From positions 256,001 to 320,000 of the forward strand of contig CAVSLC010000023.1 in assembly GCA_963728565.1 (NCBI GenBank): a stretch of DNA of 64,000 bases, read 5' to 3'. Below the pieces are notes generated by a model. That model had not been told where the DNA came from and made no database searches. It saw only the letters and a program-made list of their open reading frames with translations. This document shows, piece by piece, positions 1-64,000 of the stretch (the first letter of the stretch is position 1; every line of letters starts with the position of its first letter). Source of the stretch: an uncultured delta proteobacterium. Lineage in GTDB: Bacteria; Desulfobacterota; Binatia; UBA9968. A program made the position numbers and the translations under genes.

Positions 1-282
1 GATATCCACGCCCAACTGTTTCCACGGCAAACGCGACGGATCCCTCTGGTTGAGAACGCTGATTTCTCGCCCGTCAACAGTCATGGTGCCGTCGCTCGAT
101 TCAACTGTTCCCGGATAGATTCCGTAGGTAGAGTCGTAGCGGAACAAATGGGCGTTGGTTTTTAAGTCCGCCATGTCGTTGATGGCGATCACGGCGAGAT
201 CTTTCTTGTAGCGTGCCTGTAGAGTGCGTAATACGAGACGGCCGATTCGGCCAAATCCGTTAATTGCGAGACTAGTCGTCAT
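1..282 (-). CDS. gap: Glyceraldehyde-3-phosphate dehydrogenase type I, N-terminal part (runs off window)
   Basis: Manual translation of the minus strand gives MTTSLAINGFGRIGRLVLR...AINDMADLKTNAHLFRYDSTYG, the GAPDH N-terminal signature. Not in the ORF track. Confidence 0.95.
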   Translation of the reverse strand, partial: MTTSLAINGFGRIGRLVLRTLQARYKKDLAVIAINDMADLKTNAHLFRYDSTYGIYPGTVESSDGTMTVDGREISVLNQRDPSRLPWKQLGVDI

Positions 283-461
283 GGGAGATCCTCTCAGCTG
301 CCGAGGGTTAGATCGGTTGTCAAATATCCAAAGCGATCGCCAGAGGTCGACCGACCGCCCTCGCTTGCGCCTGGCGTAGCTTGTCTCGGCATAAATCCTC
401 TCTTGCCTGAACCCCCAAACGCTATCGGACCATTCAGGATTTACTGACGCGGATTTGCATG

Positions 462-478
462 AGCGATTTTCGTGCCGC
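462..478 (-). promoter_or_regulatory. Putative sigma54 (-24/-12) promoter for gap
   Basis: Minus strand reads CGGCACGAAAATCGCT (GG-N10-GC), about 180 nt upstream of gap. Confidence 0.55.
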
Positions 479-628
479 TCAGTGAGCTCTGGTTTTCATC
501 TCCAACGAAAGCGGTGCCTGGTGTAATTCCTTTCGCATGCCTGCGAAGCTGGCAGATTTATATTCGCAAAACTAGGAAGACCAGGTTTCATCTTTCTTAT
601 AGCGGTAAGTTTTTGAGTTTTTCCCGGC

Positions 629-644
629 TGGCATCTGCTTTGCG
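629..644 (+). promoter_or_regulatory. Putative sigma54 promoter for the DoxX operon
   Basis: TGGCATCTGCTTTGCG (GG-N10-GC), about 50 nt upstream of ATG 693. Confidence 0.7.
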
Positions 645-692
645 CAAGTGTCAGTTCGGTAAAAGTGAAATTGACAAAGAGGGGAGAAAGTT

Positions 693-1256
693 ATGAGCAC
701 CAGAGTTAGTATTGAGGAGCCGCCGATAGCGCGGATGCTGTTCAGCGATACGCGGTTCGGCTGGTTGTGGTTACCGCTGCGCTTGTACCTCGGCTACATG
801 TGGTTTGAAGCAGGCTGGCATAAATTCGTCGATCCGAAATGGATGGGTAGCGGCGAAGCGTTGCTTGAGTATTGGAAGCGCGGTCTCAAGATGGCGCCCA
901 AGCCGACAATTTCTTACGATTGGTATCGCGGCTTCATAGAATACCTGGTCAATGCTGAAGCGCACACCTGGTTTTCGAAGATCATCATTTTTGGAGAGCT
1001 GGCAGTAGCCGCGGCATTGATTCTGGGCGCATTCGTCGGGATAGCGGCATTTTTCGGCGGTCTCATGAATTGGAGCTTCATCATGGCCGGATCCGCATCT
1101 ACCAATGGCATGCTGTTCGCCATTGCCACTTGGTTGGTGCTCGCATGGCGTAACGCGGGCTGGATCGGCCTCGATCGGTGGCTCTTGCCGGCGGTTGGGA
1201 CGCCTTGGAAACCCGGCCGTCTGCTCGGCAGGCATCGACCAGTGAAGGTGACGTGA
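693..1256 (+). CDS. DoxX family membrane protein (DoxD/TQO-like)
   Basis: LRLYLGYMWFEAGWHK, WYRGF, GELAVAAALILG, MNWSFIMAGSASTN and AGWIGLDRW motifs; multiple TM helices. Confidence 0.85.
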   Translation: MSTRVSIEEPPIARMLFSDTRFGWLWLPLRLYLGYMWFEAGWHKFVDPKWMGSGEALLEYWKRGLKMAPKPTISYDWYRGFIEYLVNAEAHTWFSKIIIFGELAVAAALILGAFVGIAAFFGGLMNWSFIMAGSASTNGMLFAIATWLVLAWRNAGWIGLDRWLLPAVGTPWKPGRLLGRHRPVKVT

Positions 1257-1325
1257 GGATCAATAATTCCTGCGGGTGGGGAGCGTTTTCCCCGCCTCAA
1301 CCGAGAGGATAAAAGGAGAAGAGCC

Positions 1326-1832
1326 ATGGAAGATTTCGCGGATGTAGACGCTATGTTCGGACTCACGGCCAGGCACGACGAGATTTCGCCGATCGAAAGA
1401 TTGCTCAACCAGTTTGAAGCGCACGAAGCCAAGGAAGATCGGGCCCTGGAGTTCTACAAAAAAACTATTGCACATATGCCGAGCCCGCTTACTCGATTCG
1501 TGATGCAACTAATCATCTCCGACGAAGAGAAACACCGGGCGCTGATTCACGCCATGGTTGCGACCCTAACAGGCAGTCTCAACTGGACCAAGCCGCCCGA
1601 CGGTCTCGAAGGCATCGGCGAGTTTTCGAGCTTGAACGGCAAGGTGCGCGAGGTTACCGATGAGCTTATCCGGCTGGAGAGAGAGGGAATTCGCGAAAAT
1701 CATAACCTCATCAAAGAAAGCAGCGGCTATTACCACGGCTTATTCAAAGTCTTGCTCGACAGCATGATCCGCGACTCGGAAAAGCACGTGGAGTTGCTGG
1801 AATTTCTCCGAGAGAATCTCAAAGAAGCATGA
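1326..1832 (+). CDS. Ferritin-like (rubrerythrin-type four-helix bundle) protein
   Basis: Two ExxH motifs (DEEKH, DSEKH) in a duplicated helical pattern; RBS aggag. Confidence 0.7.
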   Translation: MEDFADVDAMFGLTARHDEISPIERLLNQFEAHEAKEDRALEFYKKTIAHMPSPLTRFVMQLIISDEEKHRALIHAMVATLTGSLNWTKPPDGLEGIGEFSSLNGKVREVTDELIRLEREGIRENHNLIKESSGYYHGLFKVLLDSMIRDSEKHVELLEFLRENLKEA

Positions 1833-2067
1833 GTCGCTAGGCGAGTAACCGCCGAGGAGATCACAATGCTGATGCGCATGGACTGACTGCCTTTCGCGGC
1901 CTTCATGATCGGATCGCCGGCCAGCCACACGCCCAAAGATATCCAGAAAAGGTATTCACAATCGTCTTCCCGTTTACGGCCGGCGGTCCAAAGTGAGAGG
2001 GTGGCTCGGCTCATCGCTCAACCCTGACTGAAGTGCTCACATTCCACCATAAGCGTAAATTTATCGT

Positions 2068-3456
2068 TCATCTGCCGTCGCGGACTGCGAGCTGGCCTTT
2101 TCGTGAAGCGTCAATCGACTCTCCGAGAATTCTCGCGGCCTCCTGGGGCGCGTGAAAGCCACTGGAGTTTTCCGCCTCGACGAAGTCGAGATAGAACTGC
2201 GCCTTCCGCTGAAAGTTGCGCGCGGTATCGAGCTCGGCCTCGGCCTTACCGGCGGCTTTGGTTTTTTTCAAGTCATCGATCAAGGCGATGAGGGCGTCCA
2301 TTGCGAGATTGCGTAGGCGCAACGTCCTTTCTTGAATCGTCTCCACCCGCGCTTTCAATTCCTGCTCGGCAATTTTATGGCAGGTCTGGCAAGCGCGGTT
2401 GATGTTCAACAGCGGGCTACGCACATGATGGTCGCTGATCTTGAGCGCGCCTTCGCGCTTATAGGGCATGTGGCAGTCAGCGCAGGCTACACCGGAGCGC
2501 GCGTGAATCCCCTGGCTCCAAAGCTCGAATTCCGGGTGCTGCGCCTTGAGCACCGGCGCGCCGGTTTCGGCGTGCCTCCAATCCTGGAATTTCTCCTCGT
2601 CATAGTAGGCCAGGATCTCGTCGACTTTAATGCCTTTGGCCCAAGGATAGACGAGTCGCTTCTCGGCTCCCCTGAAGTAGTATTCGACATGGCATTGCGC
2701 GCAAACGTAGGAGCGCATCTCCTGGCGCGTCGCCTGCACGTTGACATCGTAATTCTTGACTCCCTGGCTCGTTTTGAAGCTGGCGATGCCTTCGATAAAA
2801 CCCGGCCGGGTGATTCTGAGCTGCATGGTGTCCGGAGCGTGGCAGTCGATGCAGGCGACGGGATGGTTGACGAGTTTGCGCGCATCTGAAAACGGCATCT
2901 GGTTCAGTTTTTCGAAGCCTTTGATCAAGTCGCCGCTGCCGGCTCTTTTATAGGGGAGATAGACCGACGCATGGCAGTGCAGGCATGTGCCGGGCTGCTT
3001 TACCGCGATCTGCCGCTCGGTATAGGTTTGATCGTCGAGCATGTATGCGTGGCCGCGCTCTTCTCTAAAATCTCGGGCAAACGCGTATCCGGCCCACATA
3101 ATTCTCAGCCGCGGGTCTTCTTCGAGCTTGGATTGCGCGACTACCGAGCGCGGATCGGTTTGGCTAGGGGTCTTCGGCAGCGCTTCACTGCCGCCAAACC
3201 GTGTGCGCACCTGGTCCACAGTGCGACGATAGTCGTCATACTGAAGCGGAAAGTTTTTCCCCCACATCGCCGGATCTTCAGTCTCGTCGTTGAGCTCGAC
3301 CACGCGGTAAAATGGGTTGCGCGCCTCCTGCTTGCGTTCCATGATGTTCACCAGCAGCGCAACCGCAAGTACCGCGATCGCCGCCGCGGCAACGGCCGTA
3401 CCGGCCACCAGCTTCGCACGACTCGGTTGACGGTTTTTCTCTTCGATTGAAGCCAT
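2068..3456 (-). CDS. nrfA: Pentaheme cytochrome c552 ammonia-forming nitrite reductase NrfA (CxxCH heme-1 variant)
   Basis: Five heme motifs (CLHCH, CIDCH, CAQCH, CADCH, CQTCH), plus WAGYAF, RGHAY, CHVEYYF, KAQHPEFE and AENSSGFHAP. Confidence 0.95.
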   Translation of the reverse strand: MASIEEKNRQPSRAKLVAGTAVAAAAIAVLAVALLVNIMERKQEARNPFYRVVELNDETEDPAMWGKNFPLQYDDYRRTVDQVRTRFGGSEALPKTPSQTDPRSVVAQSKLEEDPRLRIMWAGYAFARDFREERGHAYMLDDQTYTERQIAVKQPGTCLHCHASVYLPYKRAGSGDLIKGFEKLNQMPFSDARKLVNHPVACIDCHAPDTMQLRITRPGFIEGIASFKTSQGVKNYDVNVQATRQEMRSYVCAQCHVEYYFRGAEKRLVYPWAKGIKVDEILAYYDEEKFQDWRHAETGAPVLKAQHPEFELWSQGIHARSGVACADCHMPYKREGALKISDHHVRSPLLNINRACQTCHKIAEQELKARVETIQERTLRLRNLAMDALIALIDDLKKTKAAGKAEAELDTARNFQRKAQFYLDFVEAENSSGFHAPQEAARILGESIDASRKGQLAVRDGR

Positions 3457-3464
3457 GCCTGCTC

Positions 3465-3920
3465 CTATTGCGGATGCCCTACCGAACCGTGACAGCGGAT
3501 GCAGCTCATGCCGGCGCTTTCAGCATGGCCGCCGAGAATCGCCTCGCTGAGTTCCTGGTGACAACCACGGCATCGAGTCTCCGTGATTTGCCGGTTTCCC
3601 GGGGTAATGCCGATGGGCTCATGAAACCATCCGGTGGTGAACGCCCAAGAGTGGCGCGCGCCGTTCGCTGACTTGTTTAGATACTTGGCAATCGATCCGA
3701 CCGGCGTATGACAGTCGTTACATACCGCAACGGATCGATGGCTGGAGCGGATCCAGCCGTCGAACTGTTCCTGCATCACATGACAATTTGCACAGGCTTG
3801 GGGATTGTCGGTCAGGTAGGATGCGCCTTTGGCGTACACGAAGGTAAAACCGCCGATGCCAACCGCGAGCCCGACCGCGACACTTAGAAGCATCAGCAAA
3901 AGATTCTCTGATCGCATCAC
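3465..3920 (-). CDS. nrfH: Cytochrome c nitrite reductase small subunit NrfH (tetraheme NapC/NirT family)
   Basis: N-terminal TM helix, SYLTDNPQACANCHVM, four CxxCH motifs; directly upstream of nrfA. Confidence 0.93.
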   Translation of the reverse strand: MMRSENLLLMLLSVAVGLAVGIGGFTFVYAKGASYLTDNPQACANCHVMQEQFDGWIRSSHRSVAVCNDCHTPVGSIAKYLNKSANGARHSWAFTTGWFHEPIGITPGNRQITETRCRGCHQELSEAILGGHAESAGMSCIRCHGSVGHPQ

Positions 3921-3950
3921 GAACTGCGGCGCCCGCGAAACTAGCCGAGA

Positions 3951-4268
3951 CTATTGGAGATCGGCGATTTTTTTGATTCCATCGCCCCAATCTTCAACTT
4001 TAAAGTCCGAGAACGAAAGCACGATCGGCTCTTTTTCCTCGATCACGATCATCCGGTTATTATACTTCATTAGAAATGAAATCTTGAGCAATAACGAGTC
4101 GTCGCGAAATTCGAGAAGCGTGACCTTTTGCTCGAAATAGGAGTATTGCTTCTCACGCAATATCTCTTCTACTCGCTTACGTGTAAGTGTCTCTTTAGGA
4201 GCTAAAAAGCCGTCCATTTTCCCTCCCCATTCCTCGTCGCCGGCGTTCTTGAGTTGCGATCTCGACAT
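3951..4268 (-). CDS. Hypothetical protein
   Basis: ORF in the CBS-nrfH-nrfA run with GGAGG RBS before ATG 4268; no recognised motif. Confidence 0.55.
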   Translation of the reverse strand: MSRSQLKNAGDEEWGGKMDGFLAPKETLTRKRVEEILREKQYSYFEQKVTLLEFRDDSLLLKISFLMKYNNRMIVIEEKEPIVLSFSDFKVEDWGDGIKKIADLQ

Positions 4269-4284
4269 CCTTCCTCCAGCGAAT

Positions 4285-4716
4285 TCATGCCTGCTCATCT
4301 TCTAACCGGTCGAGTAAAAATCGCAGGACGTCAACATAGGTGACGATGCCCACGAGGCCTTCGCTTTCATCAACGACAGGAATGCCGCCGATCTTTTCTT
4401 CGATCAACAGTTCAACCGCTTCGCGGAGATCGTCCTCAGGCGACATTGTCAGCGGCTTGGCGGTCATTATGTCGGTGACATTGGCTTTGAGGGCTCTGGC
4501 CCGTTCCGCCGGCTTAAGCAGCGACGATTGAGCAAGGAAAGAGCGAATATCGCGATCCGTGACGATGCCAATGAGCTGTTTACTTTCGACGACGGGAAGC
4601 TGTCGATAGTGGTTCTCGTACATTAGCTCTTCCGCCTGGCCTACCGTATCCGAAGGACTCACTGTCAACGGATCCTTGGACATCACATCGAATATTTTCA
4701 TCGAGTTAGCTTTCAT
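4285..4716 (-). CDS. CBS domain pair protein
   Basis: Two CBS repeats (LPVVE..LIGIVTDRDI and IPVVD...LVGIVTYVDVL). Confidence 0.92.
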   Translation of the reverse strand: MKANSMKIFDVMSKDPLTVSPSDTVGQAEELMYENHYRQLPVVESKQLIGIVTDRDIRSFLAQSSLLKPAERARALKANVTDIMTAKPLTMSPEDDLREAVELLIEEKIGGIPVVDESEGLVGIVTYVDVLRFLLDRLEDEQA

Positions 4717-4745
4717 GATGATTCACCTCATCACGATCCGTAGAG

Positions 4746-4762
4746 AGCACAGGTTGTGCCAA
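4746..4762 (-). promoter_or_regulatory. Putative sigma54 promoter for CBS-hyp-nrfH-nrfA
   Basis: Minus strand TTGGCACAACCTGTGCT (GG-N10-GC), about 30 nt upstream of the CBS start. Confidence 0.7.
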
Positions 4763-4914
4763 GTACGTGGAAAAATGCTCCGTAAAGTCGTCCGAGGGGC
4801 GGCACCGAGGCGCCAAACTTTCGCTCCTTTGAGAAAATACTTGCGACAAATTCTATTCGATGCGAAAGCAAAAAACTCCAGATAAGGAATAGATACATTT
4901 TCCGATCTCACCGG

Positions 4915-4930
4915 CGGCATAGTTATTGCC
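4915..4930 (+). promoter_or_regulatory. Putative sigma54 promoter for the USP gene
   Basis: CGGCATAGTTATTGCC (GG-N10-GC), about 45 nt upstream of ATG 4973. Confidence 0.65.
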
Positions 4931-4972
4931 CCATTTTCTTCATAGCTCCCGAGTCGAGTTTCAGGAGGGCAT

Positions 4973-5434
4973 ATGGAATCACTAAAGAAAATTCTAGCGC
5001 CGACGGACCTGTCGGACCTTTCGTGCGCGGGCCTGCGTTATGCGCTGGAAATGGGGCGGTCATGCACGGCAGAGGTGATCGTCTATCACGTCATCGACTT
5101 AGGCGATCACTGGATCAAGCGCGAAGATTCCGGGCCAGTCCGGGAAATGCTTGAGCGCCATAGACGCATGCTGAACAAGTTTTTATGGGAGAAGTTCCGG
5201 GAAGAGATGATTCTAACCGAAGTCCGGCAGGTGGTTGAGTTCGGGGGCGCGTCCGACAATATCGTCGAAAAGGCCGAAAGCGAGCAGGTTGACAGGATCG
5301 TTATGTCAACCCACGGCCGAACCGGCATTGATCGCTTGCTGATGGGTAGCGTTGCCGAGAAAGTTATCGCCCGGGCCCCATGTCCGGTCCTGATCGTGCC
5401 GGTGCACAAGCGTAACATCGCAAGGGCTGCCTAA
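4973..5434 (+). CDS. Universal stress protein (UspA family)
   Basis: KKILAPTDLS...IVMSTHGRTG...LMGSVAEKVIARAPCPVLIV. Confidence 0.95.
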   Translation: MESLKKILAPTDLSDLSCAGLRYALEMGRSCTAEVIVYHVIDLGDHWIKREDSGPVREMLERHRRMLNKFLWEKFREEMILTEVRQVVEFGGASDNIVEKAESEQVDRIVMSTHGRTGIDRLLMGSVAEKVIARAPCPVLIVPVHKRNIARAA

Positions 5435-5445
5435 TTCGTCGCAAC

Positions 5446-6261
5446 TCATCGCGCGTGATGGCGGTAAACAAAAAAATAGACCAACGCTACCATCACGCCG
5501 CCGCCGAAAATATTCCCCAATGTGACGGGCACCAAGTTAGAGACTAAGGCGCCCCATGTTAGCAGGTCCGCATTTGCCACGTCAGATCGGTCCCGTAACA
5601 AAATCCCGAGCGGGATGAAATACATGTTGGCTACGCTATGCTCGAAGCCTGCGGCGACAAAGGCAGAAATCGGGAAAACGATAGCGAATATCTTATCGAC
5701 AACACTCCGGCCGGCGAGCGCCAGCCAAACGGCAAGACACACCAGGATGTTGCACAGTATTCCCTTGAAGAACGCCTCAGCAAAAGGAAGTGCCGCCTTG
5801 GCATAAGCTATCTTTACTGCGTTTTCCCCTACCGATCCTGCGCCGGCTTCCGGGTGATTCGACAGGTAGACGAGAACCGCCAGCCCCAACGCGCCGATGA
5901 AATTCGCGCAGTAGATAATCAGCCAGTTGCGCATCAACTCCCATGAGCTTATGCGCCGACTGGCCCAGGCCATGACCATAAAGTTATTGCCGGTGAAAAG
6001 TTCCGCGCCGGCGACCACGACCAGAATCAAACCGAGTGAAAAGGCTATACCGCCGAGGATTCGGCTAAGCGCAAACCCAAGGCTAGCGTCGGCGGTGATG
6101 AAGGTAAAGTAAAGCGCCCCGAATCCGATAAACCCGCCGGCGAGCACGCCAAGCGTTGCCTGTGAAAGCAGCGGCAGGCGCGCTTTGGTGACGCCGATGG
6201 TTTCGACCCGCTCGGCGATTTCCTTGGGCGCATAAGCGTCGAAACCGAAGATTTCACTCAT
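5446..6261 (-). CDS. Formate/nitrite transporter (FNT; FocA/NirC family)
   Basis: GAELFTGN, GILCNILVCLAVW, FVAAGFEHSVANM and VTLGNIFGG motifs. Confidence 0.95.
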   Translation of the reverse strand: MSEIFGFDAYAPKEIAERVETIGVTKARLPLLSQATLGVLAGGFIGFGALYFTFITADASLGFALSRILGGIAFSLGLILVVVAGAELFTGNNFMVMAWASRRISSWELMRNWLIIYCANFIGALGLAVLVYLSNHPEAGAGSVGENAVKIAYAKAALPFAEAFFKGILCNILVCLAVWLALAGRSVVDKIFAIVFPISAFVAAGFEHSVANMYFIPLGILLRDRSDVANADLLTWGALVSNLVPVTLGNIFGGGVMVALVYFFVYRHHAR

Positions 6262-6660
6262 GTCGAAATTCTTCCTCTGAGAGTCGCTGTAAACCGCACC
6301 GCGGGTATTTCATACCCGGCGTCAGTGTGGACTTGTCGCAATAGCTGTCGGCGACGTTGTTCGTCATACCTCCGGGATATCAAAGGTCGTGAAGATCCTC
6401 CGGGTCTGGCAATTGTATCGCGGCGCGCGGAATGTGTTCCCGAAAGGTCGTCATCTCGGTCCGGTCTGTTTTCGATTCAAAGCGTTCGACTAGTGGAAGG
6501 TAACCCAATCTGCCCAACGGCAAAAGAGATGCCCGTGCGAGCTTTGCGAGCTGCGAGCGCCATCCAGGGCACAACGGATTTCTCAATGGCGCGAAACGAA
6601 TGAGCCATGTTTAGCGATTCTGATAATCTTGGCCACCCCGCAGTACCGCTCTTCTGATAA

Positions 6661-6898
6661 CCCAAATTCCGACGTCGAATTAAAAATGCCGGAAGCGAGG
6701 TGGAATCCTGGAGCAGCGAAGGCGTCCGACTGTGAAGTTTAAGAGTTATTTTGCGCTCTCGAACGTCGTTGCGATGAGGCTTAAACATCCCTCAAATCAC
6801 CGCTGAGCGATCTCTGCTCAGAGGCAGAAACCCATTCGCCTTCGCTGCGGAAGGATTCTGCCTCGCGCTTCCTGTCAATCGCAATGCGGCATCCGGGT
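6661..6898 (+). ncRNA. ~240-nt dispersed structured element, copy 1 (candidate ncRNA/leader)
   Basis: Highly similar to 26093-26331. Nested complementary arms GAGGTGGAATCCT/AGGATTCTGCCTC and GCAGCGAAGGCG/CGCCTTCGCTGC, plus internal hairpin CTGAGC-gatctct-GCTCAG. The repeat is certain; RNA function is inferred. Confidence 0.55.
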
Positions 6899-6943
6899 CT
6901 TCTTCTTACAAACCGGCAAAAGTATCTGGTTTCGCAGGCCTGC

Positions 6944-6959
6944 TGGCATCAAAGCTGCG
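6944..6959 (+). promoter_or_regulatory. Putative sigma54 promoter for the zinc-ribbon/BCAM0308/ftsH operon
   Basis: TGGCATCAAAGCTGCG (GG-N10-GC), about 35 nt upstream of ATG 6994. Confidence 0.65.
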
Positions 6960-6993
6960 TTATTTGCCGGTGAAGGCTTTGGAGGTGAGAGAA

Positions 6994-7320
6994 ATGGCAG
7001 ACGAAAAGGATCGATTTGGCGATACCATGCGGCTTGTCGAACGGGCGAAAGAAGATATTTACTTCGCCGAGCAGGATCGACAGGTGCTGGAAAAACTTCG
7101 CAGTCAACTCCGTAAGGCCGACACTTCTGACGCGCCCCGGCGCTGTCCCAAGTGCCCCGGCAAGCTAGAGGCTTACACGTTCGAGGGTTATGCGCTCGAT
7201 CGCTGTCAGGAATGCGGTGGAGTATGGTTGGATCGGGGCGAGCTCGAGGCGATCGTCAAGAAGATTAGCCGCGGTCCGCTGGGCGCGTGGTTGGATACGC
7301 TAACGGAGAAAATCAAATAG
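6994..7320 (+). CDS. zf-TFIIB-like zinc-ribbon protein
   Basis: CPKC...LDRCQECGGVWLDRGEL; GGAGG RBS. Confidence 0.85.
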   Translation: MADEKDRFGDTMRLVERAKEDIYFAEQDRQVLEKLRSQLRKADTSDAPRRCPKCPGKLEAYTFEGYALDRCQECGGVWLDRGELEAIVKKISRGPLGAWLDTLTEKIK

Positions 7321-7334
7321 CGAGGAGCTTGGAA

Positions 7335-7853
7335 ATGAGATCAGCGCCGAAAAAATACAACACCTTATACAAGAAGGGTCACATCGAAAGGGATATGTAT
7401 CTGGCGCGGCTGGATCCGAAGGGTGTTATACAATGCAGCGGTTGTGGCGCTTTCCACCATCGACGTTATTGGACTCTGACGCCGCCCACGGGTCTTAGCA
7501 GCCAGATGCACAGTCATTCCGTCTTTTGTCCCGCGTGTCGGAAGATTCAGGATAATTTTCCCGGCGGTGAACTCACTTTGCGCGGCGTTGAAGCGGAAAA
7601 TCGTCAAGAGATTGCGCGGATCTTGCGCAACGAAGAGTCGCGGGCGCGGGAGAAAAATCCGCTTGAGCGGATCATGCGCATGGATGCAGCAAATGGCGGC
7701 TGGCGCATCGAGACGACGACCGAGAAGCTGGCGCAGCGGCTGGGACGCTCGATTAGGAAGGCAAGGGGTGGAAAGCTCGCTTACAAGTGGGGGCACAACA
7801 ATAAGTTTGTCCGTGTGGTGTGGGAAAAGAGCGGGATGGGTGGGGTTAAATAG
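7335..7853 (+). CDS. BCAM0308-family zinc-binding protein
   Basis: CSGCGA...CPACRKIQDNFPGGEL...EKNPLERIM...IETTTEKLAQRLGR...VRVVW. Confidence 0.75.
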   Translation: MRSAPKKYNTLYKKGHIERDMYLARLDPKGVIQCSGCGAFHHRRYWTLTPPTGLSSQMHSHSVFCPACRKIQDNFPGGELTLRGVEAENRQEIARILRNEESRAREKNPLERIMRMDAANGGWRIETTTEKLAQRLGRSIRKARGGKLAYKWGHNNKFVRVVWEKSGMGGVK

Positions 7854-7865
7854 GGCCGAGCATCC

Positions 7866-9789
7866 GTGGAGAAAAAAGCACAAGATTTGTCGATCGCGTA
7901 CATCATCGCGGTAATGGCGCTGATGTTTATCGCGCAGTATTTCTTGATTGCCAAGTCGGTGGAAACTCTTTCCTACAGCCAATTCAAAACTCTGCTCAAG
8001 AATAATCAGGTCAGCGATATCGTCATTCGCGAAAAGTACATTAACGGCTCGATCCAGCCCGAGGCGGTCAAAGACATTCTCGCGCCCCAACGAATCAACG
8101 AATTGGGCGAGCGCGCCAAAAAGCCGGTGCCGTTTGAGGTCGTCCGGGTCGAGGACCCTCGTTTGATGTTGGAGCTCGAAGAGGCGGGGACTCCTTTCAA
8201 AGGGGAGACCACAAGCGATTGGCTTTCAGTTGCCCTCTCCTGGCTCATGCCGATTGTCATCTTCTTTGTCTTGTGGAGCCTCCTATCCAACCGCATGGGC
8301 AGGGCCGGCGGCGGCTTGATGCAGATCGGCAAGAGCAAGGCGAAGGTATACATCGAAAAAACCACCGGTGTCACATTCGCCGACGTTGAAGGCATCGACG
8401 AAGCGGAAGAGGAGTTGATCGAAATCGTCGAATTCTTGAAGCACCCGGAGAAGTATCAGCGGCTCGGCGGTCACCTGCCGAAAGGAGTGCTGCTGGTGGG
8501 GCCGCCAGGCACGGGTAAGACGCTGCTAGCCCGGGCCGTGGCCGGCGAGGCCGGTGTGCCGTTCTTCAGCATCTCCGGCTCCGACTTTGTTGAAATGTTC
8601 GTCGGGGTCGGCGCCGCGCGTGTGCGAGATCTGTTCGCTCAAGCCGCAGCGAATGCGCCGAGCATCATTTTCATCGATGAGCTCGATGCGCTTGGAAAGG
8701 CGCGCGGCATCAGTATGCTGAGCAGCCACGACGAACGCGAGCAGACGCTCAACCAGCTGCTCGCGGAGATGGATGGCTTCGATCCCAACAGAAATGTGAT
8801 CATGATGGCTGCAACCAATCGACCGGAAATTCTCGATCCTGCGCTGTTGCGCCCCGGGCGATTTGATCGACAGGTGCTGGTAGATCGGCCGGATGTGAAG
8901 GGCCGTGAGAAAATTCTGCTGCTTCACGCTAAGAAGATCAAACTGGCGCCCTCAGTGGACCTCGCGTTGATCGCGGCAAAGACCCCAGGGTTCGTTGGCG
9001 CCGATTTGGCGAATATCGTTAACGAAGCGGCGTTGTTGGCTGCGCGGCAGAGCAAGGATGCCGTGGAAGACAACCGATTTCGACGAAGCCATCGAGCGGG
9101 TGGTTGCCGGCCTGCAGAAAAAAAGCCGGGTCATGAGCCCGAAGGAAAAGAAAACCATAGCCTATCATGAGTCCGGTCATGCCTTGATCGCGGAGCTGGT
9201 TCCTGGGGCCGATCCGGTCTCCAAAATATCCATCATCCCACGCGGCATCGCCGCGTTGGGTTATACGCAGCAAACACCGACCGAAGACCGCTATTTGATG
9301 ACTCGGTCGGAACTCCTGGCGCGCATTCATGTGCTGCTCGGCGGGCGCGTTGCCGAAGAAATGGTTTTCAACGATGTCTCGACCGGAGCCCAGAACGATT
9401 TGCAGCGGGCAACGGAAATCGCCCGGACGATGGTTACGCAGTTCGGCATGAGCGATAAATTGGGGTTAGTCTCGCTCGAGGGACCGCGGACGCCGCTATT
9501 TCTCCCTGTGCCGGTTCAGAGCGCAAAAGACTACAGCGATGACACGGCGAGGGTGATCGATGCCGAAGTCAAGGAGATCCTTACGGACACCCACCACAAA
9601 GTGCAAGAGATTTTGGCGGCGCACCGCGCGGCTCTCGAAGAGCTTGCCCAATTGCTGTTGAAAAAAGAGGTAGTCGAAAGGCCGGCGCTGCAGGCGATTC
9701 TGAAGGTCATCAGCATCGATCAGGCGAGGGAAAGAAAGAAATCGGGTGATTTGACTAAGGATGAAAATTCCAAATTAAATACCAAATAG
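7866..9789 (+). CDS. ftsH: ATP-dependent zinc metalloprotease FtsH, +1 frameshift near 9070
   Basis: Two TM helices, [16 protein letters not shown] and PGRFDR in frame 1; DFDEAIER and HESGH protease domain continue in the next frame (ORF 8995-9789). Confidence 0.93.
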
Positions 9790-9908
9790 CGCACCATTTA
9801 GTTCTGCGCGGTGTTGCGCGCTCATGTTTTATTTGCGCGGCCGACACAATCCCAGAAGTACAGAATGATATGCCGTTACTCTGAGAAGACCCCAAAGGAG
9901 CAAAGATC

Positions 9909-10547
9909 ATGAAGATTAGAGCTGTTGCCAGGCAGATGATCTTCTCGCTGATATCGACGGTATTCGTAGCCCTCTTACCGGATTCACTATTTGCCCATTG
10001 CGACGGGCTCGATGGTCCCGTTGTGAACGCTGCCCAGAAGGCGTTGGAAACGGGAAAGGTCGATCCTGTGCTTATCTGGGTACCGAAAGAGGCTGAGGAA
10101 GAAATAAAGAACGGCTTTAAGAAGACGTTGGCGGTGCGCAAACTAAACCCGCAGGCTAAGGAGCTTGCAGATATGTATTTTTTTGAGACCTTGGTTCGTA
10201 TTCACCGGGCTGGTGAGGGAGAACCCTATACGGGTCTCAAACCAGCCGGACGCGATCTCGGGCCGGCCATTCCGGCAGCAGATGAAGCTTTGAAAAACAG
10301 TGAGCTAGAGCCGCTGCTGAAGCTGTTGACCCAAGAGGTACAGACTGGGATTCGACACAAGTTTGAAAATGTTCTGGCCAAGAAAGACTATGAAGCAGAC
10401 AACGTGCAGGCGGGCCGAGAGTATGTCGAGGCTTACGTTCTCTTTCTCGAACATGTCGAGCGGATCTTTGCCGCTGCGAAAAGCCCTGCGCGCGGTCACT
10501 TAGAAGAATTCGGCAAACCTGGATCGCATAAAGAAGAAAAGCGATGA
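9909..10547 (+). CDS. DUF6448-like secreted protein
   Basis: Signal peptide followed by AHCDGLDGPVV; YFFETLVRIHRAGEGEPYTGLKP; GREYVEAYV. Confidence 0.75.
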   Translation: MKIRAVARQMIFSLISTVFVALLPDSLFAHCDGLDGPVVNAAQKALETGKVDPVLIWVPKEAEEEIKNGFKKTLAVRKLNPQAKELADMYFFETLVRIHRAGEGEPYTGLKPAGRDLGPAIPAADEALKNSELEPLLKLLTQEVQTGIRHKFENVLAKKDYEADNVQAGREYVEAYVLFLEHVERIFAAAKSPARGHLEEFGKPGSHKEEKR

Positions 10548-10940
10548 ACAGGAAGGCCACGTGGCAACGCAAGCTGGCGGGCGGGTAGCGAAGCCGCCCA
10601 GGCGGTAGCCAAAGTTCTGCACGAGCATTTCCTCAAGGAGGAAGAATTCGCGCTGCCACCGCTTGGACTGTTATGCGCCTTGGCCCGCGGCCAGGTCGAT
10701 GAGGATATTAAAACGTCCTTCCTGTGATTGATCGACTGAAAGCAGAGCTACCGCAAATGCTCGAAGAGCATCAAGCTGCGGTTGCGGCGCTGAAAACGTT
10801 GATCACCGCAGCGGAGGCGGACAACAAACCAGAGCATGCGGTTTGCCGGAGAGTGATGTTACATGCGCAGACTGAAGAGGAAGTGCTTTATCCCGCGGCG
10901 ATATTAATTGGAGAATATGTAAACTCAGGCTTGAAGAGGC
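10544..10940 (+). pseudogene. Hemerythrin-like (HHE) domain protein, disrupted
   Basis: Fragments in different frames: AVAKVLHEHFLKEEEFALPPLGLL, LKAELPQMLEEH and LHAQTEEEVLYPAAILIGEY; N-terminus appears deleted. Confidence 0.7.
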
Positions 10941-11039
10941 TTCTCCACGCGGTTGACCCTACTCTCCGCGCTTACCGGCTTCTAGGAACCCATCTGCTCT
11001 CCTGGCCGACCAGGAGGGTACTATTGACCGGTCACTGAG

Positions 11040-12806
11040 TTAGGAAGCAACCGTGCGCGGAAGCCACACACGAAAGGTCGTTCCGACGCCCACCTGGCTT
11101 TCGACCGATATTTGACCGCCGTGCGCCTCCGCTATCATTTTACAGATGAGCAAACCGAGTCCTGTGCCTTTTTCAGTTGATGATTCGGAACTAGCCGTTT
11201 GACCATATAATGAGAACAGCGTGCTGCATTCCGTCGCGGCGATTCCGATCCCGCTATCTGTAACCCACAAATCGATCCCGCCGTCTGCTTGTCGTGCTCC
11301 AATCCCAATTTCACCGTGCGGATTGGTGAATTTCAAGGCATTGCTGAGTAGATTATCCAAAAGCTGGTGCAGCTTTTTACGATCGGCGATGATCGAGCCA
11401 ATCCCCGGTTCCACGTCAACATGAAAAGCTATCTTCTTCTGCTGAGTTCGCCAAGTGTATTGACTCTCCACCTGCTTTAAGAGGTCGTATAACTCAAATG
11501 GTTCCTTCTCTAGTTCCAAGTACCCTGCTCCATATTTGGAGAAATCCAAGAACTCGTTGAGCATTTGCGTCAATTCATCACAGCCGTGTCGGATCATGTC
11601 GGTGAAGACTTGTTCATTCTGTTTCGGCTGTCCCGGCTTAGCCAGCAATGATGCCCCGCAGTAGATTGTGTGGAGAGCGTTGCGGAAATCGTGCGCGATC
11701 ATCGCCGCAAAGTCCGCTTGCCGGCCGCTTGCTTTGTGAAGCGCCCCGCGCATTTCGTTGATCACCTGATCGAACTGGCCGGCTGTTTTCGCAAGCTCAG
11801 CTGCCGACCGCGGAGCTTGGTTATATTCACCATCGCCAAGTGCGCGAGCGGCAACAATCAATTTCTCTAATCTACGACGTATCAAAAGATGAGCGCCTAA
11901 CCAGGTGCCTGCGGCAGCCAGAAGCGAAGCGACCATAAAAACCACTAAACTGTTGTAGAAGATTCGCTTTGAATTGGCGAAAGCAACTTCAGTAGGTATT
12001 CCAACGCTCACAAATAGAGCGCCAGTGTTCGACAGGCGATGAAGCGTCGTAAATCCGAATAAACGCCGCACTCCGTCCGGACCCTCGGCCTCAGTGAATC
12101 CTTCTTTTCGTTCCAAAATTGTTTCCACCAGGGAAGGATTGACGGTTGACGTAGAGGGCCATTGCTTTTGTTCCGGATAGCGAGCAAAGACAACCCCTTT
12201 CTGATCGAGCGCCAGAAGAGTGGCGTGGTCCGGCAGTTGCGCGGTGGCGACGATGTTGTTCAGCCAGGTTAAATCCAACCCGACGAAAACCACCGAGTGA
12301 ACAGGACCATCAGGATCAAAAGACGGGTAGGCCAAGGTTATGTTCGGCTTGCCGGACATCCTTCCTACCAGCACGTGGCTGATCCCAAGGCGCCGCTCGT
12401 TAAGCGCCTCCTGAAAATAGCCGCGGTCGGCGACGTTTGCATTACTAGGGTTCGGTAGACCGCTGCAGAAGATATCGCCTTTTGGACTCACTGCGGCAAT
12501 ATTTGTGTAATAGGGAAATTTCTTCATTATCCCGGAGAAAAGCTGGGCGCACTTGGCCGGTTTCCGTTCCCGCACTTCTGGAAGCTGCGCCAAGGTTATC
12601 AGCAGGTGATGGGCGCCACTGATCAGTATTTCTTGTTCCCTTGCCGAAAGTCGCGCGATCCGAAGCGCAGCCTCTTGAGCTTGGAGGCGCGCCTGGCGCT
12701 GCTGCTCTGAGACCGCATACAAGATGACCCCGATCATGCTTGGAAAAATGACTAAGAGGACCAGAAGCATCAGGGAGTTCCGGACTTTCTTGAAGTGGAT
12801 GTGCAT
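11040..12806 (-). CDS. Sensor histidine kinase (dCache sensor, HAMP-like linker, HisKA, HATPase)
   Basis: Two TM helices flanking a Cache-like domain (VADRGYFQ); AHDFRN, NLLSNALKF, DSGIGI, GTGLGL. Confidence 0.93.
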   Translation of the reverse strand: MHIHFKKVRNSLMLLVLLVIFPSMIGVILYAVSEQQRQARLQAQEAALRIARLSAREQEILISGAHHLLITLAQLPEVRERKPAKCAQLFSGIMKKFPYYTNIAAVSPKGDIFCSGLPNPSNANVADRGYFQEALNERRLGISHVLVGRMSGKPNITLAYPSFDPDGPVHSVVFVGLDLTWLNNIVATAQLPDHATLLALDQKGVVFARYPEQKQWPSTSTVNPSLVETILERKEGFTEAEGPDGVRRLFGFTTLHRLSNTGALFVSVGIPTEVAFANSKRIFYNSLVVFMVASLLAAAGTWLGAHLLIRRRLEKLIVAARALGDGEYNQAPRSAAELAKTAGQFDQVINEMRGALHKASGRQADFAAMIAHDFRNALHTIYCGASLLAKPGQPKQNEQVFTDMIRHGCDELTQMLNEFLDFSKYGAGYLELEKEPFELYDLLKQVESQYTWRTQQKKIAFHVDVEPGIGSIIADRKKLHQLLDNLLSNALKFTNPHGEIGIGARQADGGIDLWVTDSGIGIAATECSTLFSLYGQTASSESSTEKGTGLGLLICKMIAEAHGGQISVESQVGVGTTFRVWLPRTVAS

Positions 12807-13149
12807 CGCAATGGACCTTTCTCGCCCACGTGTTTGATGATTTTATTCGGCAAAGACGAGCGTCCGCGTTTATGGCGCTGAATGTAGCCGAACATACAGG
12901 GACCTCCGAGCACCGCCCAAGAACGCAAAGCAAAAGATGCTTGTGATTAGAGCACGACCAGAAGCCAATCTTTATTGCAAAAGTCTCTCCTAACTGTGCC
13001 AAGACGCGGATCGGGGAAAATAGGTTTTGAGGATGAGCAACTTCGAACTATTGCGGTTAAGCTATTGCGGCTTCTTCTCATTGCTGCGAATCAATCCGGT
13101 CAAATTTCGCGCGCCCGCAAAGAAAGCGGTTCTATCGTGCGCGAGCTAG

Positions 13150-13165
13150 TGGCACGGGCTGTGCG
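13150..13165 (+). promoter_or_regulatory. Putative sigma54 promoter for DUF4405-glgP-P-type ATPase
   Basis: TGGCACGGGCTGTGCG (GG-N10-GC) just upstream of ATG 13180. Confidence 0.6.
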
Positions 13166-13179
13166 ACAATGAACCGATT

Positions 13180-13524
13180 ATGGCTACATCACATGCAGTC
13201 AATTATCGAACGTATGCGCGTGCTGTGATTGCCATAGCCATGATGATCGTCTGGAGTCTGGTTGCCGTCTCCGGAGTTTTGCTCTGGCTAGCTCCACATG
13301 GACCGCGTTCCGGCTATCGATTGTTGCTCTTGGATTTAACCAAACGGGAATGGGGTGAGTTGCACACGTGGTTCAGCTTCATTGCCATTGCGATCACAGC
13401 CGCGCACCTGATCATCGATTGGCGTGGCCTGTGTGGCTGTATGAAATATCTCGCCAGTGGGCATCGGCGCGGCGCCGCTGCGAGTCACGAGGCACCAAGC
13501 GCCGGTGCAGGGGTTGAGGTCTGA
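13180..13524 (+). CDS. DUF4405-family small membrane protein (cytochrome b-like)
   Basis: SGVLLWLAP...[12 protein letters not shown]...AHLIIDW pattern with two His in TM helices. Confidence 0.7.
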
Positions 13525-13528
13525 CCTG

Positions 13529-15223
13529 GTGGCAAACGTTAGAGAGCGCGCAATTGCCTATTTTTCCATGGAGATCGGTCTCGTGACGGGGATGCCCACC
13601 TACAGCGGTGGGCTAGGCGTGCTCGCCGGCGACACCATTCGCGCAGCCGCCGACCTTAAGGTTCCGATGATTGCCGTTACCTTGCTTCACCGCAAGGGCT
13701 ATTTTCACCAGCGGCTGGACAGTCTCGGCCATCAGATCGAGGATCCGGTGAATTGGGCCGTGGATGATTTTCTTACGGAGTTGCCGCAGCGCGTTTCTGT
13801 GACGATCGAGAGCCGTGCGGTATATGTCCGGGCGTGGAAGTACAACTGCGCAGGTCCGGGGGGTTTCTCGGTGCCTGTCTATTTTCTTGACAGCGATTTG
13901 CCGGAGAATTCCGAGTGGGATCGGACGCTGACCGATTATCTATACGGCGGCGATCTGCATTACCGGCTCTGTCAGGAAGTTATCCTCGGTATCGGTGGGG
14001 TGCGCATGCTGCGGGCCTTGGGAGAACTTGAGATGGCACGCTACCATATGAACGAGGGCCATTCGAGTTTGCTTGCGCTTGAACTTTTGGATGAAGAAGC
14101 GCGGCGCGCTGGCAGGCCGTCGCCGAACCATGACGACGTGCAAACCGTCCGCGAAAAATGCGTCTTCACCACGCATACGCCCGTGGCTGCAGGACACGAT
14201 CAGTTTCCGATCGCGTTAGTGCATCGGATCCTCGGCAGAAAAGAGGTCGAGGATATGAAAGACGTCTTCTGCTGCGGCGACGTTTTGAATATGACTTTTT
14301 TGGCGCTCAACTTAAGCCATTACGTCAACGGTGTCGCCAAGAAGCACGGCGAGATTACCCGGCTGATGTTCGCCGACTACAATATCGACGCGATCACCAA
14401 TGGCGTTCACGCGGCCAGTTGGGCGGCTAAGCCGTTCGCCGAGCTTTATGACCGCTACATTCCCGGCTGGCAGCAGGACAGCTTTAGCCTTCGCTATGCG
14501 TTGAGCATTCCGAAGCACGAACTTGGGCAAGCCCACGCCGCTGCCAAGAAGCAGTTGCTCCATGTCGTCAATCTGGAAACGAATGCCGGCATGGATCTTG
14601 ACGTCTTCACTCTCGGTTTTGCGCGGCGCGCGGCGACATACAAACGCGCCGATCTGTTGTTTACCGATACCGCCCGTCTCACCGCTATCGCGACACAGCA
14701 TGGCGGGCTGCAAATTGTGTACGCCGGAAAAGCCCATCCTCGAGACGAAGCCGGAAAAGAGCAAATCCGGCGAATCTTTCAAGCCCGAGACCTGTTACGC
14801 GACAAGATCAAGATCGCCTACCTCAGTAACTACAGTATGGAAATGGGCAAGATGATGACCTCAGGGGTAGATCTCTGGCTCAACACGCCGCAGCCGCCGA
14901 TGGAAGCGTCCGGCACGAGCGGCATGAAAGCGGCGGTCAATGGCGTGCCGAGCCTCAGTGTGCTTGATGGTTGGTGGATCGAAGGATGCATCGAAGGTGT
15001 CACCGGTTGGTCGATTGGGCCGCCGGACGGAACGGCAGGTGCGGCAGATCATGATCGGGACGCAACTTCACTTTACGACAAACTGGACCAAATTATCCTC
15101 CCGTTATATCAGCACAAGCCCGATGGGTACCTGGACGTGATGCGTCACGCAATCGCGCTCAACGGCTCGTTCTTCAACACCCATCGGATGCTCCAACAGT
15201 ATGTGTTGAAGGCATACTTCTGA
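13529..15223 (+). CDS. glgP: Alpha-glucan (glycogen) phosphorylase
   Basis: [25 protein letters not shown], and the PLP-lysine motif [10 protein letters not shown]; GTG start inferred. Confidence 0.95.
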
Positions 15224-15236
15224 TCCCAATGAGTCG

Positions 15237-17936
15237 ATGACTCGCGACAAAGCATGGTACCGCTCGAGCCTGCCCGAAGTATTCGAAGCGTTGGGCAGCA
15301 ACGCGGACTCCGGGTTGAGCAGCGACGAGGCGAAACGGCGCCTGCTCGAATATGGACCCAATGAGCTGCAGCGCGCCCACCGCGTATCGGTCTGGGAAGT
15401 CTTCGCAGCGCAATTCAAGAATCTTTTGATCGTTATCCTGCTAGTGGCGGTCGTCTTGTCGGCTATTCTCGGCCAAGTGATCGAAGCGGTGGCGATCGGC
15501 GTGATCATCCTCTTTGCCGCGTTGCTCGGGTTCTATCAAGAGTATCGGGCCGAGCGCGCGCTCGAAGCTTTGCAAGAAATGGCCGCACCTACCGCGGCGG
15601 TGCTTCGAGATCGTCAAGAGTTAAATATCCCGGCGCGCCATGTCGTGCCGGGAGACGTCGTCTACCTGCGCAGCGGCGACAAGATCGCAGCCGATGGTCG
15701 CCTGTTCGAGGCTGTCAACCTGCAAGTCGACGAGGCTGCGCTCACCGGAGAATCCGTGCCCGTGGAAAAGCAGACGCTGGCGCTGCCCGAGGGAGAACTG
15801 GCCGTCGCGGATCGAACCAACATGGTTTATGCCGGCACGATTGTCACCTACGGGCGGGGCCGCGCCGTGATCGCGGCGACCGCCATGGCCACTGAGTTCG
15901 GCCGGATTGCAGAGTCGCTCCAGTCAGTGGTGCCGAGCAAGACACCGCTGCAGGAGAATCTGGCGAGAGTCGCCAAGGTTCTTGCTCGCATCGCTCTGGC
16001 CATCGTCGTCGTGATTGTCGGCGTGGGCCTGCTTCGCGGCCAGGCTTTGTTGGAGATGGTCATCTTTGGCATTGCCCTGGCAGTGGCGATTGTTCCCGAG
16101 GCATTGCCCGCGGTCGTCACTATCTCGCTCGCGCTCGGCGTGCAACGCATGGCGCGGCGCAACGCTCTGGTGCGCCGTCTTCCGGCGGTGGAGACTCTCG
16201 GTAGCGTGTCGGTGATCTGTTCGGACAAGACCGGCACGCTGACGAAAGATGAGATGACGGTACGTAAGATTCTGGTTTCAGGAAAGCTGCTGGACGTGTC
16301 GGGGGCCGGATATGAACCTGAAGGCGTCTTTACACACCAGGGCCAGAGGGTCGAGCCGAGCGGCGCGCTGGCGGTGTTGTTGCAAGCCGCGGCGCTGGCC
16401 TCCGATGCGCGTCTATTGAGGCCCGAGGGTAACATGGGTGAAGAGGGTGCGTTGCCATGGCGGATCAAAGGCGATCCGACCGAAGGAGCTTTGATTGTCG
16501 CCGGCGCCAAGGCCGGATTGGACAAATCCCGGCTCGACGAAAATTTCCCGCGCATCAACGAGATCCCGTTTACTTCCGAGACTAAACGTATGACCACGCT
16601 GCACGGCACCAAGAACGGTCACGTTGCCTACGCCAAAGGAGCGCCTGAGGTGATTCTGCGGTCTTGTTCTGCGGCGCTGCACGATGGCGGCATCGTGCCG
16701 CTCGACACGTCGGTTCGAGAGATGATCCTGGCTGCTGCGCACGGCATGGCCGAGCACGCCTTACGAGTGCTCGCGGTGGCCTATAAGCCTGGCGCAAGGA
16801 TCGAGGACGCGGAGCATGACATGATCTTTCTCGGCATGTTCGGCATGATCGATCCGCCGCGTCCCGAAGCCAAGGACGCCATTGGTGTGTGCATCCGCGC
16901 AGGCATCCGACCGATGATGATTACCGGCGATCACCCGACGACGGCCGCGGCGGTAGCGCGGGAGTTGGGATTAATAACGACCCAAGCCGTCGTGACCGGT
17001 GCCGATCTCGATCGCATGGACGACGAAGATTTTGCCCGCGGAGTAGAAAATATCGCAGTTTATGCCCGGGTATCCCCAGCGCATAAACTGCGCATCGTCA
17101 CGGCACTGCAAGAAAGAGGCGATCGAGTCGCCATGACCGGCGACGGAATCAACGATGCGCCTGCGCTGCGCAAGGCCGATATCGGCATCGCCATGGGCAT
17201 GAGCGGCACGGACGTAACCAAGGAAGCGGCGGCGATGACGCTTACCGACGACAACTTCGCGTCGATCGTCGCCGCGGTCGAAGAAGGCCGCGCCGTTTTC
17301 GAGAACATAAAAAAATATTTGATGTTTCTCCTGTCGTCGAACTTGGGCGAGATCGTCCTTCTGGCCGGCGCGTCGGCTATGGGCTGGCCTCTGCCGCTGA
17401 GCGCTGTGCAGATTCTCTATGTGAATCTCGCGACCGACGGTTTGCCGGCTTTGGCTCTCGCCGTCGATCCGCACGAACCGGGTCTCATGCATCGTCCGCC
17501 GCAAGATCCGCGCACGGGCCTCTTCACTCGGCCGGTGGTGACGCTGATGGTCGTCGGAGGTCTCTGGTCGGCGCTGGTGAATATGACCTTGTTTGGTTGG
17601 GCGCTTCACTCGGGACGAAGTCTGGCCCACGCCATGACAATCGTTTTCACCGGACTGGTGCTGATCGAATTCCTCAAAGCCTACAACTTCCGCTCGGACC
17701 GGCGCTCGGCGTTGATCCGACCTTTCGCCAACAAATGGCTCAATCGCGCGATCGCCTGGGAGTTCTCGCTGCTCGTGGCAGTCATCTATTTACCGTTTTT
17801 TGCGTTGGCGCTGGGCACCTTAAGTTTAGCTTGGATGGATTGGCTCGTGGTCACTGGCGCAGCACTGACGATTTTTCCGGTGCTCGAACTGGCGAAGTGG
17901 CTGGAGCGGCGCGGCTGGTTCGGCGCCCCGCTTTAG
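15237..17936 (+). CDS. Cation-translocating P-type ATPase (P2A, Ca2+-ATPase-like)
   Basis: TGES, PEAL, DKTGT, KGAPE, TGDGIND and NLATDG motifs. Confidence 0.95.
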   Translation: MTRDKAWYRSSLPEVFEALGSNADSGLSSDEAKRRLLEYGPNELQRAHRVSVWEVFAAQFKNLLIVILLVAVVLSAILGQVIEAVAIGVIILFAALLGFYQEYRAERALEALQEMAAPTAAVLRDRQELNIPARHVVPGDVVYLRSGDKIAADGRLFEAVNLQVDEAALTGESVPVEKQTLALPEGELAVADRTNMVYAGTIVTYGRGRAVIAATAMATEFGRIAESLQSVVPSKTPLQENLARVAKVLARIALAIVVVIVGVGLLRGQALLEMVIFGIALAVAIVPEALPAVVTISLALGVQRMARRNALVRRLPAVETLGSVSVICSDKTGTLTKDEMTVRKILVSGKLLDVSGAGYEPEGVFTHQGQRVEPSGALAVLLQAAALASDARLLRPEGNMGEEGALPWRIKGDPTEGALIVAGAKAGLDKSRLDENFPRINEIPFTSETKRMTTLHGTKNGHVAYAKGAPEVILRSCSAALHDGGIVPLDTSVREMILAAAHGMAEHALRVLAVAYKPGARIEDAEHDMIFLGMFGMIDPPRPEAKDAIGVCIRAGIRPMMITGDHPTTAAAVARELGLITTQAVVTGADLDRMDDEDFARGVENIAVYARVSPAHKLRIVTALQERGDRVAMTGDGINDAPALRKADIGIAMGMSGTDVTKEAAAMTLTDDNFASIVAAVEEGRAVFENIKKYLMFLLSSNLGEIVLLAGASAMGWPLPLSAVQILYVNLATDGLPALALAVDPHEPGLMHRPPQDPRTGLFTRPVVTLMVVGGLWSALVNMTLFGWALHSGRSLAHAMTIVFTGLVLIEFLKAYNFRSDRRSALIRPFANKWLNRAIAWEFSLLVAVIYLPFFALALGTLSLAWMDWLVVTGAALTIFPVLELAKWLERRGWFGAPL

Positions 17937-17947
17937 GGGAATCAGGG

Positions 17948-18079
17948 ATGATGCTTTGGCTGCAGTTTGCGGCAATGACGGCGGTGCTCGTTATCGCTGG
18001 GAGCAAACTTTCTAAGTACGGCGACATTGAAAAGCCCAAGCCTACGATAACCCTTGTATTAGCGCCCGGTCTTTCTTAG
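17948..18079 (+). pseudogene. Truncated N-terminus of a sodium:calcium antiporter-like protein
   Basis: MMLWLQFAAMTAVLVIAGSKLSKYGD resembles CaCA-family N-termini; similarity stops after about 27 codons. Confidence 0.55.
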
Positions 18080-18228
18080 TTCTTGGCTTCTGTCCCACAC
18101 GATTTCGATTATGCCGATTCTCTGAACGCCCCAGAACGCTTTTTCTCACAGCTGCAAATTTACGGGTTGCTTTTTGTCAAAATCGCCACCGAGCAACCCG
18201 TGGAGCTCAACCGATCTCTCCTTTTGAA

Positions 18229-18244
18229 TGGTATGCCGCTTGCT
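18229..18244 (+). promoter_or_regulatory. Putative sigma54 promoter
   Basis: TGGTATGCCGCTTGCT, about 60 nt upstream of ATG 18307. Confidence 0.7.
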
Positions 18245-18306
18245 CCCAAAAAAACTAAAAACTGCCGCCGCAAACTGCCCGGTGCAGGGCTGGAAGGAGC
18301 AGGTAT

Positions 18307-19260
18307 ATGTCTCGAAGCGAAAGACAGGGCGAAATTACGCCGGAGCAACTTAGGCATCGACAGATCCATAACTACTGGGCAGGAGACTTGAGTAGAAGAG
18401 TTTATCTACTGCGGCGGCAGAGAAAAGCCATTCTGGACAACTGCCGGCGGATCGCCGTGGTGGGTGCCAGCAGCGACCCCAACAGTCGGAGCTATCTCGC
18501 CATTGAGAGGCTGCTTGGCCTCGGCCTGGAAATCATTCCGATATTTACCGATCGCGAAAGCTTTCTTGGCTTGCGCTGTTTTCGAAGTTTGCGTGACGTT
18601 CCGGGCAAAATCGATATTGTGCAGATCTATCGCAACGGCGGTATCGAATTGGTCGAGCTGGCGCGCGCGGTCGTGGATAAAGGCGTGACCGCGTTTTGGA
18701 TCGAACAGGGAGTCGCGGGATCACGAGAGGTCGAGGATATTCTGGCTAACGGTCACGTCCAGCTGGTGGAGTACGAGAGTCTAGAAACCGAGTATATGAA
18801 ACATGTCCCCTTCCCAGCAGCGCCACTCTCTGTGGCTCGCAAGGACCGGAAGACGACTAAGGTTAAGGAAAGAATGTCTAAAAATCCTGCGACGGTGAAA
18901 CCGGATGACGGGCTCAAAGATGCGATCTGGAAAATGGAGCATGGCCACTTCCGCCACCTGCCGGTGGTGGATGAAAAGGACAAGCTGATCGGCATGCTGA
19001 CCGATCGCGACATTCGCCTGGTCCGGCCGTCACTTGCCTTCTTAAACAAGGAGGAAGCCGATGTGCAACTCTGGTCAATCGCGGTGCAACAAGCCGCCGT
19101 GTTCGATCCCGTCCGCGTCAAGCCGGAAAATTCGTTGAAGGAGGCGGCCGATCTGATGTTACGCTGGCATGTCGGCGGACTACCGGTGGTCGACGATCAT
19201 GAAAACGTCGTCGGCATGATCACGTATACGGACCTATTACGCGAGTTCGTGGGGCAGTAA
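18307..19260 (+). CDS. CoA-binding (YccU-like) domain fused to a CBS pair
   Basis: IAVVGASSDPNSRSY...SLRDVPGKIDIV...FWIEQG, followed by two CBS repeats. Confidence 0.85.
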   Translation: MSRSERQGEITPEQLRHRQIHNYWAGDLSRRVYLLRRQRKAILDNCRRIAVVGASSDPNSRSYLAIERLLGLGLEIIPIFTDRESFLGLRCFRSLRDVPGKIDIVQIYRNGGIELVELARAVVDKGVTAFWIEQGVAGSREVEDILANGHVQLVEYESLETEYMKHVPFPAAPLSVARKDRKTTKVKERMSKNPATVKPDDGLKDAIWKMEHGHFRHLPVVDEKDKLIGMLTDRDIRLVRPSLAFLNKEEADVQLWSIAVQQAAVFDPVRVKPENSLKEAADLMLRWHVGGLPVVDDHENVVGMITYTDLLREFVGQ

Positions 19261-19394
19261 GCCGTTGCGCAAGCGTACGCTTTTGGTTTGCGAGCGCACG
19301 GAGAATTCTTTTCAGTCTTTAGAATGAAAGCGGCCGCCTCTCCGAAAGAAGAGAAAGTGCTCGGTGGCCTCCGAGCAAGCCAGTCGATGCATCG

Positions 19395-19410
19395 TGGCAC
19401 TTCTCTTGCT
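19395..19410 (+). promoter_or_regulatory. Putative sigma54 promoter (near-perfect consensus)
   Basis: TGGCACTTCTCTTGCT, 45 nt upstream of ATG 19455. Confidence 0.8.
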
Positions 19411-19454
19411 CTTTTGGCGATTCATGGAAGTTGAACAAATGACAAGGGGGAAAC

Positions 19455-20171
19455 ATGTTCACTGACAAAATCGAGCTCAACGATTTAGATAAAATGGATG
19501 CGGAATATAAAGATCTACTCGGGCGCGTGTTGACGATCCAAGCCGACTGCGAGATCGGCGGACCGCACCTCTATGTAGAAACGATGCTGCCGGCGGCGCC
19601 CAGCAAGCTCGATCAACTGATCGTCGCGCGCACGGCGGCCGAGGAGATCGACCATTTCCGCAAAGTGGCGCGAGTGGCGGGGGATATGGGGGTCGAAGTT
19701 TCATTTGTGCTGAGCCAGCCCAACGAAAAGCGTTTCGTCGACTCCTTCCGTGGTCTCATCACAACCTGGGAAGACCATGCCGTCTTCGGCTTTTTGATCG
19801 ATCGGGTCGGGCGATACCAGCTTGAAGAATTCTATGACTGCAGTTATCTGCCGCTGCAGCGAATTCTTCCGGACATTGTCACAGAAGAACTGGGACACAT
19901 CGAATACGGTTACAACAAAACCCTTGAACTCATGTCCAAGGGTGACGAGCAAAAAGAGCGCGTCCAAAAGGCGATAGATTATTGGTACGTTCGCGCGCTG
20001 GACATGTTCGGTCGCAGCGAATCCAAACGCGCCGAGCGCTACCTTTATTGGGGACTAAAAAGACGCAGCAATGAGCAGGCTCGCGAAGACTACATCCGTG
20101 AAGTCAATCCGATCCTGCTGAGCTTGGGTCTCAAGGTTCCCGATCCGCTCGAAGGCCGCCGCTATATCTGA
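19455..20171 (+). CDS. PaaA/PaaC/BoxB-like ferritin-superfamily diiron protein
   Basis: QADCEIGG, AP..., EEIDH and EELGH (two ExxH), QKAIDYWYVRALDMFG, WGLKRRSNEQAR, LGLKVPD. Confidence 0.85.
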   Translation: MFTDKIELNDLDKMDAEYKDLLGRVLTIQADCEIGGPHLYVETMLPAAPSKLDQLIVARTAAEEIDHFRKVARVAGDMGVEVSFVLSQPNEKRFVDSFRGLITTWEDHAVFGFLIDRVGRYQLEEFYDCSYLPLQRILPDIVTEELGHIEYGYNKTLELMSKGDEQKERVQKAIDYWYVRALDMFGRSESKRAERYLYWGLKRRSNEQAREDYIREVNPILLSLGLKVPDPLEGRRYI

Positions 20172-20185
20172 CAAAGGAGAACCTT

Positions 20186-20377
20186 ATGCCGCAAGCAGCA
20201 CCTGATACGGAAAAGCTCGACGAGCATCTACTCGAAGTCGTCCGCGCCCTGCATGGGGCGGTGAAGCAGGGACTATCCCACATGAATGACGCCAAAGTGA
20301 TGGATAAAGCGATCGCTGATAGTAAAGAAATTCTCGATGTCATTATGGCGGGAGAGGTCAAGGCGTGGCTGAACTGA
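20186..20377 (+). CDS. Small hypothetical protein
   Basis: 63-aa ORF with AAGGAG RBS, inside the operon. Confidence 0.6.
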   Translation: MPQAAPDTEKLDEHLLEVVRALHGAVKQGLSHMNDAKVMDKAIADSKEILDVIMAGEVKAWLN

Positions 20378-20411
20378 GTTCGGCGGAAGTTCGGCGCGGA
20401 AGGAAATTTTT

Positions 20412-20879
20412 ATGAGCGAGGGAAAAACTTATTTCTACGAGACTGAAGTCGAGTGGACAGGCGCAAAGGACCTGAAACTTAGCGGCGGCCAGCAGCCTTC
20501 GATTGCTGCCGGGGCGCCGCCGGAGTTCCATGGCCGGGAGGAAAACTGGTCCCCTGAGCATCTGTTCGTCGCGTCGCTAAACAGTTGCTATGTGCTGACA
20601 CTGATTGCGATCGCGGAATTCTCGAAAATCGCTCTCGTTAGTCTGTCTTCCACGGCGAAGGGAAAATTAGAGAAGCTGCCAGGGAGCGGTTATCAGATCA
20701 CCGAGATTGTCGTAAAGCCAAAGGTCGTTCTTGCGTCGGCCGGCGATCTCTCGCGCATGCCGCGGATACTGGAAAAAGCCAAAGAGAGCTGTTTTGTCTC
20801 CAACTCGATCAAGAGCACGATCAAGATCGAACCCGAAGTCTTTCATCGTCAGACCCAGACCTCTCCCTGCCCTTTGTGA
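20412..20879 (+). CDS. OsmC/Ohr family protein
   Basis: PPEFHG...WSPEHLFVASLNSC...KAKESCFVSNSI (two catalytic Cys). Confidence 0.92.
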   Translation: MSEGKTYFYETEVEWTGAKDLKLSGGQQPSIAAGAPPEFHGREENWSPEHLFVASLNSCYVLTLIAIAEFSKIALVSLSSTAKGKLEKLPGSGYQITEIVVKPKVVLASAGDLSRMPRILEKAKESCFVSNSIKSTIKIEPEVFHRQTQTSPCPL

Positions 20880-21033
20880 GGAGTTCCGGATTGAGGCATC
20901 TGCGCGGGAGCGGAAGCGCAGTAACCGATCGACGTGATATCTGCATCAAACCGCGGCTGTTTGGCTGCAGAAAGCCTCGAGAACTATCCAGAGGAAGCGC
21001 AGTATGATGCGCGTAGAAATCCTCCCAGGTTAA

Positions 21034-21963
21034 ATGGAACGCCCCGGTCTTACTCGCTTCGCATGGCTCTCGATCGCCGCGGCCTTGGCTACCATTGCTC
21101 TGAAGGCTCTGGCGTATTTCGTCACCGATTCCGTAGGGCTGTTGTCGGATGCACTGGAGTCATTGGTGAATCTGGCTGCGGCTCTGATGGCGCTGGCAAT
21201 GCTGACTGTTGCCGCTCGACCGCCTGATGAGATTCATGCCTTTGGCTACAGCAAAGCCGAATATTTCTCCAGTGGCGTTGAAGGGGCGCTGATTGTCCTC
21301 GCCGCGGCGATCATCGCCTGGACGGCGGTGCCACGGTTGATTACGCCACAGCCCTTGGAGCAAGTCGGTACCGGTCTGGCGGCATCGATCATAGCGGCGG
21401 CGCTCAATTTTTTGGTTGCCCGCCATTTGCTCAGCGGCAGCAAACAGTATCGCTCCATCACACTGGAAGCGGATGCCCATCACCTGATGACCGATGTCTG
21501 GACGTCGGCCGGTGTGGTTGCCGGAATCGCGATTGTCGCCCTGACCGGCTGGACGCGTCTCGATCCGGTGATTGCGCTGTGTGTCGCCGTTAATATTTTA
21601 TTGATGGGAGTGCGACTGCTGCGCCGGTCGTTGCTTGGACTTTTAGACACGGCTTTGGGTCGCACCGAAGAAAAACTTATAAAAGGAATCCTCAGCCGAT
21701 ATGCCGGTCAGAATCTTTACTATCATGCGCTGCGCACGCGGCAGGCAGGAGTGCGGTCGTTTATTTCCTTCCATGTGCTGGTGCCGGGAGAATGGACCGT
21801 TCAGCAAGGGCATGATCTGGTCGAACGACTCGAGCGCGATATACGCACCGCGATTCCGGGAGCCACCGTGTTTACTCACCTCGAGCCGATCAATGACCCG
21901 TCAGCTTGGCAGGACTTAACGCTTGATCGGACAGATGATGTAATCCGCAGCAAAGGTAGCTGA
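21034..21963 (+). CDS. Cation diffusion facilitator (CDF/FieF family) transporter
   Basis: [41 protein letters not shown] and HLEP. Confidence 0.95.
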
Positions 21964-22053
21964 TGCAAAATCAAAGGATCATGGTTTAATGAAAGCGCGT
22001 AGTAAAATCATAAAGCCTAGATTGCGTTCCCATAAACAAAGGAGAAGCCGTTT

Positions 22054-22206
22054 ATGCCTGACTGGTTGTGGTTCGTCGCTTTTTTCGTGGCCTACATTGT
22101 GCTGATGCGCTGGGTGCTGCCTTATCTGGGCGTGCGAACTTGAATGGCCGGTGACGTCGAGTCTCGACGCACTAGCAACAAAGAGCAACGCACAGCGGAA
22201 AAGTGA
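22054..22206 (+). CDS. Candidate Sec-containing single-TM microprotein MPDWLWFVAFFVAYIVLMRWVLPYLGVRT-U-MAGDVESRRTSNKEQRTAEK (29 aa if TGA is a stop)
   Basis: AAGGAG RBS, hydrophobic helix, in-frame TGA at 22141-22143 followed by a strong hairpin; paralog at 25747 has TCA at the same codon. Confidence 0.6.
22147..22176 (+). promoter_or_regulatory. Candidate bacterial SECIS element for TGA 22141
   Basis: GGTG-a-CGTCGA[GTC]TCGACG-CACT hairpin; apical loop starts with GU after a 17-nt spacer from UGA. Confidence 0.55.
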
Positions 22207-22453
22207 TGCCGGGAAGCATCGAGATTAATGGAAATCAGGTCCAGCAGACACCGAGGTCGCCTTGCCCGGTGGAATAAGTTCTCATTCCAGCAGTTCCTAG
22301 GATCGATTTAAAGAGTCAGTTGCAGCGAATCGTATTCTGATGAGCATGGAATCACGGCTCCTCATTTTCATAAATGCAAATTAGTCTGACCTTTTTCGCA
22401 GGTCTGGCAAGCCCTGACGGCTAAATTCCTCAAACCGGAAACAGAGTCAGTGG

Positions 22454-22469
22454 TGGCATATCGGTTGCT
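22454..22469 (+). promoter_or_regulatory. Putative sigma54 promoter for the exporter operon
   Basis: TGGCATATCGGTTGCT; differs by one base from the site at 26059. Confidence 0.78.
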
Positions 22470-22550
22470 CTTCTCTAAGCCGTGACCCTGGTTGCGCTCG
22501 AAGTTTGCACAAACGCAACAACACTGGGTCGGTGCAGGAGGAGAGATAGT

Positions 22551-23828
22551 GTGAAATCTTACCTGGGTATGGGCCGCAGTCGGGTGTTGCTGGTTTGCGG
22601 TGCGCTGGCGATGTTTGCGGCTGCTTTGTGGCTGTGGCTCCGCCCCGCCACCGTGACCACCGCCGAAGTGAGCGCCCGCGAGATCAGTCCAGCTATACAC
22701 GCGGTCGGGACGGTGGAAGCCAGGGTCCTGGTTCAGCTGGCCGCCAAGATCGGCGGGCGAATCAGCAGAATGCATGTCGATCAGGGTGACACCGTGCGAG
22801 CCGGCCAGATCCTTGCTCAACTGGAGGATTCTGAATCGACTGCGGAGGTTCAACGCGGCGCTGCGAACTTGGAACGAGCCAAGCTTGCTTTACATGCGCA
22901 GCAAGCAGCCCTGCTGCGGGCGCAAGCAGCACTCTCCGCCGCTGAAGCAATCGTCCTCAAAGCGCGCGCAAACCGTGCGCTTGCTTATGCCAATGCGGCG
23001 CGCTGGGGAAAGCTCGAGGCCGCGGAACTCGTAGCCAAGATCGAGCTCGATGAACGGGCTAACGCCGCCGAATTGGCTGATGCTGAGTTAAAAAGTGCCG
23101 AGGCGCTGCGCGAAGCGGCAGCCAAAGAGGCCGCGGTTCAGCAAGTCGCATTGAAGATCGTTCCCCATGACATCGCCGCTGCAGCGGCTGCCCTTGCTTC
23201 GCTTCAGGCTAGAAAAGCCGACACGGTAATCGCCAGTTCGACCGACGGTTATATAGTGAGCCGGGAAGTTGAAACCGGCGGCGCGGTCAATCCCGGAACG
23301 CCAATTCTCAAGCTCGCTGATCCGCGCACCATCTGGGCTACCGTGTATGTCGACGAGCGCGAAGCAGGTTCTCTCGAGATCGGAAACGCAGCCGACATCA
23401 CGTTGCGCTCGATGCCGGAGCGGGTCTTGACTGGCAAGGTCGCGCGCATCCGGCGCGAAAGCGATCGCGTTACCGAGCAGCTCACGGTGGACATAAGCTT
23501 CGATACACCGCCGGATCAATTGCGCCTCGGCCAGCAAGCAGAGGCGCTAATCCGAGCGGCGCCGCGAAATGTTATTGCCATGTCCGATGCAGCAGTTGTG
23601 CAGTCCGCGAGGGGAGCCGGCGCCTGGATCGTTGTCGCTGGCCGCCTGCGCCTCCGGCCAGTGCGGTTAGGGGCAGTCGATCCCTCCGGCTGGGTTGAAG
23701 TACTGCAAGGACTTTCTGTCGGCGATCACGTGGTGGTCGCTCCCGGCAAATTCTCAGATCCTAAAAACGAGGGGCGGCGCGTCATCGCGCAGCCGCGATC
23801 CTCAACCATCGCGGTCGCCAGCCAGTAA
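22551..23828 (+). CDS. Efflux periplasmic adaptor (MFP/MacA-like) subunit
   Basis: N-terminal TM, IGGRISRMHVDQGDTVRAGQILAQL lipoyl half-motif, long Ala-rich coiled coil, VLQGLSVGDHVVV; AGGAGGAG RBS before GTG. Confidence 0.9.
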   Translation: MKSYLGMGRSRVLLVCGALAMFAAALWLWLRPATVTTAEVSAREISPAIHAVGTVEARVLVQLAAKIGGRISRMHVDQGDTVRAGQILAQLEDSESTAEVQRGAANLERAKLALHAQQAALLRAQAALSAAEAIVLKARANRALAYANAARWGKLEAAELVAKIELDERANAAELADAELKSAEALREAAAKEAAVQQVALKIVPHDIAAAAAALASLQARKADTVIASSTDGYIVSREVETGGAVNPGTPILKLADPRTIWATVYVDEREAGSLEIGNAADITLRSMPERVLTGKVARIRRESDRVTEQLTVDISFDTPPDQLRLGQQAEALIRAAPRNVIAMSDAAVVQSARGAGAWIVVAGRLRLRPVRLGAVDPSGWVEVLQGLSVGDHVVVAPGKFSDPKNEGRRVIAQPRSSTIAVASQ

Positions 23829-23832
23829 ACTC

Positions 23833-25029
23833 ATGAATCTTGCGATTCGAGACGTAAGATACCGTTTTGGCCGCTTTCTTCTGACCGCCTTCGGCCTTGG
23901 TTTGCTGCTTGCGACCGTCATGGCAATGGGCGGAATTTACCGGGGCATGGTGGAGGACGCCCTCAGCATCGTGCGCGCCCCTGACGCTGATCTGTGGGTG
24001 GTGCAGAAAGACACCAATGGTCCGTTCGCCGAGACCTCAAGGGTGCCCGATGATCTCCATCGCGTGATGCGCGCGGTCCCGGGGGTGCGCGAAGCCAATG
24101 CGATCGCATTTCAGACCATTCAGCTCGACTATGAAAACAAGTCGCTCCGGGTGCAGTTGATTGGCTACCGACCAGGAAATTTAGGGGCGCCCTCAGCGGT
24201 GGCGGCAGGCCGTCCTCTCACAACCCACCGCTATGAGATGGTGTTGGACCGCAAGGCGGGAATCCCCGTCGGTGCACGCCTGCCACTGGGAAGGTCGACC
24301 TTTACCGTGGTCGGCTTAACGGAGGGCATTGTTTCGAGTTCCGGCGATTCGACGGCATATGTATCGCTGCAGGACGCCCAGGAACTGCAGTTTCTCAAGG
24401 GCAACGAGGCGGTGCGCAACGAGCGGGCGCGGCTTGTCGCCGACTTACAATCAAACCCAATACTCACCGGAGTCCCGGCGGCTTCGCTGTTTTCGATAGT
24501 GCAGAACACCAATTTGGCCAACGCCATACTCGTGCGGATCGAGCCTTGGGCTAATGCTGAGGAAGTCGCTCGACGAATCGAGCGCTGGAACCATTACCGC
24601 GCGCTGACCACGGCGGAGCAAGAAGATGTATTGGCCAAGAATGTGATCGAACGGGCCCGCCAGCAAATCATGCTTTTTCGCATTATCCTGCTCGCAGTAT
24701 CGACGGTGATCATCGCGTTGATTATCTACACAATGACGATAGAGAAGACGCGCGATATAGCGACATTGAAGATCATTGGCGCTCCGAACATGAAAATCGT
24801 CAGTTTGATTCTACAAGAGTCGGTCGCCCTTGGGGTGCTCGGGTATGGATTCGGCGCGGCGCTCATCAATCTGGTCTATGAGTATTTTCCGCGCCGGGTT
24901 GCGATTCTTGCCTTTGATCAGGGCGTCCTGTTCGGCATCGTTTTGGCGATCTGTGTCATCGCAAGTATTCTCGGGATAAGACGCGCTCTTGGCATTGATC
25001 CGACCACCGCGATGGGAGGGGGCGCGTAA
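23833..25029 (+). CDS. ABC transporter permease (FtsX/MacB-like, type VII)
   Basis: MNLAIRD...[21 protein letters not shown]; four-TM topology. Confidence 0.92.
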
Positions 25030-25754
25030 TGGCCGTGTTGGTAGCGGAGCAGATCGTTAAAATCTTCGGTCAGGGCGAGGGCCAAGTCGCCGCTTTGAAG
25101 GACGCCTACGTTTCCATCGAGGCGGGAGAGATGGTTGGCTTGATGGGGCCGAGTGGTTCGGGCAAGACGACGCTTCTGCGGGCTCTCTCATTAATCGATC
25201 CGCCGACCAGCGGTCAGATCACCATCGGTAATGAGCTGGTGTTTCAAGGCTCCCGAGTGCTGACGGATGATAGGCAGCTACGCCGCAGGCGCATGGGAAT
25301 CATCTTCCAGGCCTACAATCTCATTCCGTTTCTAACCTCAGTGGAAAACGTCGCGCTTGTGCTGACGCTCAACGGAATTTCGAGAAACGAGGCGTTGGCG
25401 CGCGCGCACAACTTGCTCAACCGCCTCGAACTGGGGCATCGTGCCGACACCTACCCAGCGACGCTTTCAGGCGGGGAGCAACAGCGGGTTGCCGTCGCCC
25501 GAGCTGTCATCAATGAGCCAGTGATGATTCTTGCGGATGAACCGACGGCAGCCCTCGACACCGAACGAGGCAAGGCGGTGATGGATCTGCTCCGGCTGCT
25601 TGGCCGCGTGCAGCGAGCAGCCGTGATCGTTGTGACACACGATGAAAGAATGATCGAAGGCTTTGATCGCATCTATCATATGATTGACGGCCGGATCACG
25701 AACCATCTGAGTTCGGCAGAGCGCCAAGCGACGGCGGATGAAATCCATGCGTGA
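25029..25754 (+). CDS. ABC transporter ATP-binding protein (LolD/MacB-like)
   Basis: [24 protein letters not shown] and VTHD motifs. Confidence 0.95.
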
Positions 25755-25880
25755 CTGGTTGTGGTTCATTGCATTTTCTCGCGCTGGGTGTTGCCTCGGC
25801 TGGCGGCGCCCGGTTCAATGGCCCACGTCCACGCGACCGCACGAAAAATAAAGCAAGCTAGCAAAGGGAAAGTGAAATGA
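25747..25880 (+). pseudogene. Decayed paralog of the 22054 microprotein (19-nt deletion; TGA codon is TCA)
   Basis: [10 protein letters not shown] then, after a frameshift, RWVLPRLAAPG-S(TCA 25815-25817)-MA, aligning codon for codon with RWVLPYLGVRT-TGA-MA. Confidence 0.7.
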
Positions 25881-26058
25881 AAAGTTCGCCTCAAAATCAT
25901 CAGAGCCAATCATACAGAGTCTAATGATGATTACGTGATCCGCGCCGCGAGAGGAAGGATTGAATCGTTCACTTCTTAATCTTGACAAACGGACGGAATC
26001 TTTTTTGTGTTCCTGACAATCTCGCCGTGGCCATCATTTATTAAGCAAGCGTTTCCAC

Positions 26059-26074
26059 TGGCATATCTGTTGCT
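26059..26074 (+). promoter_or_regulatory. Putative sigma54 promoter for the structured leader and YeeE operon
   Basis: TGGCATATCTGTTGCT; the predicted TSS (~26085) lies a few nt before the structured element. Confidence 0.8.
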
Positions 26075-26092
26075 CCAAGGCCTTAGTTAATG

Positions 26093-26331
26093 CCGGATTC
26101 CGCAGTCGAACTAAAGATGCCGCAAGCGAGGTGGAATCCTGGAGCAGCGAAGGCGTCCGACTGTGAAGTTTCAAAGTGTTTTTGCGCTCTCGCAGGTCGT
26201 TGCTATGAGGCTTAAACATCCCGCTTGAAGCACCGCTGAGCGATCTCTGCTCAGAGGTAGAAACCCATCGACTTCGCTGCGGAAGGATTGTGCCTCGCGC
26301 TTTCTGTCAATCGCAACTGCGGAATCCGGGT
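26093..26331 (+). ncRNA. ~240-nt structured element, copy 2 (candidate ncRNA or 5' leader)
   Basis: Perfect 14-bp terminal stem CCGGATTCCGCAGT (26093-26106)/ACTGCGGAATCCGG (26316-26329), same inner stems as copy 1; ends about 10 nt before the AGGAGGAG RBS. Confidence 0.6.
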
Positions 26332-26353
26332 TGATTCGAAAGGAGGAGAACAA

Positions 26354-26818
26354 ATGAAAAGGACAGGTTGGATCATAATGATCACAGTATTCGCGGTGAT
26401 CTTCAGTGTGGCGAATTCTTTCGCGCAGCAAGGACCCGGAACCATGTGGCGCGGCAGCGGCGGATGGGGGCAAGGAAGCCAGTACAACAAGATGTACGAT
26501 CCGAAGGCGGTGGAAACGATTAGCGGGGAAGTAACCAACGTGGATCGTATTACGCCGGCCAAAGGGATGAGCGGTGGACTTCACATGAGTGTGAAGACCG
26601 ACAAGGAGACGATCTCCGTTCATCTGGGTCCGAGCTGGTATCTTGAAAACCAGGACGTCAAGATCGAAGCGAAAGACAAAGTCGAAGTGAAGGGCGCGAG
26701 GACCACTTTTGCAGGCAAACCGGCGATCATCGCGGCGGAAGTGAAGAAGGGCGATGAAGTTTTGAAATTGCGTGACGACAACGGCTTTCCTGTGTGGAGC
26801 GGTTGGCGCAGGCATTAG
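26354..26818 (+). CDS. Secreted OB-fold protein (MamS/MamX-like domain family)
   Basis: Signal peptide, Gly-rich linker, MYDPKAVETISGEV...VHLGPSWYL...KVEVKG...LRDDNGFPVWSG. Confidence 0.7.
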   Translation: MKRTGWIIMITVFAVIFSVANSFAQQGPGTMWRGSGGWGQGSQYNKMYDPKAVETISGEVTNVDRITPAKGMSGGLHMSVKTDKETISVHLGPSWYLENQDVKIEAKDKVEVKGARTTFAGKPAIIAAEVKKGDEVLKLRDDNGFPVWSGWRRH

Positions 26819-26917
26819 TTTCGACGCAACCCTTGATTCGCACGGTTTTGGTCGGCGGCTGTTTGGAACGGAAAAGCTCTCCCACCGCCGGTTCGCTGAC
26901 ACTGGGAGGAAACAGCT

Positions 26918-27439
26918 ATGGATTGGCTACGTAGAGAAGAGTGGCCCTGGTGGCAGGCGGGTTTATTACTCGGCCTGCTAAACATGGCGGCATTTTTCAC
27001 GGCGGACTATTACCTGTCGGTTTCGACGACTTTCTCGCGCGCCGCGGCAATGGTGGTTGGACTGGTCGCACCGGAGCATGTGGCGGCAAACGCATACTGG
27101 CAGAAGGTTAAGCCGATAGTCGATTGGCAATTCATGCTTGTTCTGGGAATTCCACTCGGCGCCTATCTGGCCGCGCGACTGAGTCAAAAACCCGTCGAGT
27201 TCACCGGATCGCTTCCCGATATGTGGGTCAGCCGATTCGGTACGAGCAATGCGCAGCGTTGGGTTGTCGGTATATTGGGCGGTATTTTCGTCGGTTTCGG
27301 TGCGCGCCTGGCCGATGGCTGAACCAGCGGCCACGCTCTCAGTGGAGGGCTTCAAATGGCCGTGAGCAGTTGGATCTTTCTGATCGCGATGATGATCTCG
27401 GGCACGATCATGGCGCGGCTAATTTTCCGGAGGGTGTAG
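26918..27439 (+). CDS. YeeE/YedE (PmpA-like) sulfur/selenium transporter-family protein, predicted selenoprotein (TGA 27320-27322)
   Basis: GARLADG-TGA-TSGHALSGGLQMAVSSWIFLIAMMISG...RRV-TAG. The family motif is GARxAxGCTSGH, and readthrough restores the last TM helix and ends 2 nt before the next ATG. Confidence 0.9.
27328..27362 (+). promoter_or_regulatory. Bacterial SECIS-like hairpin for TGA 27320
   Basis: CGGCCA-c-GCTCTC[AGTG]GAGGGC-ttcaaa-TGGCCG; GU in the apical loop, 18-nt spacer from UGA. Confidence 0.75.
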
Positions 27440-27441
27440 CT

Positions 27442-28029
27442 ATGGGTCCATTAGAAATTACCGGTCCAGCGCGTCTTGCGCTCGGACTCGCAACCGGAAT
27501 TCTCTTCGGTTTCATTTTACAAAAGGCACAGGTCACCCAGTATCAAAAGATCGTGTCTTTCTTTCGTTGGAGCGACCTGACTGTCCAGAAAGTCATGTTC
27601 GCGGCGATACTCGTCGGTATGGTCGGGGTGTATGCGCTGCATGATCTTGGTTTGGTCAATCTTCACATCAAGCCGACCTTGCTTGGCGCCAATATCCTTG
27701 GCGGCCTGATTTTCGGCATCGGCATGTTGCTCTTGGGCTTTTGACCCGGCACCTGTGCTGCGGCCTTCGGCGAAGGCCGTTTAGATGGTTTGTTTCGCGG
27801 CGTTCTGGGCATTTTGATCGGCGCGGGTATTTACTCGGAAATCTATCCGTTGATTCAGGATAATCTTCTTAAGCTCGGCGATTTCGGTAAATTGACCATT
27901 CCAACCGTCCTAGGGGTCAATCCATGGTTCGTGATCATACCGTTTACGATCATCGTCAGCGGAATTCTCCTGTGGATGGACCAGATTGATAAGCGAAAGA
28001 CGAGTAACGCAAGAGAGTTAACACGATAA
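27442..28029 (+). CDS. YeeE/YedE (PmpB-like) protein, predicted selenoprotein (TGA 27742-27744)
   Basis: GGLIFGIGMLLLGF-TGA-PGTCAAAFGEGRLDG. The family motif is GxCPGT, and the downstream ORF 27790-28029 is in the same frame. Confidence 0.9.
27760..27780 (+). promoter_or_regulatory. Bacterial SECIS-like hairpin for TGA 27742
   Basis: GCGGCCTTC[GGC]GAAGGCCGT; G-first loop, 24-nt spacer from UGA. Confidence 0.65.
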
Positions 28030-28361
28030 CGTGATCTACAGGCGGGCGTAAATAATCATGAGGGGGAAAAGATGCAACAGAAAAAGGTACTCATAACCAT
28101 GTTGGCGGGCGCGCTACTTGTTTCAGCCAATCCGCTCTCTAGCGGCTGAGCAAGATCTGTAATAAATTTGATTTTTTGGAACAGTTTAGCATCAAGAGTT
28201 CTAACTTATGGGTAAATGGTTCTGTTTTTGAACAGGAAGGATAATGTTGTTGTGAATTATAGAGTGGAAGATAGATGGTTGGTCAGAGAATAGACAGATT
28301 CGCTGCAGAGTCTCGCTTTTACAGTTGGTCGATGGCATACGTGGATATCGGCAAAGGATCT

Positions 28362-28470
28362 GTGAAAACTCTCGTTCTGCTACGACACGGCGAAAGTACC
28401 TGGAACAAAGAAAACCGCTTCACAGGCTGGGTCGATGTGGGCCTAACAGATGGAGGAATCCGAAGTCGCC
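28362..28470 (+). pseudogene. gpmA: N-terminal fragment of 2,3-BPG-dependent phosphoglycerate mutase
   Basis: [28 protein letters not shown], after which similarity is lost. Confidence 0.85.
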
Positions 28471-28509
28471 CGTGCCACGCGCCTTGCGGTGACCATAGAT
28501 GGAGGCGGC

Positions 28510-28632
28510 ATGAAAAATAAAAGAATCGAAACGTTCGACGATTGGAAAGATGTCTTTCACATGTGGCAAAAAGATATCAACTACGACACCGCGCTCTTTG
28601 ATTCCGTTCTGCAGGGCTATGACTTCACCGCG
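28510..28632 (+). pseudogene. N-terminal fragment, probably of a long PaaI/BoxB-like diiron protein
   Basis: GGAGG RBS then [26 protein letters not shown]; truncated where it abuts the ZIP remnant. Family assignment is from recollection of similar N-termini. Confidence 0.45.
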
Positions 28633-29135
28633 ACTTGTAGAGCAACGCTCTGCCTTTGTCCCAGCCGCCGTGAATGAGCATGCCAAAGTCGCCCAGCTCC
28701 TACGGCACTTCATGGGCCGCGGCGGGATCCAGGTGCTGATGCCGACCCGCACGTCGATGAGAAAAGCTCCGGCCATAGCCAGACCGCCGATGAAATTGTG
28801 CACGCCGTCGGCGATCAAAATTAAATACGTCAAGGGCCGGTGCTCGCTCGGCGGCGGTGGCAGTGATGCCAGTGGAGAAACTGTTCGAGCGCCAGAAACA
28901 GGGTGAAACCGAGCAGCGTCCACAGATAAACGGAAAGTCGGTTGCCGCTTTTCTCGATGGCGGCGGGTATCATGTGCAGCAACGCGCCGCCGAGCAGCGT
29001 GCCGGCGGCCAGGGCGACCAGCGGCAACAGTCATTTCTTGAGCGTTGCTTCGCTGAAAAAAAGCGTGAGGCTGCCGACAAGCGCGATCGCGCTCATCAGA
29101 ATCCCGCTGGAAACAATCCAAAGAAATGTAGTCAC
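28632..29135 (-). pseudogene. ZIP-family metal transporter, disrupted
   Basis: VALAAGTLLGGALLHMIP, LEQFLHWHHCH, ADGVHNFIGG and HEVP*ELGDFG spread over several frames with internal stops; C-terminus missing. Confidence 0.85.
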
Positions 29136-29397
29136 GGTGTTGTTTCCAGGCGCAACCACTGCCAAGCGCCGAGCTGCGCGTCCGCGCAACGAGCACAGCT
29201 CGAACGCAATCCTTCTCGAGTTTCCTGCCTGGTCAGCGCAACGCCGGTCGAGATCGTACCGCCAGTCAAGCGCGCAGCCCACGCGGCGCCGACGGTCTCT
29301 CATTCGACGCGGCTTCCACGCCAAGGCAAAGATCGGGTCCAGCTACGGCGCCAGCTCCAAGAGCAGACCCTTGGGCGGCTTTTCTTCGCCGCTGCGG

Positions 29398-31083
29398 CTA
29401 TCCGCCGGAGCCGACGAGCCGGAATCTTGCGCCCACGAGCGTCGCCACGATCACCAGGCTGGTGGAGACAAGGATCATCATGATGCCGAGGGCCGAGAGT
29501 CTTCCCCACAGGCCGTCTTCGGCGAAGCGCAGGATTTGAACCGCGAGAACTTCCGTGCCCGGCCGAGAGAGGACGACCGAGAGCGTCAGCTCGCGCACGA
29601 ACATCGTCGCCATGAGAATCCAGGCCGAGACGATGCCCGGAACGAGAAGGGGAATCATGATGCGGCGCATGGTCAGCAGCGGACTCGCCCCGCAGACGCG
29701 CGACGACTCCTCGAGATGCGCGTGGATCTGCACGAAGGCACTCGACAGCGGCCGGATGCCGTATGGCATGTAGATGGCGATGTAGCCGATCAGCAGGGCC
29801 CACAGGGTGGCGTACAGCGGCGTCTGAACGAAGAACCACATGAAGCCTATGCCGATGACGATGCCCGGAAACGAAAACGACAGATAGCTCAGGGACTCGA
29901 GGATGCCGGAAGCCGTGGATCGCACCTTGACGATAACGTAGGCGATGAAAATCGAAAGCAGCACGCCCAGAGTCGCGCCGGCCACTCCCAAAAGGAGGCT
30001 GTTCTTCAGCGACAGCACCGAAATGGGATCTTGCAGAACTTCGATCCAGTGCTTCCAGCTCATCAGGGAGAACGCCCGGGCGCTCGGCACCATGGAGTAG
30101 GGCACGAGCGAGGTGTAGAAGAGGACGGCCACCGGGAGCACGATCAGGATCAGAGAGAGAAGCCCCACGATGACGAAGAGGGGAATTCGCGCACCCTTGA
30201 GCTCCACGACCGCCGGACGAAAACCGCGGCTCGAGATCGTCACGTATCGTTCGCTTTCCGAGGTCAGTGCCCGGTAGACAATGATGAGAATGACCGAGAC
30301 CGCCAGCACGCTCATTCCTACCGCCGCGGCCTTGCCGTAGTCCGGCGCGAAGCCCCTGGCGATCATTTCGTACAGGTAGGTGGCGAGCACATACACGCGT
30401 CCGGGCATGCCGAGCACCGACGGCACGGCGAATGAGGCCAAGCTACGGACCACGCTCAGAATGAAGGCCGCCAGGATGGCGGGGCGCAGCACCGGCAGAG
30501 TCACGCGCCGCAGCGTGCGCCAAGTGCCGGCCCCGAACACTCGGGAAGATTCCTCCAGGGTCACGTCGAAGGAGCCCATGGCAGGCGCGATGATCAAGTA
30601 GGCGATGGGCAGCTCGAGCAGCCCCTCCACCAGGATCATGCCGGGCAAAGAATAAATATTGAACGGCGCGCTCTCGAGAGAAAACGACTGCTTGAGCACA
30701 AGGTTTATGATGCCGTTCGAAGGATTCAGCAGCAGCGCCCAGCTCACGGAAAAAAGCAGATGCGGGATCATCATCGGAATGATCGAGATGATCTGGAACA
30801 GGAACTTGAAAGGTATGTCGGTGCGGTTATTGAGATACGCGAGGAATAATGCCAGCCCGGTCGCGAGCGTTGATGAGCCGAGAACGAAGACGATCGTATT
30901 GGCGATCACCTCGAAAAACGCCGGGTCGGTGTAGGCCTGAATGTACTTGTCCAGGGTGAAGCTCCCGAAAGCGGTCAACCCTTTTGAAAAGCTTCCCAAG
31001 AGCAGCATGACCACCGGGCACAGGGTCAGTGAACCGACGATCAGAATCAGCGAGTAAGTCAGTTTCGATCGCGCCTGGACCAT
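29398..31083 (-). CDS. ABC transporter permease, FbpB/Fe3+-type with duplicated EAA domains
   Basis: Two EAA-like motifs (LEESSRVFGA and LEESSRVCGA); about 12 TM helices. Confidence 0.92.
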   Translation of the reverse strand: MVQARSKLTYSLILIVGSLTLCPVVMLLLGSFSKGLTAFGSFTLDKYIQAYTDPAFFEVIANTIVFVLGSSTLATGLALFLAYLNNRTDIPFKFLFQIISIIPMMIPHLLFSVSWALLLNPSNGIINLVLKQSFSLESAPFNIYSLPGMILVEGLLELPIAYLIIAPAMGSFDVTLEESSRVFGAGTWRTLRRVTLPVLRPAILAAFILSVVRSLASFAVPSVLGMPGRVYVLATYLYEMIARGFAPDYGKAAAVGMSVLAVSVILIIVYRALTSESERYVTISSRGFRPAVVELKGARIPLFVIVGLLSLILIVLPVAVLFYTSLVPYSMVPSARAFSLMSWKHWIEVLQDPISVLSLKNSLLLGVAGATLGVLLSIFIAYVIVKVRSTASGILESLSYLSFSFPGIVIGIGFMWFFVQTPLYATLWALLIGYIAIYMPYGIRPLSSAFVQIHAHLEESSRVCGASPLLTMRRIMIPLLVPGIVSAWILMATMFVRELTLSVVLSRPGTEVLAVQILRFAEDGLWGRLSALGIMMILVSTSLVIVATLVGARFRLVGSGG

Positions 31084-31098
31084 TCCATTCGGCCTTTA

Positions 31099-32184
31099 TC
31101 AGATGGAAACAAGCAGACAGTGCGCGGGATCCACACCGAAGGTGACGAGGTCGCCTTCTTCGACGGCTGTGTCCGTATCGAACCTCGCGAGCAGGCGCTC
31201 GGTCCCGACCCGGATTTCGGCCTCGTAGGCCTCGCCGATAAAAACCAGCGATTCGACGCGCCCCTCAAGATGGTTCGCGCCGTCCGCCGTCTCGCGCTCG
31301 GCGATGCGCAGGAATTCCGGCCGTATGCACAGCGTGGCCTCGCTTCCGATGGGAAGCTCGCGGACGTGGCACACGATCGTACCCAGGCCGCAATCCACGA
31401 TCGTGCGATCGGCTTCATGGGCGCGCACCTTTGCCTTGACCAGATTGGCGCGGCCGATGAAGTCGGCGACGAATCGGGTGTCGGCATCGAAATAGATCTT
31501 CTTCGGAGAGCCCATTTCGACGATCTGCCCCGTGCGCATCACCGCGACCACATCCGAGAGCACCAGCGCCTCGATTCGATCGTGGGTCACGTAGACAGCG
31601 GTGATCTTCAACTCGCGCAGGAAACCTCTCAGCTCCTTGCGGGTCTCCTCGCGGAGCTTCGCGTCGAGATTGCTTAAGGGCTCGTCGAATAGGATGACTT
31701 TGGGCTCGGCCACCAGGGCCCGCGCCAGCGCCACCCGTTGCTGCTGGCCCCCGGAGAGCTTGGTTGCCGGACGCCTCTCGAATCCTTCGAGGCGCACGAA
31801 GTGCAATGTCTTCTCGACCATTCGACGGATCACATCGCGCGGAAGCTTACGGACCTCAAGGGGATAAGCCACGTTATCGAAGACGTTCATGTGCGGCCAG
31901 ATGGCATAGGTCTGGAACACCATCGCGAGTCCCCGCTCCTCTGTCGCAATGGAGATGTTCTTCTCCTTCGACCAGACCAGCTCGCCGCCGATCCGGATCT
32001 CTCCTGTATCCGGAGTCTCCAACCCGACGATGCAGCGAAGCAGCGTGGTCTTGCCGCAACCGCTCGGTCCGAGAAGCGTGAATATCTGGTTGGCCGGGAT
32101 CGTCAGATCGACGTTGTCGAGCGCCGCGATGGTCTTGCCCTCGGAGAAGTAGCGCTTGCTGACACCCTGGATCTGGATTTCCAT
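31099..32184 (-). CDS. ABC transporter ATP-binding protein (FbpC/PotA-like, TOBE domain)
   Basis: GPSGCGKT, LSGGQQQRV and FDEPLSNLDAKLR. Confidence 0.95.
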   Translation of the reverse strand: MEIQIQGVSKRYFSEGKTIAALDNVDLTIPANQIFTLLGPSGCGKTTLLRCIVGLETPDTGEIRIGGELVWSKEKNISIATEERGLAMVFQTYAIWPHMNVFDNVAYPLEVRKLPRDVIRRMVEKTLHFVRLEGFERRPATKLSGGQQQRVALARALVAEPKVILFDEPLSNLDAKLREETRKELRGFLRELKITAVYVTHDRIEALVLSDVVAVMRTGQIVEMGSPKKIYFDADTRFVADFIGRANLVKAKVRAHEADRTIVDCGLGTIVCHVRELPIGSEATLCIRPEFLRIAERETADGANHLEGRVESLVFIGEAYEAEIRVGTERLLARFDTDTAVEEGDLVTFGVDPAHCLLVSI

Positions 32185-32199
32185 AGTGTGCGGTCGAGC

Positions 32200-32310
32200 A
32201 AAGATTTATTCGCGCCAAGTGCGCCAAGTTCGCAAGTCCCGCAACCCAGGCTCAACTAGTTCGATCTTTAAAACTTGGTGTTCTTTGCGGGCTTTGCGCC
32301 AGATCTTTGC
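32200..32310. repeat. REP-like imperfect inverted repeat between the SBP and ATPase genes
   Basis: AAAGATTT..CGCGCCAAGTGCGCCAAGTTCGCAAG ... CTTGGTGTTCTTTGCGGGCTTTGCGCCAGATCTTT; tandem CGCCAAG units facing their approximate complement. Confidence 0.5.
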
Positions 32311-32342
32311 TTTGAAACTTCGGCGCCGCCGCACTGGCAACA

Positions 32343-33342
32343 TTACCTGACGTTGAAAATCTTCTTGAACTCGCTCCCCCATTTGTTGGTTTCTTCGTCC
32401 GATAACTCGCGGATGGCGATGACGTTGGCCTGGCTGATTCCGTCGATGGGAGGATAGACCCCGGGCGCAAGCACGTACTCGCCGACGTCCTTGGCGAGCA
32501 TCCCCATGGCTTTCTGCGACAGCCAGTAGTCGACGAACAGCCGCGCTGCGTTGGGATGCGGCGCCTTGGAGGCCACGGCGATGGCCCGAGGTGTGCCGAG
32601 CATGGGCTGCGACACCCGCGCCCAGTCGAGCGGCGCCGGAGCGTTGGTAATGATGTACTTGGGCATGGAGATGCCGATGGGCTTCTCGCCGCTTGCGATC
32701 GGCGCCGGTGTCGGCCCGAGCGAGGCCACGAACATGGGCCGGTTGGCGGCGAGCCCTTTCACGAATTTCATCCACTCGGCCTCGGACTTGAACACGTGCT
32801 CCTTGAGCCCAATCAGCCAGCCGATCGTCGTGGCGTGGTTCGCCGGATTGGGCATGACGATCTTGTCCTTCCACTTGGGATCGGTGAGATCCTCATAGCG
32901 CCGCGGCACGTCGGCCTTTTTCGCCAGCTCCTTGTTATAGATCAGCGCTATGTACTCGACGCCGAAAAGTTGGATGGAGTCGTCCTTGTTCGTCCACTGT
33001 GGGTAACCCGCAGCGGCCGGTGAGCGGTAGCGCGCCAGCATGCCTTTTTCGTTGAGAAGCTCCAGGATCGGCAATGGCGCCTGGACCACGTCGGCCATGA
33101 ACCTGCCGGCCTCGAATTCGGTGATGGCAGTCGCCACGAACTTCGCGGTCGAGATCCTGGTGTACTCAGCCTTCACGCCGGTATCGTCGGCGAAGGCTTT
33201 CATAATGGGCTCGACGGCGGTGATGTTGGCGTAGAAGGCCGCTTTGCCCTCCGCCTTGGACTTGTCGAGCAGGGGATGGTCCGCGGCTTGGGTTGTGCGC
33301 GGCCGCGAACAGAGCTATGAATGCGATCAGAATGTTCCTCAT
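32343..33342 (-). CDS. Extracellular solute-binding protein (FbpA/AfuA-like); 1-nt frameshift in the signal-peptide region
   Basis: MRNILIAFIALFAA start with GGAG RBS is 1 nt out of frame with ...KAEGKAAFYAN...DLTDPKWKDK...APHPNAARLFVDY. Confidence 0.88.
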
Positions 33343-34082
33343 GATAGTTCTCCTGTAGCTATCGATTTTAACAACTTCGTATCCCTTGATCGTTCACTCC
33401 GTGGCAAATCTCCGCCGTTCGATTCTGTGCGACTTTATGGCGTCAGCAGCCTTGAGCAATTCATATACCGGATCTCACATCGTCCCGGCTCCTTACCGAT
33501 CAGGCGCTTGCATCTTTTCGCAACCATGCCATTTACTGCAAGTTCCTTTTTCATTCCTAGGGATAGCGTGGCGCCCAAAGATTTCAGCGGAATGCTGAAC
33601 ACCCGATACACGATCATCGAAGCAAATCGTAATTTCCTGCTGCTTCAAAACGCGCAGCACACGATGCCTATACCAAGCCGCCACAGAAATCCAGATGCGA
33701 CGCCCCCCTCTTATGGCCACCCTCATAGCGTACGGGGAGTGGATATCGAGCGGTTTGCGCGCCGCGCTCTGTTGTTCCCTGAGTGCATAGGCAATGTATC
33801 CGAGCGATTGAAGATCATCATCAAGCTGCTGCACCAACGCCGGTGTGTCACAGAAATTTCTGATGGATGTTTCCGACGCTGAATAAGAGTTTACGCTGCA
33901 CGGAATGCGTCCATGACTGGAAAATCGCGGACAAGGTCCATGTGGCTGGCCGAGCTTTAAGCGAGCAATCCACGTACTCGATTGTTCAGTTTTCCTGGTG
34001 TTGCGGCGTGGTTTCAACGCACTCAATAGACAGACGCTTTCGCAGTCATGCACATTTTTGCCTACGTTTTTTTCAAGGTTGA

Positions 34083-36491
<2,409 letters not shown>

Positions 36492-36915
36492 ATTTAGCGA
36501 CGATGTCATCGAGAGGTTCCGAAGCGTGTCGTGAATTGCCCTACCGGATGATTCGAATGCGATTGAATTTCCAAGACTAAGGAGTGTTCCGTTGCATTGG
36601 AGAAATCGCTGATCCGATTTGTCTCTATTGGTGAAGTCATGACGGCCGATGACCGCGTTCACAGGCAGCGCCGCACATCTTACCGCCGTTGCCAATGACT
36701 CCCGGCAATGCCGCAGGATCTTGGAGAAAAAAACGGAAAAACTGTTCCGTATGGGCCGATCAAGAGCGCGGTTGGAAATCGCCCCCGGATCTTCCATCAG
36801 CAAACACCGGCGTCGCCTTGCCCGCTGGGATAAGCGGTAGAATGGGTGGGTTCTTTTCTAGACCGGAAAATAAACTATTGAATTCAGGCTTGCACAGCTG
36901 ATGTGTGCGCTGCTG

Positions 36916-37401
36916 TCAGCGATGACCGGAATGTTTGTCTCTTTTCAAGGAATTTAGATAAGTAGCCAAATCAGAAACCTGCTTGACCGTTAGCGCGTCA
37001 CTATAGGTTGGCATTTTTGACGTGCCGTCGGCTCCCAGAAATCCCATTTCTTTGTCTTGCGGATCGATCACCGCATTGGGATTGACGATCGACTCTGCAA
37101 AGAATTCGGGAGGATGCCTGCCTGCCATTTGAGAAAGCTCTGGGCCTATACCTTTGTCGCCGTCGGCGACGACCGGGAAAGACTCACCCTCAATTTCGTG
37201 GCATTTATAGCATTCTGATTCTACGAAGAGTTTTTTCCCTTCGACTGCGTCACCTGGGGGCAAAGTAAACTTCCAATTAAGCGGTGCATGCTCTCCGGTG
37301 GCAGGATGGACCGGCTCCTGTTCCGCGTTCTTAGTACAGGATATGGTTACGGCACTGATCCCCAATATGTATAAGAGGACAGCTGTCGAGGTGGCTCTCA
37401 T
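36916..37401 (-). CDS. Monoheme c-type cytochrome (lipoprotein-like)
   Basis: GDAVEGKKLF..ECYKCH, IGPELS, AESIVNP and SKMP (Met axial ligand); lipobox-like TISC. Confidence 0.85.
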   Translation of the reverse strand: MRATSTAVLLYILGISAVTISCTKNAEQEPVHPATGEHAPLNWKFTLPPGDAVEGKKLFVESECYKCHEIEGESFPVVADGDKGIGPELSQMAGRHPPEFFAESIVNPNAVIDPQDKEMGFLGADGTSKMPTYSDALTVKQVSDLATYLNSLKRDKHSGHR

Positions 37402-37450
37402 TAGTTTCCACTCCGGGCCTTCAGGCTGAAAGCAACATCGCTGCTCTGCG

Positions 37451-37993
37451 ATGCGGTTGAACCGATTCTCCCCTGTCTCCGTCGGGATCGTTTTCGCGTA
37501 TCCACCGATTCCACCAACGGACGCGCGCTTCAGAATGCAGGATAGCCGATACAGTCTAATTTTCTTACCCCTCCGATACAGTTCCCGATTAGCCTCGGCA
37601 TTCCAGAAAGCCGCTACAATTTGTCGAGCGCTCCAGGAAGGAACAATGGTATTTAGCTTTGCGGTTGTTTCTACTCCTCCTCAGAACAACATTTCATGTC
37701 CTTCATCGCGTGGAGGAACGATTGCTGAGTTCCGTCGGCTGCTGGAGAGTGAAGCGCGGGAAAATTTCTCCAAACTCGTCGAGTGCAAAAAAATCAAACC
37801 GGGAGAGTTTGAGACGATCATAAGCTCCGGGCTGAGCCCAGGTGAGATGATTGCGAAAGAGGCGAAAAAGCATAAGGCGGATATGATCGTCGTGGCCAGC
37901 CATGGGCGCTCCGGATTACAACGGTTGTTTTTAGGGAGCGTCGCGGAGAGAACGTTGCGTCGCGCCGATCGTCCGATGTTACTGATGAAGTAA
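37451..37993 (+). CDS. Universal stress protein (N-terminus uncertain or degraded)
   Basis: ADMIVVASHGRSGLQRLFLGSVAERTLRRADRPML C-terminal USP signature. Confidence 0.7.
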   Translation: MRLNRFSPVSVGIVFAYPPIPPTDARFRMQDSRYSLIFLPLRYSSRLASAFQKAATICRALQEGTMVFSFAVVSTPPQNNISCPSSRGGTIAEFRRLLESEARENFSKLVECKKIKPGEFETIISSGLSPGEMIAKEAKKHKADMIVVASHGRSGLQRLFLGSVAERTLRRADRPMLLMK

Positions 37994-38119
37994 CTTGTAC
38001 AGAAAGAGGACATGAGTCGCCTGCTTCGATGTTGATTGGTGATACTCGTCGCTTTCTCCACTTGCCCGCGATAGTAACGAATCTTGTGTCGGTGATAAGC
38101 CCTGAGAAAGCGCAGATGC

Positions 38120-40937
38120 TTACCTGTTGTTTTCCGGTTTGACGCGAATGCGCGCATCGACCACCACGCATCCTCGGCCCGGTTGCAACGCGATCACCGG
38201 ATTCAGCTCGAGTTCTTCTATTTCCGGAACCTCCTCAACCAATCGGGCAACGCGCAGCAAGAGCTCTTCAATTGCCGGTATATCCGCTGGCAAATGGCCG
38301 CGATAGCCCTGGAGCAGACGATAGCCGCGAATCGTTCGCACCATCTCCGCCGCGTCCAGATCAGTGATTGGCGTGACTCGAAATGAAACGTCTTTAAGAA
38401 TTTCGACGTGAATACCACCCAAGCCAAACGCAATCAAAGGGCCGAAAGATCGATCTTGTGTGACTCCAACCATCAACTCAACACCACCTGAAATCATCGG
38501 CTGCACGATCACACCGTCCATTGCGTGCAATAGGTTTTGCTTCGCGAGTTGTTTACTAATGTGGTCGAATGCGCGATGGACCTCCGTTTCATCCTGCAGA
38601 TTCAACTGAACGCCGCCGAATTCAGTCTTGTGAATGATTTCCCGGGATGCAAGCTTGAGCGCAACGGGAAAGCCAATCTGCTGCGCCACTCGCGCCGCCT
38701 CCTGTTCCGTGCGACAGAAGCCCCCGGGCGGCAAAGGCAGCGCCATTGCCGTGAGCACTTTACGGTTCTCTTCCGCCGAGAGCCAGCCGGTGCCGCGTTC
38801 CTGTAGGATGACTCGGCATATCGAACGCGCCACTGTAGGTTCAATATCAGCAAAGTCAGGAATCATACCCGCGGGTTGGTTTTTCCATTCGCCGTAGTCG
38901 GCAAGCTTGCTTAAGACCCGTGCGGGAGTTTCCGGGAAAGCGAAGTTCGGGATGCTATCGCCATCAATACTGATTGGCATCCGACTGCTCTGAGATGCCA
39001 TGATGCAGGCCAATACTGGCTTTTGCGCTCCAGCCGTTTTCCTTGCGGCGGTAACTCCGGACGCAATACCATGCTTTATGGAACCAACATCGGTAAGAGC
39101 AACGTCGACGTAAAGCACTATGAGAGCATCGACTTCAGTGCATGGCAGAAGAACTTCCAAAGCCTTGCAGTAGTGGTCGCCCGACGCGGAGGCGATCATG
39201 TCAACGGGATTGGTTACGCTCGCCGCGGCGGGTAAAAAATCCTTTAACCGAATTTTGGTTTCGGGGCGCAGCTCGGGAACGATCAATCGATTGGCTTCAC
39301 AGCTATCGGCGCAAAGGATTCCTAATCCGCCGGCATTCGTAAGAATGGCTACACGGCGGCCGGCCGGCAGAGCTTGAGTGCTTAGCGCAGTCGCCAGATC
39401 AAACAACTCCTCCAATGTCTCCGCGCGAATGACGCCGGTCTGATGAAAGAGCGAATCTACAGCCACGTCGCTTGCCGCCAGAGCAGCGGTATGCGAACTG
39501 GCTGCGCGGTGCCCTGCGCTGGTTCTTCCCGCTTTGACGGCGACAATGGGCTTACGGCGCCCGACTCGTTTTGCGATGCGAGCGAAGCGTCGTGGATTGC
39601 CGAAGGATTCAAGGTAGAGAAGAATCACTTCCGTCTGCTTGTCCTCTTCCCAATATTGCAGCAGATCATTGCCGGATACGTCGGCCTTGTTGCCGACGCT
39701 GATAAAGTTTGCAAGCCCGAGCTGGCGTTCTTGCGCCAGCGAGAGGATCGCCAAACCTAGAGCGCCGCTTTGCGACGAAAGCGAGATTCGACCCGGCGTT
39801 GAAAAGAGCGGAGAAAAAGAAGCATTCAAACGCACGGCTGGATCTGTGTTCATCAATCCCAAACAGTTAGGCCCCACCATGCGCATGCCATAGCCACGCA
39901 CTTTATTGATGAGCTGTTGTTGCAAAGCGGCTCCGGCCGCGCCTGTTTCGGCGAATCCGGCAGAAATGATGATCACGCCCTTGACGCCGCGGCTAGCGCA
40001 ATCATCAATGACGCTGAGAACCGCATCGCGCGGCACAGCAATGATCGCGAGATCCACCGACTGGGGTATGTCGGTGACCGTCGGGTAGGCAACGAGCCCG
40101 CTGATGGTGGCGGCGCTTGGGTTGACCGGATAAATCGGTCCGCCAAATCCGCCGCCGATGAGGCCTCTCAGGATACGACCGCCGATCGTCGCCGGATTGC
40201 GCGAAGCGCCGACCAAGGCGACAGACCCTGGTCGAAAAAAAGCGTGCAAGGATGCTACGGTCGAAGCTCGGTCGCGCAGCTCGGCGCGGGTGACGCTAAG
40301 TTCGCTGGGGATGACCGAAAGATCGATATCCACATACCCTTCAGAGTGCTTGCGCTGGCAATCAAAACCGGACTCTAGAAAAACATCCAACATTGGCTTG
40401 TTCTCGCTCATGGTGACCGCGCGAAATCGGCGAAAGCCGTTTCTCACGGCCAACAACGTAAGTCGCTCGAGAAGCAGAGTACCGATACCTTTGCCTTGGA
40501 ACTTATCATCCACGGCCATAGCGACTTCTGCAGTGTTCTCGTCAACGCCAACGTAATTTCCGGTAGCAATGATGCGAACACCAGCCCGGCTTGATCTAGT
40601 AACGATTAGGCTCAGCTGCTTGCGCGGGTCCGAAGGATCGCAAAATACCCTCATCAGTTTTTCAGCCGGACGGCCAGAACCAAAAAATCGGCGCCTCTTA
40701 GACTCACTCGACAGCGCTGCGAAAAACTTCACCATCGCCCCGCAGTCCTCGGGTCGAGCCAGCCGAATCTCCGCAGTGGTACCATCGCGCAGGATCAATC
40801 TTCCTGACTCAACGGAGTCCTGATAAGGCATCGGCAAATATCGTGGGTGAACGGAAGCCACAGAGTCTTGTAGAACAACACCCGGCGAAGTTTCAAGATG
40901 AATCCCTGTCAAGTTAGCTCCGGCATCATCAGACATA
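38120..40937 (-). CDS. N-terminal GNAT + NDP-forming acyl-CoA synthetase domains (Pat-type protein lysine acetyltransferase)
   Basis: RDGT..IR, AEVAMAVDDKFQGKGIGTLLL (GNAT), VALVGAS, GPNCLG, SQSGALG, SHTAAL, HKTEFGGV (ATP-grasp); start uncertain. Confidence 0.9.
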
Positions 40938-40957
40938 AGCGGAACATTTCCATCTAG

Positions 40958-40984
40958 TTGACACGTGTTTGTCTTTACTATAAT
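40958..40984 (+). promoter_or_regulatory. Putative sigma70 promoter for iclR
   Basis: TTGACA-N15-TATAAT; both hexamers match consensus but the spacer is short. Confidence 0.45.
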
Positions 40985-41025
40985 TCGGGAGTGATTCCGG
41001 CCAAAATAGCATTTCAATTATTAAA

Positions 41026-41826
41026 ATGAACGCCTCAGTGACTAAAGCGATCGATCTTTTAGAGGAATTGAGCCGAGCGAGGAAGCCGCTCGCGTTAAAG
41101 GATCTTGCGCGCAACCTAAACCTGGACAAAGCAACGGCTTATCGCCTTCTGAATTCCTTGCGGCAAAAGGGGTTTGTTCAAAGAATCGACAATGGTGGCT
41201 TTTATGGTCTTGGACCGAAGCTGCTAGTGCTTGCCGAGGATTACCGCAGATGCTTTACCATGCGCGATGTAGTTGTGCCTTACCTGGAGCAGCTGGTCGA
41301 GGCCACCGGAGAGACGGCGATTTATTGCGAACGATTTCAGTACGACTCCTGTGTAACGATAGAACGCCGTGAAAGCCCTCATCATACGCGCACCGTAATC
41401 GAAACCGGAGTTCCGCGCCCTCTCTTTGTTGGCTCCTCTGCCTTCGCGATTCTGGCAGTGCTGCCGCAGGAAGAGATTCTTTCGATACTTAACGTGAAAA
41501 ATTTTGAGAAGTTCACACCCTTCACCATAACTTCGCCGAAGCAGATATTGAAAAAGATCGAGGAGATAAAGCGGCGCGGCTATGCGGTGAGCATTCAAGA
41601 AAGATACTCCTACACGGCGGGTGTCGCTGCTCCGTGTTTCCCTAGCAGAGACCTTGTCGGCAGCATAGCCGTTATAGGACCTGCCGAACGAATCAAAGCA
41701 AATGGAATCGAAAGAACCGGCAAGATAGTCAAGAAGTTCGCTGAACGTCTATCCACCACGCTTGGCTATTCCAGAGGCACGCAAAGCTCAGAGGCGAACG
41801 GAAAACGACTGCGGATGGTCAAGTAA
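41026..41826 (+). CDS. IclR family transcriptional regulator
   Basis: SVTKAIDLLEEL...KATAYRLLNSL HTH; IKRRGYAVS..E....GVAAP. Confidence 0.93.
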   Translation: MNASVTKAIDLLEELSRARKPLALKDLARNLNLDKATAYRLLNSLRQKGFVQRIDNGGFYGLGPKLLVLAEDYRRCFTMRDVVVPYLEQLVEATGETAIYCERFQYDSCVTIERRESPHHTRTVIETGVPRPLFVGSSAFAILAVLPQEEILSILNVKNFEKFTPFTITSPKQILKKIEEIKRRGYAVSIQERYSYTAGVAAPCFPSRDLVGSIAVIGPAERIKANGIERTGKIVKKFAERLSTTLGYSRGTQSSEANGKRLRMVK

Positions 41827-42576
41827 ATGGAACGACTCAAGAATCGTATCGCTATAATTACCGGGGCGGGTCAGGGGATCGGCAGAACGCTGGCGCTCGG
41901 GTTGGCTCGCGAAGGCGCCAAGGTGGTCGTTGCCGATATCAATGAAGAAAACGCCGCATCGGTCAAGAGCGAGGTCGAAGCGTCGGGCGGAACAGCCTTG
42001 GCAGCAAATACCGACGTGTCGAATGAGGACTCCGTACAAACAATGGTCGATGACTCGTTAAGAGAGTTCGGCAAGCTCGATATCTTGATCAACAATGCGG
42101 GCATTTTCCCGGTAAGCTCGGTAGAGGAAATGAAAGAGCAAGACTGGGATCGTGTCATCGGCACCAATCTGATAGGGGCGTTTCTCTGTGCGAGAGCCGT
42201 GTCCGGCAAATTTCTGCAGCAGGGAAGTGGCAGAATCATCAGCATCACTTCGGGACGAGCATTTCAGGGCGCCAAAAATGCCGCTCATTACGCATCTTCA
42301 AAGGCCGGCATCATCGGCCTTTCGAAATCCCTGGCATTAGAACTGGCGCCGCGTCAGATCACCGTGAATGTGATTTGCCCGGGGATCACCGATACGGCGC
42401 AACCGCGCGGCCATCAGAGCGAGGAGCAAATTTATGCTCAGGCGCAAAAAATTCCACTGGGTCGAATCGGCCAGCCCGAAGATCTGGTCGGCACCGCGGT
42501 GTTCTTGGCCAGCGATGCCGCCGGCTTTATCACCGGCCAGACGGTGATCGTCAATGGCGGCAGCATCATGTGGTAA
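41827..42576 (+). CDS. SDR family NAD(P)-dependent oxidoreductase
   Basis: TGAGQGIG, NNAG, YASSK and ITGQT. Confidence 0.95.
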   Translation: MERLKNRIAIITGAGQGIGRTLALGLAREGAKVVVADINEENAASVKSEVEASGGTALAANTDVSNEDSVQTMVDDSLREFGKLDILINNAGIFPVSSVEEMKEQDWDRVIGTNLIGAFLCARAVSGKFLQQGSGRIISITSGRAFQGAKNAAHYASSKAGIIGLSKSLALELAPRQITVNVICPGITDTAQPRGHQSEEQIYAQAQKIPLGRIGQPEDLVGTAVFLASDAAGFITGQTVIVNGGSIMW

Positions 42577-42609
42577 GTGGAAGATTTGTCTCGAGGGCAG
42601 AGTGAAATC

Positions 42610-43353
42610 ATGGCAAACAAAATTGCAGTAGTGACCGGCGGCGCGGGCGGAATCGGTCAGGCTGTCGCGGCACGGCTGGCGCAGAGCGGATTCGGCGTCT
42701 GCATCGTCGATCAAAACGACAAAGTCGGGCAGGAGTTTGTCGATCAATTGCGTAAAGACAAGTATGACGCCGAATTCTGTCGAATCGAGCTAAGACGCGC
42801 CGCTGAAATCAAAGAGGTATTCGAAACGATCTACGCAAAGCACCGGCGCATCGACGTGCTGGTGAATCTAGCCGGCGGAACAATCCACAAACATCCGATT
42901 CATGAGTTTCCGCTTTCGGAGTGGCGCGAAGTGATCGATGTCAATCTGAAAGCCACGTTTCTCTGTTGTCAGGCCGTGAGCAAGCGTATGAAAGAAGCCA
43001 AAAGCGGCGCCATTATCAACACATCGTCCAACTTCGGTATAACCGGCAGCGCCGGCAGGACCGCTTACTCGGCGGCCAAAGCTGCCATCATTGCTTTTTC
43101 TAAATCACTGGCCTTGGAAATGGCGCCTTACGGGGTGCGCGTCAATACAATTGCCCCGGGTCTCACCGCAACAGCGCGCGTGCTGGCGGTTCATACCGAT
43201 GCGGAATGGGCGACGATGAGCGCCGGCATGCCGCTGGGCCGAGCCGGACAGCCGCAAGATATCGCTGAAGGTATTCATTTTCTCGCCAGCCAGGATAGCG
43301 CTTTTATGACGGGGCAGTTGCTCCATGTCAATGGCGGCATGGTTTTCAATTGA
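42610..43353 (+). CDS. SDR family oxidoreductase
   Basis: TGGAGGIG, NLAG, YSAAK and VNTIAPG. Confidence 0.95.
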   Translation: MANKIAVVTGGAGGIGQAVAARLAQSGFGVCIVDQNDKVGQEFVDQLRKDKYDAEFCRIELRRAAEIKEVFETIYAKHRRIDVLVNLAGGTIHKHPIHEFPLSEWREVIDVNLKATFLCCQAVSKRMKEAKSGAIINTSSNFGITGSAGRTAYSAAKAAIIAFSKSLALEMAPYGVRVNTIAPGLTATARVLAVHTDAEWATMSAGMPLGRAGQPQDIAEGIHFLASQDSAFMTGQLLHVNGGMVFN

Positions 43354-43402
43354 GATCTGCTTGGTGAATTGCATGGAAGTGGATGCCGGAAGGCGCCGAG
43401 GC

Positions 43403-43495
43403 ACAGGATAAAGGCTGAAGGATAAAGCGAATGCGGGCCCGAAAGCGCTTTCCAAGTTTTGATTCATCTTTCCGCTTTCATCCTTCGTCCTTTTG
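43403..43495. repeat. Intergenic imperfect inverted repeat built of GGATAAA/GGCTGAA heptamers
   Basis: AGGATAAAGGCTGAAGGATAAAG ... TTCATCTTTCCGCTTTCATCCTTCGTCCT. Confidence 0.45.
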
Positions 43496-43567
43496 TACGC
43501 AAGAATTATTTTTAGCAACTTTTTAGCAACTATAGATACGACGATTACTATCCGGAGGTTGTGAAAG

Positions 43568-44653
43568 ATGGCTGAAGCCTACCGACTTTATGCGGGTACT
43601 CAGGCGGGAATGATTTTATTTCGGGGGGTTGCTGATATTTGGACTTCGATGGGCGGTTCGCGGGAGTTTGAGCCGTACTTCAAGGATCGAGTGGTGGATT
43701 CCGTTTACGGATGTAAGAATTCTCCGGAGATTGTCTTTGCCGGCGTCACCTTTGACGGTTTGTACCGCACTCAAGATGCCGGCCGGCATTGGCAGCGCAC
43801 GCTCGAAGGCGATATTCGCTGGGTGACCGTTGACCCTACTGATGATCGCGTCATTTACGCCGGAACCGAACCGGTTCATCTCTATCGCAGCGAAGACGGG
43901 GGCGGTAGCTGGGAGGAGCTTACTTCACTTACCGAAATGCCCGCCGAAGTTCAGTACAAATGGTATTTTCCGCATCCGCCGCACCAGGGTCACGTGCGCC
44001 ATATCTATATCGATCCGGAAGATTCGAACTGTATTTACCTGGCCCTCGAACATGGCGGCATTGTTAGAAGCTTTGACAGGGGCAAGACCTGGGAGGATGT
44101 CAGCGAGGGGCTCGAGTATCCCGATATTCACATGATCGTCAGATCACCGGGCAGCAAAACAAAATATTTTACTGCGACGTCGCGTGGCTTCTTTCGTGCC
44201 GATCCGCCGGAGAAGGGATGGAAGCGCGCCGAAAAAGGTATGGAAAGCGACTACTTTCATGACGTGATCAATCTGCCCGGCAATCGGCCGGCAATGTTTT
44301 TGGCCGCCGGGCATGGCTCGCCGCAGTATTGGGACAGGCCGGGCGGGGTCGACGGCCGCATCTATCGCAGCGAAGATGGCGGCGAGACTTGGCGGCAGGT
44401 GGGCGCAGGATTGCCGGTGAAGCATACCGCGATGTGCTGGCAGCTCGCGTATAATCCGTATGACACCGATTCTATTTTTGCGGCGTTCGGCGATGTCGCT
44501 CGCGGTCATACGGCAGGCCCTCCCGGCGAAGGCGCGATTTACGTCACCTACGATCGCGGTGATACCTGGGAAGAAGTCGGCTTGCAAAAGCGCGGCACGA
44601 AGTACTTGAGACCTCCGGCGATTCGCGTGCTTTGGGCTGCTGCCGACGATTGA
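43568..44653 (+). CDS. BNR/Asp-box repeat beta-propeller protein
   Basis: Repeated SxDGGxxW boxes (RTQDAGRHW, RSEDGGGSW, RSFDRGKTW, RSEDGGETW, TYDRGDTW). Confidence 0.9.
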   Translation: MAEAYRLYAGTQAGMILFRGVADIWTSMGGSREFEPYFKDRVVDSVYGCKNSPEIVFAGVTFDGLYRTQDAGRHWQRTLEGDIRWVTVDPTDDRVIYAGTEPVHLYRSEDGGGSWEELTSLTEMPAEVQYKWYFPHPPHQGHVRHIYIDPEDSNCIYLALEHGGIVRSFDRGKTWEDVSEGLEYPDIHMIVRSPGSKTKYFTATSRGFFRADPPEKGWKRAEKGMESDYFHDVINLPGNRPAMFLAAGHGSPQYWDRPGGVDGRIYRSEDGGETWRQVGAGLPVKHTAMCWQLAYNPYDTDSIFAAFGDVARGHTAGPPGEGAIYVTYDRGDTWEEVGLQKRGTKYLRPPAIRVLWAAADD

Positions 44654-44719
44654 TGGAAGCAGAAACAGCAGAGGCAGATTCGCCTTTCGCGCTGCCGTAG
44701 CTAGCCGGCGAGATAACCC

Positions 44720-45583
44720 ATGCGACGATTTGAAATCCTGGAACCAAAATCGATTGCCGAAGCGTGTAACATTCTTGCGGCGGAAGAAGACGTCAAGCTC
44801 ATTGCCGGCGGCACTGCTCTTCTGATCTTGATCAAGCAGGGGATCTTCGTTCCGAAAACTTTGATCAATTTAAAAAAAATCAAGGACGCCGGAGAAATTA
44901 CCTACAACTCCAAAGACGGTTTGCGTATCGGCGGACTCGCGAGCATTTACGACGTTGAAAGCGCCGCGGTCGTGCGTGAACACTACCCGCTGCTGGCCGA
45001 CGCCTGCCATGTGGTTGCCAATATCCGAATCCGTAACATGGCTACCATCGCCGGTAATCTTGCGCATGCCGACTATCAATCCGACCCTCCGGCGGCGTTG
45101 GTCGCTTTGGATGCCAGCGTCGAGTTGACCAACCGCAGCAGAGTGCGAATCGTCAAGTTAGCCGACTTCTTGATCGGGATGTACGAGACCGGTCTGGAGC
45201 GGGATGAATTACTCACCGGCCTGCTGGTGCCGCCACCGCCGCCCAATTCCAAAGGGACTTACTTAAAGTTTGCCACGCGTTCTTCCGAGGACCGGCCTTG
45301 CGCAGGGGTTGCTGCATGGGTGCAACGCTCGAACGGCATCTGCCAAGCAGCGCGCGTTGTCGTTGGTGCGGTTTCGCCGGTTCCGGCTGTGGTCGACGGT
45401 GCGGATCTTGTGAACGGCACAGCGATGACATCGGCATCGATCGAGGAGGTCGCCTCCAAGGCTCAAGCGGCCGTGAATCCCATCGATGACTTGCGGGGTA
45501 CGGCGGCTTACAAACGTCATCTCGTCAAGGTTCTGGTGCGGCGCGCGTTGACCGCATGTCTGAACGAGGAAGGGATTCGATGA
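44720..45583 (+). CDS. Xanthine dehydrogenase-family FAD-binding (M) subunit
   Basis: IAGGTALL, IRNMATIAGN and DDLRGTAAYKRHL. Confidence 0.93.
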   Translation: MRRFEILEPKSIAEACNILAAEEDVKLIAGGTALLILIKQGIFVPKTLINLKKIKDAGEITYNSKDGLRIGGLASIYDVESAAVVREHYPLLADACHVVANIRIRNMATIAGNLAHADYQSDPPAALVALDASVELTNRSRVRIVKLADFLIGMYETGLERDELLTGLLVPPPPPNSKGTYLKFATRSSEDRPCAGVAAWVQRSNGICQAARVVVGAVSPVPAVVDGADLVNGTAMTSASIEEVASKAQAAVNPIDDLRGTAAYKRHLVKVLVRRALTACLNEEGIR

Positions 45584-47898
45584 GCAGTGTCGGTCTGGAT
45601 GTTTCTCGCGCCGATGGTCCCGCAAAGATCAGAGGCGCGGCGCAGTATGCGGCGGACGTCGATCTGCCGGGGATGGTGTACATCAAGGCGCTGCGCAGCG
45701 CCTATCCACATGCGAAAATTCTGCGCGTTGACGCGGGCAAGGCGGAAAAGCTGCCCGGCGTTGTGGCGGTGTTGACCCGCGACGATTTAAAAGGAAAGAA
45801 CGCGTTTTTTGGGCCTGTTGTGAAAGATCAACCGGTGTTGGCTATCGATCGGGTGCGATATGTCGGCGAGGTAATTGCGGCGGTGGCGGCGGAAGCGCGG
45901 GATATCGCGGAGGAGGCGCTCGATTTGATCGAGGTCGACTATGAGCCTTTGCCGGCTGTGTATGATCTGCTCGAGGCGATGAAGCCGGAAGCGCCCGTGC
46001 TCCATGCAGATCGAATCAAAGCGCAATCGTTCCCGGCCAAGAGCGGCTTCCGTCTTCAGGACCAAGGCAATGTGCTTAGCCGATATCATGTCGATGATGG
46101 CGACGTTGCTGTCGGCTTTAGCGAGTCGGACGAAATTTTTGAGGATGTGTATACATCGCCGAAAATACAGCACGCGCACATCGAGCCTCATGCGACGGTG
46201 GCTTACTGGGAGCCGTCCGGAAAACTGGTCTTGTACACCTCGACGCAAACGCCGTCATCGATACGAACCCAGCTGGCCGAACTTCTGGGTCTGCCGCAGT
46301 CGAGGGTGCGAGTCATCGTGCCGTTCGTCGGCGGCGGATATGGCGCCAAGACGCATCCGCGCTTGGAACCATTGGCCGCGTTGGTCGCGCGCAAGGCGCA
46401 TCGGCCGGTCCAGTGGGTGTTGACGCGGGAGGAAGTATTTCTTACCGCCCATTGCCAGGCAGCCGTGGTGAAAATCAAAACCGGCGTCAAGAGGGACGGA
46501 ACGATGGTCGCGCGACAGGTCGAAGCGGTCTACGACATCGGCGCATACGCATTGACCTCAACCAACACCGGACGCAACGGCGGCGAAGTATCCGGCGGAC
46601 CTTATCGGATCAAGCACCAGGATTTGACGACTTACTGTGTCTACACCAATACACCGCCGACCGGCCCTTATCGTGGGTTTGGCGTGCCGCAGGTGTGCTG
46701 GGCGTACGAGTCGCAGATGGATGATATCGCCCGTCGATTGGGCATCGATCCGCTGGAGCTGCGGCTAAAAAATCTGGTGCGCGAAGGTGATCCGTTTGTA
46801 ACGGGGCACAATCTGGTCTCCGTCGGAATTTCGGAGTGCGCTCGGCGCGCCGCCGAAGCCATCGGATGGCAGCGGGGCGCCGAGCAAGCTCCCCGCGCGC
46901 TCTCGGGTAAAGTACGTGGCAAGGGCATGGCGGTGATGATCAAGACCACGATGACGCCGTCGAATTCTTCAGCGCTCGTGCGGCTCAACGCCGATGGTTC
47001 GGCGGTGTTGCTGACCAGCAGTGTCGAGATCGGTCAGGGGACACTGACGTCGCTCGCGCAGATCGTCGCCGAGGAACTAGGGCTGTCCGTCGACCGTGTG
47101 AGCGTAACCTTCCCCGATACCGATGTGACGCCGTTCGATCAGTCCACCAGTTCGAGCCGGACGGTGTTTAGCATGGGCGGGGCGGCGCGGCAGGCGGCGC
47201 ATCAAATTCGCCAGCAGCTCCTGGAAATCGGCGCCCGGCTTCTGGAGGCGAACGTCGAGGATCTCCAATTGATCAATGGTTTTCTGGAGGTCAAAGGAGT
47301 GCCGGATAAGCGGCGCAGCATTCCGCAATTATTTCAGGCGCGCTATGGAGCAGCCGTCGGAAATATGGTCGGCAGTTTCGACAATCAGACATCAGGCGGG
47401 TTGGATCCGACAACCGGAAAAGGAAAAGGTTCGGTCTTCTATTTCCTGTCGGCTTGCGCCGCGGAAGTCGAAGTGGACACCGACACGGGAAAAATAACCG
47501 TGCAACAAGTCATATCCGCAGTAGATGCGGGCAAAGCCATCAATCCTCGGCAATGCCACATGCAGAATGAGGGTTCGATGATCATGTCGCTGGGGTCCAG
47601 TTTGTTTGAAGAGATGGTGTTCGATAACGGCCAGCCGATCAACGCGACGTTCCTAGAATACATGCCGCCGTCGATGGAAGATCATCCCAAGAAGTTTCAG
47701 TCGCTATTGGTCGAAACACCGCATCCCGAAGGACCTTACGGTGCCAAAGGCGTCGGCGAAGCGGGCCTCGGTCCGATCGAGCCGGCCATCGGCAACGCGC
47801 TGGCTAATGCTTTGAACGGAATACGGGTCAAGGATTTACCGCTACGGCCGGATCGAGTTTTGGCGGCGGTTCAGTCTGCGAAAGAGCATGGCGCATGA
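45580..47898 (+). CDS. Xanthine dehydrogenase-family molybdopterin-binding (L) subunit
   Basis: VGGGYGAK, PYRGFG, EIGQG, QNEGS and GAKGVGE. Confidence 0.95.
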   Translation: MSSVGLDVSRADGPAKIRGAAQYAADVDLPGMVYIKALRSAYPHAKILRVDAGKAEKLPGVVAVLTRDDLKGKNAFFGPVVKDQPVLAIDRVRYVGEVIAAVAAEARDIAEEALDLIEVDYEPLPAVYDLLEAMKPEAPVLHADRIKAQSFPAKSGFRLQDQGNVLSRYHVDDGDVAVGFSESDEIFEDVYTSPKIQHAHIEPHATVAYWEPSGKLVLYTSTQTPSSIRTQLAELLGLPQSRVRVIVPFVGGGYGAKTHPRLEPLAALVARKAHRPVQWVLTREEVFLTAHCQAAVVKIKTGVKRDGTMVARQVEAVYDIGAYALTSTNTGRNGGEVSGGPYRIKHQDLTTYCVYTNTPPTGPYRGFGVPQVCWAYESQMDDIARRLGIDPLELRLKNLVREGDPFVTGHNLVSVGISECARRAAEAIGWQRGAEQAPRALSGKVRGKGMAVMIKTTMTPSNSSALVRLNADGSAVLLTSSVEIGQGTLTSLAQIVAEELGLSVDRVSVTFPDTDVTPFDQSTSSSRTVFSMGGAARQAAHQIRQQLLEIGARLLEANVEDLQLINGFLEVKGVPDKRRSIPQLFQARYGAAVGNMVGSFDNQTSGGLDPTTGKGKGSVFYFLSACAAEVEVDTDTGKITVQQVISAVDAGKAINPRQCHMQNEGSMIMSLGSSLFEEMVFDNGQPINATFLEYMPPSMEDHPKKFQSLLVETPHPEGPYGAKGVGEAGLGPIEPAIGNALANALNGIRVKDLPLRPDRVLAAVQSAKEHGA

Positions 47899-48371
47899 AG
47901 ATCGAAATTCGCACGACGGTTAACGGCCGCGAAATGGAAGCCGTGGTGAAGCCGAACCAGACCGTGCTGGACTGGTTGCGCGATGATTTGCGCCTGCGCG
48001 GCAGCGTCGAAGGATGCGGCGTCGGCGTCTGTGGATCCTGCACCGTGCTGGTCGACGGCCGGCCCGTTAGTTCTTGTTTGATGCTGGCCACCAACATCGA
48101 AGGCAAGCAGCTAACGACCATTGAAGGTTTGGCAACAGGAGATGAGCTCGATCCCATCCAGCAGGCGTTTCTCGACAAACAGGCGTTTCAATGCGGCTAC
48201 TGCACGCCGGGAATGATTATGGCCACCAAGGGACTGCTGAATAGCAATCCTCGGCCGACGGAGGAAGAAGCGCGCGATTACCTGTCGGGAAATATCTGCC
48301 GTTGCGGCACGTATTCAGAAGTCCTCGCGGCGGTGAAAAGCTTGTCCGAGGGAAACGGCACCAAGCAATAG
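47895..48371 (+). CDS. Xanthine dehydrogenase-family 2x[2Fe-2S] (S) subunit
   Basis: GCGVGVCGSC, QCGYCTPG and GNICRC. Confidence 0.95.
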   Translation: MKIEIRTTVNGREMEAVVKPNQTVLDWLRDDLRLRGSVEGCGVGVCGSCTVLVDGRPVSSCLMLATNIEGKQLTTIEGLATGDELDPIQQAFLDKQAFQCGYCTPGMIMATKGLLNSNPRPTEEEARDYLSGNICRCGTYSEVLAAVKSLSEGNGTKQ

Positions 48372-48390
48372 AGTCGGAGACAAACATCCA

Positions 48391-49749
48391 ATGATCAATG
48401 ACCTGCGAGAGTTCCTCAATCTCCTGGAAGCAAAGAAAGACCTGGTCCACATCAGTCGGCCGACTTCGCCGCGCTTCGAGATCGCCGCAGGGATCAGAAA
48501 GACATCCGACATCGAGGGGCCGGCATTGCTCTTCGACAATGTCGTCGGCCATTCGATGCCGGTAGTTGGCGGCCTTTACGCGGTTCGACGGCGCGCGATC
48601 TGGGGCCTTGAGACCACACCGGAAAAGATTCACAGCAAGATCATGGAAGGTCTCAAGAACCATATCCCGCCACGTCTGGTGAAAGATGGTCCTTGCAAAG
48701 AGGTGATCTTAACCGGGAAAGATGCGGATTTCAGTCGCCTGCCGATCTGTACCCATAACAGCAAGGATGCCGGTCCATTTATCACAATCGGCCTTGGTTT
48801 TATTCGTCACCCCGACTACGGCAATAACGTGTCGATCAGCCGCATGCAGATTTACGACGGCAAAACCATGGGATGCCGAAGCGTACCGCCGCAGCACCTG
48901 GGCGTTTATTTTCGTGAGTTCGAAGCCAAGGGAAAAGCCATGGAGGTTGCCTTCACCATCGGCAACGATCCGTACGTGACTTTGTGCTCTCAGGTCTCGG
49001 GCTCGATCTTCATGGACGAACTGGAAATCGCCGGAGGATGGCGAGGCGAGCCCGTCGATGTCGTGCAATGCGAGACCATCGACGTCCAGGTGCCCGCCAC
49101 CAGCGAGATCGTGCTCGAGGGAGAATTGACTGCCGGCGAGCGCCGCACTGAAGGACCGTTCGGCGAGTTTCCAGGCTACTATCAGGCGGTGACCGAACAG
49201 CCCGTGTTTAAATTGAAAGCCATCACCCACCGGCGCAATCCGATTTACATTACCGCGCTCACCGGCCCGCCGACCACCGATAACCATGTCATGAGAGAAA
49301 TTGTTCTCGAAGCCGTGTTGTATGACCGGATTCGTCAGATCTGCCCTACGGTGCGCGACGTCTGCGTCACTAAAGGCGGCGTCAATTTGCATGTGGTTGT
49401 TTCGATCAGGCCGACCTTTATCGCCCAAGCCCGCGACGTCATGCTGGCTTGTTTTTCAACCGAGCGTATTCGACCCAAGCTGGTGACGGTGGTCGATGAG
49501 GATATCGACCCGCGCGATCCGGTCATGGTCGAATGGGCAATGGCGACGCGCTTTCAAGCGGATCGCGATCTCATGGTCCTGCCGAGACAGGTCGGCGCGC
49601 CTCTGGATCCATCGACGCCGGCGCCGCGTCTCGGCGCCATCATGGGCATCGACGCGACGCGTCCTTATGGTCAAGAATTTCCGGAGGTAGCGGTAGTTCC
49701 GGGCGCGGAGGATTTTGTCATCCCCGGATGGACCGATTGTCGTCGCTGA
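48391..49749 (+). CDS. UbiD-family prFMN-dependent (de)carboxylase
   Basis: DAGPFIT, NVSISRMQ, EGPFGEFPGYY, VVDEDIDP, LDPS and MGIDAT. Confidence 0.95.
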   Translation: MINDLREFLNLLEAKKDLVHISRPTSPRFEIAAGIRKTSDIEGPALLFDNVVGHSMPVVGGLYAVRRRAIWGLETTPEKIHSKIMEGLKNHIPPRLVKDGPCKEVILTGKDADFSRLPICTHNSKDAGPFITIGLGFIRHPDYGNNVSISRMQIYDGKTMGCRSVPPQHLGVYFREFEAKGKAMEVAFTIGNDPYVTLCSQVSGSIFMDELEIAGGWRGEPVDVVQCETIDVQVPATSEIVLEGELTAGERRTEGPFGEFPGYYQAVTEQPVFKLKAITHRRNPIYITALTGPPTTDNHVMREIVLEAVLYDRIRQICPTVRDVCVTKGGVNLHVVVSIRPTFIAQARDVMLACFSTERIRPKLVTVVDEDIDPRDPVMVEWAMATRFQADRDLMVLPRQVGAPLDPSTPAPRLGAIMGIDATRPYGQEFPEVAVVPGAEDFVIPGWTDCRR

Positions 49750-49938
49750 GGTGCCGAGGAGGATGCCGCCAAGCGTGACAAGTCGTCTCTGGGTGCCAAC
49801 AATTGAGGTGGCGATGCTCTGTTTTCAGCAACGGGTCGGGGTAGGCGCGTGTTTTCATCGTGATCTCATGCGCGAAAACAGACGCGGAAAGTCGGTCAGT
49901 GGCACTGCGGTGGTTAACTGGATACACAGGGCCTCTGA

Positions 49939-50959
49939 ATGCGTTTCTCAACCGGAGGAGAAAGGAAGAAGGGAAATGATTTAATAATCATACTTGTGAG
50001 TTTTCGTATTTTCGGCCGAGATGCGCTCTTCGCGCAAACGCCTTTTCTTCATAGCTATTCCGGAACGAGCAGCGCGCAGCTCGCGATCTGGGCGGCAAAA
50101 GATTTAAACTCTTCTCCAAATACGGACTCGATGTTGACTTTGTGTTTATTGCCGGCGGCGCGCGTGGCATGCAGGCGCTCGTCGGAGGGAGCACCCAGTC
50201 GGCTGACAGCGATGGCGTCGCGCCGATTCATGTGATTCATCGCGGCGGAGACGCGGTCATCGTGGCGGGTCTCAATAACAAGCCTTTGTTCAAGTTTGTA
50301 ACTCAAAAAGAAATAACCGAGCCTGCGCAACTGCGCAAGAAAAGAATCGGCGTGGCCAACTTCGGCGGGTCGACAGAATTTGCCGTGACCACGGCGCTAA
50401 AAGAGTGGAACATTCCGCGAGAAGCCGTGACCCTCGTAGCCGCCGGCGGAAGTGCCGTGCGCCTGGCGGCAATGGAAAAGAAAGGTTTGGATGCGACGGT
50501 TCTTCCTTATGACCAAGCCGCCGCCGGGAGCAAAGCCGGTTTGAGAATTTTAGCGGACATGCCCACTTTGGTGCCAAGTTTTCCCGACAAGGTCATCATC
50601 ATGCGCCGCTCGTTTGTTCAAAAGGAGCGCGACGAGTTAAAAGATTTCTACAAGGATTGAGCGAAGCGATTTACCAGATTTCGGTCAGTCCTGAAAAAAG
50701 CATGTCAATTCTGAGCAAACGGCTCGGCGTCAAAGATCCGAAAGTGATCGAGGAGAATTACAATATATACGGCCGGCTCTTCGCTTTCCCGCCGCGAGTC
50801 GGTCGAAAAGGCATGGATGGTGTTTTGGAGCAGATCCAGCAACAGTCCGGTGGCGCAAAATCCGACTTCGAGTTCGAGCGGTTTGTCGATGAAAGTATCG
50901 TTGATGAACTGGAGCGAGAAGGCTTCTTTAAGAAAATCAGCAGCGACAGGTCCAGATGA
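49939..50959 (+). pseudogene. NitT/TauT-family solute-binding protein with several frameshifts
   Basis: Pieces in different frames: AIWAAKD / FIAGGARGMQAL...RIGVANFGGST / EAIYQ...ERFVDESIVDELEREGF. Confidence 0.8.
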
Positions 50960-51008
50960 CACAGTGACTTCAGTGACGATCCCAGAAGAAAAATCCAGGT
51001 GTAACGTG

Positions 51009-52430
51009 ATGACAGATGCTTGGGATGAAGAAGCGGATGTGGTGGTGTTGGGCTGCGGTGGAGCAGGGGCCGTTGCTGCAATTTCGGCATATGACAGTGG
51101 AGCAAAGGTCATCGTGGTGGAGAAGGGCGAATTCGGCGGCAACACCCGCCTGGCTACGATGGCGTTCCTTTGCCCAACCAATAATTCATTAGCTAGAGAA
51201 CACATCAAGGCTCTCTCTTTTGGAAGGCTAGACGATGCCATTATAGATGCCTATGTCGAATGGACGTCGAAGAATGTTGAGTACGTCGAACAGCTAGGCG
51301 GGGAAGTGGAGACCTGTTTCCCAGGGGCATCGTTCTCCATCTTGCCGGGTTCTGAGACCATGCTGCGGTATCGAGTCGGGGCCAGGGCAGCAGGTGAATT
51401 AGGTGGAGAGTCTCTGTGGAACCTGCTTTCGGAAAATTTGCAACAACGTAGGATACCTGTTCACCCACACACGACTGCGACTAAGATTATCCGTTTGGAC
51501 GATGAAGTTATCGGGGTAGCAACTCAGAAAGAAGAGCAACGTTTTAACATCCGTGCTCGTAAAGCAGTTGTGCTCGCCACAGGAGGGTTCGAGTACAATG
51601 AGGAGCTCAAACGAGAATTTCTGCCGGCTTATCCGATTTTCGCGTATGGCAATGCCGGAAATACCGGCGACGGCATTAGACTGGCGCAGGAGCTTGGTGC
51701 CGATCTGTGGCATATGAATGCCGTCGCAGCTCCAATGGGGTACAAATTTCCGGAGTTTCAATCCGCATTCATCATGCGCATGCCGGCACATGGATACATT
51801 ATCGTCGATCACAACGGCAACCGATTCTGCAACGAAACAGGGCTCGAGCATTATAGCATGTGGATGTCGGTCACATCGTTCGATACCGAATCTCTTTGTT
51901 TCCCGCGCATACCATCCTACTTGATATTTGACGAGCAGACTCGGTTAACGGGACCAATCACCCGGGTAGGGCACGGCGTTAACAGAGCCTATCGATGGAG
52001 TGCGGATAATTCTGAAGAAGTACGGCGGGGATGGATTCAAAGCGACAACAGTTCTTCGCAGCTTGCGAGCAAGCTCGGTATCAAACCGAGTGAGAAACTG
52101 ACAGAGACTTTAGATTTTTATCAAAAAGCCTGCACAATCGGCAGTGACACGAAATTTGGGCGTTCTCAAGAAACCCTCGTCGGGTTTGTCGGCAAGTATT
52201 ACGGCGTCCCGCTGTGGCCGTGTTTATTGAATACTCAGGGTGGTCCCAAACGGAATGCAAGAGGAGAGATAGTTGATGTTTGGGGTAAGCCTATCAAGCG
52301 GCTTTACGGTGTCGGAGAGATGGGCTCCATTTGGGGATTTCTGTACCAGAGCGGCGGAAATTTGGCAGAATGCTTGGGATTAGGACGAATGGTGGGGCTC
52401 AATGCAGCAGCGGAGCTTCCTTTGAACTAA
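51009..52430 (+). CDS. FAD-dependent oxidoreductase (3-ketosteroid dehydrogenase/fumarate reductase flavoprotein family)
   Basis: WDEEADVVVLGCGGAG, VVLATGGF, NTGDGI, GNRFCNE, NTQGGP and LYGVGE. Confidence 0.9.
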   Translation: MTDAWDEEADVVVLGCGGAGAVAAISAYDSGAKVIVVEKGEFGGNTRLATMAFLCPTNNSLAREHIKALSFGRLDDAIIDAYVEWTSKNVEYVEQLGGEVETCFPGASFSILPGSETMLRYRVGARAAGELGGESLWNLLSENLQQRRIPVHPHTTATKIIRLDDEVIGVATQKEEQRFNIRARKAVVLATGGFEYNEELKREFLPAYPIFAYGNAGNTGDGIRLAQELGADLWHMNAVAAPMGYKFPEFQSAFIMRMPAHGYIIVDHNGNRFCNETGLEHYSMWMSVTSFDTESLCFPRIPSYLIFDEQTRLTGPITRVGHGVNRAYRWSADNSEEVRRGWIQSDNSSSQLASKLGIKPSEKLTETLDFYQKACTIGSDTKFGRSQETLVGFVGKYYGVPLWPCLLNTQGGPKRNARGEIVDVWGKPIKRLYGVGEMGSIWGFLYQSGGNLAECLGLGRMVGLNAAAELPLN

Positions 52431-52453
52431 ATGGGAACGACCGGGGAGAGATT

Positions 52454-53509
52454 ATGCTTCGTGCCTTGTTGACTAAGTGTTTAGCGCTAGCGTTTGTTGC
52501 GGTGTCATTGACTGTCGCATCAATAGGCGATGCAATCGCGCAACCATCGAAGGTGGCCGATTTTTATCGCGGCAAACAGTTGCGGTTTATCAGCGGTTAC
52601 TCTGCCGGCGGACTCTTCGATAGCGCGACTCGTATTATGGCGCGCCACGTCGGTAAGTTTATTCCCGGCAACCCAACGGTGTGGGTCGATAATATGACAG
52701 GCGCGGGCGGTCTGATCGCGACGAATTACGTTGCCAAGGCCGCGCCTAAAGACGGGACAGTGCTTTTAAATCTCGACGGGGCACTACTGAGACTGCAGGC
52801 GTTTAATAACCCGTCGGCACAATTCGATGCTCGCCAATTTAACTGGCTTTCCTCACCGGCGCCCGACCTGCAGGTATGCTGGGTGGCTAAAGAAAGTGGT
52901 TGGAGCAGCATCACTCAGGCTCTTGACGGCTCTAAGGAGCTCAAGCTCGGTGGTCTTGCGCCAGGTACTTTTCCTTCGGACACCGCGCGAATTCTTCAAG
53001 AGGCGCTGGGGATCAAGATAAGGCTTGTTGATGGTTTCAAGGGCGTTTCCGAGGTGCGACTTGCCACAGAGAGCAACGAGGTGGACGGTTCGTGCTCCTC
53101 GTACGAGGGCGTCAAGCGGGCTTTCCCGAAGGAATTGGATACAGGCGGCATCAAAGTGATTGTCCAGATCGGTGAAACTTCCTGGCCTGGTCTCGAGAAA
53201 GTGGCCAACGCAATGGACTTGGCTAAGACCGAGAGAGCCAAGCGGCTTCTTCGTGTGGCCGTCATCGGTCCCAACGATATCAATCGTCTGTTTACGCTTC
53301 CACCCGGAGTGCCGGCCGATCGGGTAGAAGCGCTCCGGCAAGCTTTCGATGCGACCTTCAACGATCCGGAATACAAAGCCGACGTCGTGAAGGCGCGCTT
53401 GGTTTTGCGGCCGATATCAGTCGAAAAGATCAAGGAAGTCGCTTCTTCGTGGCTGGACATGCCCGATGCTCAAAAGAAAGAGCTGCAGCAAATTCTGCAA
53501 ATTAAGTAA
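52454..53509 (+). CDS. Bug/TctC-family tripartite tricarboxylate transporter substrate-binding protein
   Basis: FYRGKQ..ISGYSAGGLFD..R, NMTGAGG, APKDGT and PPGVPADRV. Confidence 0.9.
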   Translation: MLRALLTKCLALAFVAVSLTVASIGDAIAQPSKVADFYRGKQLRFISGYSAGGLFDSATRIMARHVGKFIPGNPTVWVDNMTGAGGLIATNYVAKAAPKDGTVLLNLDGALLRLQAFNNPSAQFDARQFNWLSSPAPDLQVCWVAKESGWSSITQALDGSKELKLGGLAPGTFPSDTARILQEALGIKIRLVDGFKGVSEVRLATESNEVDGSCSSYEGVKRAFPKELDTGGIKVIVQIGETSWPGLEKVANAMDLAKTERAKRLLRVAVIGPNDINRLFTLPPGVPADRVEALRQAFDATFNDPEYKADVVKARLVLRPISVEKIKEVASSWLDMPDAQKKELQQILQIK

Positions 53510-53696
53510 TGCGTGCACAATGTTGAGTTCAATGTCGAATTTCTTACAGCTTCCACCGTTGTATGTCCCCGTGTCGGTCTAACTGCAATTGCCTCTGAGA
53601 GTCTCCAAAAGGTGGAATTTTTACCATTCGAGGTAATGATCATAGAAGATCAGCCAGTTAAATGCACATAACTTCTTTTTCCTATGGGGAGAACTT

Positions 53697-54329
53697 ATGC
53701 TGAGCCGATACTTTTTATTGAAGAGCCTCTCAGATATTTTGCCTGATGATGCACTTGTCGTTTCCTGCATAGGAAATAACAGTGGGTTTTGGGGACAAAT
53801 CAAAGAGCGGGAAGGCAATCTGTTTCATATTACAATGGGCATGTGTACGCCGACTGCGCTCGGCCTTTCTCGTGCACTTCCCCATAGGACGGTAATCTGT
53901 TTGGATGCGGACGGGAATCTACTCCTGAACTTGGGCTCTATCGCAACCGTTGGAAACCATGGTCCGTCAAACTTGTTTATAATAGTTTTCGACAATGAAA
54001 ATTATCTCGGGAGCATAAAACATCAATCTGGACCACCTACTGCGACCAGCGGAAAGATGGATCTCGCCGCTGTGGCTAAAGCCAGCGGAATTTCCAGTTC
54101 TTGCATCGTAAGTTCTGTCGAAAATTTTAGAAATCAAGTCCAGGCGTGTTTGGTCACGCCTGGTCCGCACTTCATACTAGCGAAGATTGAACCGCTCGAT
54201 TCTGAAACGCCACCTCGCGTCAGGCGTATACCGGATACCAAAGAGAACAAATACCAGTTTATTCATTATATCGAACGAACAGAGAAAGTGACAATTTTAG
54301 GTGGGGGTCTGGGAAAATTCGCGGGTTGA
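53697..54329 (+). CDS. ThDP-binding subunit, sulfopyruvate/phosphonopyruvate decarboxylase beta (ComE)-like
   Basis: MG...PTALGL, DADGNLLLNLG...FDNENY (GDG..N variant). Confidence 0.8.
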   Translation: MLSRYFLLKSLSDILPDDALVVSCIGNNSGFWGQIKEREGNLFHITMGMCTPTALGLSRALPHRTVICLDADGNLLLNLGSIATVGNHGPSNLFIIVFDNENYLGSIKHQSGPPTATSGKMDLAAVAKASGISSSCIVSSVENFRNQVQACLVTPGPHFILAKIEPLDSETPPRVRRIPDTKENKYQFIHYIERTEKVTILGGGLGKFAG

Positions 54330-54381
54330 GGCTAGATGGAGAGAAACGTTTCAGTGATTCAAAGGGTCGGCCGGGGGCAAC

Positions 54382-54877
54382 ATGAAACTGGATAAGGCAG
54401 AGTTAATTGTGGAAGGACTGAAAGAAGCAGGAATTGACTTTGCGTCGGTTTCCTGATGCCCAGTTCACTCAAGTTTATCAGATAATCTCTAAGCAAGCGG
54501 ATATTCCCTACATAGGAGCTGCTAACGAGGGAGAAGCGGCAGGCATCGCAATGGGTGCGTGGTTCGGTGGTAAGAAGCCTGCTTTAATCATAGCGACCTC
54601 GGGCTTATTAGTAGCGACGTACTGGCTTGCACGGATGCAATTTCTGCATGAGGTACCTGTTCTCATATTGATACCCTATCGAGGGGATATTGGAGACCCG
54701 ATGTGGATGGGGATGTACCGGAAGACTACAGAGCCGACTCTACAGACATTAGACATACCTTTCCGTGTGGTTGACAAATCGGCTGATATCAAAAGAGTAA
54801 TCAAAGAGTGTAACGAAAGCGCGCGCGCTTGGCTTAAATCGGTTGCCGTTTTGATTACCGAGGAGGCCTTATGGTAA
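54382..54877 (+). CDS. Sulfopyruvate decarboxylase alpha (ComD)-like subunit; frameshift near 54450
   Basis: IVEGLKEAGIDF in one frame, then FPD...NEGEAAGIAMGAWFGGKKP...YRGDIGD in the next. Confidence 0.8.
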
Positions 54878-54891
54878 GCGGGCGAGAGGAA

Positions 54892-55963
54892 ATGAAACAC
54901 GGAGTCATCCTGAGTGCTCCGCGTTGCGGCAAGGGGAATCAAGATGTGCATAAAAGGCGTGTGATCCTTATCAGCCTACTGGTTTGCCAGTGTCTCACTG
55001 CCTTCACTTTCGCCGCTGATGAGCGAACCATTGATGCTGCGAGGCGAGAAGGAAAGGTAGTCTGGTATACAGTCGCAGGCGAGTCTGCAGAGCTGGCGAA
55101 ATCGTTCGAAGCGAAATATCCATTTGTGAAGGTCGACGTTCTACGTAGCACAGTTTTTCCTCTGCTAAATCGTATACTGAATGAAGCTAGAGGTGGCTAA
55201 TAACCAAAACTACGATGTTGTTCGACAGTCCTCATTCGCCATGCAGGTACTGATCCAGAAGGGAATGATTCAACCATATGAATCATCAGAAAGAAAATCC
55301 TATAGTGAGGATGCTAAAGATAAGGTGGGATATTGGACTTCGACAGATGAGAATTATTTCGTGATTGGCTATAACACCAAGATGGTATCTTCGGGTGAGG
55401 CACCTAAAGATTGGGAAGATTTACTGGAACCGAAGTGGCGCGGCGAAAATCGCGATGGATCCTGACAATCATTTGCTTTACGGCGGAGCTGGAGCAACTT
55501 GGGGCAAAGGAAAAAGCATCAGAATACTTCAAGAAATTATCTCGTCAAGAAATCCAATTTAGGCGAGGCAATACGTCTGCTAGCACAGCTAATTGTGGCA
55601 GGAGAATACCCACTTGGGCTTCGTATACGCCCATCGTGTAGAATTACTGAAATCCCAAGGAGCTCCAATCGATTGGGTCTCGACAATGAATCCGATTGTC
55701 TCGACACTTGGCCCAGTGGGTCTTGCAGCTAGATCGCAACATCCAAATGCAGGCAAACTCCTAATCGATTTTCTTCTCTCTGCGGACGCTCAAAAAAAAC
55801 TGCAGAGGATGTATAGAATACCATCGCGATCAAATCTCGAGCCTATATCTCCATCTATTAGACGCTACCCGTTTGAAGGTTATGTCTTTACCTCCGTCAT
55901 TGGCAGAGCAGGAGGAAAGTTGGAAAAAGTCTTTCAGGTCGGTTTTTCAACTCCCTGGCTAAA
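54892..55963 (+). pseudogene. FbpA/AfuA-like extracellular solute-binding protein with multiple frameshifts
   Basis: ARREGKVVWYT / YNTKMV..APKDWEDLLEPKWRG / AQLIVAGEYP / QHPNAGKLLIDFLLS in different frames. Confidence 0.8.
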
Positions 55964-56024
55964 GAAAAGAATAGAACGGCGGATGTCTCTGAAAAAACGA
56001 GACACCGCGCAAGCGAGTACAGTT

Positions 56025-57049
56025 ATGAAAAACACCAAATTTATCTGTGGACCAGAGCCTGATTCTCATAAGGCGGAAACGAGTCGCCAACCGACAATGT
56101 TCTGCACCACTATTGGCATGCGGTAGCGCGCTCGCAAGATGTAACCGACAAACCGCTGCCGGTGAAATTACTCGATCATCCGGTGGTGCTTTGGCGCTCC
56201 GACACAGGCGTGGTTGCTTTTCATGATCTCTGCGTGCACCGCGGCACGCCTCTCTCTCTCGGTTGGACCGAAAACGGCAGTATCGTCTGCGCCTATCATG
56301 GCTGGCGCTACGGCGCGGACGGAATGTGCAAACACATCCCATCCATACCGGCGGAGAGGGGAATACCAGCGAAAGCGCGAGCGATAGTTTATCACTGCGC
56401 CGAAAAGTACGGTTTGATTTGGGTATGTCTCAAAGATCCGGTCGCCGACATTCCGGCATTTCCCCAGGAGATCCACGACCCGTCCTACCGATGGGAGGCC
56501 TATTCATCGCACGGGCAATGGAAAGCTAATGCCGCCCGGATGATCGAGAATCTTTTGGACTTCTCGCATTTCACCTGGGTGCACCCGGGAATTCTTGGCG
56601 ATCCTTCGAACGCGGCATGCGAGGCGAGCGAGATCACGGCCGTTCCCGGCGGTTTCCAGTACGAGATCGAACAGCCGGTTAATCGCTTGAAAGCAAATAG
56701 CGCGTCGATACAGCGCTTCACGGTGATTTTGCCGTTGATTTTGTTCATCGAACGGCGCCAGCCCGACGGGCCCGAAAAACAAACGAACATTTATTGCTGC
56801 ACTCCGATGTCCGATAAGGAAACCCGATTTTTTCGCCTGTCGGGTCGGAACTATCGCGACACGCTTTCGGATGAGGAACTCAACAAGAAACATCAGACGA
56901 TCTTCGAGCAGGATCGCGTCATCGTCGAGGCGCAAAGGCCGGAGGAACTGCCTCTGGATCTAGCTGAAGAGCTTCATCTGCGCGGTCCTGACACAGCCGG
57001 GCTGGAATATCGAAGAGCACTGCGCGAACTTGGCGTGAAGTGGGGTTGA
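56025..57049 (+). CDS. Rieske non-heme iron oxygenase alpha subunit (VanA/NdmA-like); 5' end frameshifted, start uncertain
   Basis: YWHAVA, Rieske CVHRG...CAYHGW, mononuclear Fe ENLLDFSHFTWVH, IFEQD, RPEELPLD. Confidence 0.9.
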
Positions 57050-57362
57050 GTCTTGTTGCACGGTAACCCTCCGCTCAAGCTTTGAAGTATCAACATGGCT
57101 GCGAAGTGAATCGGAAGAGTACGCGGTTGTGAGACTTCCTTGAGTCTACCCTTGGGGATTGGAGTGAGACGATATCGAATCGAATGACCGTTTTAAGAGA
57201 ATAAGACCTAAACCGAGAAATACGCTGAATAGGCTTCACGATCCAGATGGAACCGCCGCGAACTTAAATGCTCGAGGAACGCTCGTATAGAAGGGTCGCT
57301 CCGGATTCTGCTGGTGTCCTCCGGATCGATGCCCGCTCAACAGCCGGGAAAAGGAGTTTTGT

Positions 57363-58079
57363 ATGTTCGGATACCGCGCCAGAATAGGATATATTTCGCC
57401 GTCCGTCATGGAGCTCAACGCCTATGACTTTTACCGCATCGTCCCCAAAGGAGTAGGCCTGATCGCGGTTACCTGTATGGTTGAGGGCTGGAAGGAAGAT
57501 GCCTATCAACGCGCACTGGCTCAAGTTGAAGCATGCGCCCGGGAGCTTGGCCGCCGCGCTTGCGATTTCATTATTCACGGCGGGGCTCCTTTGGTCTTGA
57601 GCCAGGGCAAGGGTTTCGAAACAAGACTATTGACCCAGCTACAAGAGCTCACCGGTGCTCCGTGCACCACCAGCATTGTCGCAGCCATGGATGCTTTTCG
57701 CGACCTGTCAGCTACCCGATTGGCGGTTGTCGATCCTTATCCAGCCGAGCTTAACGCCAAGATGACCGCGTACCTGAAGGACTGGGGTTTTGAGGTTGCT
57801 TCATTAGTCAGTCTCGGCACGTCTTTTACCGAATCGAGCATCGCATCGATTGCAGACATCTACCGAGCGGCCAAACGCGCCATCAAAGAAGCCCAGAATC
57901 CTCAAGCGGTCTTTATACCGTGCGCTAATTTTCCGGTAATCGACGTCATTGAAGATATCGAAACCGATTTTGGCTTGCCGGTCATCAGCAATATCACTTC
58001 TCAATTGTACGTAGGATTCAAAACTATCGGAATGCGCGAGAGAGTTCCTGGTTATGGCAAGTTGATGCGAATGCTTTAG
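57363..58079 (+). CDS. Asp/Glu racemase-fold protein (maleate isomerase/arylmalonate decarboxylase family), paralog 1
   Basis: GYRARIGYISPS, VVDPY, FIPCANF and LPVISN. Confidence 0.85.
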   Translation: MFGYRARIGYISPSVMELNAYDFYRIVPKGVGLIAVTCMVEGWKEDAYQRALAQVEACARELGRRACDFIIHGGAPLVLSQGKGFETRLLTQLQELTGAPCTTSIVAAMDAFRDLSATRLAVVDPYPAELNAKMTAYLKDWGFEVASLVSLGTSFTESSIASIADIYRAAKRAIKEAQNPQAVFIPCANFPVIDVIEDIETDFGLPVISNITSQLYVGFKTIGMRERVPGYGKLMRML

Positions 58080-58226
58080 CAGGCTTCTGAAAAAGACCCA
58101 CACACTTCGTTGCTCTCGATCTCCTCGCTGCAACGTACTGTGAGTAGGTCTCCGCTCGTCGATGCTTCGCGCGCCTCGTCTTTGGATCTTCTTGAGCAGC
58201 CTGCGACCAGAGTTTTTCAGCAGTCC
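58080..58226 (-). mobile_element. MITE-like repeat, copy A
   Basis: Ends AGGCTTCTGAAAAAG ... TTTTTCAGCAGTCC; the reverse complement aligns with 63571-63711. Confidence 0.7.
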
Positions 58227-58261
58227 GAGAGTCGAGCGGAATCATCACGGAAGGAGCGGAA

Positions 58262-58504
58262 ATGGCGAAGATAAGAGCGGTTGTCACCGAAGGGGATCGT
58301 CAGCATGGATACAAGCGAGTTCAGGTATTATTTGGCACAAATTATTTCTTGGAAATCGTTGAAAACGACGGCCGAGTTGAGTTTCTGCTAGGAGCGCACC
58401 ACACCGGATTCAAGGCCGATGCTTCCGAACCCAATGGCGAACTACAAAAGTATATTAGCGAAGTTCAGCAGCGGTATCCGGAAAGCGTTTTCGAGCAGGA
58501 ATAG
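58262..58504 (+). CDS. Small hypothetical protein
   Basis: 80-aa ORF with AAGGAG RBS and globular composition. Confidence 0.65.
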   Translation: MAKIRAVVTEGDRQHGYKRVQVLFGTNYFLEIVENDGRVEFLLGAHHTGFKADASEPNGELQKYISEVQQRYPESVFEQE

Positions 58505-58533
58505 CTAGCAGACTATCCGAAAGGTACAACTCT

Positions 58534-59250
58534 ATGTTCGGCTGGCGCGCGAGAATAGGTTACCTTTGTCCCTCCGTGTTCGAAATGATCGCTTATGATT
58601 TCTATCGCATCGTTCCGCCTGGGATCGGCATGATCGGGGTCACTTGCATGATTGACGGGTGGCAGGATGAGGCGTACAGAACGGGACTGGCGCGGATTAA
58701 AGAATGCGCTCTGGAGCTGAGCCGGCGAAAATGTGATTTCATCATTCACGCAGGGGTTCCGCTGGTAGTGAGTCAAGGAAAGGGCTACGAGGTTGAGGTA
58801 ATCAAAACCATCGAGACCCTTACCAGTACTCCAGCCACCACCAGCATTGTTGCCGGAATGGAAGCACTCAAAGCTCTTTCTGTTCGGCGCATCGGCCTTG
58901 TCAATCCATACCCATCTGAATTGAACGCGGCGGTGATGGCATTCATGAAAGGGCACGGATTTGAAATCGACGCAGTCGTCAGCCTCGGCGCTGATTTCAC
59001 GCGAATCGGCGACGTCTCAGAAGCCGATGTTTACGCCGCGGCGAAAAAAGCTGTGAGCCAGTCACCTGAGTTGGAAGGTTTATATCTGCCGTGTCCGCAG
59101 TTCCCGGCGTTGGACGTCATCGATGCGATAGAATGCGACCTGGGAATTCCCGCGGTGGGGCACTTGAGCTCGGAAATCTGGATGGCGTTGAAGGTTTTGA
59201 AGATCCGCAGTCCGATCCCGGGATTCGGCAAACTCCTGACCATGATGTGA
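58534..59250 (+). CDS. Asp/Glu racemase-fold protein, paralog 2
   Basis: GWRARIGYLCPS, LVNPY and YLPCPQF; clearly similar to 57363-58079. Confidence 0.85.
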   Translation: MFGWRARIGYLCPSVFEMIAYDFYRIVPPGIGMIGVTCMIDGWQDEAYRTGLARIKECALELSRRKCDFIIHAGVPLVVSQGKGYEVEVIKTIETLTSTPATTSIVAGMEALKALSVRRIGLVNPYPSELNAAVMAFMKGHGFEIDAVVSLGADFTRIGDVSEADVYAAAKKAVSQSPELEGLYLPCPQFPALDVIDAIECDLGIPAVGHLSSEIWMALKVLKIRSPIPGFGKLLTMM

Positions 59251-59264
59251 GCACCGGAGGATCT

Positions 59265-60239
59265 GTGAAATCGACAATCGTCAATTGTATCTGCGCGGCA
59301 ATACTGCAGCTGGCAGGATGGGGTGTTTCCCATGCTCAGGAAATCCACATGTCTTACCCGGGACTTACCGGTGAGTCAGCGCCGTTGTGGGTGGCCCGGG
59401 AAGCGGGATTTCTAAAGGGATATGGTATCGATGCCAAGCTCGTATATATGGAGGGCGGCCGTTTATCGATCCAAAGCCTTCTCTCCAATACGACCCAGTT
59501 CATGGCAGGCGATGCCGTCTCGGCTCTGAGCGCGATCGCCGGCGGTGCGGACATCGTTTTGCTGGCTTCGGCGAAAAACGTTTTACCGTACGTGTTTGCA
59601 GTGTCCAAGGACGTCCGGCGCGGCGAAGATCTCAAAGGCAAAATAATCGCGACCTCGCAGGTCGGCGGAAGAGCGGGAGAGATCGCCCGCATGGTCATCC
59701 GCAATATGGGTTTGGATCCTGACAAAGACGTGAATTACCTGGCTGTCGGCGGGACCATGTCCCGTCTGGCGGCCCTGAGTACCGGCAAAGTGCACGCCGC
59801 GCCGATCTCGCATACGGTTGTTCCGATCGCGGAGGAGCGAGGTCTCCGAATTCTGCAGATCGAACCCATCCCTCTGATCGTCGACGCCCTTTGGACTTCA
59901 CGGAAATTTGCCGACGAAAACCCGCTGGTTATTCAGAATGTGCTGCGCGGCTATGCTCAGGCAATAGCCACAATCGTCAGGGACCGCGACAAGTCCTTGG
60001 AGATTATGCGCAAGTACATGAGAACTTCGGACACCCGGGTGGTGCAAGGCGCTTACGAACGCTACAGAGAAGACTTGGACCGAGTGCCGATACCCTCGGA
60101 CAAGGCGATCAAGACGACACTGGAGATAAGCCGTCGAGTGGCTCCGAAGCTGGCCGGGATCGACATTGATCGGCATATGTATTTTGCTCCGGTACGGAAA
60201 CTAGCGGCGGAAGGCTTCATCGATAAGTTGTACAAGTAG
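59265..60239 (+). CDS. NitT/TauT-family ABC solute-binding protein
   Basis: Signal peptide, PLWVAREAGF, DLKGK and GLDPDKDV. Confidence 0.9.
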   Translation: MKSTIVNCICAAILQLAGWGVSHAQEIHMSYPGLTGESAPLWVAREAGFLKGYGIDAKLVYMEGGRLSIQSLLSNTTQFMAGDAVSALSAIAGGADIVLLASAKNVLPYVFAVSKDVRRGEDLKGKIIATSQVGGRAGEIARMVIRNMGLDPDKDVNYLAVGGTMSRLAALSTGKVHAAPISHTVVPIAEERGLRILQIEPIPLIVDALWTSRKFADENPLVIQNVLRGYAQAIATIVRDRDKSLEIMRKYMRTSDTRVVQGAYERYREDLDRVPIPSDKAIKTTLEISRRVAPKLAGIDIDRHMYFAPVRKLAAEGFIDKLYK

Positions 60240-60272
60240 TCATAAAACACACGAGAGGGAGGCTTGATAACT

Positions 60273-60620
60273 ATGGCGCGTATTCGTCATCTGGCAATCG
60301 TAACCGACAATCGAGAAAGGCTGGTCAATTTTTACACGACCGTTTTCGGCATGAAGGTAATCGATGGAGTTGGCCCGGCTATTTATTTGTCCGACGGCTA
60401 TCTCAATTTGGCCATCATCCAAAAGCGCGGAAATTACAAGGAAGGTCTCTATCACTTTGGTTTCGAAGTAGAGAATATCGAAGAGCTAAAACCCTTGTGC
60501 AGGGATCTCGGTGCGGCAACCGAAATCCAGAAGCGACCGCCCAACCGGGAGGCAGAGTATCGAGTTCACGATCCCGACGGCACTCCCATCGATCTCTCAC
60601 AACACGGCTGGCCGGTTTAA
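60273..60620 (+). CDS. VOC (glyoxalase-like) family protein
   Basis: IRHLAI...FYTTVFGM...YLSDGYLNLA...GLYHFGFEV...HDPDG. Confidence 0.9.
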   Translation: MARIRHLAIVTDNRERLVNFYTTVFGMKVIDGVGPAIYLSDGYLNLAIIQKRGNYKEGLYHFGFEVENIEELKPLCRDLGAATEIQKRPPNREAEYRVHDPDGTPIDLSQHGWPV

Positions 60621-60702
60621 TCTAATCTCATTACCGGCCGTCGCTTTGCATTCCGAAACTGAAGCAGTCGTCCGCCGGTCGGCTACTTAGATTGACCCTG
60701 TC

Positions 60703-62268
60703 ATGAGCTCCGAATCGCTAATCCATCGGCCGGTGATCATGGGCGTCCATGGCATGGTTGCCACTGGACACCCGTTGGCTTCGGCCGCAGCGCTGGACGT
60801 CTTGAAAGATGGGGGCAACGCCGTTGACGCGGCGCTTTGCGCCTCCGGGGTTCTTTCCGTCGTAAAGTCTTATCACTGCGGTTTAGGCGGCGACGTTTTC
60901 GGGATTTTCTATTCAGCGAGGCAGCGGCGCATGCTCGTTCTCAACGGCAGCGGACGCTCTCCGCGACTACTGCGGCGGGAGGCTTATTCAGGAATCATTC
61001 CGCATCGCGGCATTCTCGCCGCGACCACACCCGGTACGGTCGATGCGTGGTTTGAGGCGGCGTCCAAGCTGGGTAGCCGCGCCCTCGGCGATCTGTTGAA
61101 ACCCGCTATCGGATATGCGGACGGCGGTTTTCCCGTCTTTCCTCATCTTGCCAAAGTGGTTCGTTCCTCGTGCAAACCGCTTAGCGCCGATCCGGCGTGG
61201 GCTGCGATTTTCCTGCCGGACGGGAAAGCTCCCGATGTCGGCGATTTGCTGGTGCAAGAAGATCTGGCAGCGACTTTAAGAAGTATCGCAAGCGGCGGAC
61301 GAGAGGCGTTTTACGCCGGCGACATAGCCAGATCAATCGTTCGGAAATCGGACGATTGCGGCGGATGCTTTAGCCGGCAGGATTTTACCGAGCATCAGTC
61401 GAAGTGGGAGGAACCTCTTTCCGCGACCTACCGGGGATATCAAGTATTTGTGCCGCCGCCGAATTCGTATGGCTTGCTACTTCTGCTGCAACTAAAGCAT
61501 TTGGCGGATCATGATCTGACAGCATTGGGCCATAACACACGAGAATGTGTGGCGCTGCAGGTCAGAGTTAAGGAAGAAGCTTGGCGGGCGGGTCAATCAT
61601 GGCTCGCCGATCCGGCTCGGTATCGACCCGACGAAGTCACACAGTTTCTTGATGCTTTTCCACGAAAAAAAGAAAGCCGCGATTTAGCCGGCGGTCTGCA
61701 AGGTCACGGGAAAAGTACGACGTACATTGCAACTGCGGACAGATTCGGCAACTGGGCTTCGCTCATACAAAGCGTGCACCAAAGCTTTGGCTGCGGTGTC
61801 GTCGTCGATGGCACCGGCATCGTCCTGAACAACCGTATGTCAGGTTTCAATCTGATCCCGGATCACCCGAACGAGCTTGGCCCGCGCAAGCTTCCTGCTC
61901 ACACCCTGAGTCCGGCGCTTATTCTCAGGGACAATAAACCTGTTATGGCGATCGGCACACCCGGTGGCTTGGGCCAGACACAGTTTCTCACGCAGACGCT
62001 ATGTAATATCGTCGATTTCGGAATGAACCTCCAGGAGGCCATCGAAGCGCCCCGCTGGCAAAGCGAGAACACGGGTTGCGTGGAGTTAGAAAGCCGAATG
62101 ACCCGCGATGTCAGTGAGCGCTTGATCAGCGAAGGCTATCAAGTGACCGTTTGCGCTCCTTGGGAATTTGCCTTTGGCGGCGTGGAAGCCATTCGCCTGC
62201 ATGACAATGGGAAGGTATTTATGGCTGCGGCAGATCCAAGGCGAGATGGCTACGCGCTTGGATATTAA
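60703..62268 (+). CDS. Gamma-glutamyltransferase-family Ntn hydrolase
   Basis: GGNAVDAA, GLGGD, STTY (nucleophile Thr), LNNRM, GTPGG and AADPRRDG. Confidence 0.93.
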   Translation: MSSESLIHRPVIMGVHGMVATGHPLASAAALDVLKDGGNAVDAALCASGVLSVVKSYHCGLGGDVFGIFYSARQRRMLVLNGSGRSPRLLRREAYSGIIPHRGILAATTPGTVDAWFEAASKLGSRALGDLLKPAIGYADGGFPVFPHLAKVVRSSCKPLSADPAWAAIFLPDGKAPDVGDLLVQEDLAATLRSIASGGREAFYAGDIARSIVRKSDDCGGCFSRQDFTEHQSKWEEPLSATYRGYQVFVPPPNSYGLLLLLQLKHLADHDLTALGHNTRECVALQVRVKEEAWRAGQSWLADPARYRPDEVTQFLDAFPRKKESRDLAGGLQGHGKSTTYIATADRFGNWASLIQSVHQSFGCGVVVDGTGIVLNNRMSGFNLIPDHPNELGPRKLPAHTLSPALILRDNKPVMAIGTPGGLGQTQFLTQTLCNIVDFGMNLQEAIEAPRWQSENTGCVELESRMTRDVSERLISEGYQVTVCAPWEFAFGGVEAIRLHDNGKVFMAAADPRRDGYALGY

Positions 62269-62551
62269 CCACAGGCGCAGGCTAGGACCCTAGGTCGTTG
62301 AATTTAGCTGTAGCGTCCTTACGCGCGAAACAAACAAGCTCATGAAGCAGAGATCCGAAAAGATTTTAGACGGCTGTATACTGCGCGACTCATGCGGGAG
62401 GTTACCAACAGCCCTTCATGAGAAGAACACAGATTGTGCGGGCTCGAACTCAGGAGCTTGAATCTGCTTTTGACGGTACTCAACTGAGAAACTGAACGCT
62501 CACGGTTTTCAGAAGGCTTGCGATTAGGAATTAAATGCCGAGGAGTTATCC

Positions 62552-63568
62552 GTGATCCGTCGCTTATCAACTCTCGCAATTGCCTTGCTTATTTTATATC
62601 CGGCGACCGTGACGGCGGCGCAAGAGCGGACAAGATTGGTGATAGGCTATTCTGCAATGCAGGCGCCGGTCGCTCCGCTTTGGGTCGCGCAAGAGCAGGG
62701 GTTTTTTACCAAGTATGGTATTGAGCCCGAACTTGTTTTTGTCAGAACTACTTCCGTTCATATCGCGGGGCTAATTTCCGGTCACATCGATCTTAGCTAC
62801 GGCGGTGGATCTGGAATTCTACCGGTGGCCGGACGCGGCATCGATTTGCGGTTCATAGCCTCCTTCGGCAGCCGTCTGACGCATTTCTTAGTAACACGCC
62901 CTGAGATACAACAGCCGAAAGATCTGCAAAACAAGCGAATGGGTGTCGTGAGCGTGGGGGGAACTCAGTGGATTACGACAAAGCTGGGATTGGAATATCT
63001 CGATGTTGACGAACAACGGGATAAAATTCGCATGCTTCCCATCGGCGACCAATCGATATTACGGGGAGCACTCGAAAGCGGTAATATCGATGCCGCTTTC
63101 TTCAACGGCGCTTTGGCCGAGGATCTCAGATCCAAGGGTTTCCGCATCCTGACGGATCTGCATTCAGCCAACATCAAGACATTGAGCTCAGGCGTCATCG
63201 TTAAAGGAACTTCTCTCCAGAAAGAACGCACTCTCACGACGAACTTGCTTCAAGCGGTGATCGAAGGGCTGGCATTTGTCAAATCGCCAACCCAAAAACC
63301 GCAGGTGATCAGAACCTTGATGGAAAGACTAAAAATCACCGATCGCGCGATTGCGGAACAGGGATACCGATACTTGCAAAGGGATCTCGATATGGGTCTT
63401 TATCCTGCGGTTGAGGGATTGAAAAATTTGCAACGTTTTATGCGAACGTATAATCCTCGCGTTGGCGAAGTGAACGCGACTGATCTGGTGGATGACAGCG
63501 TGGTTAGGGGTCTGATCGACAATGGATTTGTCGAAAAGATATTTCGTAGCTATGGGCTGAAGTACTAA
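62552..63568 (+). CDS. NitT/TauT-family ABC solute-binding protein
   Basis: Signal peptide, APLWVAQEQGFFTKYGIE and LVDDSVV..L...GF. Confidence 0.9.
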   Translation: MIRRLSTLAIALLILYPATVTAAQERTRLVIGYSAMQAPVAPLWVAQEQGFFTKYGIEPELVFVRTTSVHIAGLISGHIDLSYGGGSGILPVAGRGIDLRFIASFGSRLTHFLVTRPEIQQPKDLQNKRMGVVSVGGTQWITTKLGLEYLDVDEQRDKIRMLPIGDQSILRGALESGNIDAAFFNGALAEDLRSKGFRILTDLHSANIKTLSSGVIVKGTSLQKERTLTTNLLQAVIEGLAFVKSPTQKPQVIRTLMERLKITDRAIAEQGYRYLQRDLDMGLYPAVEGLKNLQRFMRTYNPRVGEVNATDLVDDSVVRGLIDNGFVEKIFRSYGLKY

Positions 63569-63570
63569 AG

Positions 63571-63711
63571 AGGTTGCTGAAAACTCTGGTTGCAGGCTGC
63601 TCAAAAAGATACAAGGCGCGTGAAAAATCGACGAGCTAAAGCGCACTTACAGTACGTTGCAGCGAGGCGATTGAGCGCAACGAAGCAATATGGTCTTTTT
63701 CAGCAGCCGGC
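63571..63711 (+). mobile_element. MITE-like repeat, copy B
   Basis: AGGTTGCTGAAAA...GCAGGCTGCTCAAAAAG...CTTTTTCAGCAGCCGG; inverted copy of 58080-58226. Confidence 0.7.
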
Positions 63712-63820
63712 TAAAGAGTAATCTCCGGATGTCGTTGGTAACTCGAACCCCTGGGCTCGGGCATCAGTTTCTGAATAGAGTTCCTCCTTAAAAATAAAAA
63801 GCGAAAGAAGGATCACAAAC

Positions 63821-64000
63821 ATGAACGCATTTCCAATCATAGATGCCGATGGGCATGTCACCGAAACGTTGGGTAGCCTCAAGAAGTATCTGAAGGAAGA
63901 GTATCGCGGTCGACCCCTGATGACGTCTGAGGCATGGGATCGATCTTTTAGTGGTACGTTAGGTAAGCGCAATGAAGACCCGAAAGTACAATTGGCGGAT
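63821..64000 (+). CDS. Amidohydrolase family protein, N-terminal part (runs off window)
   Basis: MNAFPIIDADGHVTE, the IDxDxH start typical of amidohydro_2 proteins. Confidence 0.8.
   Translation, partial: MNAFPIIDADGHVTETLGSLKKYLKEEYRGRPLMTSEAWDRSFSGTLGKRNEDPKVQLAD

Follow-up and report, generated by a model that had tools for sequence, protein, structure and literature searches.

The 7-kb stretch described here, which lies in a window of 64,000 nt (the whole stretch of DNA analysed) from an uncultured delta proteobacterium, groups transporter and stress genes in a loose neighbourhood and does not form a single machine. It probably represents a lineage-specific and rearranging set of envelope and stress genes, transcribed separately in a selenocysteine (Sec)-using host and comprising three selenoprotein genes and two modules. 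One module would consist of a sigma-54-type promoter followed by an operon for an OB-fold protein and a YeeE channel split into PmpA- and PmpB-type halves, and the other of a 50-aa single-pass membrane selenoprotein that belongs to a large unannotated family. Judged from the sequence, selenocysteine is very probably what each of the three in-frame TGAs encodes.

The initial annotation had joined a CDF transporter, a candidate Sec microprotein, a MacAB-like exporter, a decayed copy of the microprotein, a structured RNA, a secreted OB-fold protein and two Sec-YeeE subunits into one co-regulated import/export module. Except for the RNA, each of these parts was recovered as described (Table 1), including the adaptor, MacB_PCD/FtsX permease and ABC ATPase genes of the exporter, the hydrophobic leader and predicted fold of the OB protein, and the three UGA-plus-hairpin sites, which behave as selenocysteine codons. 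The nearest named model of the CDF protein is MntE (285 bits, below the cut-off of 500). Other UGA sites in the window were covered by a list of 79 same-frame TGA-split ORF pairs, each part having at least 40 aa; no Pfam domain spans the TGA in the 15/79 pairs scanned. Sampled words were present in soil-labelled DNA runs at fractions of 0.28 and 0.23.

Table 1. Features of the neighbourhood, with positions in the window.
Feature	Position	Strand	Basis or remark
CoA-binding plus 2xCBS protein	18307..19260	+	Pfam CBS + CoA_binding_2
Sigma-54-type -24/-12 box TGGCACTTCTCTTGCT	19395..19410	+	pattern match; 5' of PaaA-like gene
PaaA/PaaC-like ferritin-like di-iron protein	19455..20171	+	Pfam PaaA_PaaC, 1.7e-24
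OsmC-family protein	20412..20879	+	Pfam OsmC
CDF-family cation efflux transporter	21034..21963	+	Cation_efflux + ZT_dimer; TIGR01297 216 bits, above cut-off
50-aa single-pass membrane selenoprotein candidate	22054..22206	+	U30 = TGA 22141-22143
SECIS-like hairpin of microprotein gene (CGUCGA-GUC-UCGACG)	22155..22169	+	fold + covariation; 14 nt after UGA
Sigma-54-type box TGGCATATCGGTTGCT	22454..22469	+	82 nt before MacA start
Periplasmic adaptor (MacA/DevB/HlyD type)	22551..23828	+	HlyD_D23, HlyD_3; TIGR01730 above cut-off
MacB-type permease	23833..25029	+	MacB_PCD + FtsX
ABC ATPase (DevA/LolD/MacB-like)	25029..25754	+	profile matches
Decayed second microprotein copy	25747..25851	+	alignment with intact copy and L033
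Sigma-54-type box TGGCATATCTGTTGCT	26059..26074	+	5' of OB-YeeE unit
MITE-like repeat	26092..26330	.	15-nt terminal inverted repeats; inserted in OB operon leader
OB-fold protein, N-terminal signal-like leader	26354..26818	+	AlphaFold2 + Foldseek; hydrophobic leader from sequence
YeeE1, PmpA-like half (C-terminal-half type)	26918..27439	+	U135, TGA 27320-27322, motif DG-U-TSGH
YeeE1 hairpin	27335-27350	+	3' of TGA
YeeE2, PmpB-like half (N-terminal-half type)	27442..28029	+	U101, TGA 27742-27744, motif GF-U-PGT
YeeE2 hairpin	27760-27780	+	3' of TGA

The microprotein family is characterized by the motif T-[U/C]-M-S-x-x-C, which immediately follows the membrane helix and probably faces the cytoplasm; the longer pattern comprises one membrane helix and then R-W-V-L-P-x-x-G-V-x-T-U-M-S-x-x-C. 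Matches were found in 45 of 401 genomes of the phylum, all 45 with one in-frame TGA, and TGA also occupies the site in 6/6 loci of the genome collection and in 79 of 80 metagenome loci, the other one having TGC. The frame stays open for some 20 codons past the TGA, the tails finish in varied stop codons, and a Cys is present 4-6 residues past the site in 34/37 sequences and in 71/80 metagenome loci. The window's own copy is without this second Cys, and may therefore work differently or be decaying. A profile search retrieved 1811 representatives at E <= 0.001; among the best 150 of these, pattern matching places Cys at the site in 117. Neither Pfam nor NCBIfam was found to have a model of the family. 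The literature examined, including passages of PMC13188914 and PMC12013277, gave no match for it (supplementary tables could list it), and none of the NCBIfam models of the families named in those passages matches the microprotein.

A SECIS-type hairpin follows the site in 37/37 homologous sequences. Over these 37 sites, 72% of the cells are paired, and sliding the pairing lowers this share to 33-40%; double changes occur in 7/7 hairpin pairs, and the score was reached by none of 500 shuffles. The second copy of the gene in the window begins at an ATG within the last nucleotides of the ABC gene and overlaps its stop codon, and alignment revealed a 19-nt deletion, a TGA to TCA change and the destruction of the hairpin; relatives carry an intact microprotein gene at this place.

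Both YeeE halves match PF04143 (Sulf_transp) above the gathering cut-off of 27 bits, YeeE1 with 86.5 bits over profile positions 171-307 and YeeE2 with 69.4 bits over positions 12-157. When aligned with the YeeE chains 6LEO/8J4C, the TGAs fall on the pore cysteines, U101 of YeeE2 on C91 and U135 of YeeE1 on C293. The YeeE mutants C91A and C293A are inactive, as reported in a passage of PMC7449682, and in PMC11582611, in the part relevant here, the Cys91 equivalent is assigned to PmpB and the Cys293 equivalent to PmpA, for which a heterodimer is proposed. Sec-containing YeeE/YedE proteins (PF04143, motif GUxSG, e.g. WP_012471001.1) are a selenoprotein family listed in passages of PMC13188914 and PMC9312934. 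A TGA with a hairpin is present at both YeeE sites in the window and in genomes G001, G010 and G014, the only places where both halves were found with TGA. Among 29 YeeE-pair loci of the phylum the halves are always adjacent and the YeeE2 site is always Cys, while at the YeeE1 site 21/29 have a stop and 8/29 have Cys; every such stop is TGA in the 27/29 loci re-read. In 9 more loci the stop lies in the PmpB-type half, and the partner half has Cys. On the model of YeeE, a single hourglass-shaped pore would arise from the two halves together, and in it the single essential pore Cys of each half (the C293 and C91 equivalents of Spirochaeta thermophila YeeE) would be selenocysteine; the two constriction selenols would pass an anion of sulfur or selenium across the inner membrane, the candidate substrates being thiosulfate, zero-valent sulfur or selenium species.

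The genome encodes the complete Sec machinery (selA, selB, selD and tRNA-Sec), with selB, selA and selD adjoining one another and selD itself containing a TGA. The presence of selA is not discriminating, being found in 42/44 other microprotein-positive genomes and in 371/401 genomes overall; the two positive genomes without it are 90-93% complete. Were the three TGAs ordinary stops, the YeeE genes would be broken and the microprotein gene would give a 29-aa peptide, with a regulatory hairpin after it. Public protein sets do hold the microprotein mostly as a 29-aa stub (at least 20 of 28 matches) or with W at the site, the folding energies of the three single hairpins are unexceptional against shuffles (z = -1.5, -1.3 and -0.1), and decayed genes do occur in the window, namely the second microprotein copy and a ZIP transporter. 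We nevertheless consider ordinary termination extremely improbable: the TGA falls exactly on essential or invariant Cys columns, it is shared between genera and between phyla and the frames beyond it are open and conserved, Cys homologues align across the site, the microprotein hairpin covaries, and the host's Sec machinery is complete.

The OB-fold protein, which precedes the two channel genes, has 3230 homologues with the precomputed label PF26390; no match was found in the local Pfam library, which does not include that label, and its NCBIfam match, to the C-terminal part of MamS, is weak (26.5 bits, cut-off 200). AlphaFold2 gave a pLDDT of 76.9 with an alignment (the single-sequence fold was poor, 61.5), and Foldseek matched the model to the OB domains of ExoVII, Stn1, RPA32 and LysRS (E about 2e-4, TM-score (query) 0.41). 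The protein may capture or deliver a substrate outside. The order OB-YeeE1-YeeE2 is kept in four genomes of three genera (the window, G001, G010 and G014); no OB gene was found within about 1.5 kb of any of the 29 YeeE-pair loci of the phylum, and G022 has OB copies with no YeeE nearby.

A putative sigma-54-type promoter stands ahead of the OB-YeeE unit. Boxes of the pattern TGGCAY-N5-TTGCW at a suitable distance upstream of a gene number three in the neighbourhood, with 0.10 expected by chance, and 39 in the whole 4.53-Mb assembly. A box was found 5' of OB genes in the window, in G010 and G014, before two OB copies of G022 and in metagenome locus L126, and one is similarly placed before PaaA-like genes in L126, L144 and L152. 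The near-identical promoters of the exporter and YeeE operons noticed earlier do exist as 16-mers at 22454 and 26059, but they are consensus sigma-54 boxes and not specific to the locus: the core TGGCATATCNGTTGC occurs five times in the genome, and the remaining three occurrences precede unrelated genes. rpoN was not found in the 80.6%-complete assembly and is present in 4/4 relatives searched.

The proposed structured RNA in the OB leader folds strongly (z = -4.3), but a regulatory RNA was rejected, since terminal inverted repeats and many copies mark it as a mobile repeat. The element is non-coding, about 240 nt long, and has at least 15 dispersed copies in the genome with 70-95% identity. 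The OB leader of G014 is without it, the box there being located about 40 nt before the OB start, and no Rfam family was found in the window. Expression is hinted at by RNA-library contigs that are 90-99% alike and span 26938-27848, 26903-27474 and 26795-27269, although such libraries may contain DNA and these contigs cannot prove a single transcript. The contigs leave 22185-25028 uncovered except for a conserved ATPase motif region and give next to nothing over the microprotein, a lack of cover that is uninformative on expression.

In close relatives the genes for the CBS protein, PaaA-like protein, OsmC, microprotein, MacAB-ABC or CDF, OB and YeeE1 recur in differing orders: CBS-PaaA-OsmC-micro-OB-YeeE1 in L126, MacB-ABC-micro-OB in L133, L135 and L138, and CBS-OsmC-micro-CDF-OsmC, other genes and then OB-YeeE1-YeeE2 in G014. 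A homologue of the CBS protein is encoded no more than 2.5 kb from the microprotein in 18 of the 80 metagenome loci (also in G014 and L033), and an OsmC gene neighbours the microprotein in 13. The neighbourhood comparison that the initial annotation had proposed shows the gene set co-occurring with variable order in close relatives and its parts occurring singly across the phylum.

In the reading of the initial annotation, CDF, microprotein, MacAB, OB and YeeE1/2 would form one sigma-54-co-regulated system for the trafficking of selenium, sulfur or metal. Three boxes within 7 kb and the shuffled recurrence of the gene set (L126, L133, L135, L138 and G014) speak for it, and the conserved OB-YeeE1-YeeE2 unit behind its box is the part of the co-regulated module that is supported. 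A single machine is not supported: the window encodes no enhancer-binding protein (21 matches to the sigma-54 activator domain lie elsewhere in the genome), a search for a common upstream activator site among seven sigma-54-type promoters returned A/T-rich words only, the identical promoter core also precedes unrelated genes, and outside the clade each part is found without the others. No MacAB homologue was found in the fetched G014 stretch, and the CDF gene adjoins the microprotein in 1/80 metagenome loci and YeeE1 does so in 2/80, both lower bounds on short contigs. We regard one system, with import by YeeE and export by MacAB or CDF, as improbable. The attractive picture of a single system rests mostly on gene order at the level of the clade and on consensus promoters.

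A tie between the microprotein and the exporters is a separate matter. In the window's clade the microprotein gene lies at the 3' end of a MacAB-ABC operon or beside a CDF gene, and its product may assist these exporters in a way that responds to redox state or metals; in other lineages the gene stands alone. The microprotein could instead be an autonomous membrane-anchored thiol/selenol protein, for example one that senses redox state or metals, or a small oxidoreductase, its position in the clade being inherited gene order. This is consistent with the very wide family (1811 representatives), with the varied neighbours in 29 microprotein loci of the phylum and in L035-L037, and with 45/80 metagenome loci that have no other window gene nearby. 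Pfam searches of 60/93 flanking ORFs found no CDF, MacB/FtsX or Sulf_transp domain beside the 29 phylum loci, eight of which have a convergent D-Ala-D-Ala carboxypeptidase gene near the microprotein. Full autonomy is unlikely, given that the microprotein lies tightly 3' of an ABC gene (from overlap to a 23-nt gap) in 10/80 metagenome loci, in L033 and L034 and in the window's decayed copy, and that a CDF gene adjoins it in the window, L032, L125 and G014, with overlapping start and stop in the last. The link to exporters holds within a single clade, where inheritance of gene order could account for it. We tentatively suggest that the ~50-aa protein represents an uncatalogued, widespread selenoprotein family with a Sec/Cys pair at the membrane surface, recruited in one clade as a fourth gene of MacAB-type operons or as a partner of CDF exporters, possibly as a selenol-based redox or metal switch on export, and that the PmpAB-type channel of the same clade has an all-selenol constriction for sulfur or selenium species.

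Small proteins shortened at a UGA escape standard annotation. With about 1800 representative clusters and neither a Pfam nor an NCBIfam model, the family adds concretely to what prokaryotic selenoproteomes contain. The double-Sec PmpAB pair provides a natural test of the role of the YeeE pore cysteines. The chemistry of selenols differs from that of thiols, so that the substrate range of this pair may differ as well.

With tripartite exporters of the MacAB/DevABC type the window shares the adaptor, the MacB_PCD-FtsX permease and the separate ATPase in the same order, whereas its proteins score below the cut-off of every specific NCBIfam model (MacA, MacB, DevA/B/C) and its clade adds the microprotein as a fourth gene. 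The microprotein is comparable in size, in its one membrane helix and in its transporter-gene neighbours to AcrZ, which binds AcrB, and to KdpF, both small single-pass membrane proteins that bind transporters, and it resembles the eukaryotic single-pass selenoproteins SelK and SelS in having its predicted Sec on a short tail that extends beyond the membrane. The OB protein, with a signal-like leader and a single OB barrel, is like the BOF/YgiW-type proteins, which are periplasmic OB-fold stress proteins of bacteria. TsuA/YeeE thiosulfate importers (S. thermophila, 6LEO; E. coli YeeE with YeeD/TsuB) have PF04143 and the aligned pore residues in common with YeeE1/YeeE2; the window version is split over two genes, has Thr in place of the C22 equivalent and scores far below the NCBIfam TsuA and YedE/FdhT cut-offs (best 56.5 bits for a cut-off of 400 and 36 bits for one of 350). 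As already remarked in the initial annotation, it also has no TusA/YeeD or rhodanese partner: no TusA-family (PF01206) match was found in the assembly (80.6% complete) and no rhodanese on the window's contig, all seven matches lying on other contigs. The PmpA/PmpB pairs of Serratia sp. ATCC 39006 and relatives, as described in passages of PMC11582611, are likewise two adjacent short genes for C- and N-terminal YeeE halves with one conserved pore residue each; the window pair differs in having selenocysteine for both residues, in the size of its proteins (173 and 195 aa, compared with about 130 aa), and in being preceded by an OB-fold gene and a sigma-54-type box. YeeE1, with G-U-T-S-G, agrees with the GUxSG motif of the Sec YeeE/YedE family as listed in passages of PMC13188914 and PMC9312934, where each protein has one Sec, while in the window the partner half carries Sec as well (F-U-P-G-T).

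The initial annotation had read this part of the window as possibly a single sigma-54-controlled selenium and sulfur membrane-trafficking system. Its gene list was largely right, as the CDF exporter, the microprotein, the MacAB-like exporter, a decayed microprotein copy, the OB-fold (OB) protein and two YeeE genes were found in that order, and its proposal that three UGA-plus-hairpin sites encode selenocysteine (Sec) is supported by Sec machinery in the host and by TGA sites that are kept, with their hairpins, in relatives. The interpretation as one sigma-54-controlled system has only partial support. None of the conclusions depends on genome G012, which is flagged as unpublished.

Genes of the region and its upstream flank (window coordinates, nt)
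Feature	Position	Strand
CoA-binding/CBS protein	18307-19260	+
PaaA-like di-iron protein	19455-20171	+
OsmC protein	20412-20879	+
CDF exporter	21034-21963	+
Microprotein, ORF of 50 codons interrupted by one TGA	22054-22206	+
MacA-type adaptor, MacB-type permease, ABC ATPase, in order	22551-25754	+
Degenerate second microprotein copy	from 25747	+
OB-fold protein	26354-26818	+
YeeE1, half-size YeeE/YedE gene with one internal TGA	26918-27439	+
YeeE2, half-size YeeE/YedE gene with one internal TGA	27442-28029	+

The transporter assignments are backed by Pfam and NCBIfam at the superfamily level only, and every score against the specific NCBIfam models MntE, MacA/B, DevA/B/C, TsuA and YedE fell below the curated cut-off. 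Elsewhere in the window, a ZIP-family metal transporter gene (28400-29330, reverse strand) appears broken, with a TGA in frame about 100 codons in, later frame changes and Pfam Zip matches split over two separate ORF pieces; the first ~30 residues only of a histidine-phosphatase (phosphoglycerate-mutase-like) domain at 28275-28520 (forward strand) look like a gene fragment; and an FtsH-like ORF (7866-9455, forward strand) carries extracellular, AAA and lid domains and no Pfam match past a TGA at 9168, its peptidase part seemingly lost or out of frame.

The host organism is able to make selenoproteins, since its assembly contains tRNA-Sec together with selA, selB and selD, which adjoin on one contig, selD having an in-frame TGA of its own. 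On contig C4 of this assembly (G000:C4:7887-8159), a match to the rhodanese domain that contains a single in-frame TGA is a possible further selenoprotein gene. Read through its TGA, the microprotein is MPDWLWFVAFFVAYIVLMRWVLPYLGVRT-U-MAGDVESRRTSNKEQRTAEK, and no Pfam or NCBIfam model matched it or its relatives. A word-based protein search returned 28 relatives, mostly 29-residue stubs ending exactly at the TGA; the decisive evidence came from six-frame searches. Matches were found in 45 of the 401 genomes of the phylum, all 45 with one TGA; TGA occupied the site in 6/6 loci of the genome collection, where microprotein loci include MAGs labelled Acidobacteriota, Armatimonadetes and Spirochaetota, and in 79 of 80 metagenome loci, the remaining one having TGC. 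Past the TGA the reading frame continues for about 20 codons to varied stop codons, with a cysteine 4-6 residues past the Sec site in 34 of 37 sequences and 71 of 80 metagenome loci; this second cysteine is missing from the window's own microprotein and its nearest relatives. A hairpin lies ~15-20 nt past the UGA in each of the 37 sequences, its pairing held in 72% of cells of their ungapped-style MAFFT alignment versus 33-40% in slid controls. Double changes occurred at 7/7 pairs, and none of 500 shuffles attained the covariation score.

A profile of 36 members matched 1811 representative proteins at E <= 0.001. Among the best 150 of these, pattern matching placed Cys at the Sec site in 117 and W in 18, a few having R, L, G, S or E. 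At least one W form, the database protein P0156, which was compared with metagenome loci L199 and L201, corresponds to L199, which has TGA where the protein has W, so the 18 W forms probably reflect TGA decoded by a different genetic code. The pattern is the one classically expected of a Sec/Cys family. Every member that bears a name is labelled 'hypothetical protein'; the family was not found in the portions covered of a 2026 review table or of the deep-Sep paper, and the microprotein was unmatched by NCBIfam models for the families that those portions name. A new family of tiny membrane selenoproteins is the probable reading.

The components co-occur among close relatives, in changing order. 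Within 2.5 kb of the 80 metagenome microprotein loci, at least one other window gene occurred in 35 and none in 45, counts limited by the shortness of many of these contigs. The order is CBS-PaaA-OsmC-microprotein-OB-YeeE1 at locus L126, MacB-ABC-microprotein-OB at L133, L135 and L138, MacAB-ABC-microprotein-OsmC and then OB at L143, and CBS-OsmC-microprotein-CDF-OsmC, other genes and then OB-YeeE1-YeeE2 in the relative G014. The intervening stretch in G014 (L029, 6449-11837, reverse strand) holds three large ORFs, one of ~1280 codons, one membrane-rich and one Cys-rich, which by eye resemble a molybdopterin oxidoreductase, a membrane anchor and an iron-sulfur subunit.

Within the window the microprotein starts 90 nt after the CDF gene, and its decayed twin begins inside the final codons of the ABC gene. 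At L033 and L034 MacB-ABC is followed by an intact copy, the microprotein follows a CDF gene at L032 and L125, its stop overlaps the CDF start in G014, and an ABC orthologue, 77-81% identical, ends no more than 23 nt from it at 10 of the 80 metagenome loci. Neighbours vary across 29 phylum loci: 8 have a D-Ala-D-Ala carboxypeptidase gene in convergent orientation, PLD-type enzymes, MFS transporters and histidine kinases are also among the neighbours, and L035-L037 differ again. The exporter link is thus real in one clade and not a property of the family. The pattern fits a fluid, clade-specific neighbourhood, not a fixed machine, and such a neighbourhood may serve envelope, redox or metal stress. 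Contigs from RNA libraries, 90-99% alike, span CDF, OB, YeeE1 and YeeE2 and bridge OB/YeeE1 and YeeE1/YeeE2, which weakly supports that related organisms express the OB-YeeE unit.

The arrangement OB-YeeE1-YeeE2 is found in the window and in the relatives G001, G010 and G014. The motif TGGCAY-N5-TTGCW has three matches in the window versus 0.10 expected by chance, and 39 genome-wide; sigma-54-type boxes also lie upstream of OB genes in G010, G014, G022 (two copies) and L126, and of PaaA-like genes at L126, L144 and L152. The near-identical MacA and OB promoters of the initial annotation do share an identical core, but this core also precedes three unrelated genes; no sigma-54 activator gene was found in the window, and no common site emerged upstream of the sigma-54-type promoters. 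The rpoN gene was not found in the window's incomplete assembly and is present in 4/4 relatives searched. OB copies of G022 lie elsewhere, adjoining ArsP permease and OsmC genes. At L031 (1440-1680) in G001, the OB gene has neither the leader-peptide part nor a sigma-54-type box, and an unrelated gene ends just upstream, which may reflect a rearrangement or an assembly join. The OB family is large, with 3230 matches that have single or tandem domains, and the alignment-based model, at pLDDT 76.9, resembles OB folds from the PDB.

The leader between the sigma-54-type box and the OB gene has a very stable fold (z = -4.3) because a MITE-like repeat of ~240 nt with 15-nt terminal inverted repeats sits there (26092-26330). 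The genome has at least 15 dispersed copies, 70-95% identical, including a second window copy at about 6666-6898 and copies on contigs C3, C5, C9, C11, C13, C15 and C20 of the assembly, and the OB leader of G014 is without the element. The earlier reading as a structured RNA was rejected on these grounds; it is a mobile repeat.

The YeeE pair can be set against a solved structure. YeeE1 matched the Sulf_transp profile's C-terminal half and YeeE2 that profile's N-terminal half, and in alignment to S. thermophila YeeE, C293 corresponds to U135 of YeeE1 and C91 to U101 of YeeE2, with Thr in the window's pair at the position of C22. According to the portions covered of PMC7449682, the pore is lined by these three cysteines, the C91A and C293A mutants have no activity and C22A still complements; PMC11582611, likewise covered in part, describes short PmpA and PmpB as C- and N-terminal halves of YeeE with one conserved Cys each (the C293 or C91 equivalent) and proposes a heterodimer. 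On these half-profile matches and aligned residues, YeeE1/YeeE2 is predicted to be a PmpA/PmpB-type channel in which TGA codes both pore residues. In G001, G010 and G014, too, both sites are TGA and conserved hairpins come after them. The two genes are adjacent in all 29 loci sampled across the phylum, where the YeeE2 site is Cys in 29/29 and the YeeE1 site a stop in 21 and Cys in 8; among the 27 of these loci that were re-read, all such stops are TGA. In other YeeE subfamilies of the phylum, nine more distant loci (L114-L122) have a stop in the PmpB-type half only, the partner having Cys, and two full-length YeeE genes (L123, L124) have a stop at the C91-type site. A Sec-containing YeeE/YedE family with the motif GUxSG is already listed (PMC13188914, PMC9312934, both covered in part), so that Sec-type YeeE/YedE is a known kind, and the predicted double-Sec combination is seen, among the loci examined, only in the window's clade. 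Whereas the conserved residue of PmpA and PmpB is Cys, the window's pair has TGA at both sites, and its genes would encode a PmpAB/YeeE channel variant with two selenocysteines.

Follow-up and report, generated by a model that had tools for sequence, protein, structure and literature searches.

Within the window, by which we mean the whole 64,000-nucleotide stretch of DNA analysed, a very small gene lies on the forward strand between a transporter gene and an exporter operon. The upstream neighbour encodes a CDF cation-efflux transporter (21034..21963), closest to MntE at a score under that model's cut-off, and the downstream operon encodes an HlyD-type adaptor (22482..23828), a MacB/FtsX-type permease (23833..25029, with 23833 the probable start) and a DevA/LolD-like ABC ATPase (25029..25754). 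An earlier reading of this DNA from its letters alone had named a CDF transporter and a MacAB-like exporter as the neighbours, and both are present, at 21034..21963 and 22482..25754. A decayed paralogous copy of the small gene (25747..25880) overlaps the stop codon of the ABC ATPase gene, and beyond it are two YeeE/YedE half-genes with in-frame TGA codons (26918..28029; TGA at 27320-27322 and 27742-27744). All of these features are on the forward strand. Several other genes of the window are fragmented.

A ribosome-binding site, AAGGAG (22039..22044), can be read directly 9 nt before the ATG of the small gene at 22054, and in three of its relatives (L001-L003, introduced below) a GGAG-type site stands at a comparable distance from the start codon. 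The first 29 codons (22054..22140) encode an N-terminus that is short and acidic, a single transmembrane helix and the motif LMRWVLPxxGxxT, which is invariant; these codons are followed by an in-frame TGA (22141..22143), which we propose to be a selenocysteine (Sec) codon for residue 30, by an in-frame extension of 20 codons (22144..22203), and by a second TGA (22204..22206) that would terminate a read-through product of 50 amino acids. The ribosome-binding site, the 29-residue hydrophobic reading frame (22054..22143), its TGA, the 20 further codons and the TGA at 22204 are all present where the sequence-only reading had placed them. The peptide contains a single hydrophobic segment, the best 19-residue hydropathy window being residues 4-22 (KD 2.0). 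AlphaFold2 predicts residues 3-24 to be helical, in a block with a pLDDT of 82-85, and the extension past the TGA to be disordered (pLDDT 52-59), which agrees with the earlier suggestion that the product may be anchored in the membrane with its Sec near the surface. In six of the seven members of the family, lysine and arginine together number 4-7 on the C-terminal side of the helix as against 0-1 on the N-terminal side; the read-through products are 50-64 residues long, with 15-34 codons after the UGA.

A SECIS-like hairpin (22147..22176, forward strand) starts 3 nt past the TGA. It consists of a perfect 6-bp upper stem (22155-22160 paired with 22164-22169) closed by a GUC triloop (22161-22163), a bulged A, a 4-bp lower stem and two further pairs, and the distance from the TGA to the loop is 17 nt, so that the hairpin with a GU loop after a 17-nt spacer, first noticed in the sequence-only reading, is indeed there. 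Over 45 nt its minimum free energy is -15.5 kcal/mol (z -2.77), with 1 of 200 shuffles as stable, and when the fold is taken over 60 nt the z-score is -1.51. Comparable arrangements occur elsewhere in the window: among 425 TGA-ended mechanical ORFs of at least 25 amino acids, 22 are followed by 45 nt that fold no less stably, and in 18 of these 22 the frame also stays open for 15 codons or more. With 18 of 425 ORFs equalling it, the window sequence alone is not beyond chance, and the case therefore rests on comparison with relatives.

Relatives were sought in one scan, of one genome per species, seeded by exact 8-residue words of the window peptide. Six were found (L001-L006), all in metagenome-assembled genomes: three from Deltaproteobacteria and the others from Acidobacteriota, Armatimonadetes and Spirochaetota. 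Together with the window copy they form a set of seven, representing about five independent lineages under four phylum-level labels. A tBLASTn search of plasmids and phages returned no match at E up to 1. The LMRWVLPxxGxxT-TGA motif is conserved in all six relatives, and the codon homologous to the proposed Sec codon is TGA in each of them and TAA or TAG in none; this was the comparison by which the sequence-only reading had proposed that its codon be judged, and the outcome favours it. Over the 29 codons upstream of the TGA, pN/pS is 0.08-0.25 (window copy and L001-L004), synonymous sites being almost saturated (pS 0.6-0.8); of 18 codons, 13 are invariant at the first and second positions but only 4 at the third. 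Strong purifying selection together with variable third positions before the TGA indicates a real gene on the forward strand. Two features that might seem to argue for read-through are weaker than they look. Of the TGA-ended mechanical ORFs in the same sequences, 49-59% are followed by a frame that stays open as long as the one observed, so the open frame alone is near chance. The second stop is likewise TGA in six of seven members, and 35 of 63 long mechanical ORFs of the window end in TGA, so that invariance of the TGA alone carries little weight.

Conservation extends past the TGA, as had been anticipated, over about 11 codons (pN/pS 0.24-0.75), the conserved block M-A/S ... ESRR taking up the first nine or so of the extension. 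The residue directly after the TGA is methionine in six of seven members and isoleucine in L005; the second is alanine or serine in all seven, with alanine encoded by GCC, GCT and GCG and serine by both TCC and AGC; and a cysteine (TGT or TGC) is found 4-5 codons past the TGA in four members, being absent from the other three, including the window copy. ESRR is present in six of seven, and its conservation is inseparable from that of the hairpin, which is formed by the same codons. The expectation does not hold for the remaining 11 or so codons, which are hydrophilic: after ESRR, pN/pS is 0.6-1.2 and none of six columns is invariant at any codon position, so that, on these alignments, the distal extension is without detectable protein-level constraint.

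According to a published account, the bacterial SECIS consensus has a small apical loop with G as its first or second nucleotide, located 16-37 nt from the UGA (PMC13188914), and the hairpins of all seven members fall within the consensus as given there. By folding, every member has an apical loop of 3-4 nt with G followed by U, 16-23 nt past the UGA. The GUC loop stands at 17 nt in the window copy and L001 and at 23 nt in L002-L005, while L006 has its own hairpin of different sequence, with an AGGU loop (G-G-U) at 16 nt. The spacing shifts only by multiples of three between the 17-nt and 23-nt groups, and in the protein alignment L006 has one codon fewer before the cysteine. The stem core and GUC loop hardly vary among the window copy and L001-L005, and 40 of 42 cells are paired. 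In the covariation check proposed earlier, two of seven stem pairs show compensatory change (U-A to C-G and G-C to A-U), with a U-G intermediate seen, but with so few sequences the statistics are weak, the observed score being reached by 65 of 500 shuffles. Third positions are invariant in 3 of 5 hairpin codons against 4 of 18 upstream, numbers too small to test. That the loop and its closing pairs do not change among three phylum labels, where synonymous sites have become saturated, points to sequence-specific recognition.

The organism itself appears able to decode UGA as Sec. YeeE GUxSG is listed as a known selenoprotein family in a 2026 table of prokaryotic selenoprotein families, and the two TGA codons of the YeeE/YedE half-genes, when read through, align with the cysteines of the GGC-x-x-G motifs of Spirochaeta thermophila YeeE (PDB 8j4c, 6leo). 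TGA at these essential cysteine positions implies that UGA is read as Sec here. The first of the two is followed by a hairpin with an AGUG loop 18 nt past TGA 27320, and the second, at TGA 27742, by a perfect stem with a GGC triloop at 24 nt. The hairpin of the small gene had been likened to the first of these; the geometry is roughly right, although the second YeeE site resembles it more closely. selA, selB, selD and tRNA-Sec, the last sought also by a tRNA scan, are found neither in the window nor in the locus of any relative.

The family seems to be a new one, as had been suggested. NCBIfam 20.0 contains no family for any of the seven members at E up to 10, Pfam-A yields only single-member matches (E 0.037 or worse), a PDB profile search gives unrelated membrane helices (best E 0.7), and no Rfam model reaches its gathering threshold in the window or in the relatives' loci, the matches around the gene being chance ones at E 7.7-9. 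The 2026 table, which covers 119 prokaryotic selenoprotein families, has no entry that resembles the small gene. A resemblance to YgaP-like DUF2892 proteins found no support in Pfam, and the idea of a bacteriocin-type precursor exported by the neighbouring pump was dropped for want of support.

The genomic setting of the gene is partly shared between genomes. At the DNA level the window operon (22482..25754) shares 73% identity with the one found ahead of the small gene in L002 and L003, where the small gene lies 19 nt behind the ABC ATPase gene; in L002 it adjoins a P-type ATPase, and in L003 its second stop shares letters with the acetate kinase start codon (ATGA), in the manner of translated neighbours. 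The genes downstream of the small gene differ or are convergent among the loci, and for this reason a leader peptide or attenuator acting on a downstream gene was rejected. Neither a sigma-70-like promoter nor an intrinsic terminator was found on either strand of 21700-22700. The minimal spacing consensus of sigma-54 promoters is GG-N10-GC, and the string reported earlier as a loose site of this type, TGGTTTAATGAAAGCG at 21982-21997, is present and matches only that spacing; as a conserved feature it is without support, given that the gene begins 19 nt after the ABC ATPase gene in L002 and L003.

We hypothesise that 22054..22206 encodes a new single-pass, N-out/C-in selenopeptide of 50 residues in which the UGA of codon 30 specifies Sec about six residues past the helix, a reading to which we assign a probability of roughly 0.65. 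On comparative sequence grounds the small gene probably represents an undescribed family of small selenoproteins. SelB carrying Sec-tRNA would bind the hairpin (22147-22176) by way of the GUC at its apex, 17 nt past the UGA, and would deliver Sec once the ribosome reaches the UGA. The peptide would insert N-out/C-in, crossing the membrane by its helix of about 22 residues, with LMRWVLP at the cytoplasmic end of the helix, Sec some six residues further on at the cytoplasmic face, and a short, disordered, basic tail last, of which the distal part is probably mere translated spacer. The selenol could then serve as a membrane-tethered nucleophile acting beside membrane transporters. One possibility is a redox role, in which it would pair as a selenenylsulfide with the cysteine found 4-5 residues later in four of seven members; it may instead be a carrier of sulfur or selenium, or a binder of soft metals.

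The chief competitor, unlikely but deserving real weight, is that the TGA is a true stop, that the product is a membrane peptide of 29 residues, and that the hairpin 6 nt further on acts in the transcript as an RNA element, for 3' stability or processing, for contact with a protein or antisense RNA, or for termination without a U-tract. Nearly all protein-level constraint does fall within the 29 codons, and such a stop would also be consistent with an unconstrained distal extension, a frame open at chance level and TGA as the commonest stop in these sequences; against it, the Ala/Ser and Cys positions between TGA and hairpin vary synonymously and serine even switches codon family. The hairpin is close to a perfect palindrome and so would form in an antisense transcript too. 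Also counting against a true stop are the invariance of the loop and closing pairs, and not of the pairing alone, across the three phylum labels, the substitute hairpin of L006, which again presents G-G-U at an equal distance from the UGA, and the restriction of spacing shifts to multiples of three. No member with cysteine in place of the proposed Sec was found among the six matches, contrary to what the sequence-only reading had looked for, and, according to PMC12013277, cysteine-containing homologues exist for nearly all known selenoprotein families. The scan was seeded solely on exact 8-residue words of one peptide, and the missing cysteine forms are therefore a weak negative.

Type I toxins, KdpF and the sarcolipin-like pump regulators are small single-helix membrane peptides that end at true stops, and the 29-residue part, a small hydrophobic peptide with one membrane helix, resembles them in size, in its single hydrophobic helix, in adjoining transporter genes and in the existence of a second, decaying copy, which recalls multi-copy small toxin genes. 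The conserved TGA, the SECIS-like hairpin and the conserved in-frame codons set it apart; its strong, exposed ribosome-binding site and, in L002 and L003, its operon placement 19 nt behind the ABC ATPase gene also seem unlike the tightly repressed, stand-alone genes of type I toxins. That no sigma-70-like promoter or intrinsic terminator turned up on either strand of 21700-22700 likewise speaks against the true stop, and the variable downstream genes against a leader or attenuator. Were the TGA a true stop, the locus would still encode a small membrane peptide conserved across phyla, together with a conserved RNA hairpin 3' of it, and would be of modest interest.

Two further explanations fare much worse. 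The TGA-ATG junction, with ATG directly after the TGA in six of seven members, could couple two tiny genes, a 29-residue membrane peptide ending at 22143 and a hydrophilic peptide of about 20 residues starting at ATG 22144; this is very improbable, as L005 has ATA at that place and retains the remainder of the conserved block, the conserved LGVxT codons before the ATG contain no purine run resembling a ribosome-binding site, the distal half of the supposed second peptide is unconstrained, and the hairpin would start 3 nt inside the second gene. It is hardly credible that the UGA is read through by a near-cognate Trp or Cys tRNA, or that the locus is a functionless, decaying remnant, for although a decayed copy lies nearby and several window genes are in pieces, the window copy is intact and keeps its ribosome-binding site, TGA and hairpin, differs from L001 by four synonymous and one nonsynonymous change within 29 codons, and belongs to an organism whose YeeE genes show it able to decode UGA as Sec.

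Returning to the selenopeptide, it shares with the YeeE/YedE GUxSG family a conserved in-frame UGA followed, within 16-37 nt, by a stem-loop with a small, G-first apical loop. It differs from families of the YeeE type in being without homology to those listed, in being far smaller than most, in the lack of any cysteine form seen, and in placing its Sec in a disordered segment by a single membrane helix rather than in a folded active site. In the short-tail families of the 2026 table, UXX-star, KCU-star/DUF466 and SaoC (Cys-Cys-COOH), as far as the accessible descriptions go, Sec is near the functional C-terminus and the remainder is mostly SECIS, which the distal tail here would fit; those families have NCBIfam models, none of which matches the seven members, the small gene has 15-34 codons after its UGA, and none of them is presented in those descriptions as a single-helix membrane peptide. 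The eukaryotic SELENOK and SELENOS have one N-terminal membrane helix and a disordered, basic cytosolic tail with Sec, and SELENOS has a nearby Cys partner. The likeness to these is one of overall architecture only: there is no sequence similarity and no Pfam match with consistent support, Sec would be residue 30 of 50-64 and about six residues past the helix as opposed to the penultimate positions, the hosts are bacterial, and the SECIS lies inside the reading frame.

If Sec insertion is true, the list of bacterial selenoproteins gains a new shape, membrane-tethered, 50-64 residues long, lacking a folded domain and, to date, any cysteine-form relatives. Genes of this kind slip past standard gene callers, by which an ORF of 29 codons would be recorded at most, and also past homology-based selenoprotein finders, which need cysteine homologues, and more of them may therefore exist. 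A selenol at the inner face of the membrane, by efflux systems, would also be a lead on how anaerobes handle sulfur, selenium and soft metals. A bolder proposal, which we consider quite unlikely, is that this is the first bacterial family of single-pass membrane micro-selenoproteins without cysteine forms, a functional analogue of SELENOK/SELENOS and a selenium-dependent accessory subunit of transporters, with UGA decoding coupling selenium supply to their regulation. The partners would be the MacB-type ABC exporter in L002 and L003, the P-type ATPase in L002 or the CDF transporter in the window. Since the peptide would be either cut at 29 residues or completed with Sec, the efficiency of UGA decoding would tie the supply of selenium to transporter regulation.

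Six-frame translations of the window and of all the loci, searched with the family HMM, contained no copy besides the decayed one. That copy matches by blastn at 63% over 156 columns (E 2e-05) and by the family HMM at E 0.0068. A 19-nt gap breaks its frame, TCA stands at the position of the Sec codon, and it has no hairpin (fold -6.3 kcal/mol, z +1.42), TGA and hairpin having been lost together. Its slot is the one taken by the intact gene of L002 and L003. In this lineage the gene probably stood, ancestrally, directly behind the HlyD-MacB-type ABC exporter operon; the window's intact copy would now stand ahead of the operon, with the decayed copy left behind it.

The small gene occupies 22054..22206 of the forward strand, between a CDF cation-efflux gene (21034..21963) and an operon encoding an HlyD adaptor, a MacB-FtsX permease and an ABC ATPase (22482..25754), which is where the sequence-only reading had placed it. 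Read from the sequence, a ribosome-binding site, AAGGAG (22039-22044), precedes an ATG start codon at 22054, 29 codons of strongly hydrophobic peptide, a first TGA at 22141-22143, 20 further in-frame codons encoding a hydrophilic, basic tail and a second TGA at 22204-22206. RNA folding places a hairpin directly after the first TGA (22147-22176, forward strand), in which a bulged A separates a perfect 6-bp apical stem from a 4-bp lower stem, and the GUC triloop (22161-22163) lies 17 nt past the TGA. Over 45 nt its minimum free energy is -15.5 kcal/mol, a stability equalled by 1 of 200 shuffles (z -2.77). The sequence features first reported for this locus, including the hairpin and its 17-nt spacer, are thus confirmed. 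We consider, with a probability of roughly 0.65, that the gene encodes a new selenocysteine (Sec)-containing single-pass membrane peptide, a reading that rests on the conserved TGA, a hairpin of the Sec insertion sequence (SECIS) type, about 11 in-frame conserved codons and the use of Sec in the same genome.

In the window sequence alone, this combination of TGA, hairpin and open frame does not exceed chance. When all 425 TGA-terminated ORFs of at least 25 aa, as called from reading frames in the window, were scored, 22 were followed by a 45-nt fold at least as stable as that of the small gene, 18 of these 22 also had at least 15 open in-frame codons, and an open run as long as that of the small gene followed about half of such ORFs. 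The finding therefore rests wholly on comparison. Elsewhere in the window (693-1832 region), a DoxX-like ORF ends in a TGA at 1254, followed by a very stable hairpin (-21.1 kcal/mol), past which the frame is open for 191 codons, into a same-frame ferritin-like ORF (1326..1832); this hairpin is probably a terminator between two genes.

A collection of species-representative genomes was scanned using six exact 8-residue words of the read-through peptide as seeds, yielding six loci, three from "Deltaproteobacteria" metagenome-assembled genomes (L001-L003) and one each from Acidobacteriota (L004), Armatimonadetes (L005) and Spirochaetota (L006). No relative was found in plasmid and phage collections, no Pfam or NCBIfam model was found to match any of the seven members, and a PDB profile search gave only chance hits to unrelated helices. 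Judged by its substitution pattern, the 29-codon part is a real, constrained gene: pN/pS is 0.08-0.25 across the window and L001-L004, with synonymous differences near saturation (pS 0.6-0.8), and across six sequences, of 18 codons compared, 13 show no change at the first position, 13 none at the second and only 4 none at the third. Invariant across all seven (window numbering) are L17, M18, R19, W20, V21, L22, P23, G26, T29, the TGA codon at residue 30 and S37.

All six relatives carry TGA, never TAA or TAG, at the corresponding codon, followed by 15-34 open in-frame codons. Conservation past the TGA runs for about 11 codons in the seven sequences and then ends abruptly. The comparative test proposed with the Sec interpretation supports that interpretation, though without proving it. 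The codon after the TGA is ATG in six of seven members and ATA in L005. The next encodes Ala (GCC, GCT or GCG) or Ser in all seven, with Ser written both as TCC and as AGC, a switch that preserves the residue while changing the bases. Four of the seven (not the window, L001 or L003) have a Cys, TGT or TGC, 4-5 codons past the TGA, L006 having one codon fewer ahead of its own, and ESRR comes next in six; pN/pS over this block is 0.24-0.75. Among the six codons past ESRR no column is invariant at any codon position and pN/pS is 0.6-1.2, and the distal tail is therefore kept merely as hydrophilic, mostly basic filler, if kept at all. In L003 (2396-2401), the read-through frame ends at a second stop that shares bases with the acetate kinase start codon (ATGA), as in translationally coupled genes.

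The apical stem and GUC loop are almost unchanged across the window and L001-L005 (40 of 42 cells pair). One stem pair occurs as U-A three times, as C-G twice and as U-G once; in the pair beneath the stem, three sequences have G-C and one has A-U. This covariation is statistically not strong, its score in the six sequences being reached by 65 of 500 column shuffles; the fixed loop bases and closing pairs, with saturated synonymous sites a few codons upstream, carry more weight. The loop lies 17 nt past the TGA in the window and in L001, and two codons farther, at 23 nt, in L002-L005. L006, the most distant member, folds into a quite different hairpin whose 4-nt apical loop, 16 nt past the TGA, offers G-G-U once more. 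In the E. coli fdhF element, the G and U contacted by SelB lie at a similar distance. All seven hairpins agree with the bacterial SECIS consensus as worded in a 2026 review, namely a small apical loop 16-37 nt from the UGA whose first two positions include a G, often with G or U after it (PMC13188914).

Neither selA, selB, selD nor tRNA-Sec was found within the window, which does contain two adjacent YeeE/YedE half-genes (26918..27439 and 27442..28029, forward strand) with in-frame TGAs at 27320 and 27742. When the TGAs are read through, each aligns with the Cys of a GGC-x-x-G motif in Spirochaeta thermophila YeeE (PDB 8j4c, 6leo). The YeeE GUxSG family appears in the selenoprotein table of PMC13188914, and this selenoprotein is here split into two genes with Sec in both. 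Downstream of the second TGA lies a perfect stem capped by a GGC triloop, and thus a G-first triloop hairpin is already in use in this genome.

The main rival, possible if unlikely, is that the first TGA is a true stop, so that the gene makes a 29-residue peptide, perhaps toxin-like, and has a conserved hairpin 3' of its end. The unconstrained distal tail and the chance-level open frame would suit such a peptide, and Cys forms are absent among the six relatives from the 8-residue-word scan; moreover, TGA stops are common, the second stops being TGA too in six of seven members. However, a true stop fits poorly with a loop whose sequence is fixed, with the G-G-U hairpin that L006 has independently, with spacing that changes in threes and with codons between TGA and hairpin that conserve the type of amino acid; the strong ribosome-binding site and operon placement also argue against it. 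Stop-start coupled twin ORFs are very improbable, given the ATA in place of ATG in L005, and Sec-independent read-through or a dead locus is scarcely credible.

The predicted peptide has one hydrophobic segment (best 19-residue window 4-22, KD about 2.0), and AlphaFold2, run on the seven-row alignment, predicts residues 3-24 to be helical (block pLDDT 82-85) and the rest disordered (52-59; mean pLDDT 66.5). Lys and Arg number 4-7 on the C-side and 0-1 on the N-side in six of seven members. By the positive-inside rule for membrane-protein orientation, the Sec peptide would therefore lie N-out/C-in, placing the TGA-encoded residue about six positions past the helix at the cytoplasmic face. Decoding of the UGA would be SelB-dependent, and the selenol might take part in redox chemistry with the Cys that some members have close by, carry sulfur or selenium, or bind a soft metal beside transporters.

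In architecture, its nearest analogues are the eukaryotic SELENOK and SELENOS. In having little functional sequence after Sec, it stands nearest to short-tail bacterial families in the table of PMC13188914, and it is a member of neither group. That table of 119 prokaryotic selenoprotein families lists no small single-helix membrane peptide, its families with NCBIfam models do not match the small-gene members, and full-text literature searches, mostly at title and abstract level, found no description of such a family. The ABC-transport selenoproteins SaoP, SaoB and SaoX, as described in the Haft and Gwadz preprint, are a different system. What would be new is the protein shape; Sec recoding itself is known.

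A decayed copy of the small gene (25747..25880, forward strand) overlaps the ABC ATPase stop codon. It has the first 11 codons in common with the intact gene, after which a 19-nt gap breaks the frame; TCA stands in place of the Sec codon, and the hairpin is missing. L002 and L003 carry the intact gene at this very position, 19 nt behind the ATPase gene, in an operon orthologous to that of the window (73% DNA identity), and thus the ancestral place in this lineage is behind the exporter operon, in front of which an intact copy now lies in the window. L002 (5047-17693) and the window (13457-25754) have blocks in common in another order (phosphorylase-like, P-type ATPase, CBS/CoA-binding, OsmC-like, ABC exporter operon; 69.6-72.8% DNA identity); the exporter operon and small gene have moved relative to the P-type ATPase. 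L001 has the 3' part of the CDF gene and the small gene in common with the window at 88% identity. Outside the lineage the neighbours differ, being ThiC in L004, two upstream rhodanese-fusion sulfur enzymes and a convergent ferritin-like gene in L005, and a B12-radical-SAM gene and an opposite-strand PIN gene in L006; the small gene is therefore self-standing and does not act as a leader for any one downstream gene.

In the Armatimonadetes genome (L005, 2613-5877) the small gene directly follows metallo-beta-lactamase-rhodanese and CoA-disulfide-reductase-rhodanese fusions, both sulfur-trafficking, and in the window the Sec-containing YeeE genes lie 5 kb away; these neighbours may hint at a role in sulfur or selenium. 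Just 3' of the small gene, a 27-codon ORF (22228-22311), not conserved in L001 past its first codons, has 37 nt in common (22242-22278 and 36798-36834, 86% identity) with the end of a second very small ORF (36752-36839), about 14.5 kb away. Each encodes a basic HR-x-RLARW-type motif, a likeness that could reflect chance or a repeated small gene. At 53697-56126, a run of short ORFs with pieces of a thiamine-pyrophosphate enzyme and a solute-binding protein looks like frame-broken genes or assembly indels.

Follow-up and report, generated by a model that had tools for sequence, protein, structure and literature searches.

The strongly paired stretch at positions 26092-26330 of the window, by which we mean the whole 64,000-nucleotide piece of DNA analysed here, is, as we judge (probability about 0.93), one of the copies of a miniature inverted-repeat transposable element (MITE) and sits as an insertion in the leader of a sigma54 operon; an IS1380-family DDE transposase acting in trans would have mobilised it. 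Its multiple copies, terminal repeats, target-site duplications and empty orthologous site together identify it as a MITE, and the extensive pairing is a property of the transposon family, rather than of this locus. An earlier note had proposed a novel non-coding RNA or regulatory leader, or alternatively a domesticated MITE. The first proposal is contradicted by the many copies with target-site duplications and by the absence of the element in five relatives; the second holds as far as the MITE is concerned, domestication being unlikely. The features of the window to which we refer are the following.

26059-26074, + strand: -24/-12 (sigma54-type) promoter motif TGGCATATCTGTTGCT, outside the mobile element
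26087-26091, no strand: left target-site duplication TTAAT, which fits the family target TTNAA
26092-26330, + strand: MITE copy, 239 bp, non-coding, with a long hairpin fold; delimited by the multi-copy family boundaries and the fold
26092-26106, + strand: left terminal inverted repeat GCCGGATTCCGCAGT, first base G as against C in the family consensus
26316-26330, + strand: right terminal inverted repeat ACTGCGGAATCCGGG, same as the consensus
26331-26335, no strand: right target-site duplication TTGAT, 1 difference from the left copy, at the variable middle base
26341-26818, + strand: Shine-Dalgarno sequence AGGAGG (26341-26346) and the operon's first gene (ATG at 26354, to 26818), 154 aa, secreted OB-fold-like; leader interrupted
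26918-27439, + strand: YeeE/YedE-type (Sulf_transp) half-size membrane protein, PF04143 at 2.2e-14; in-frame TGA at 27320-27322, motif DG-U-TSGH
27436-28029, + strand: second YeeE/YedE-type half protein, PF04143 at 2.1e-8; in-frame TGA at 27742-27744, motif GF-U-PGT
6661-6897, + strand: second MITE copy in the window, 90% identical, ends degraded

Promoter, operon and predicted fold

With three occurrences in the window, at 19395, 22454 and 26059 and each time on the + strand, the pattern TGGCAYN5TTGCW exceeds the 0.10 expected, and 0 of 100 shuffles reach three; the call of a -24/-12 promoter is therefore reasonable. This excess and the presence of a like motif before the orthologous gene in five relatives uphold the sigma54-type promoter that had been predicted ahead of the element. 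The other two perfect sigma54-type motifs occupy 19395-19410 and 22454-22469 (+); the one at 22454 (TGGCATATCGGTTGCT) is one base off the motif at 26059 and lies just upstream of HlyD-like and ABC transporter genes starting at 22482. From the usual geometry (~11-13 nt past the -12 GC), we take the start site to be near 26085. If this is so, the element begins at about +8 of the predicted transcript. The MITE was inserted 2-7 nt past the predicted sigma54 start, and the distance from the promoter TTGC to the first-gene ATG in the window is 280 nt.

The coordinates also bear out that the element is placed behind the promoter and ahead of the first gene's ribosome-binding site: its pairing extends to 26330, which leaves 11-12 nt to AGGAGG (26341-26346) and 23 nt to the ATG (26354). 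The protein of this first gene matched no Pfam family; a MamS-like match, at 5.9e-6, was weak and did not come near the cut-off. The two YeeE/YedE-type genes that follow overlap by 4 nt, and both in-frame TGAs stand at the conserved cysteine position of the family. Judged by these codons, both genes are candidate selenoproteins, and the name of selenoprotein operon under which the locus had been introduced would fit.

The perfect 14-bp terminal helix, the nested helices and the CTGAGC/GCTCAG hairpin described before our analysis are all present in the sequence and in the minimum-free-energy fold. Positions 26093-26106 are the exact reverse complement of 26316-26329, and the helices GCGAGGTGGAATCCT/AGGATTGTGCCTCGC and GCAGCGAAG/CTTCGCTGC and the hairpin CTGAGC-gatctct-GCTCAG all lie within that fold. 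For 26085-26345, the fold has -109.6 kcal/mol, compared with -85.8 +/- 4.9 for 200 dinucleotide shuffles (z -4.83; 0 of 200 as stable). The opposite strand of the element region folds nearly as well (-104.3 kcal/mol, z -5.52), so that the G-U pairs, which had been read as favouring RNA over a DNA inverted repeat, do not mark out an RNA of + polarity and are a weak sign of one. The two arms of the element are inverted copies of each other over ~75 nt, and this is true of every family member, at unrelated loci.

At gathering thresholds, Rfam gave 0 matches in the whole 64-kb window, and at E<=10 it gave a single chance-level match in 25900-26500, to a vertebrate lncRNA model (4.9 bits, E 3.9); neither scan gave a meaningful match to a known RNA family. 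The sole ORF starting inside the element (26090-26215, 41 aa) owes its ATG to the flank plus the mutated first base, and this ATG is absent from other copies. Neither sigma70-type promoter-like nor terminator-like sites were found in 25700-26500, and the idea that the element carries its own promoter or terminator was dropped for want of any such site in this interval.

Copies, target sites and orthologous leaders

A genome-wide BLAST search showed the element to be multi-copy. The genome holding the window (G000) is an assembly of 4.53 Mb in 28 contigs, 80.6% complete, and the element gave 26 matches in it, among them 12 near-full-length copies on other contigs (81-95% identity); with a profile HMM made from the copies, 33 distinct loci were recovered (E<=0.01). 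When the copies were aligned with 50-nt flanks, similarity started and stopped abruptly at CCCGG...CCGGG (CCCGGATTCCGCAGT ... ACTGCGGAATCCGGG), and these sharp boundaries set the limits of the element at 26092-26330, with the sigma54 motif outside. Compared with the 15-bp family consensus CCCGGATTCCGCAGT, the left end of this copy matches at 14 of 15 positions and the right end at all 15. At 6661-6897, the other copy in the window has CCCAAATTCCGAC... and ...AATGCGGCATCCGGG as its termini, and no matching 5-bp duplication can be seen beside it.

Genomic context was assessed for 28 of the 33 loci, five weak matches being left out, with genes called by a crude codon-usage scorer. All 28 are intergenic, and they are spread across 17 contigs: 16 lie between co-directional genes (element sense in 9, antisense in 7), 9 between convergent and 3 between divergent genes. 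The copy at 26092-26330 is the only one of the 28 with a sigma54 motif at <=300 nt. The near balance of orientations and this 1/28 frequency indicate that the MITE family has neither an orientation bias nor an association with promoters, and a preference of the family for sigma54 promoters was rejected on the latter count.

Certain copies depart from the usual form. Two identical copies (G000 C9:43579-43800 and C9:59336-59557) lie 15.7 kb apart, both without the first 15 nt and with a replacement flank in common, which suggests a larger segmental duplication or a composite structure; the junction of this pair is also found on a contig of soil run X1. At G000 C10:184892-184968, two inverted 15-mers resembling the terminal repeats have starts just 62 nt apart, and this may be a mini-derivative of the MITE of ~77 bp.

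Target-site duplications accompany the family both in this genome and elsewhere. Both termini are recognisable in 18 copies of the own genome: 7 of these have identical 5-nt flanks, 8 have one mismatch and 3 have more; the copy at 26092-26330, with TTAAT/TTGAT, is among the 8. A cross-genome scan, in which one genome per prokaryotic species was searched for two perfect termini 190-218 nt apart, yielded 46 further loci. Most of these come from MAGs with Candidatus Binatia or Deltaproteobacteria in the title, apart from two loci in a Chloroflexota-labelled MAG, one in an Aminicenantes-labelled MAG and one in a Udaeobacter-labelled MAG. Both flanks were available for 45 of the scan loci, of which 28 have perfect 5-bp duplications and 14 have duplications with one mismatch. 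The target in the 28 perfect duplications is TTNAA, T2 and A4 being invariant. Of the 40 relatives searched, 24 belong to the same family, and the MITE was found in 12 of these; it was found in 0 of the other 16, which represent two further families of the order.

The orthologous first gene was located in relatives by searching with 25760-27400. Five of them carry a promoter motif before the gene with a short spacer and no element.

G004, same genus, 96% identity: motif TGGCATAGGCGTTGCT, TTGC to ATG 36 nt, element absent
G014, same family: motif TGGCATGGCCGTTGCT, TTGC to ATG 41 nt, element absent
G010, same family: motif TGGCATACGCATTGCT, TTGC to ATG 49 nt, element absent
G022, same family: motif TGGTATGGCAATTGCG, TTGC to ATG 67 nt, element absent
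G019, same family: motif TGGTACAGACCTTGCG, TTGC to ATG 33 nt, element absent

Subtraction of 244 nt (the 239-bp element and one 5-bp duplication) from the 280-nt spacer in the window gives 36 nt. The empty site in the five relatives is an architectural one, read from promoter-to-ATG spacing, as the leaders are too diverged for base-for-base alignment; a 24-nt string of the left flank and a 27-nt string of the right flank, each searched for exactly in metagenome contigs, gave 0 hits, and a base-exact empty allele was thus not found. In a further genome of the same genus, G001, the upstream region and the 5' end of the first gene are wholly different. There, at about 1400-1520 of L020 (G001:C31), the orthologous first gene has neither promoter nor ribosome-binding site nor signal-peptide region left; ahead of its conserved part, the sequence is otherwise common to G001 and G004.

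Public sequencing runs containing parts of 25900-27300 were read as contigs. A DNA contig from soil run X1 spans the 3' junction (26262-26408, 2 differences); the insertion allele exists in this soil data set, and run X1 may be the assembly's own source. RNA-library contigs over the element have other flanks, which points to an origin in other MITE copies. The RNA-library contigs over the two downstream genes start at 26426, and their upstream part is the N-terminal sequence of a G004-like allele; none of the RNA-library contigs bridges the promoter-element junction.

A candidate parent and the proposed insertion history

A search of the genome with the 15-mer terminus revealed a solo left end at G000 C9:101240, which belongs to an insertion sequence (IS) of 1532 bp at C9:101240-102771 (locus L094, 949-2480). 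The ends of this IS, CCCGGATTCAGCAGT and ACTGCGGAAT--GGG, match the MITE termini at 14 of 15 positions; ATTAT stands on either side as a 5-bp duplication, and the insertion interrupts an oxidoreductase-like reading frame. One MITE subfamily has 16 consecutive terminal bases in common with the right end of the IS, and the similarity between IS and MITE is restricted to the terminal 15-21 nt. The transposase frame is broken into pieces of 119 aa and 319 aa, so this copy of the IS looks inactive. The 319-aa frame matches Pfam PF13701 at 1e-22 (80.4 bits, cut-off 34.7), and its best NCBIfam match is NF033539, 'IS1380 family transposase', at 7.8e-38 and 130 bits; this score is under the 180-bit cut-off because the fragment covers only profile positions 162-416 of 419.

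In a BLASTN search of the own genome (80.6% complete), the whole IS, the only one there with matching ends, found itself only and is thus single-copy, and no close transposase relatives were found at E<=1e-20 in the 40 relatives, which are fragmented MAGs in which ISs are often unassembled. In Table 2 of PMC3281130, IS1247 of the IS1380 family is listed as 1672 bp long, with inverted repeats of 16/13 bp and a direct repeat of 5 bp. The 5-bp duplication and ~15-bp ends of the MITE family agree with these values. The matching ends make an IS1380-family IS the likely source of the transposase for the MITE.

The history that we propose is as follows. An IS1380-family DDE transposase, supplied in trans, would have recognised the 15-bp ends of the MITE, and insertion at a TTNAA-like site would have duplicated 5 bp. 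The TTGC-to-ATG distance of the YeeE/YedE operon would thereby have been lengthened from ~36 to 280 nt. The operon would presumably still be transcribed from the sigma54 promoter through the element, and the mRNA would start with a very stable hairpin, the Shine-Dalgarno sequence staying unpaired as in the predicted fold.

The hairpin, its possible roles and known systems

Pairing of the arms was examined across the family in an alignment of 25 copies, 21 from the own genome and 4 from relatives. RNAalifold kept 24 arm pairs, 12 of them with compensatory changes. When the fold of the 26092-26330 copy was projected onto the alignment, 79.1% of cells were paired, compared with 35-42% when partners were slid by 1-3 columns; by region, pairing reached 87-92% in the outer helices and just 55-71% in the core. 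Both-sided changes occur in 37 of 83 pairs, whereas shuffles give 24.5 +/- 2.7 (37 is attained in 0 of 500); these figures derive from the structure of one aligned sequence and from related copies whose changes are not independent. In the aligned sequences, the arms co-vary between MITE subfamilies. The compensatory changes point to some constraint on the hairpin or on matched ends; matched arms are also expected if both ends must bind one transposase, and a structural role of the hairpin as single-stranded DNA or RNA is possible.

The + strand is the more stable one in 43 of 70 family copies, with a mean difference of 3 kcal/mol. A divergent subfamily (G000 C22:94359-94596, C13:484454-484694 and C7:24536-24776) differs from the rest in that one strand folds better by 23-34 kcal/mol. 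A strand-specific RNA function was considered and found no support in the near-equal fold of the minus strand, the 43/70 advantage of the + strand or the orientation of copies (9 sense, 7 antisense).

With its very stable and statistically unusual fold, its position exactly between a strong promoter motif and a ribosome-binding site, and an Rfam result that would allow for a new family, the element could be taken for a cis-regulatory leader or riboswitch dedicated to the YeeE/YedE operon, or for an independent sRNA gene read from the sigma54 promoter. We consider this extremely improbable, since the same sequence, bounded by transposon ends and target duplications, occurs in both orientations beside unrelated genes at 33 loci, and since it is absent from the orthologous leaders of five relatives and is without a terminator of its own. 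The element is not a ligand- or signal-responsive switch.

Less far-fetched, though still unlikely, is that the MITE has been domesticated and now serves as a functional 5' UTR module of the operon, either as a 5'-terminal hairpin acting against 5'-end-dependent decay or as a long duplex that is cut by RNase III and thus sets the mRNA level. The predicted fold would suit such a module in that it pairs the RNA from the second transcribed base on and leaves the Shine-Dalgarno sequence free. Read-through is plausible, 25700-26500 having no terminator-like site; the X1 DNA contig bridges the 3' junction, with the reservation that the run may be the assembly's own source; and arm pairing is kept by compensatory change across the family. 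MITE hairpins elsewhere in bacteria, such as the Correia elements of Neisseria and ERIC repeats, are generally known to alter mRNA stability, which also speaks for such a role. Against it, only this lineage carries the insertion (five relatives have the same operon without it), and the mutated first terminal base and mismatched duplication are as in a decaying insertion. The lack of orientation preference (9 sense, 7 antisense) and of sigma54 association (1/28) in the family, and a minus strand that folds nearly as well, likewise tell against domestication. With the element read as a MITE insertion, its effect on the operon would most likely be nil or a slight modulation by way of mRNA stability or processing.

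We speculate further, with little confidence, that the hairpin itself is under selection, as the covariation of arms between subfamilies might indicate, and that this copy has been co-opted as a 5'-terminal structure tuning the mRNA stability or RNase III processing of the sigma54 operon, the whole belonging to an undescribed, IS1380-derived MITE family of Binatia-type bacteria with a TTNAA target that mirrors the TTAA of piggyBac, a related eukaryotic transposon.

The value of the result lies mainly in correction: the striking 240-nt structure beside a promoter was left by a transposon and is neither a new riboswitch nor a new small RNA, and the copy at 6661-6897 and the others in the genome are to be read likewise as MITEs. 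The repeat is a likely source of assembly breaks and of false 'structured RNA' calls in these genomes. More modestly, a MITE family of Binatia-type bacteria, a largely uncultured group, is now defined by termini, TTNAA target and a candidate parent from the IS1380 family; the analysis also provides a natural case of a MITE at the extreme 5' end of a predicted sigma54 transcript, which can be used to ask how insertions alter expression.

Bacterial MITEs such as Correia of Neisseria, ERIC/IRU of enterobacteria and RUP of pneumococci are ~100-400 bp long and are often co-transcribed with their neighbours. The present family resembles bacterial MITEs in being small and non-coding, in its terminal inverted repeats and target-site duplications, in its dozens of intergenic copies and in its long hairpins; it differs from Correia, ERIC and RUP in its termini CCCGGATTCCGCAGT, its 5-bp TTNAA target and its apparent IS1380-family parent. 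No description of it was found in the accessible portions of the literature on IS1380 with MITEs or on Binatia with miniature inverted-repeats, and on that basis the family appears to be undescribed so far. With riboswitches and structured leaders, the element shares the promoter-to-RBS position and strong predicted structure, but it is absent at the orthologous site, recurs in either orientation at unrelated loci and has no Rfam match.

IS1380-family ISs are similar to the MITE in that its termini match those of a resident IS with IS1380-type transposase remnants, and in the 5-bp duplication and ~15-bp repeats; unlike them, the MITE lacks a transposase gene, and it is six times smaller. The long complementary arms of ~75 nt are a MITE feature and not an IS feature. 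According to PMC10813416, the eukaryotic transposon piggyBac targets the palindrome TTAA, which it duplicates on insertion, and IS1380 transposases serve as its prokaryotic outgroup. The MITE target TTNAA is this TTAA palindrome with one central base added. The terminal CCC of the MITE may also resemble piggyBac ends. In contrast to piggyBac, the MITE duplicates 5 bp and not 4, resides in a prokaryotic host and is a non-autonomous element.
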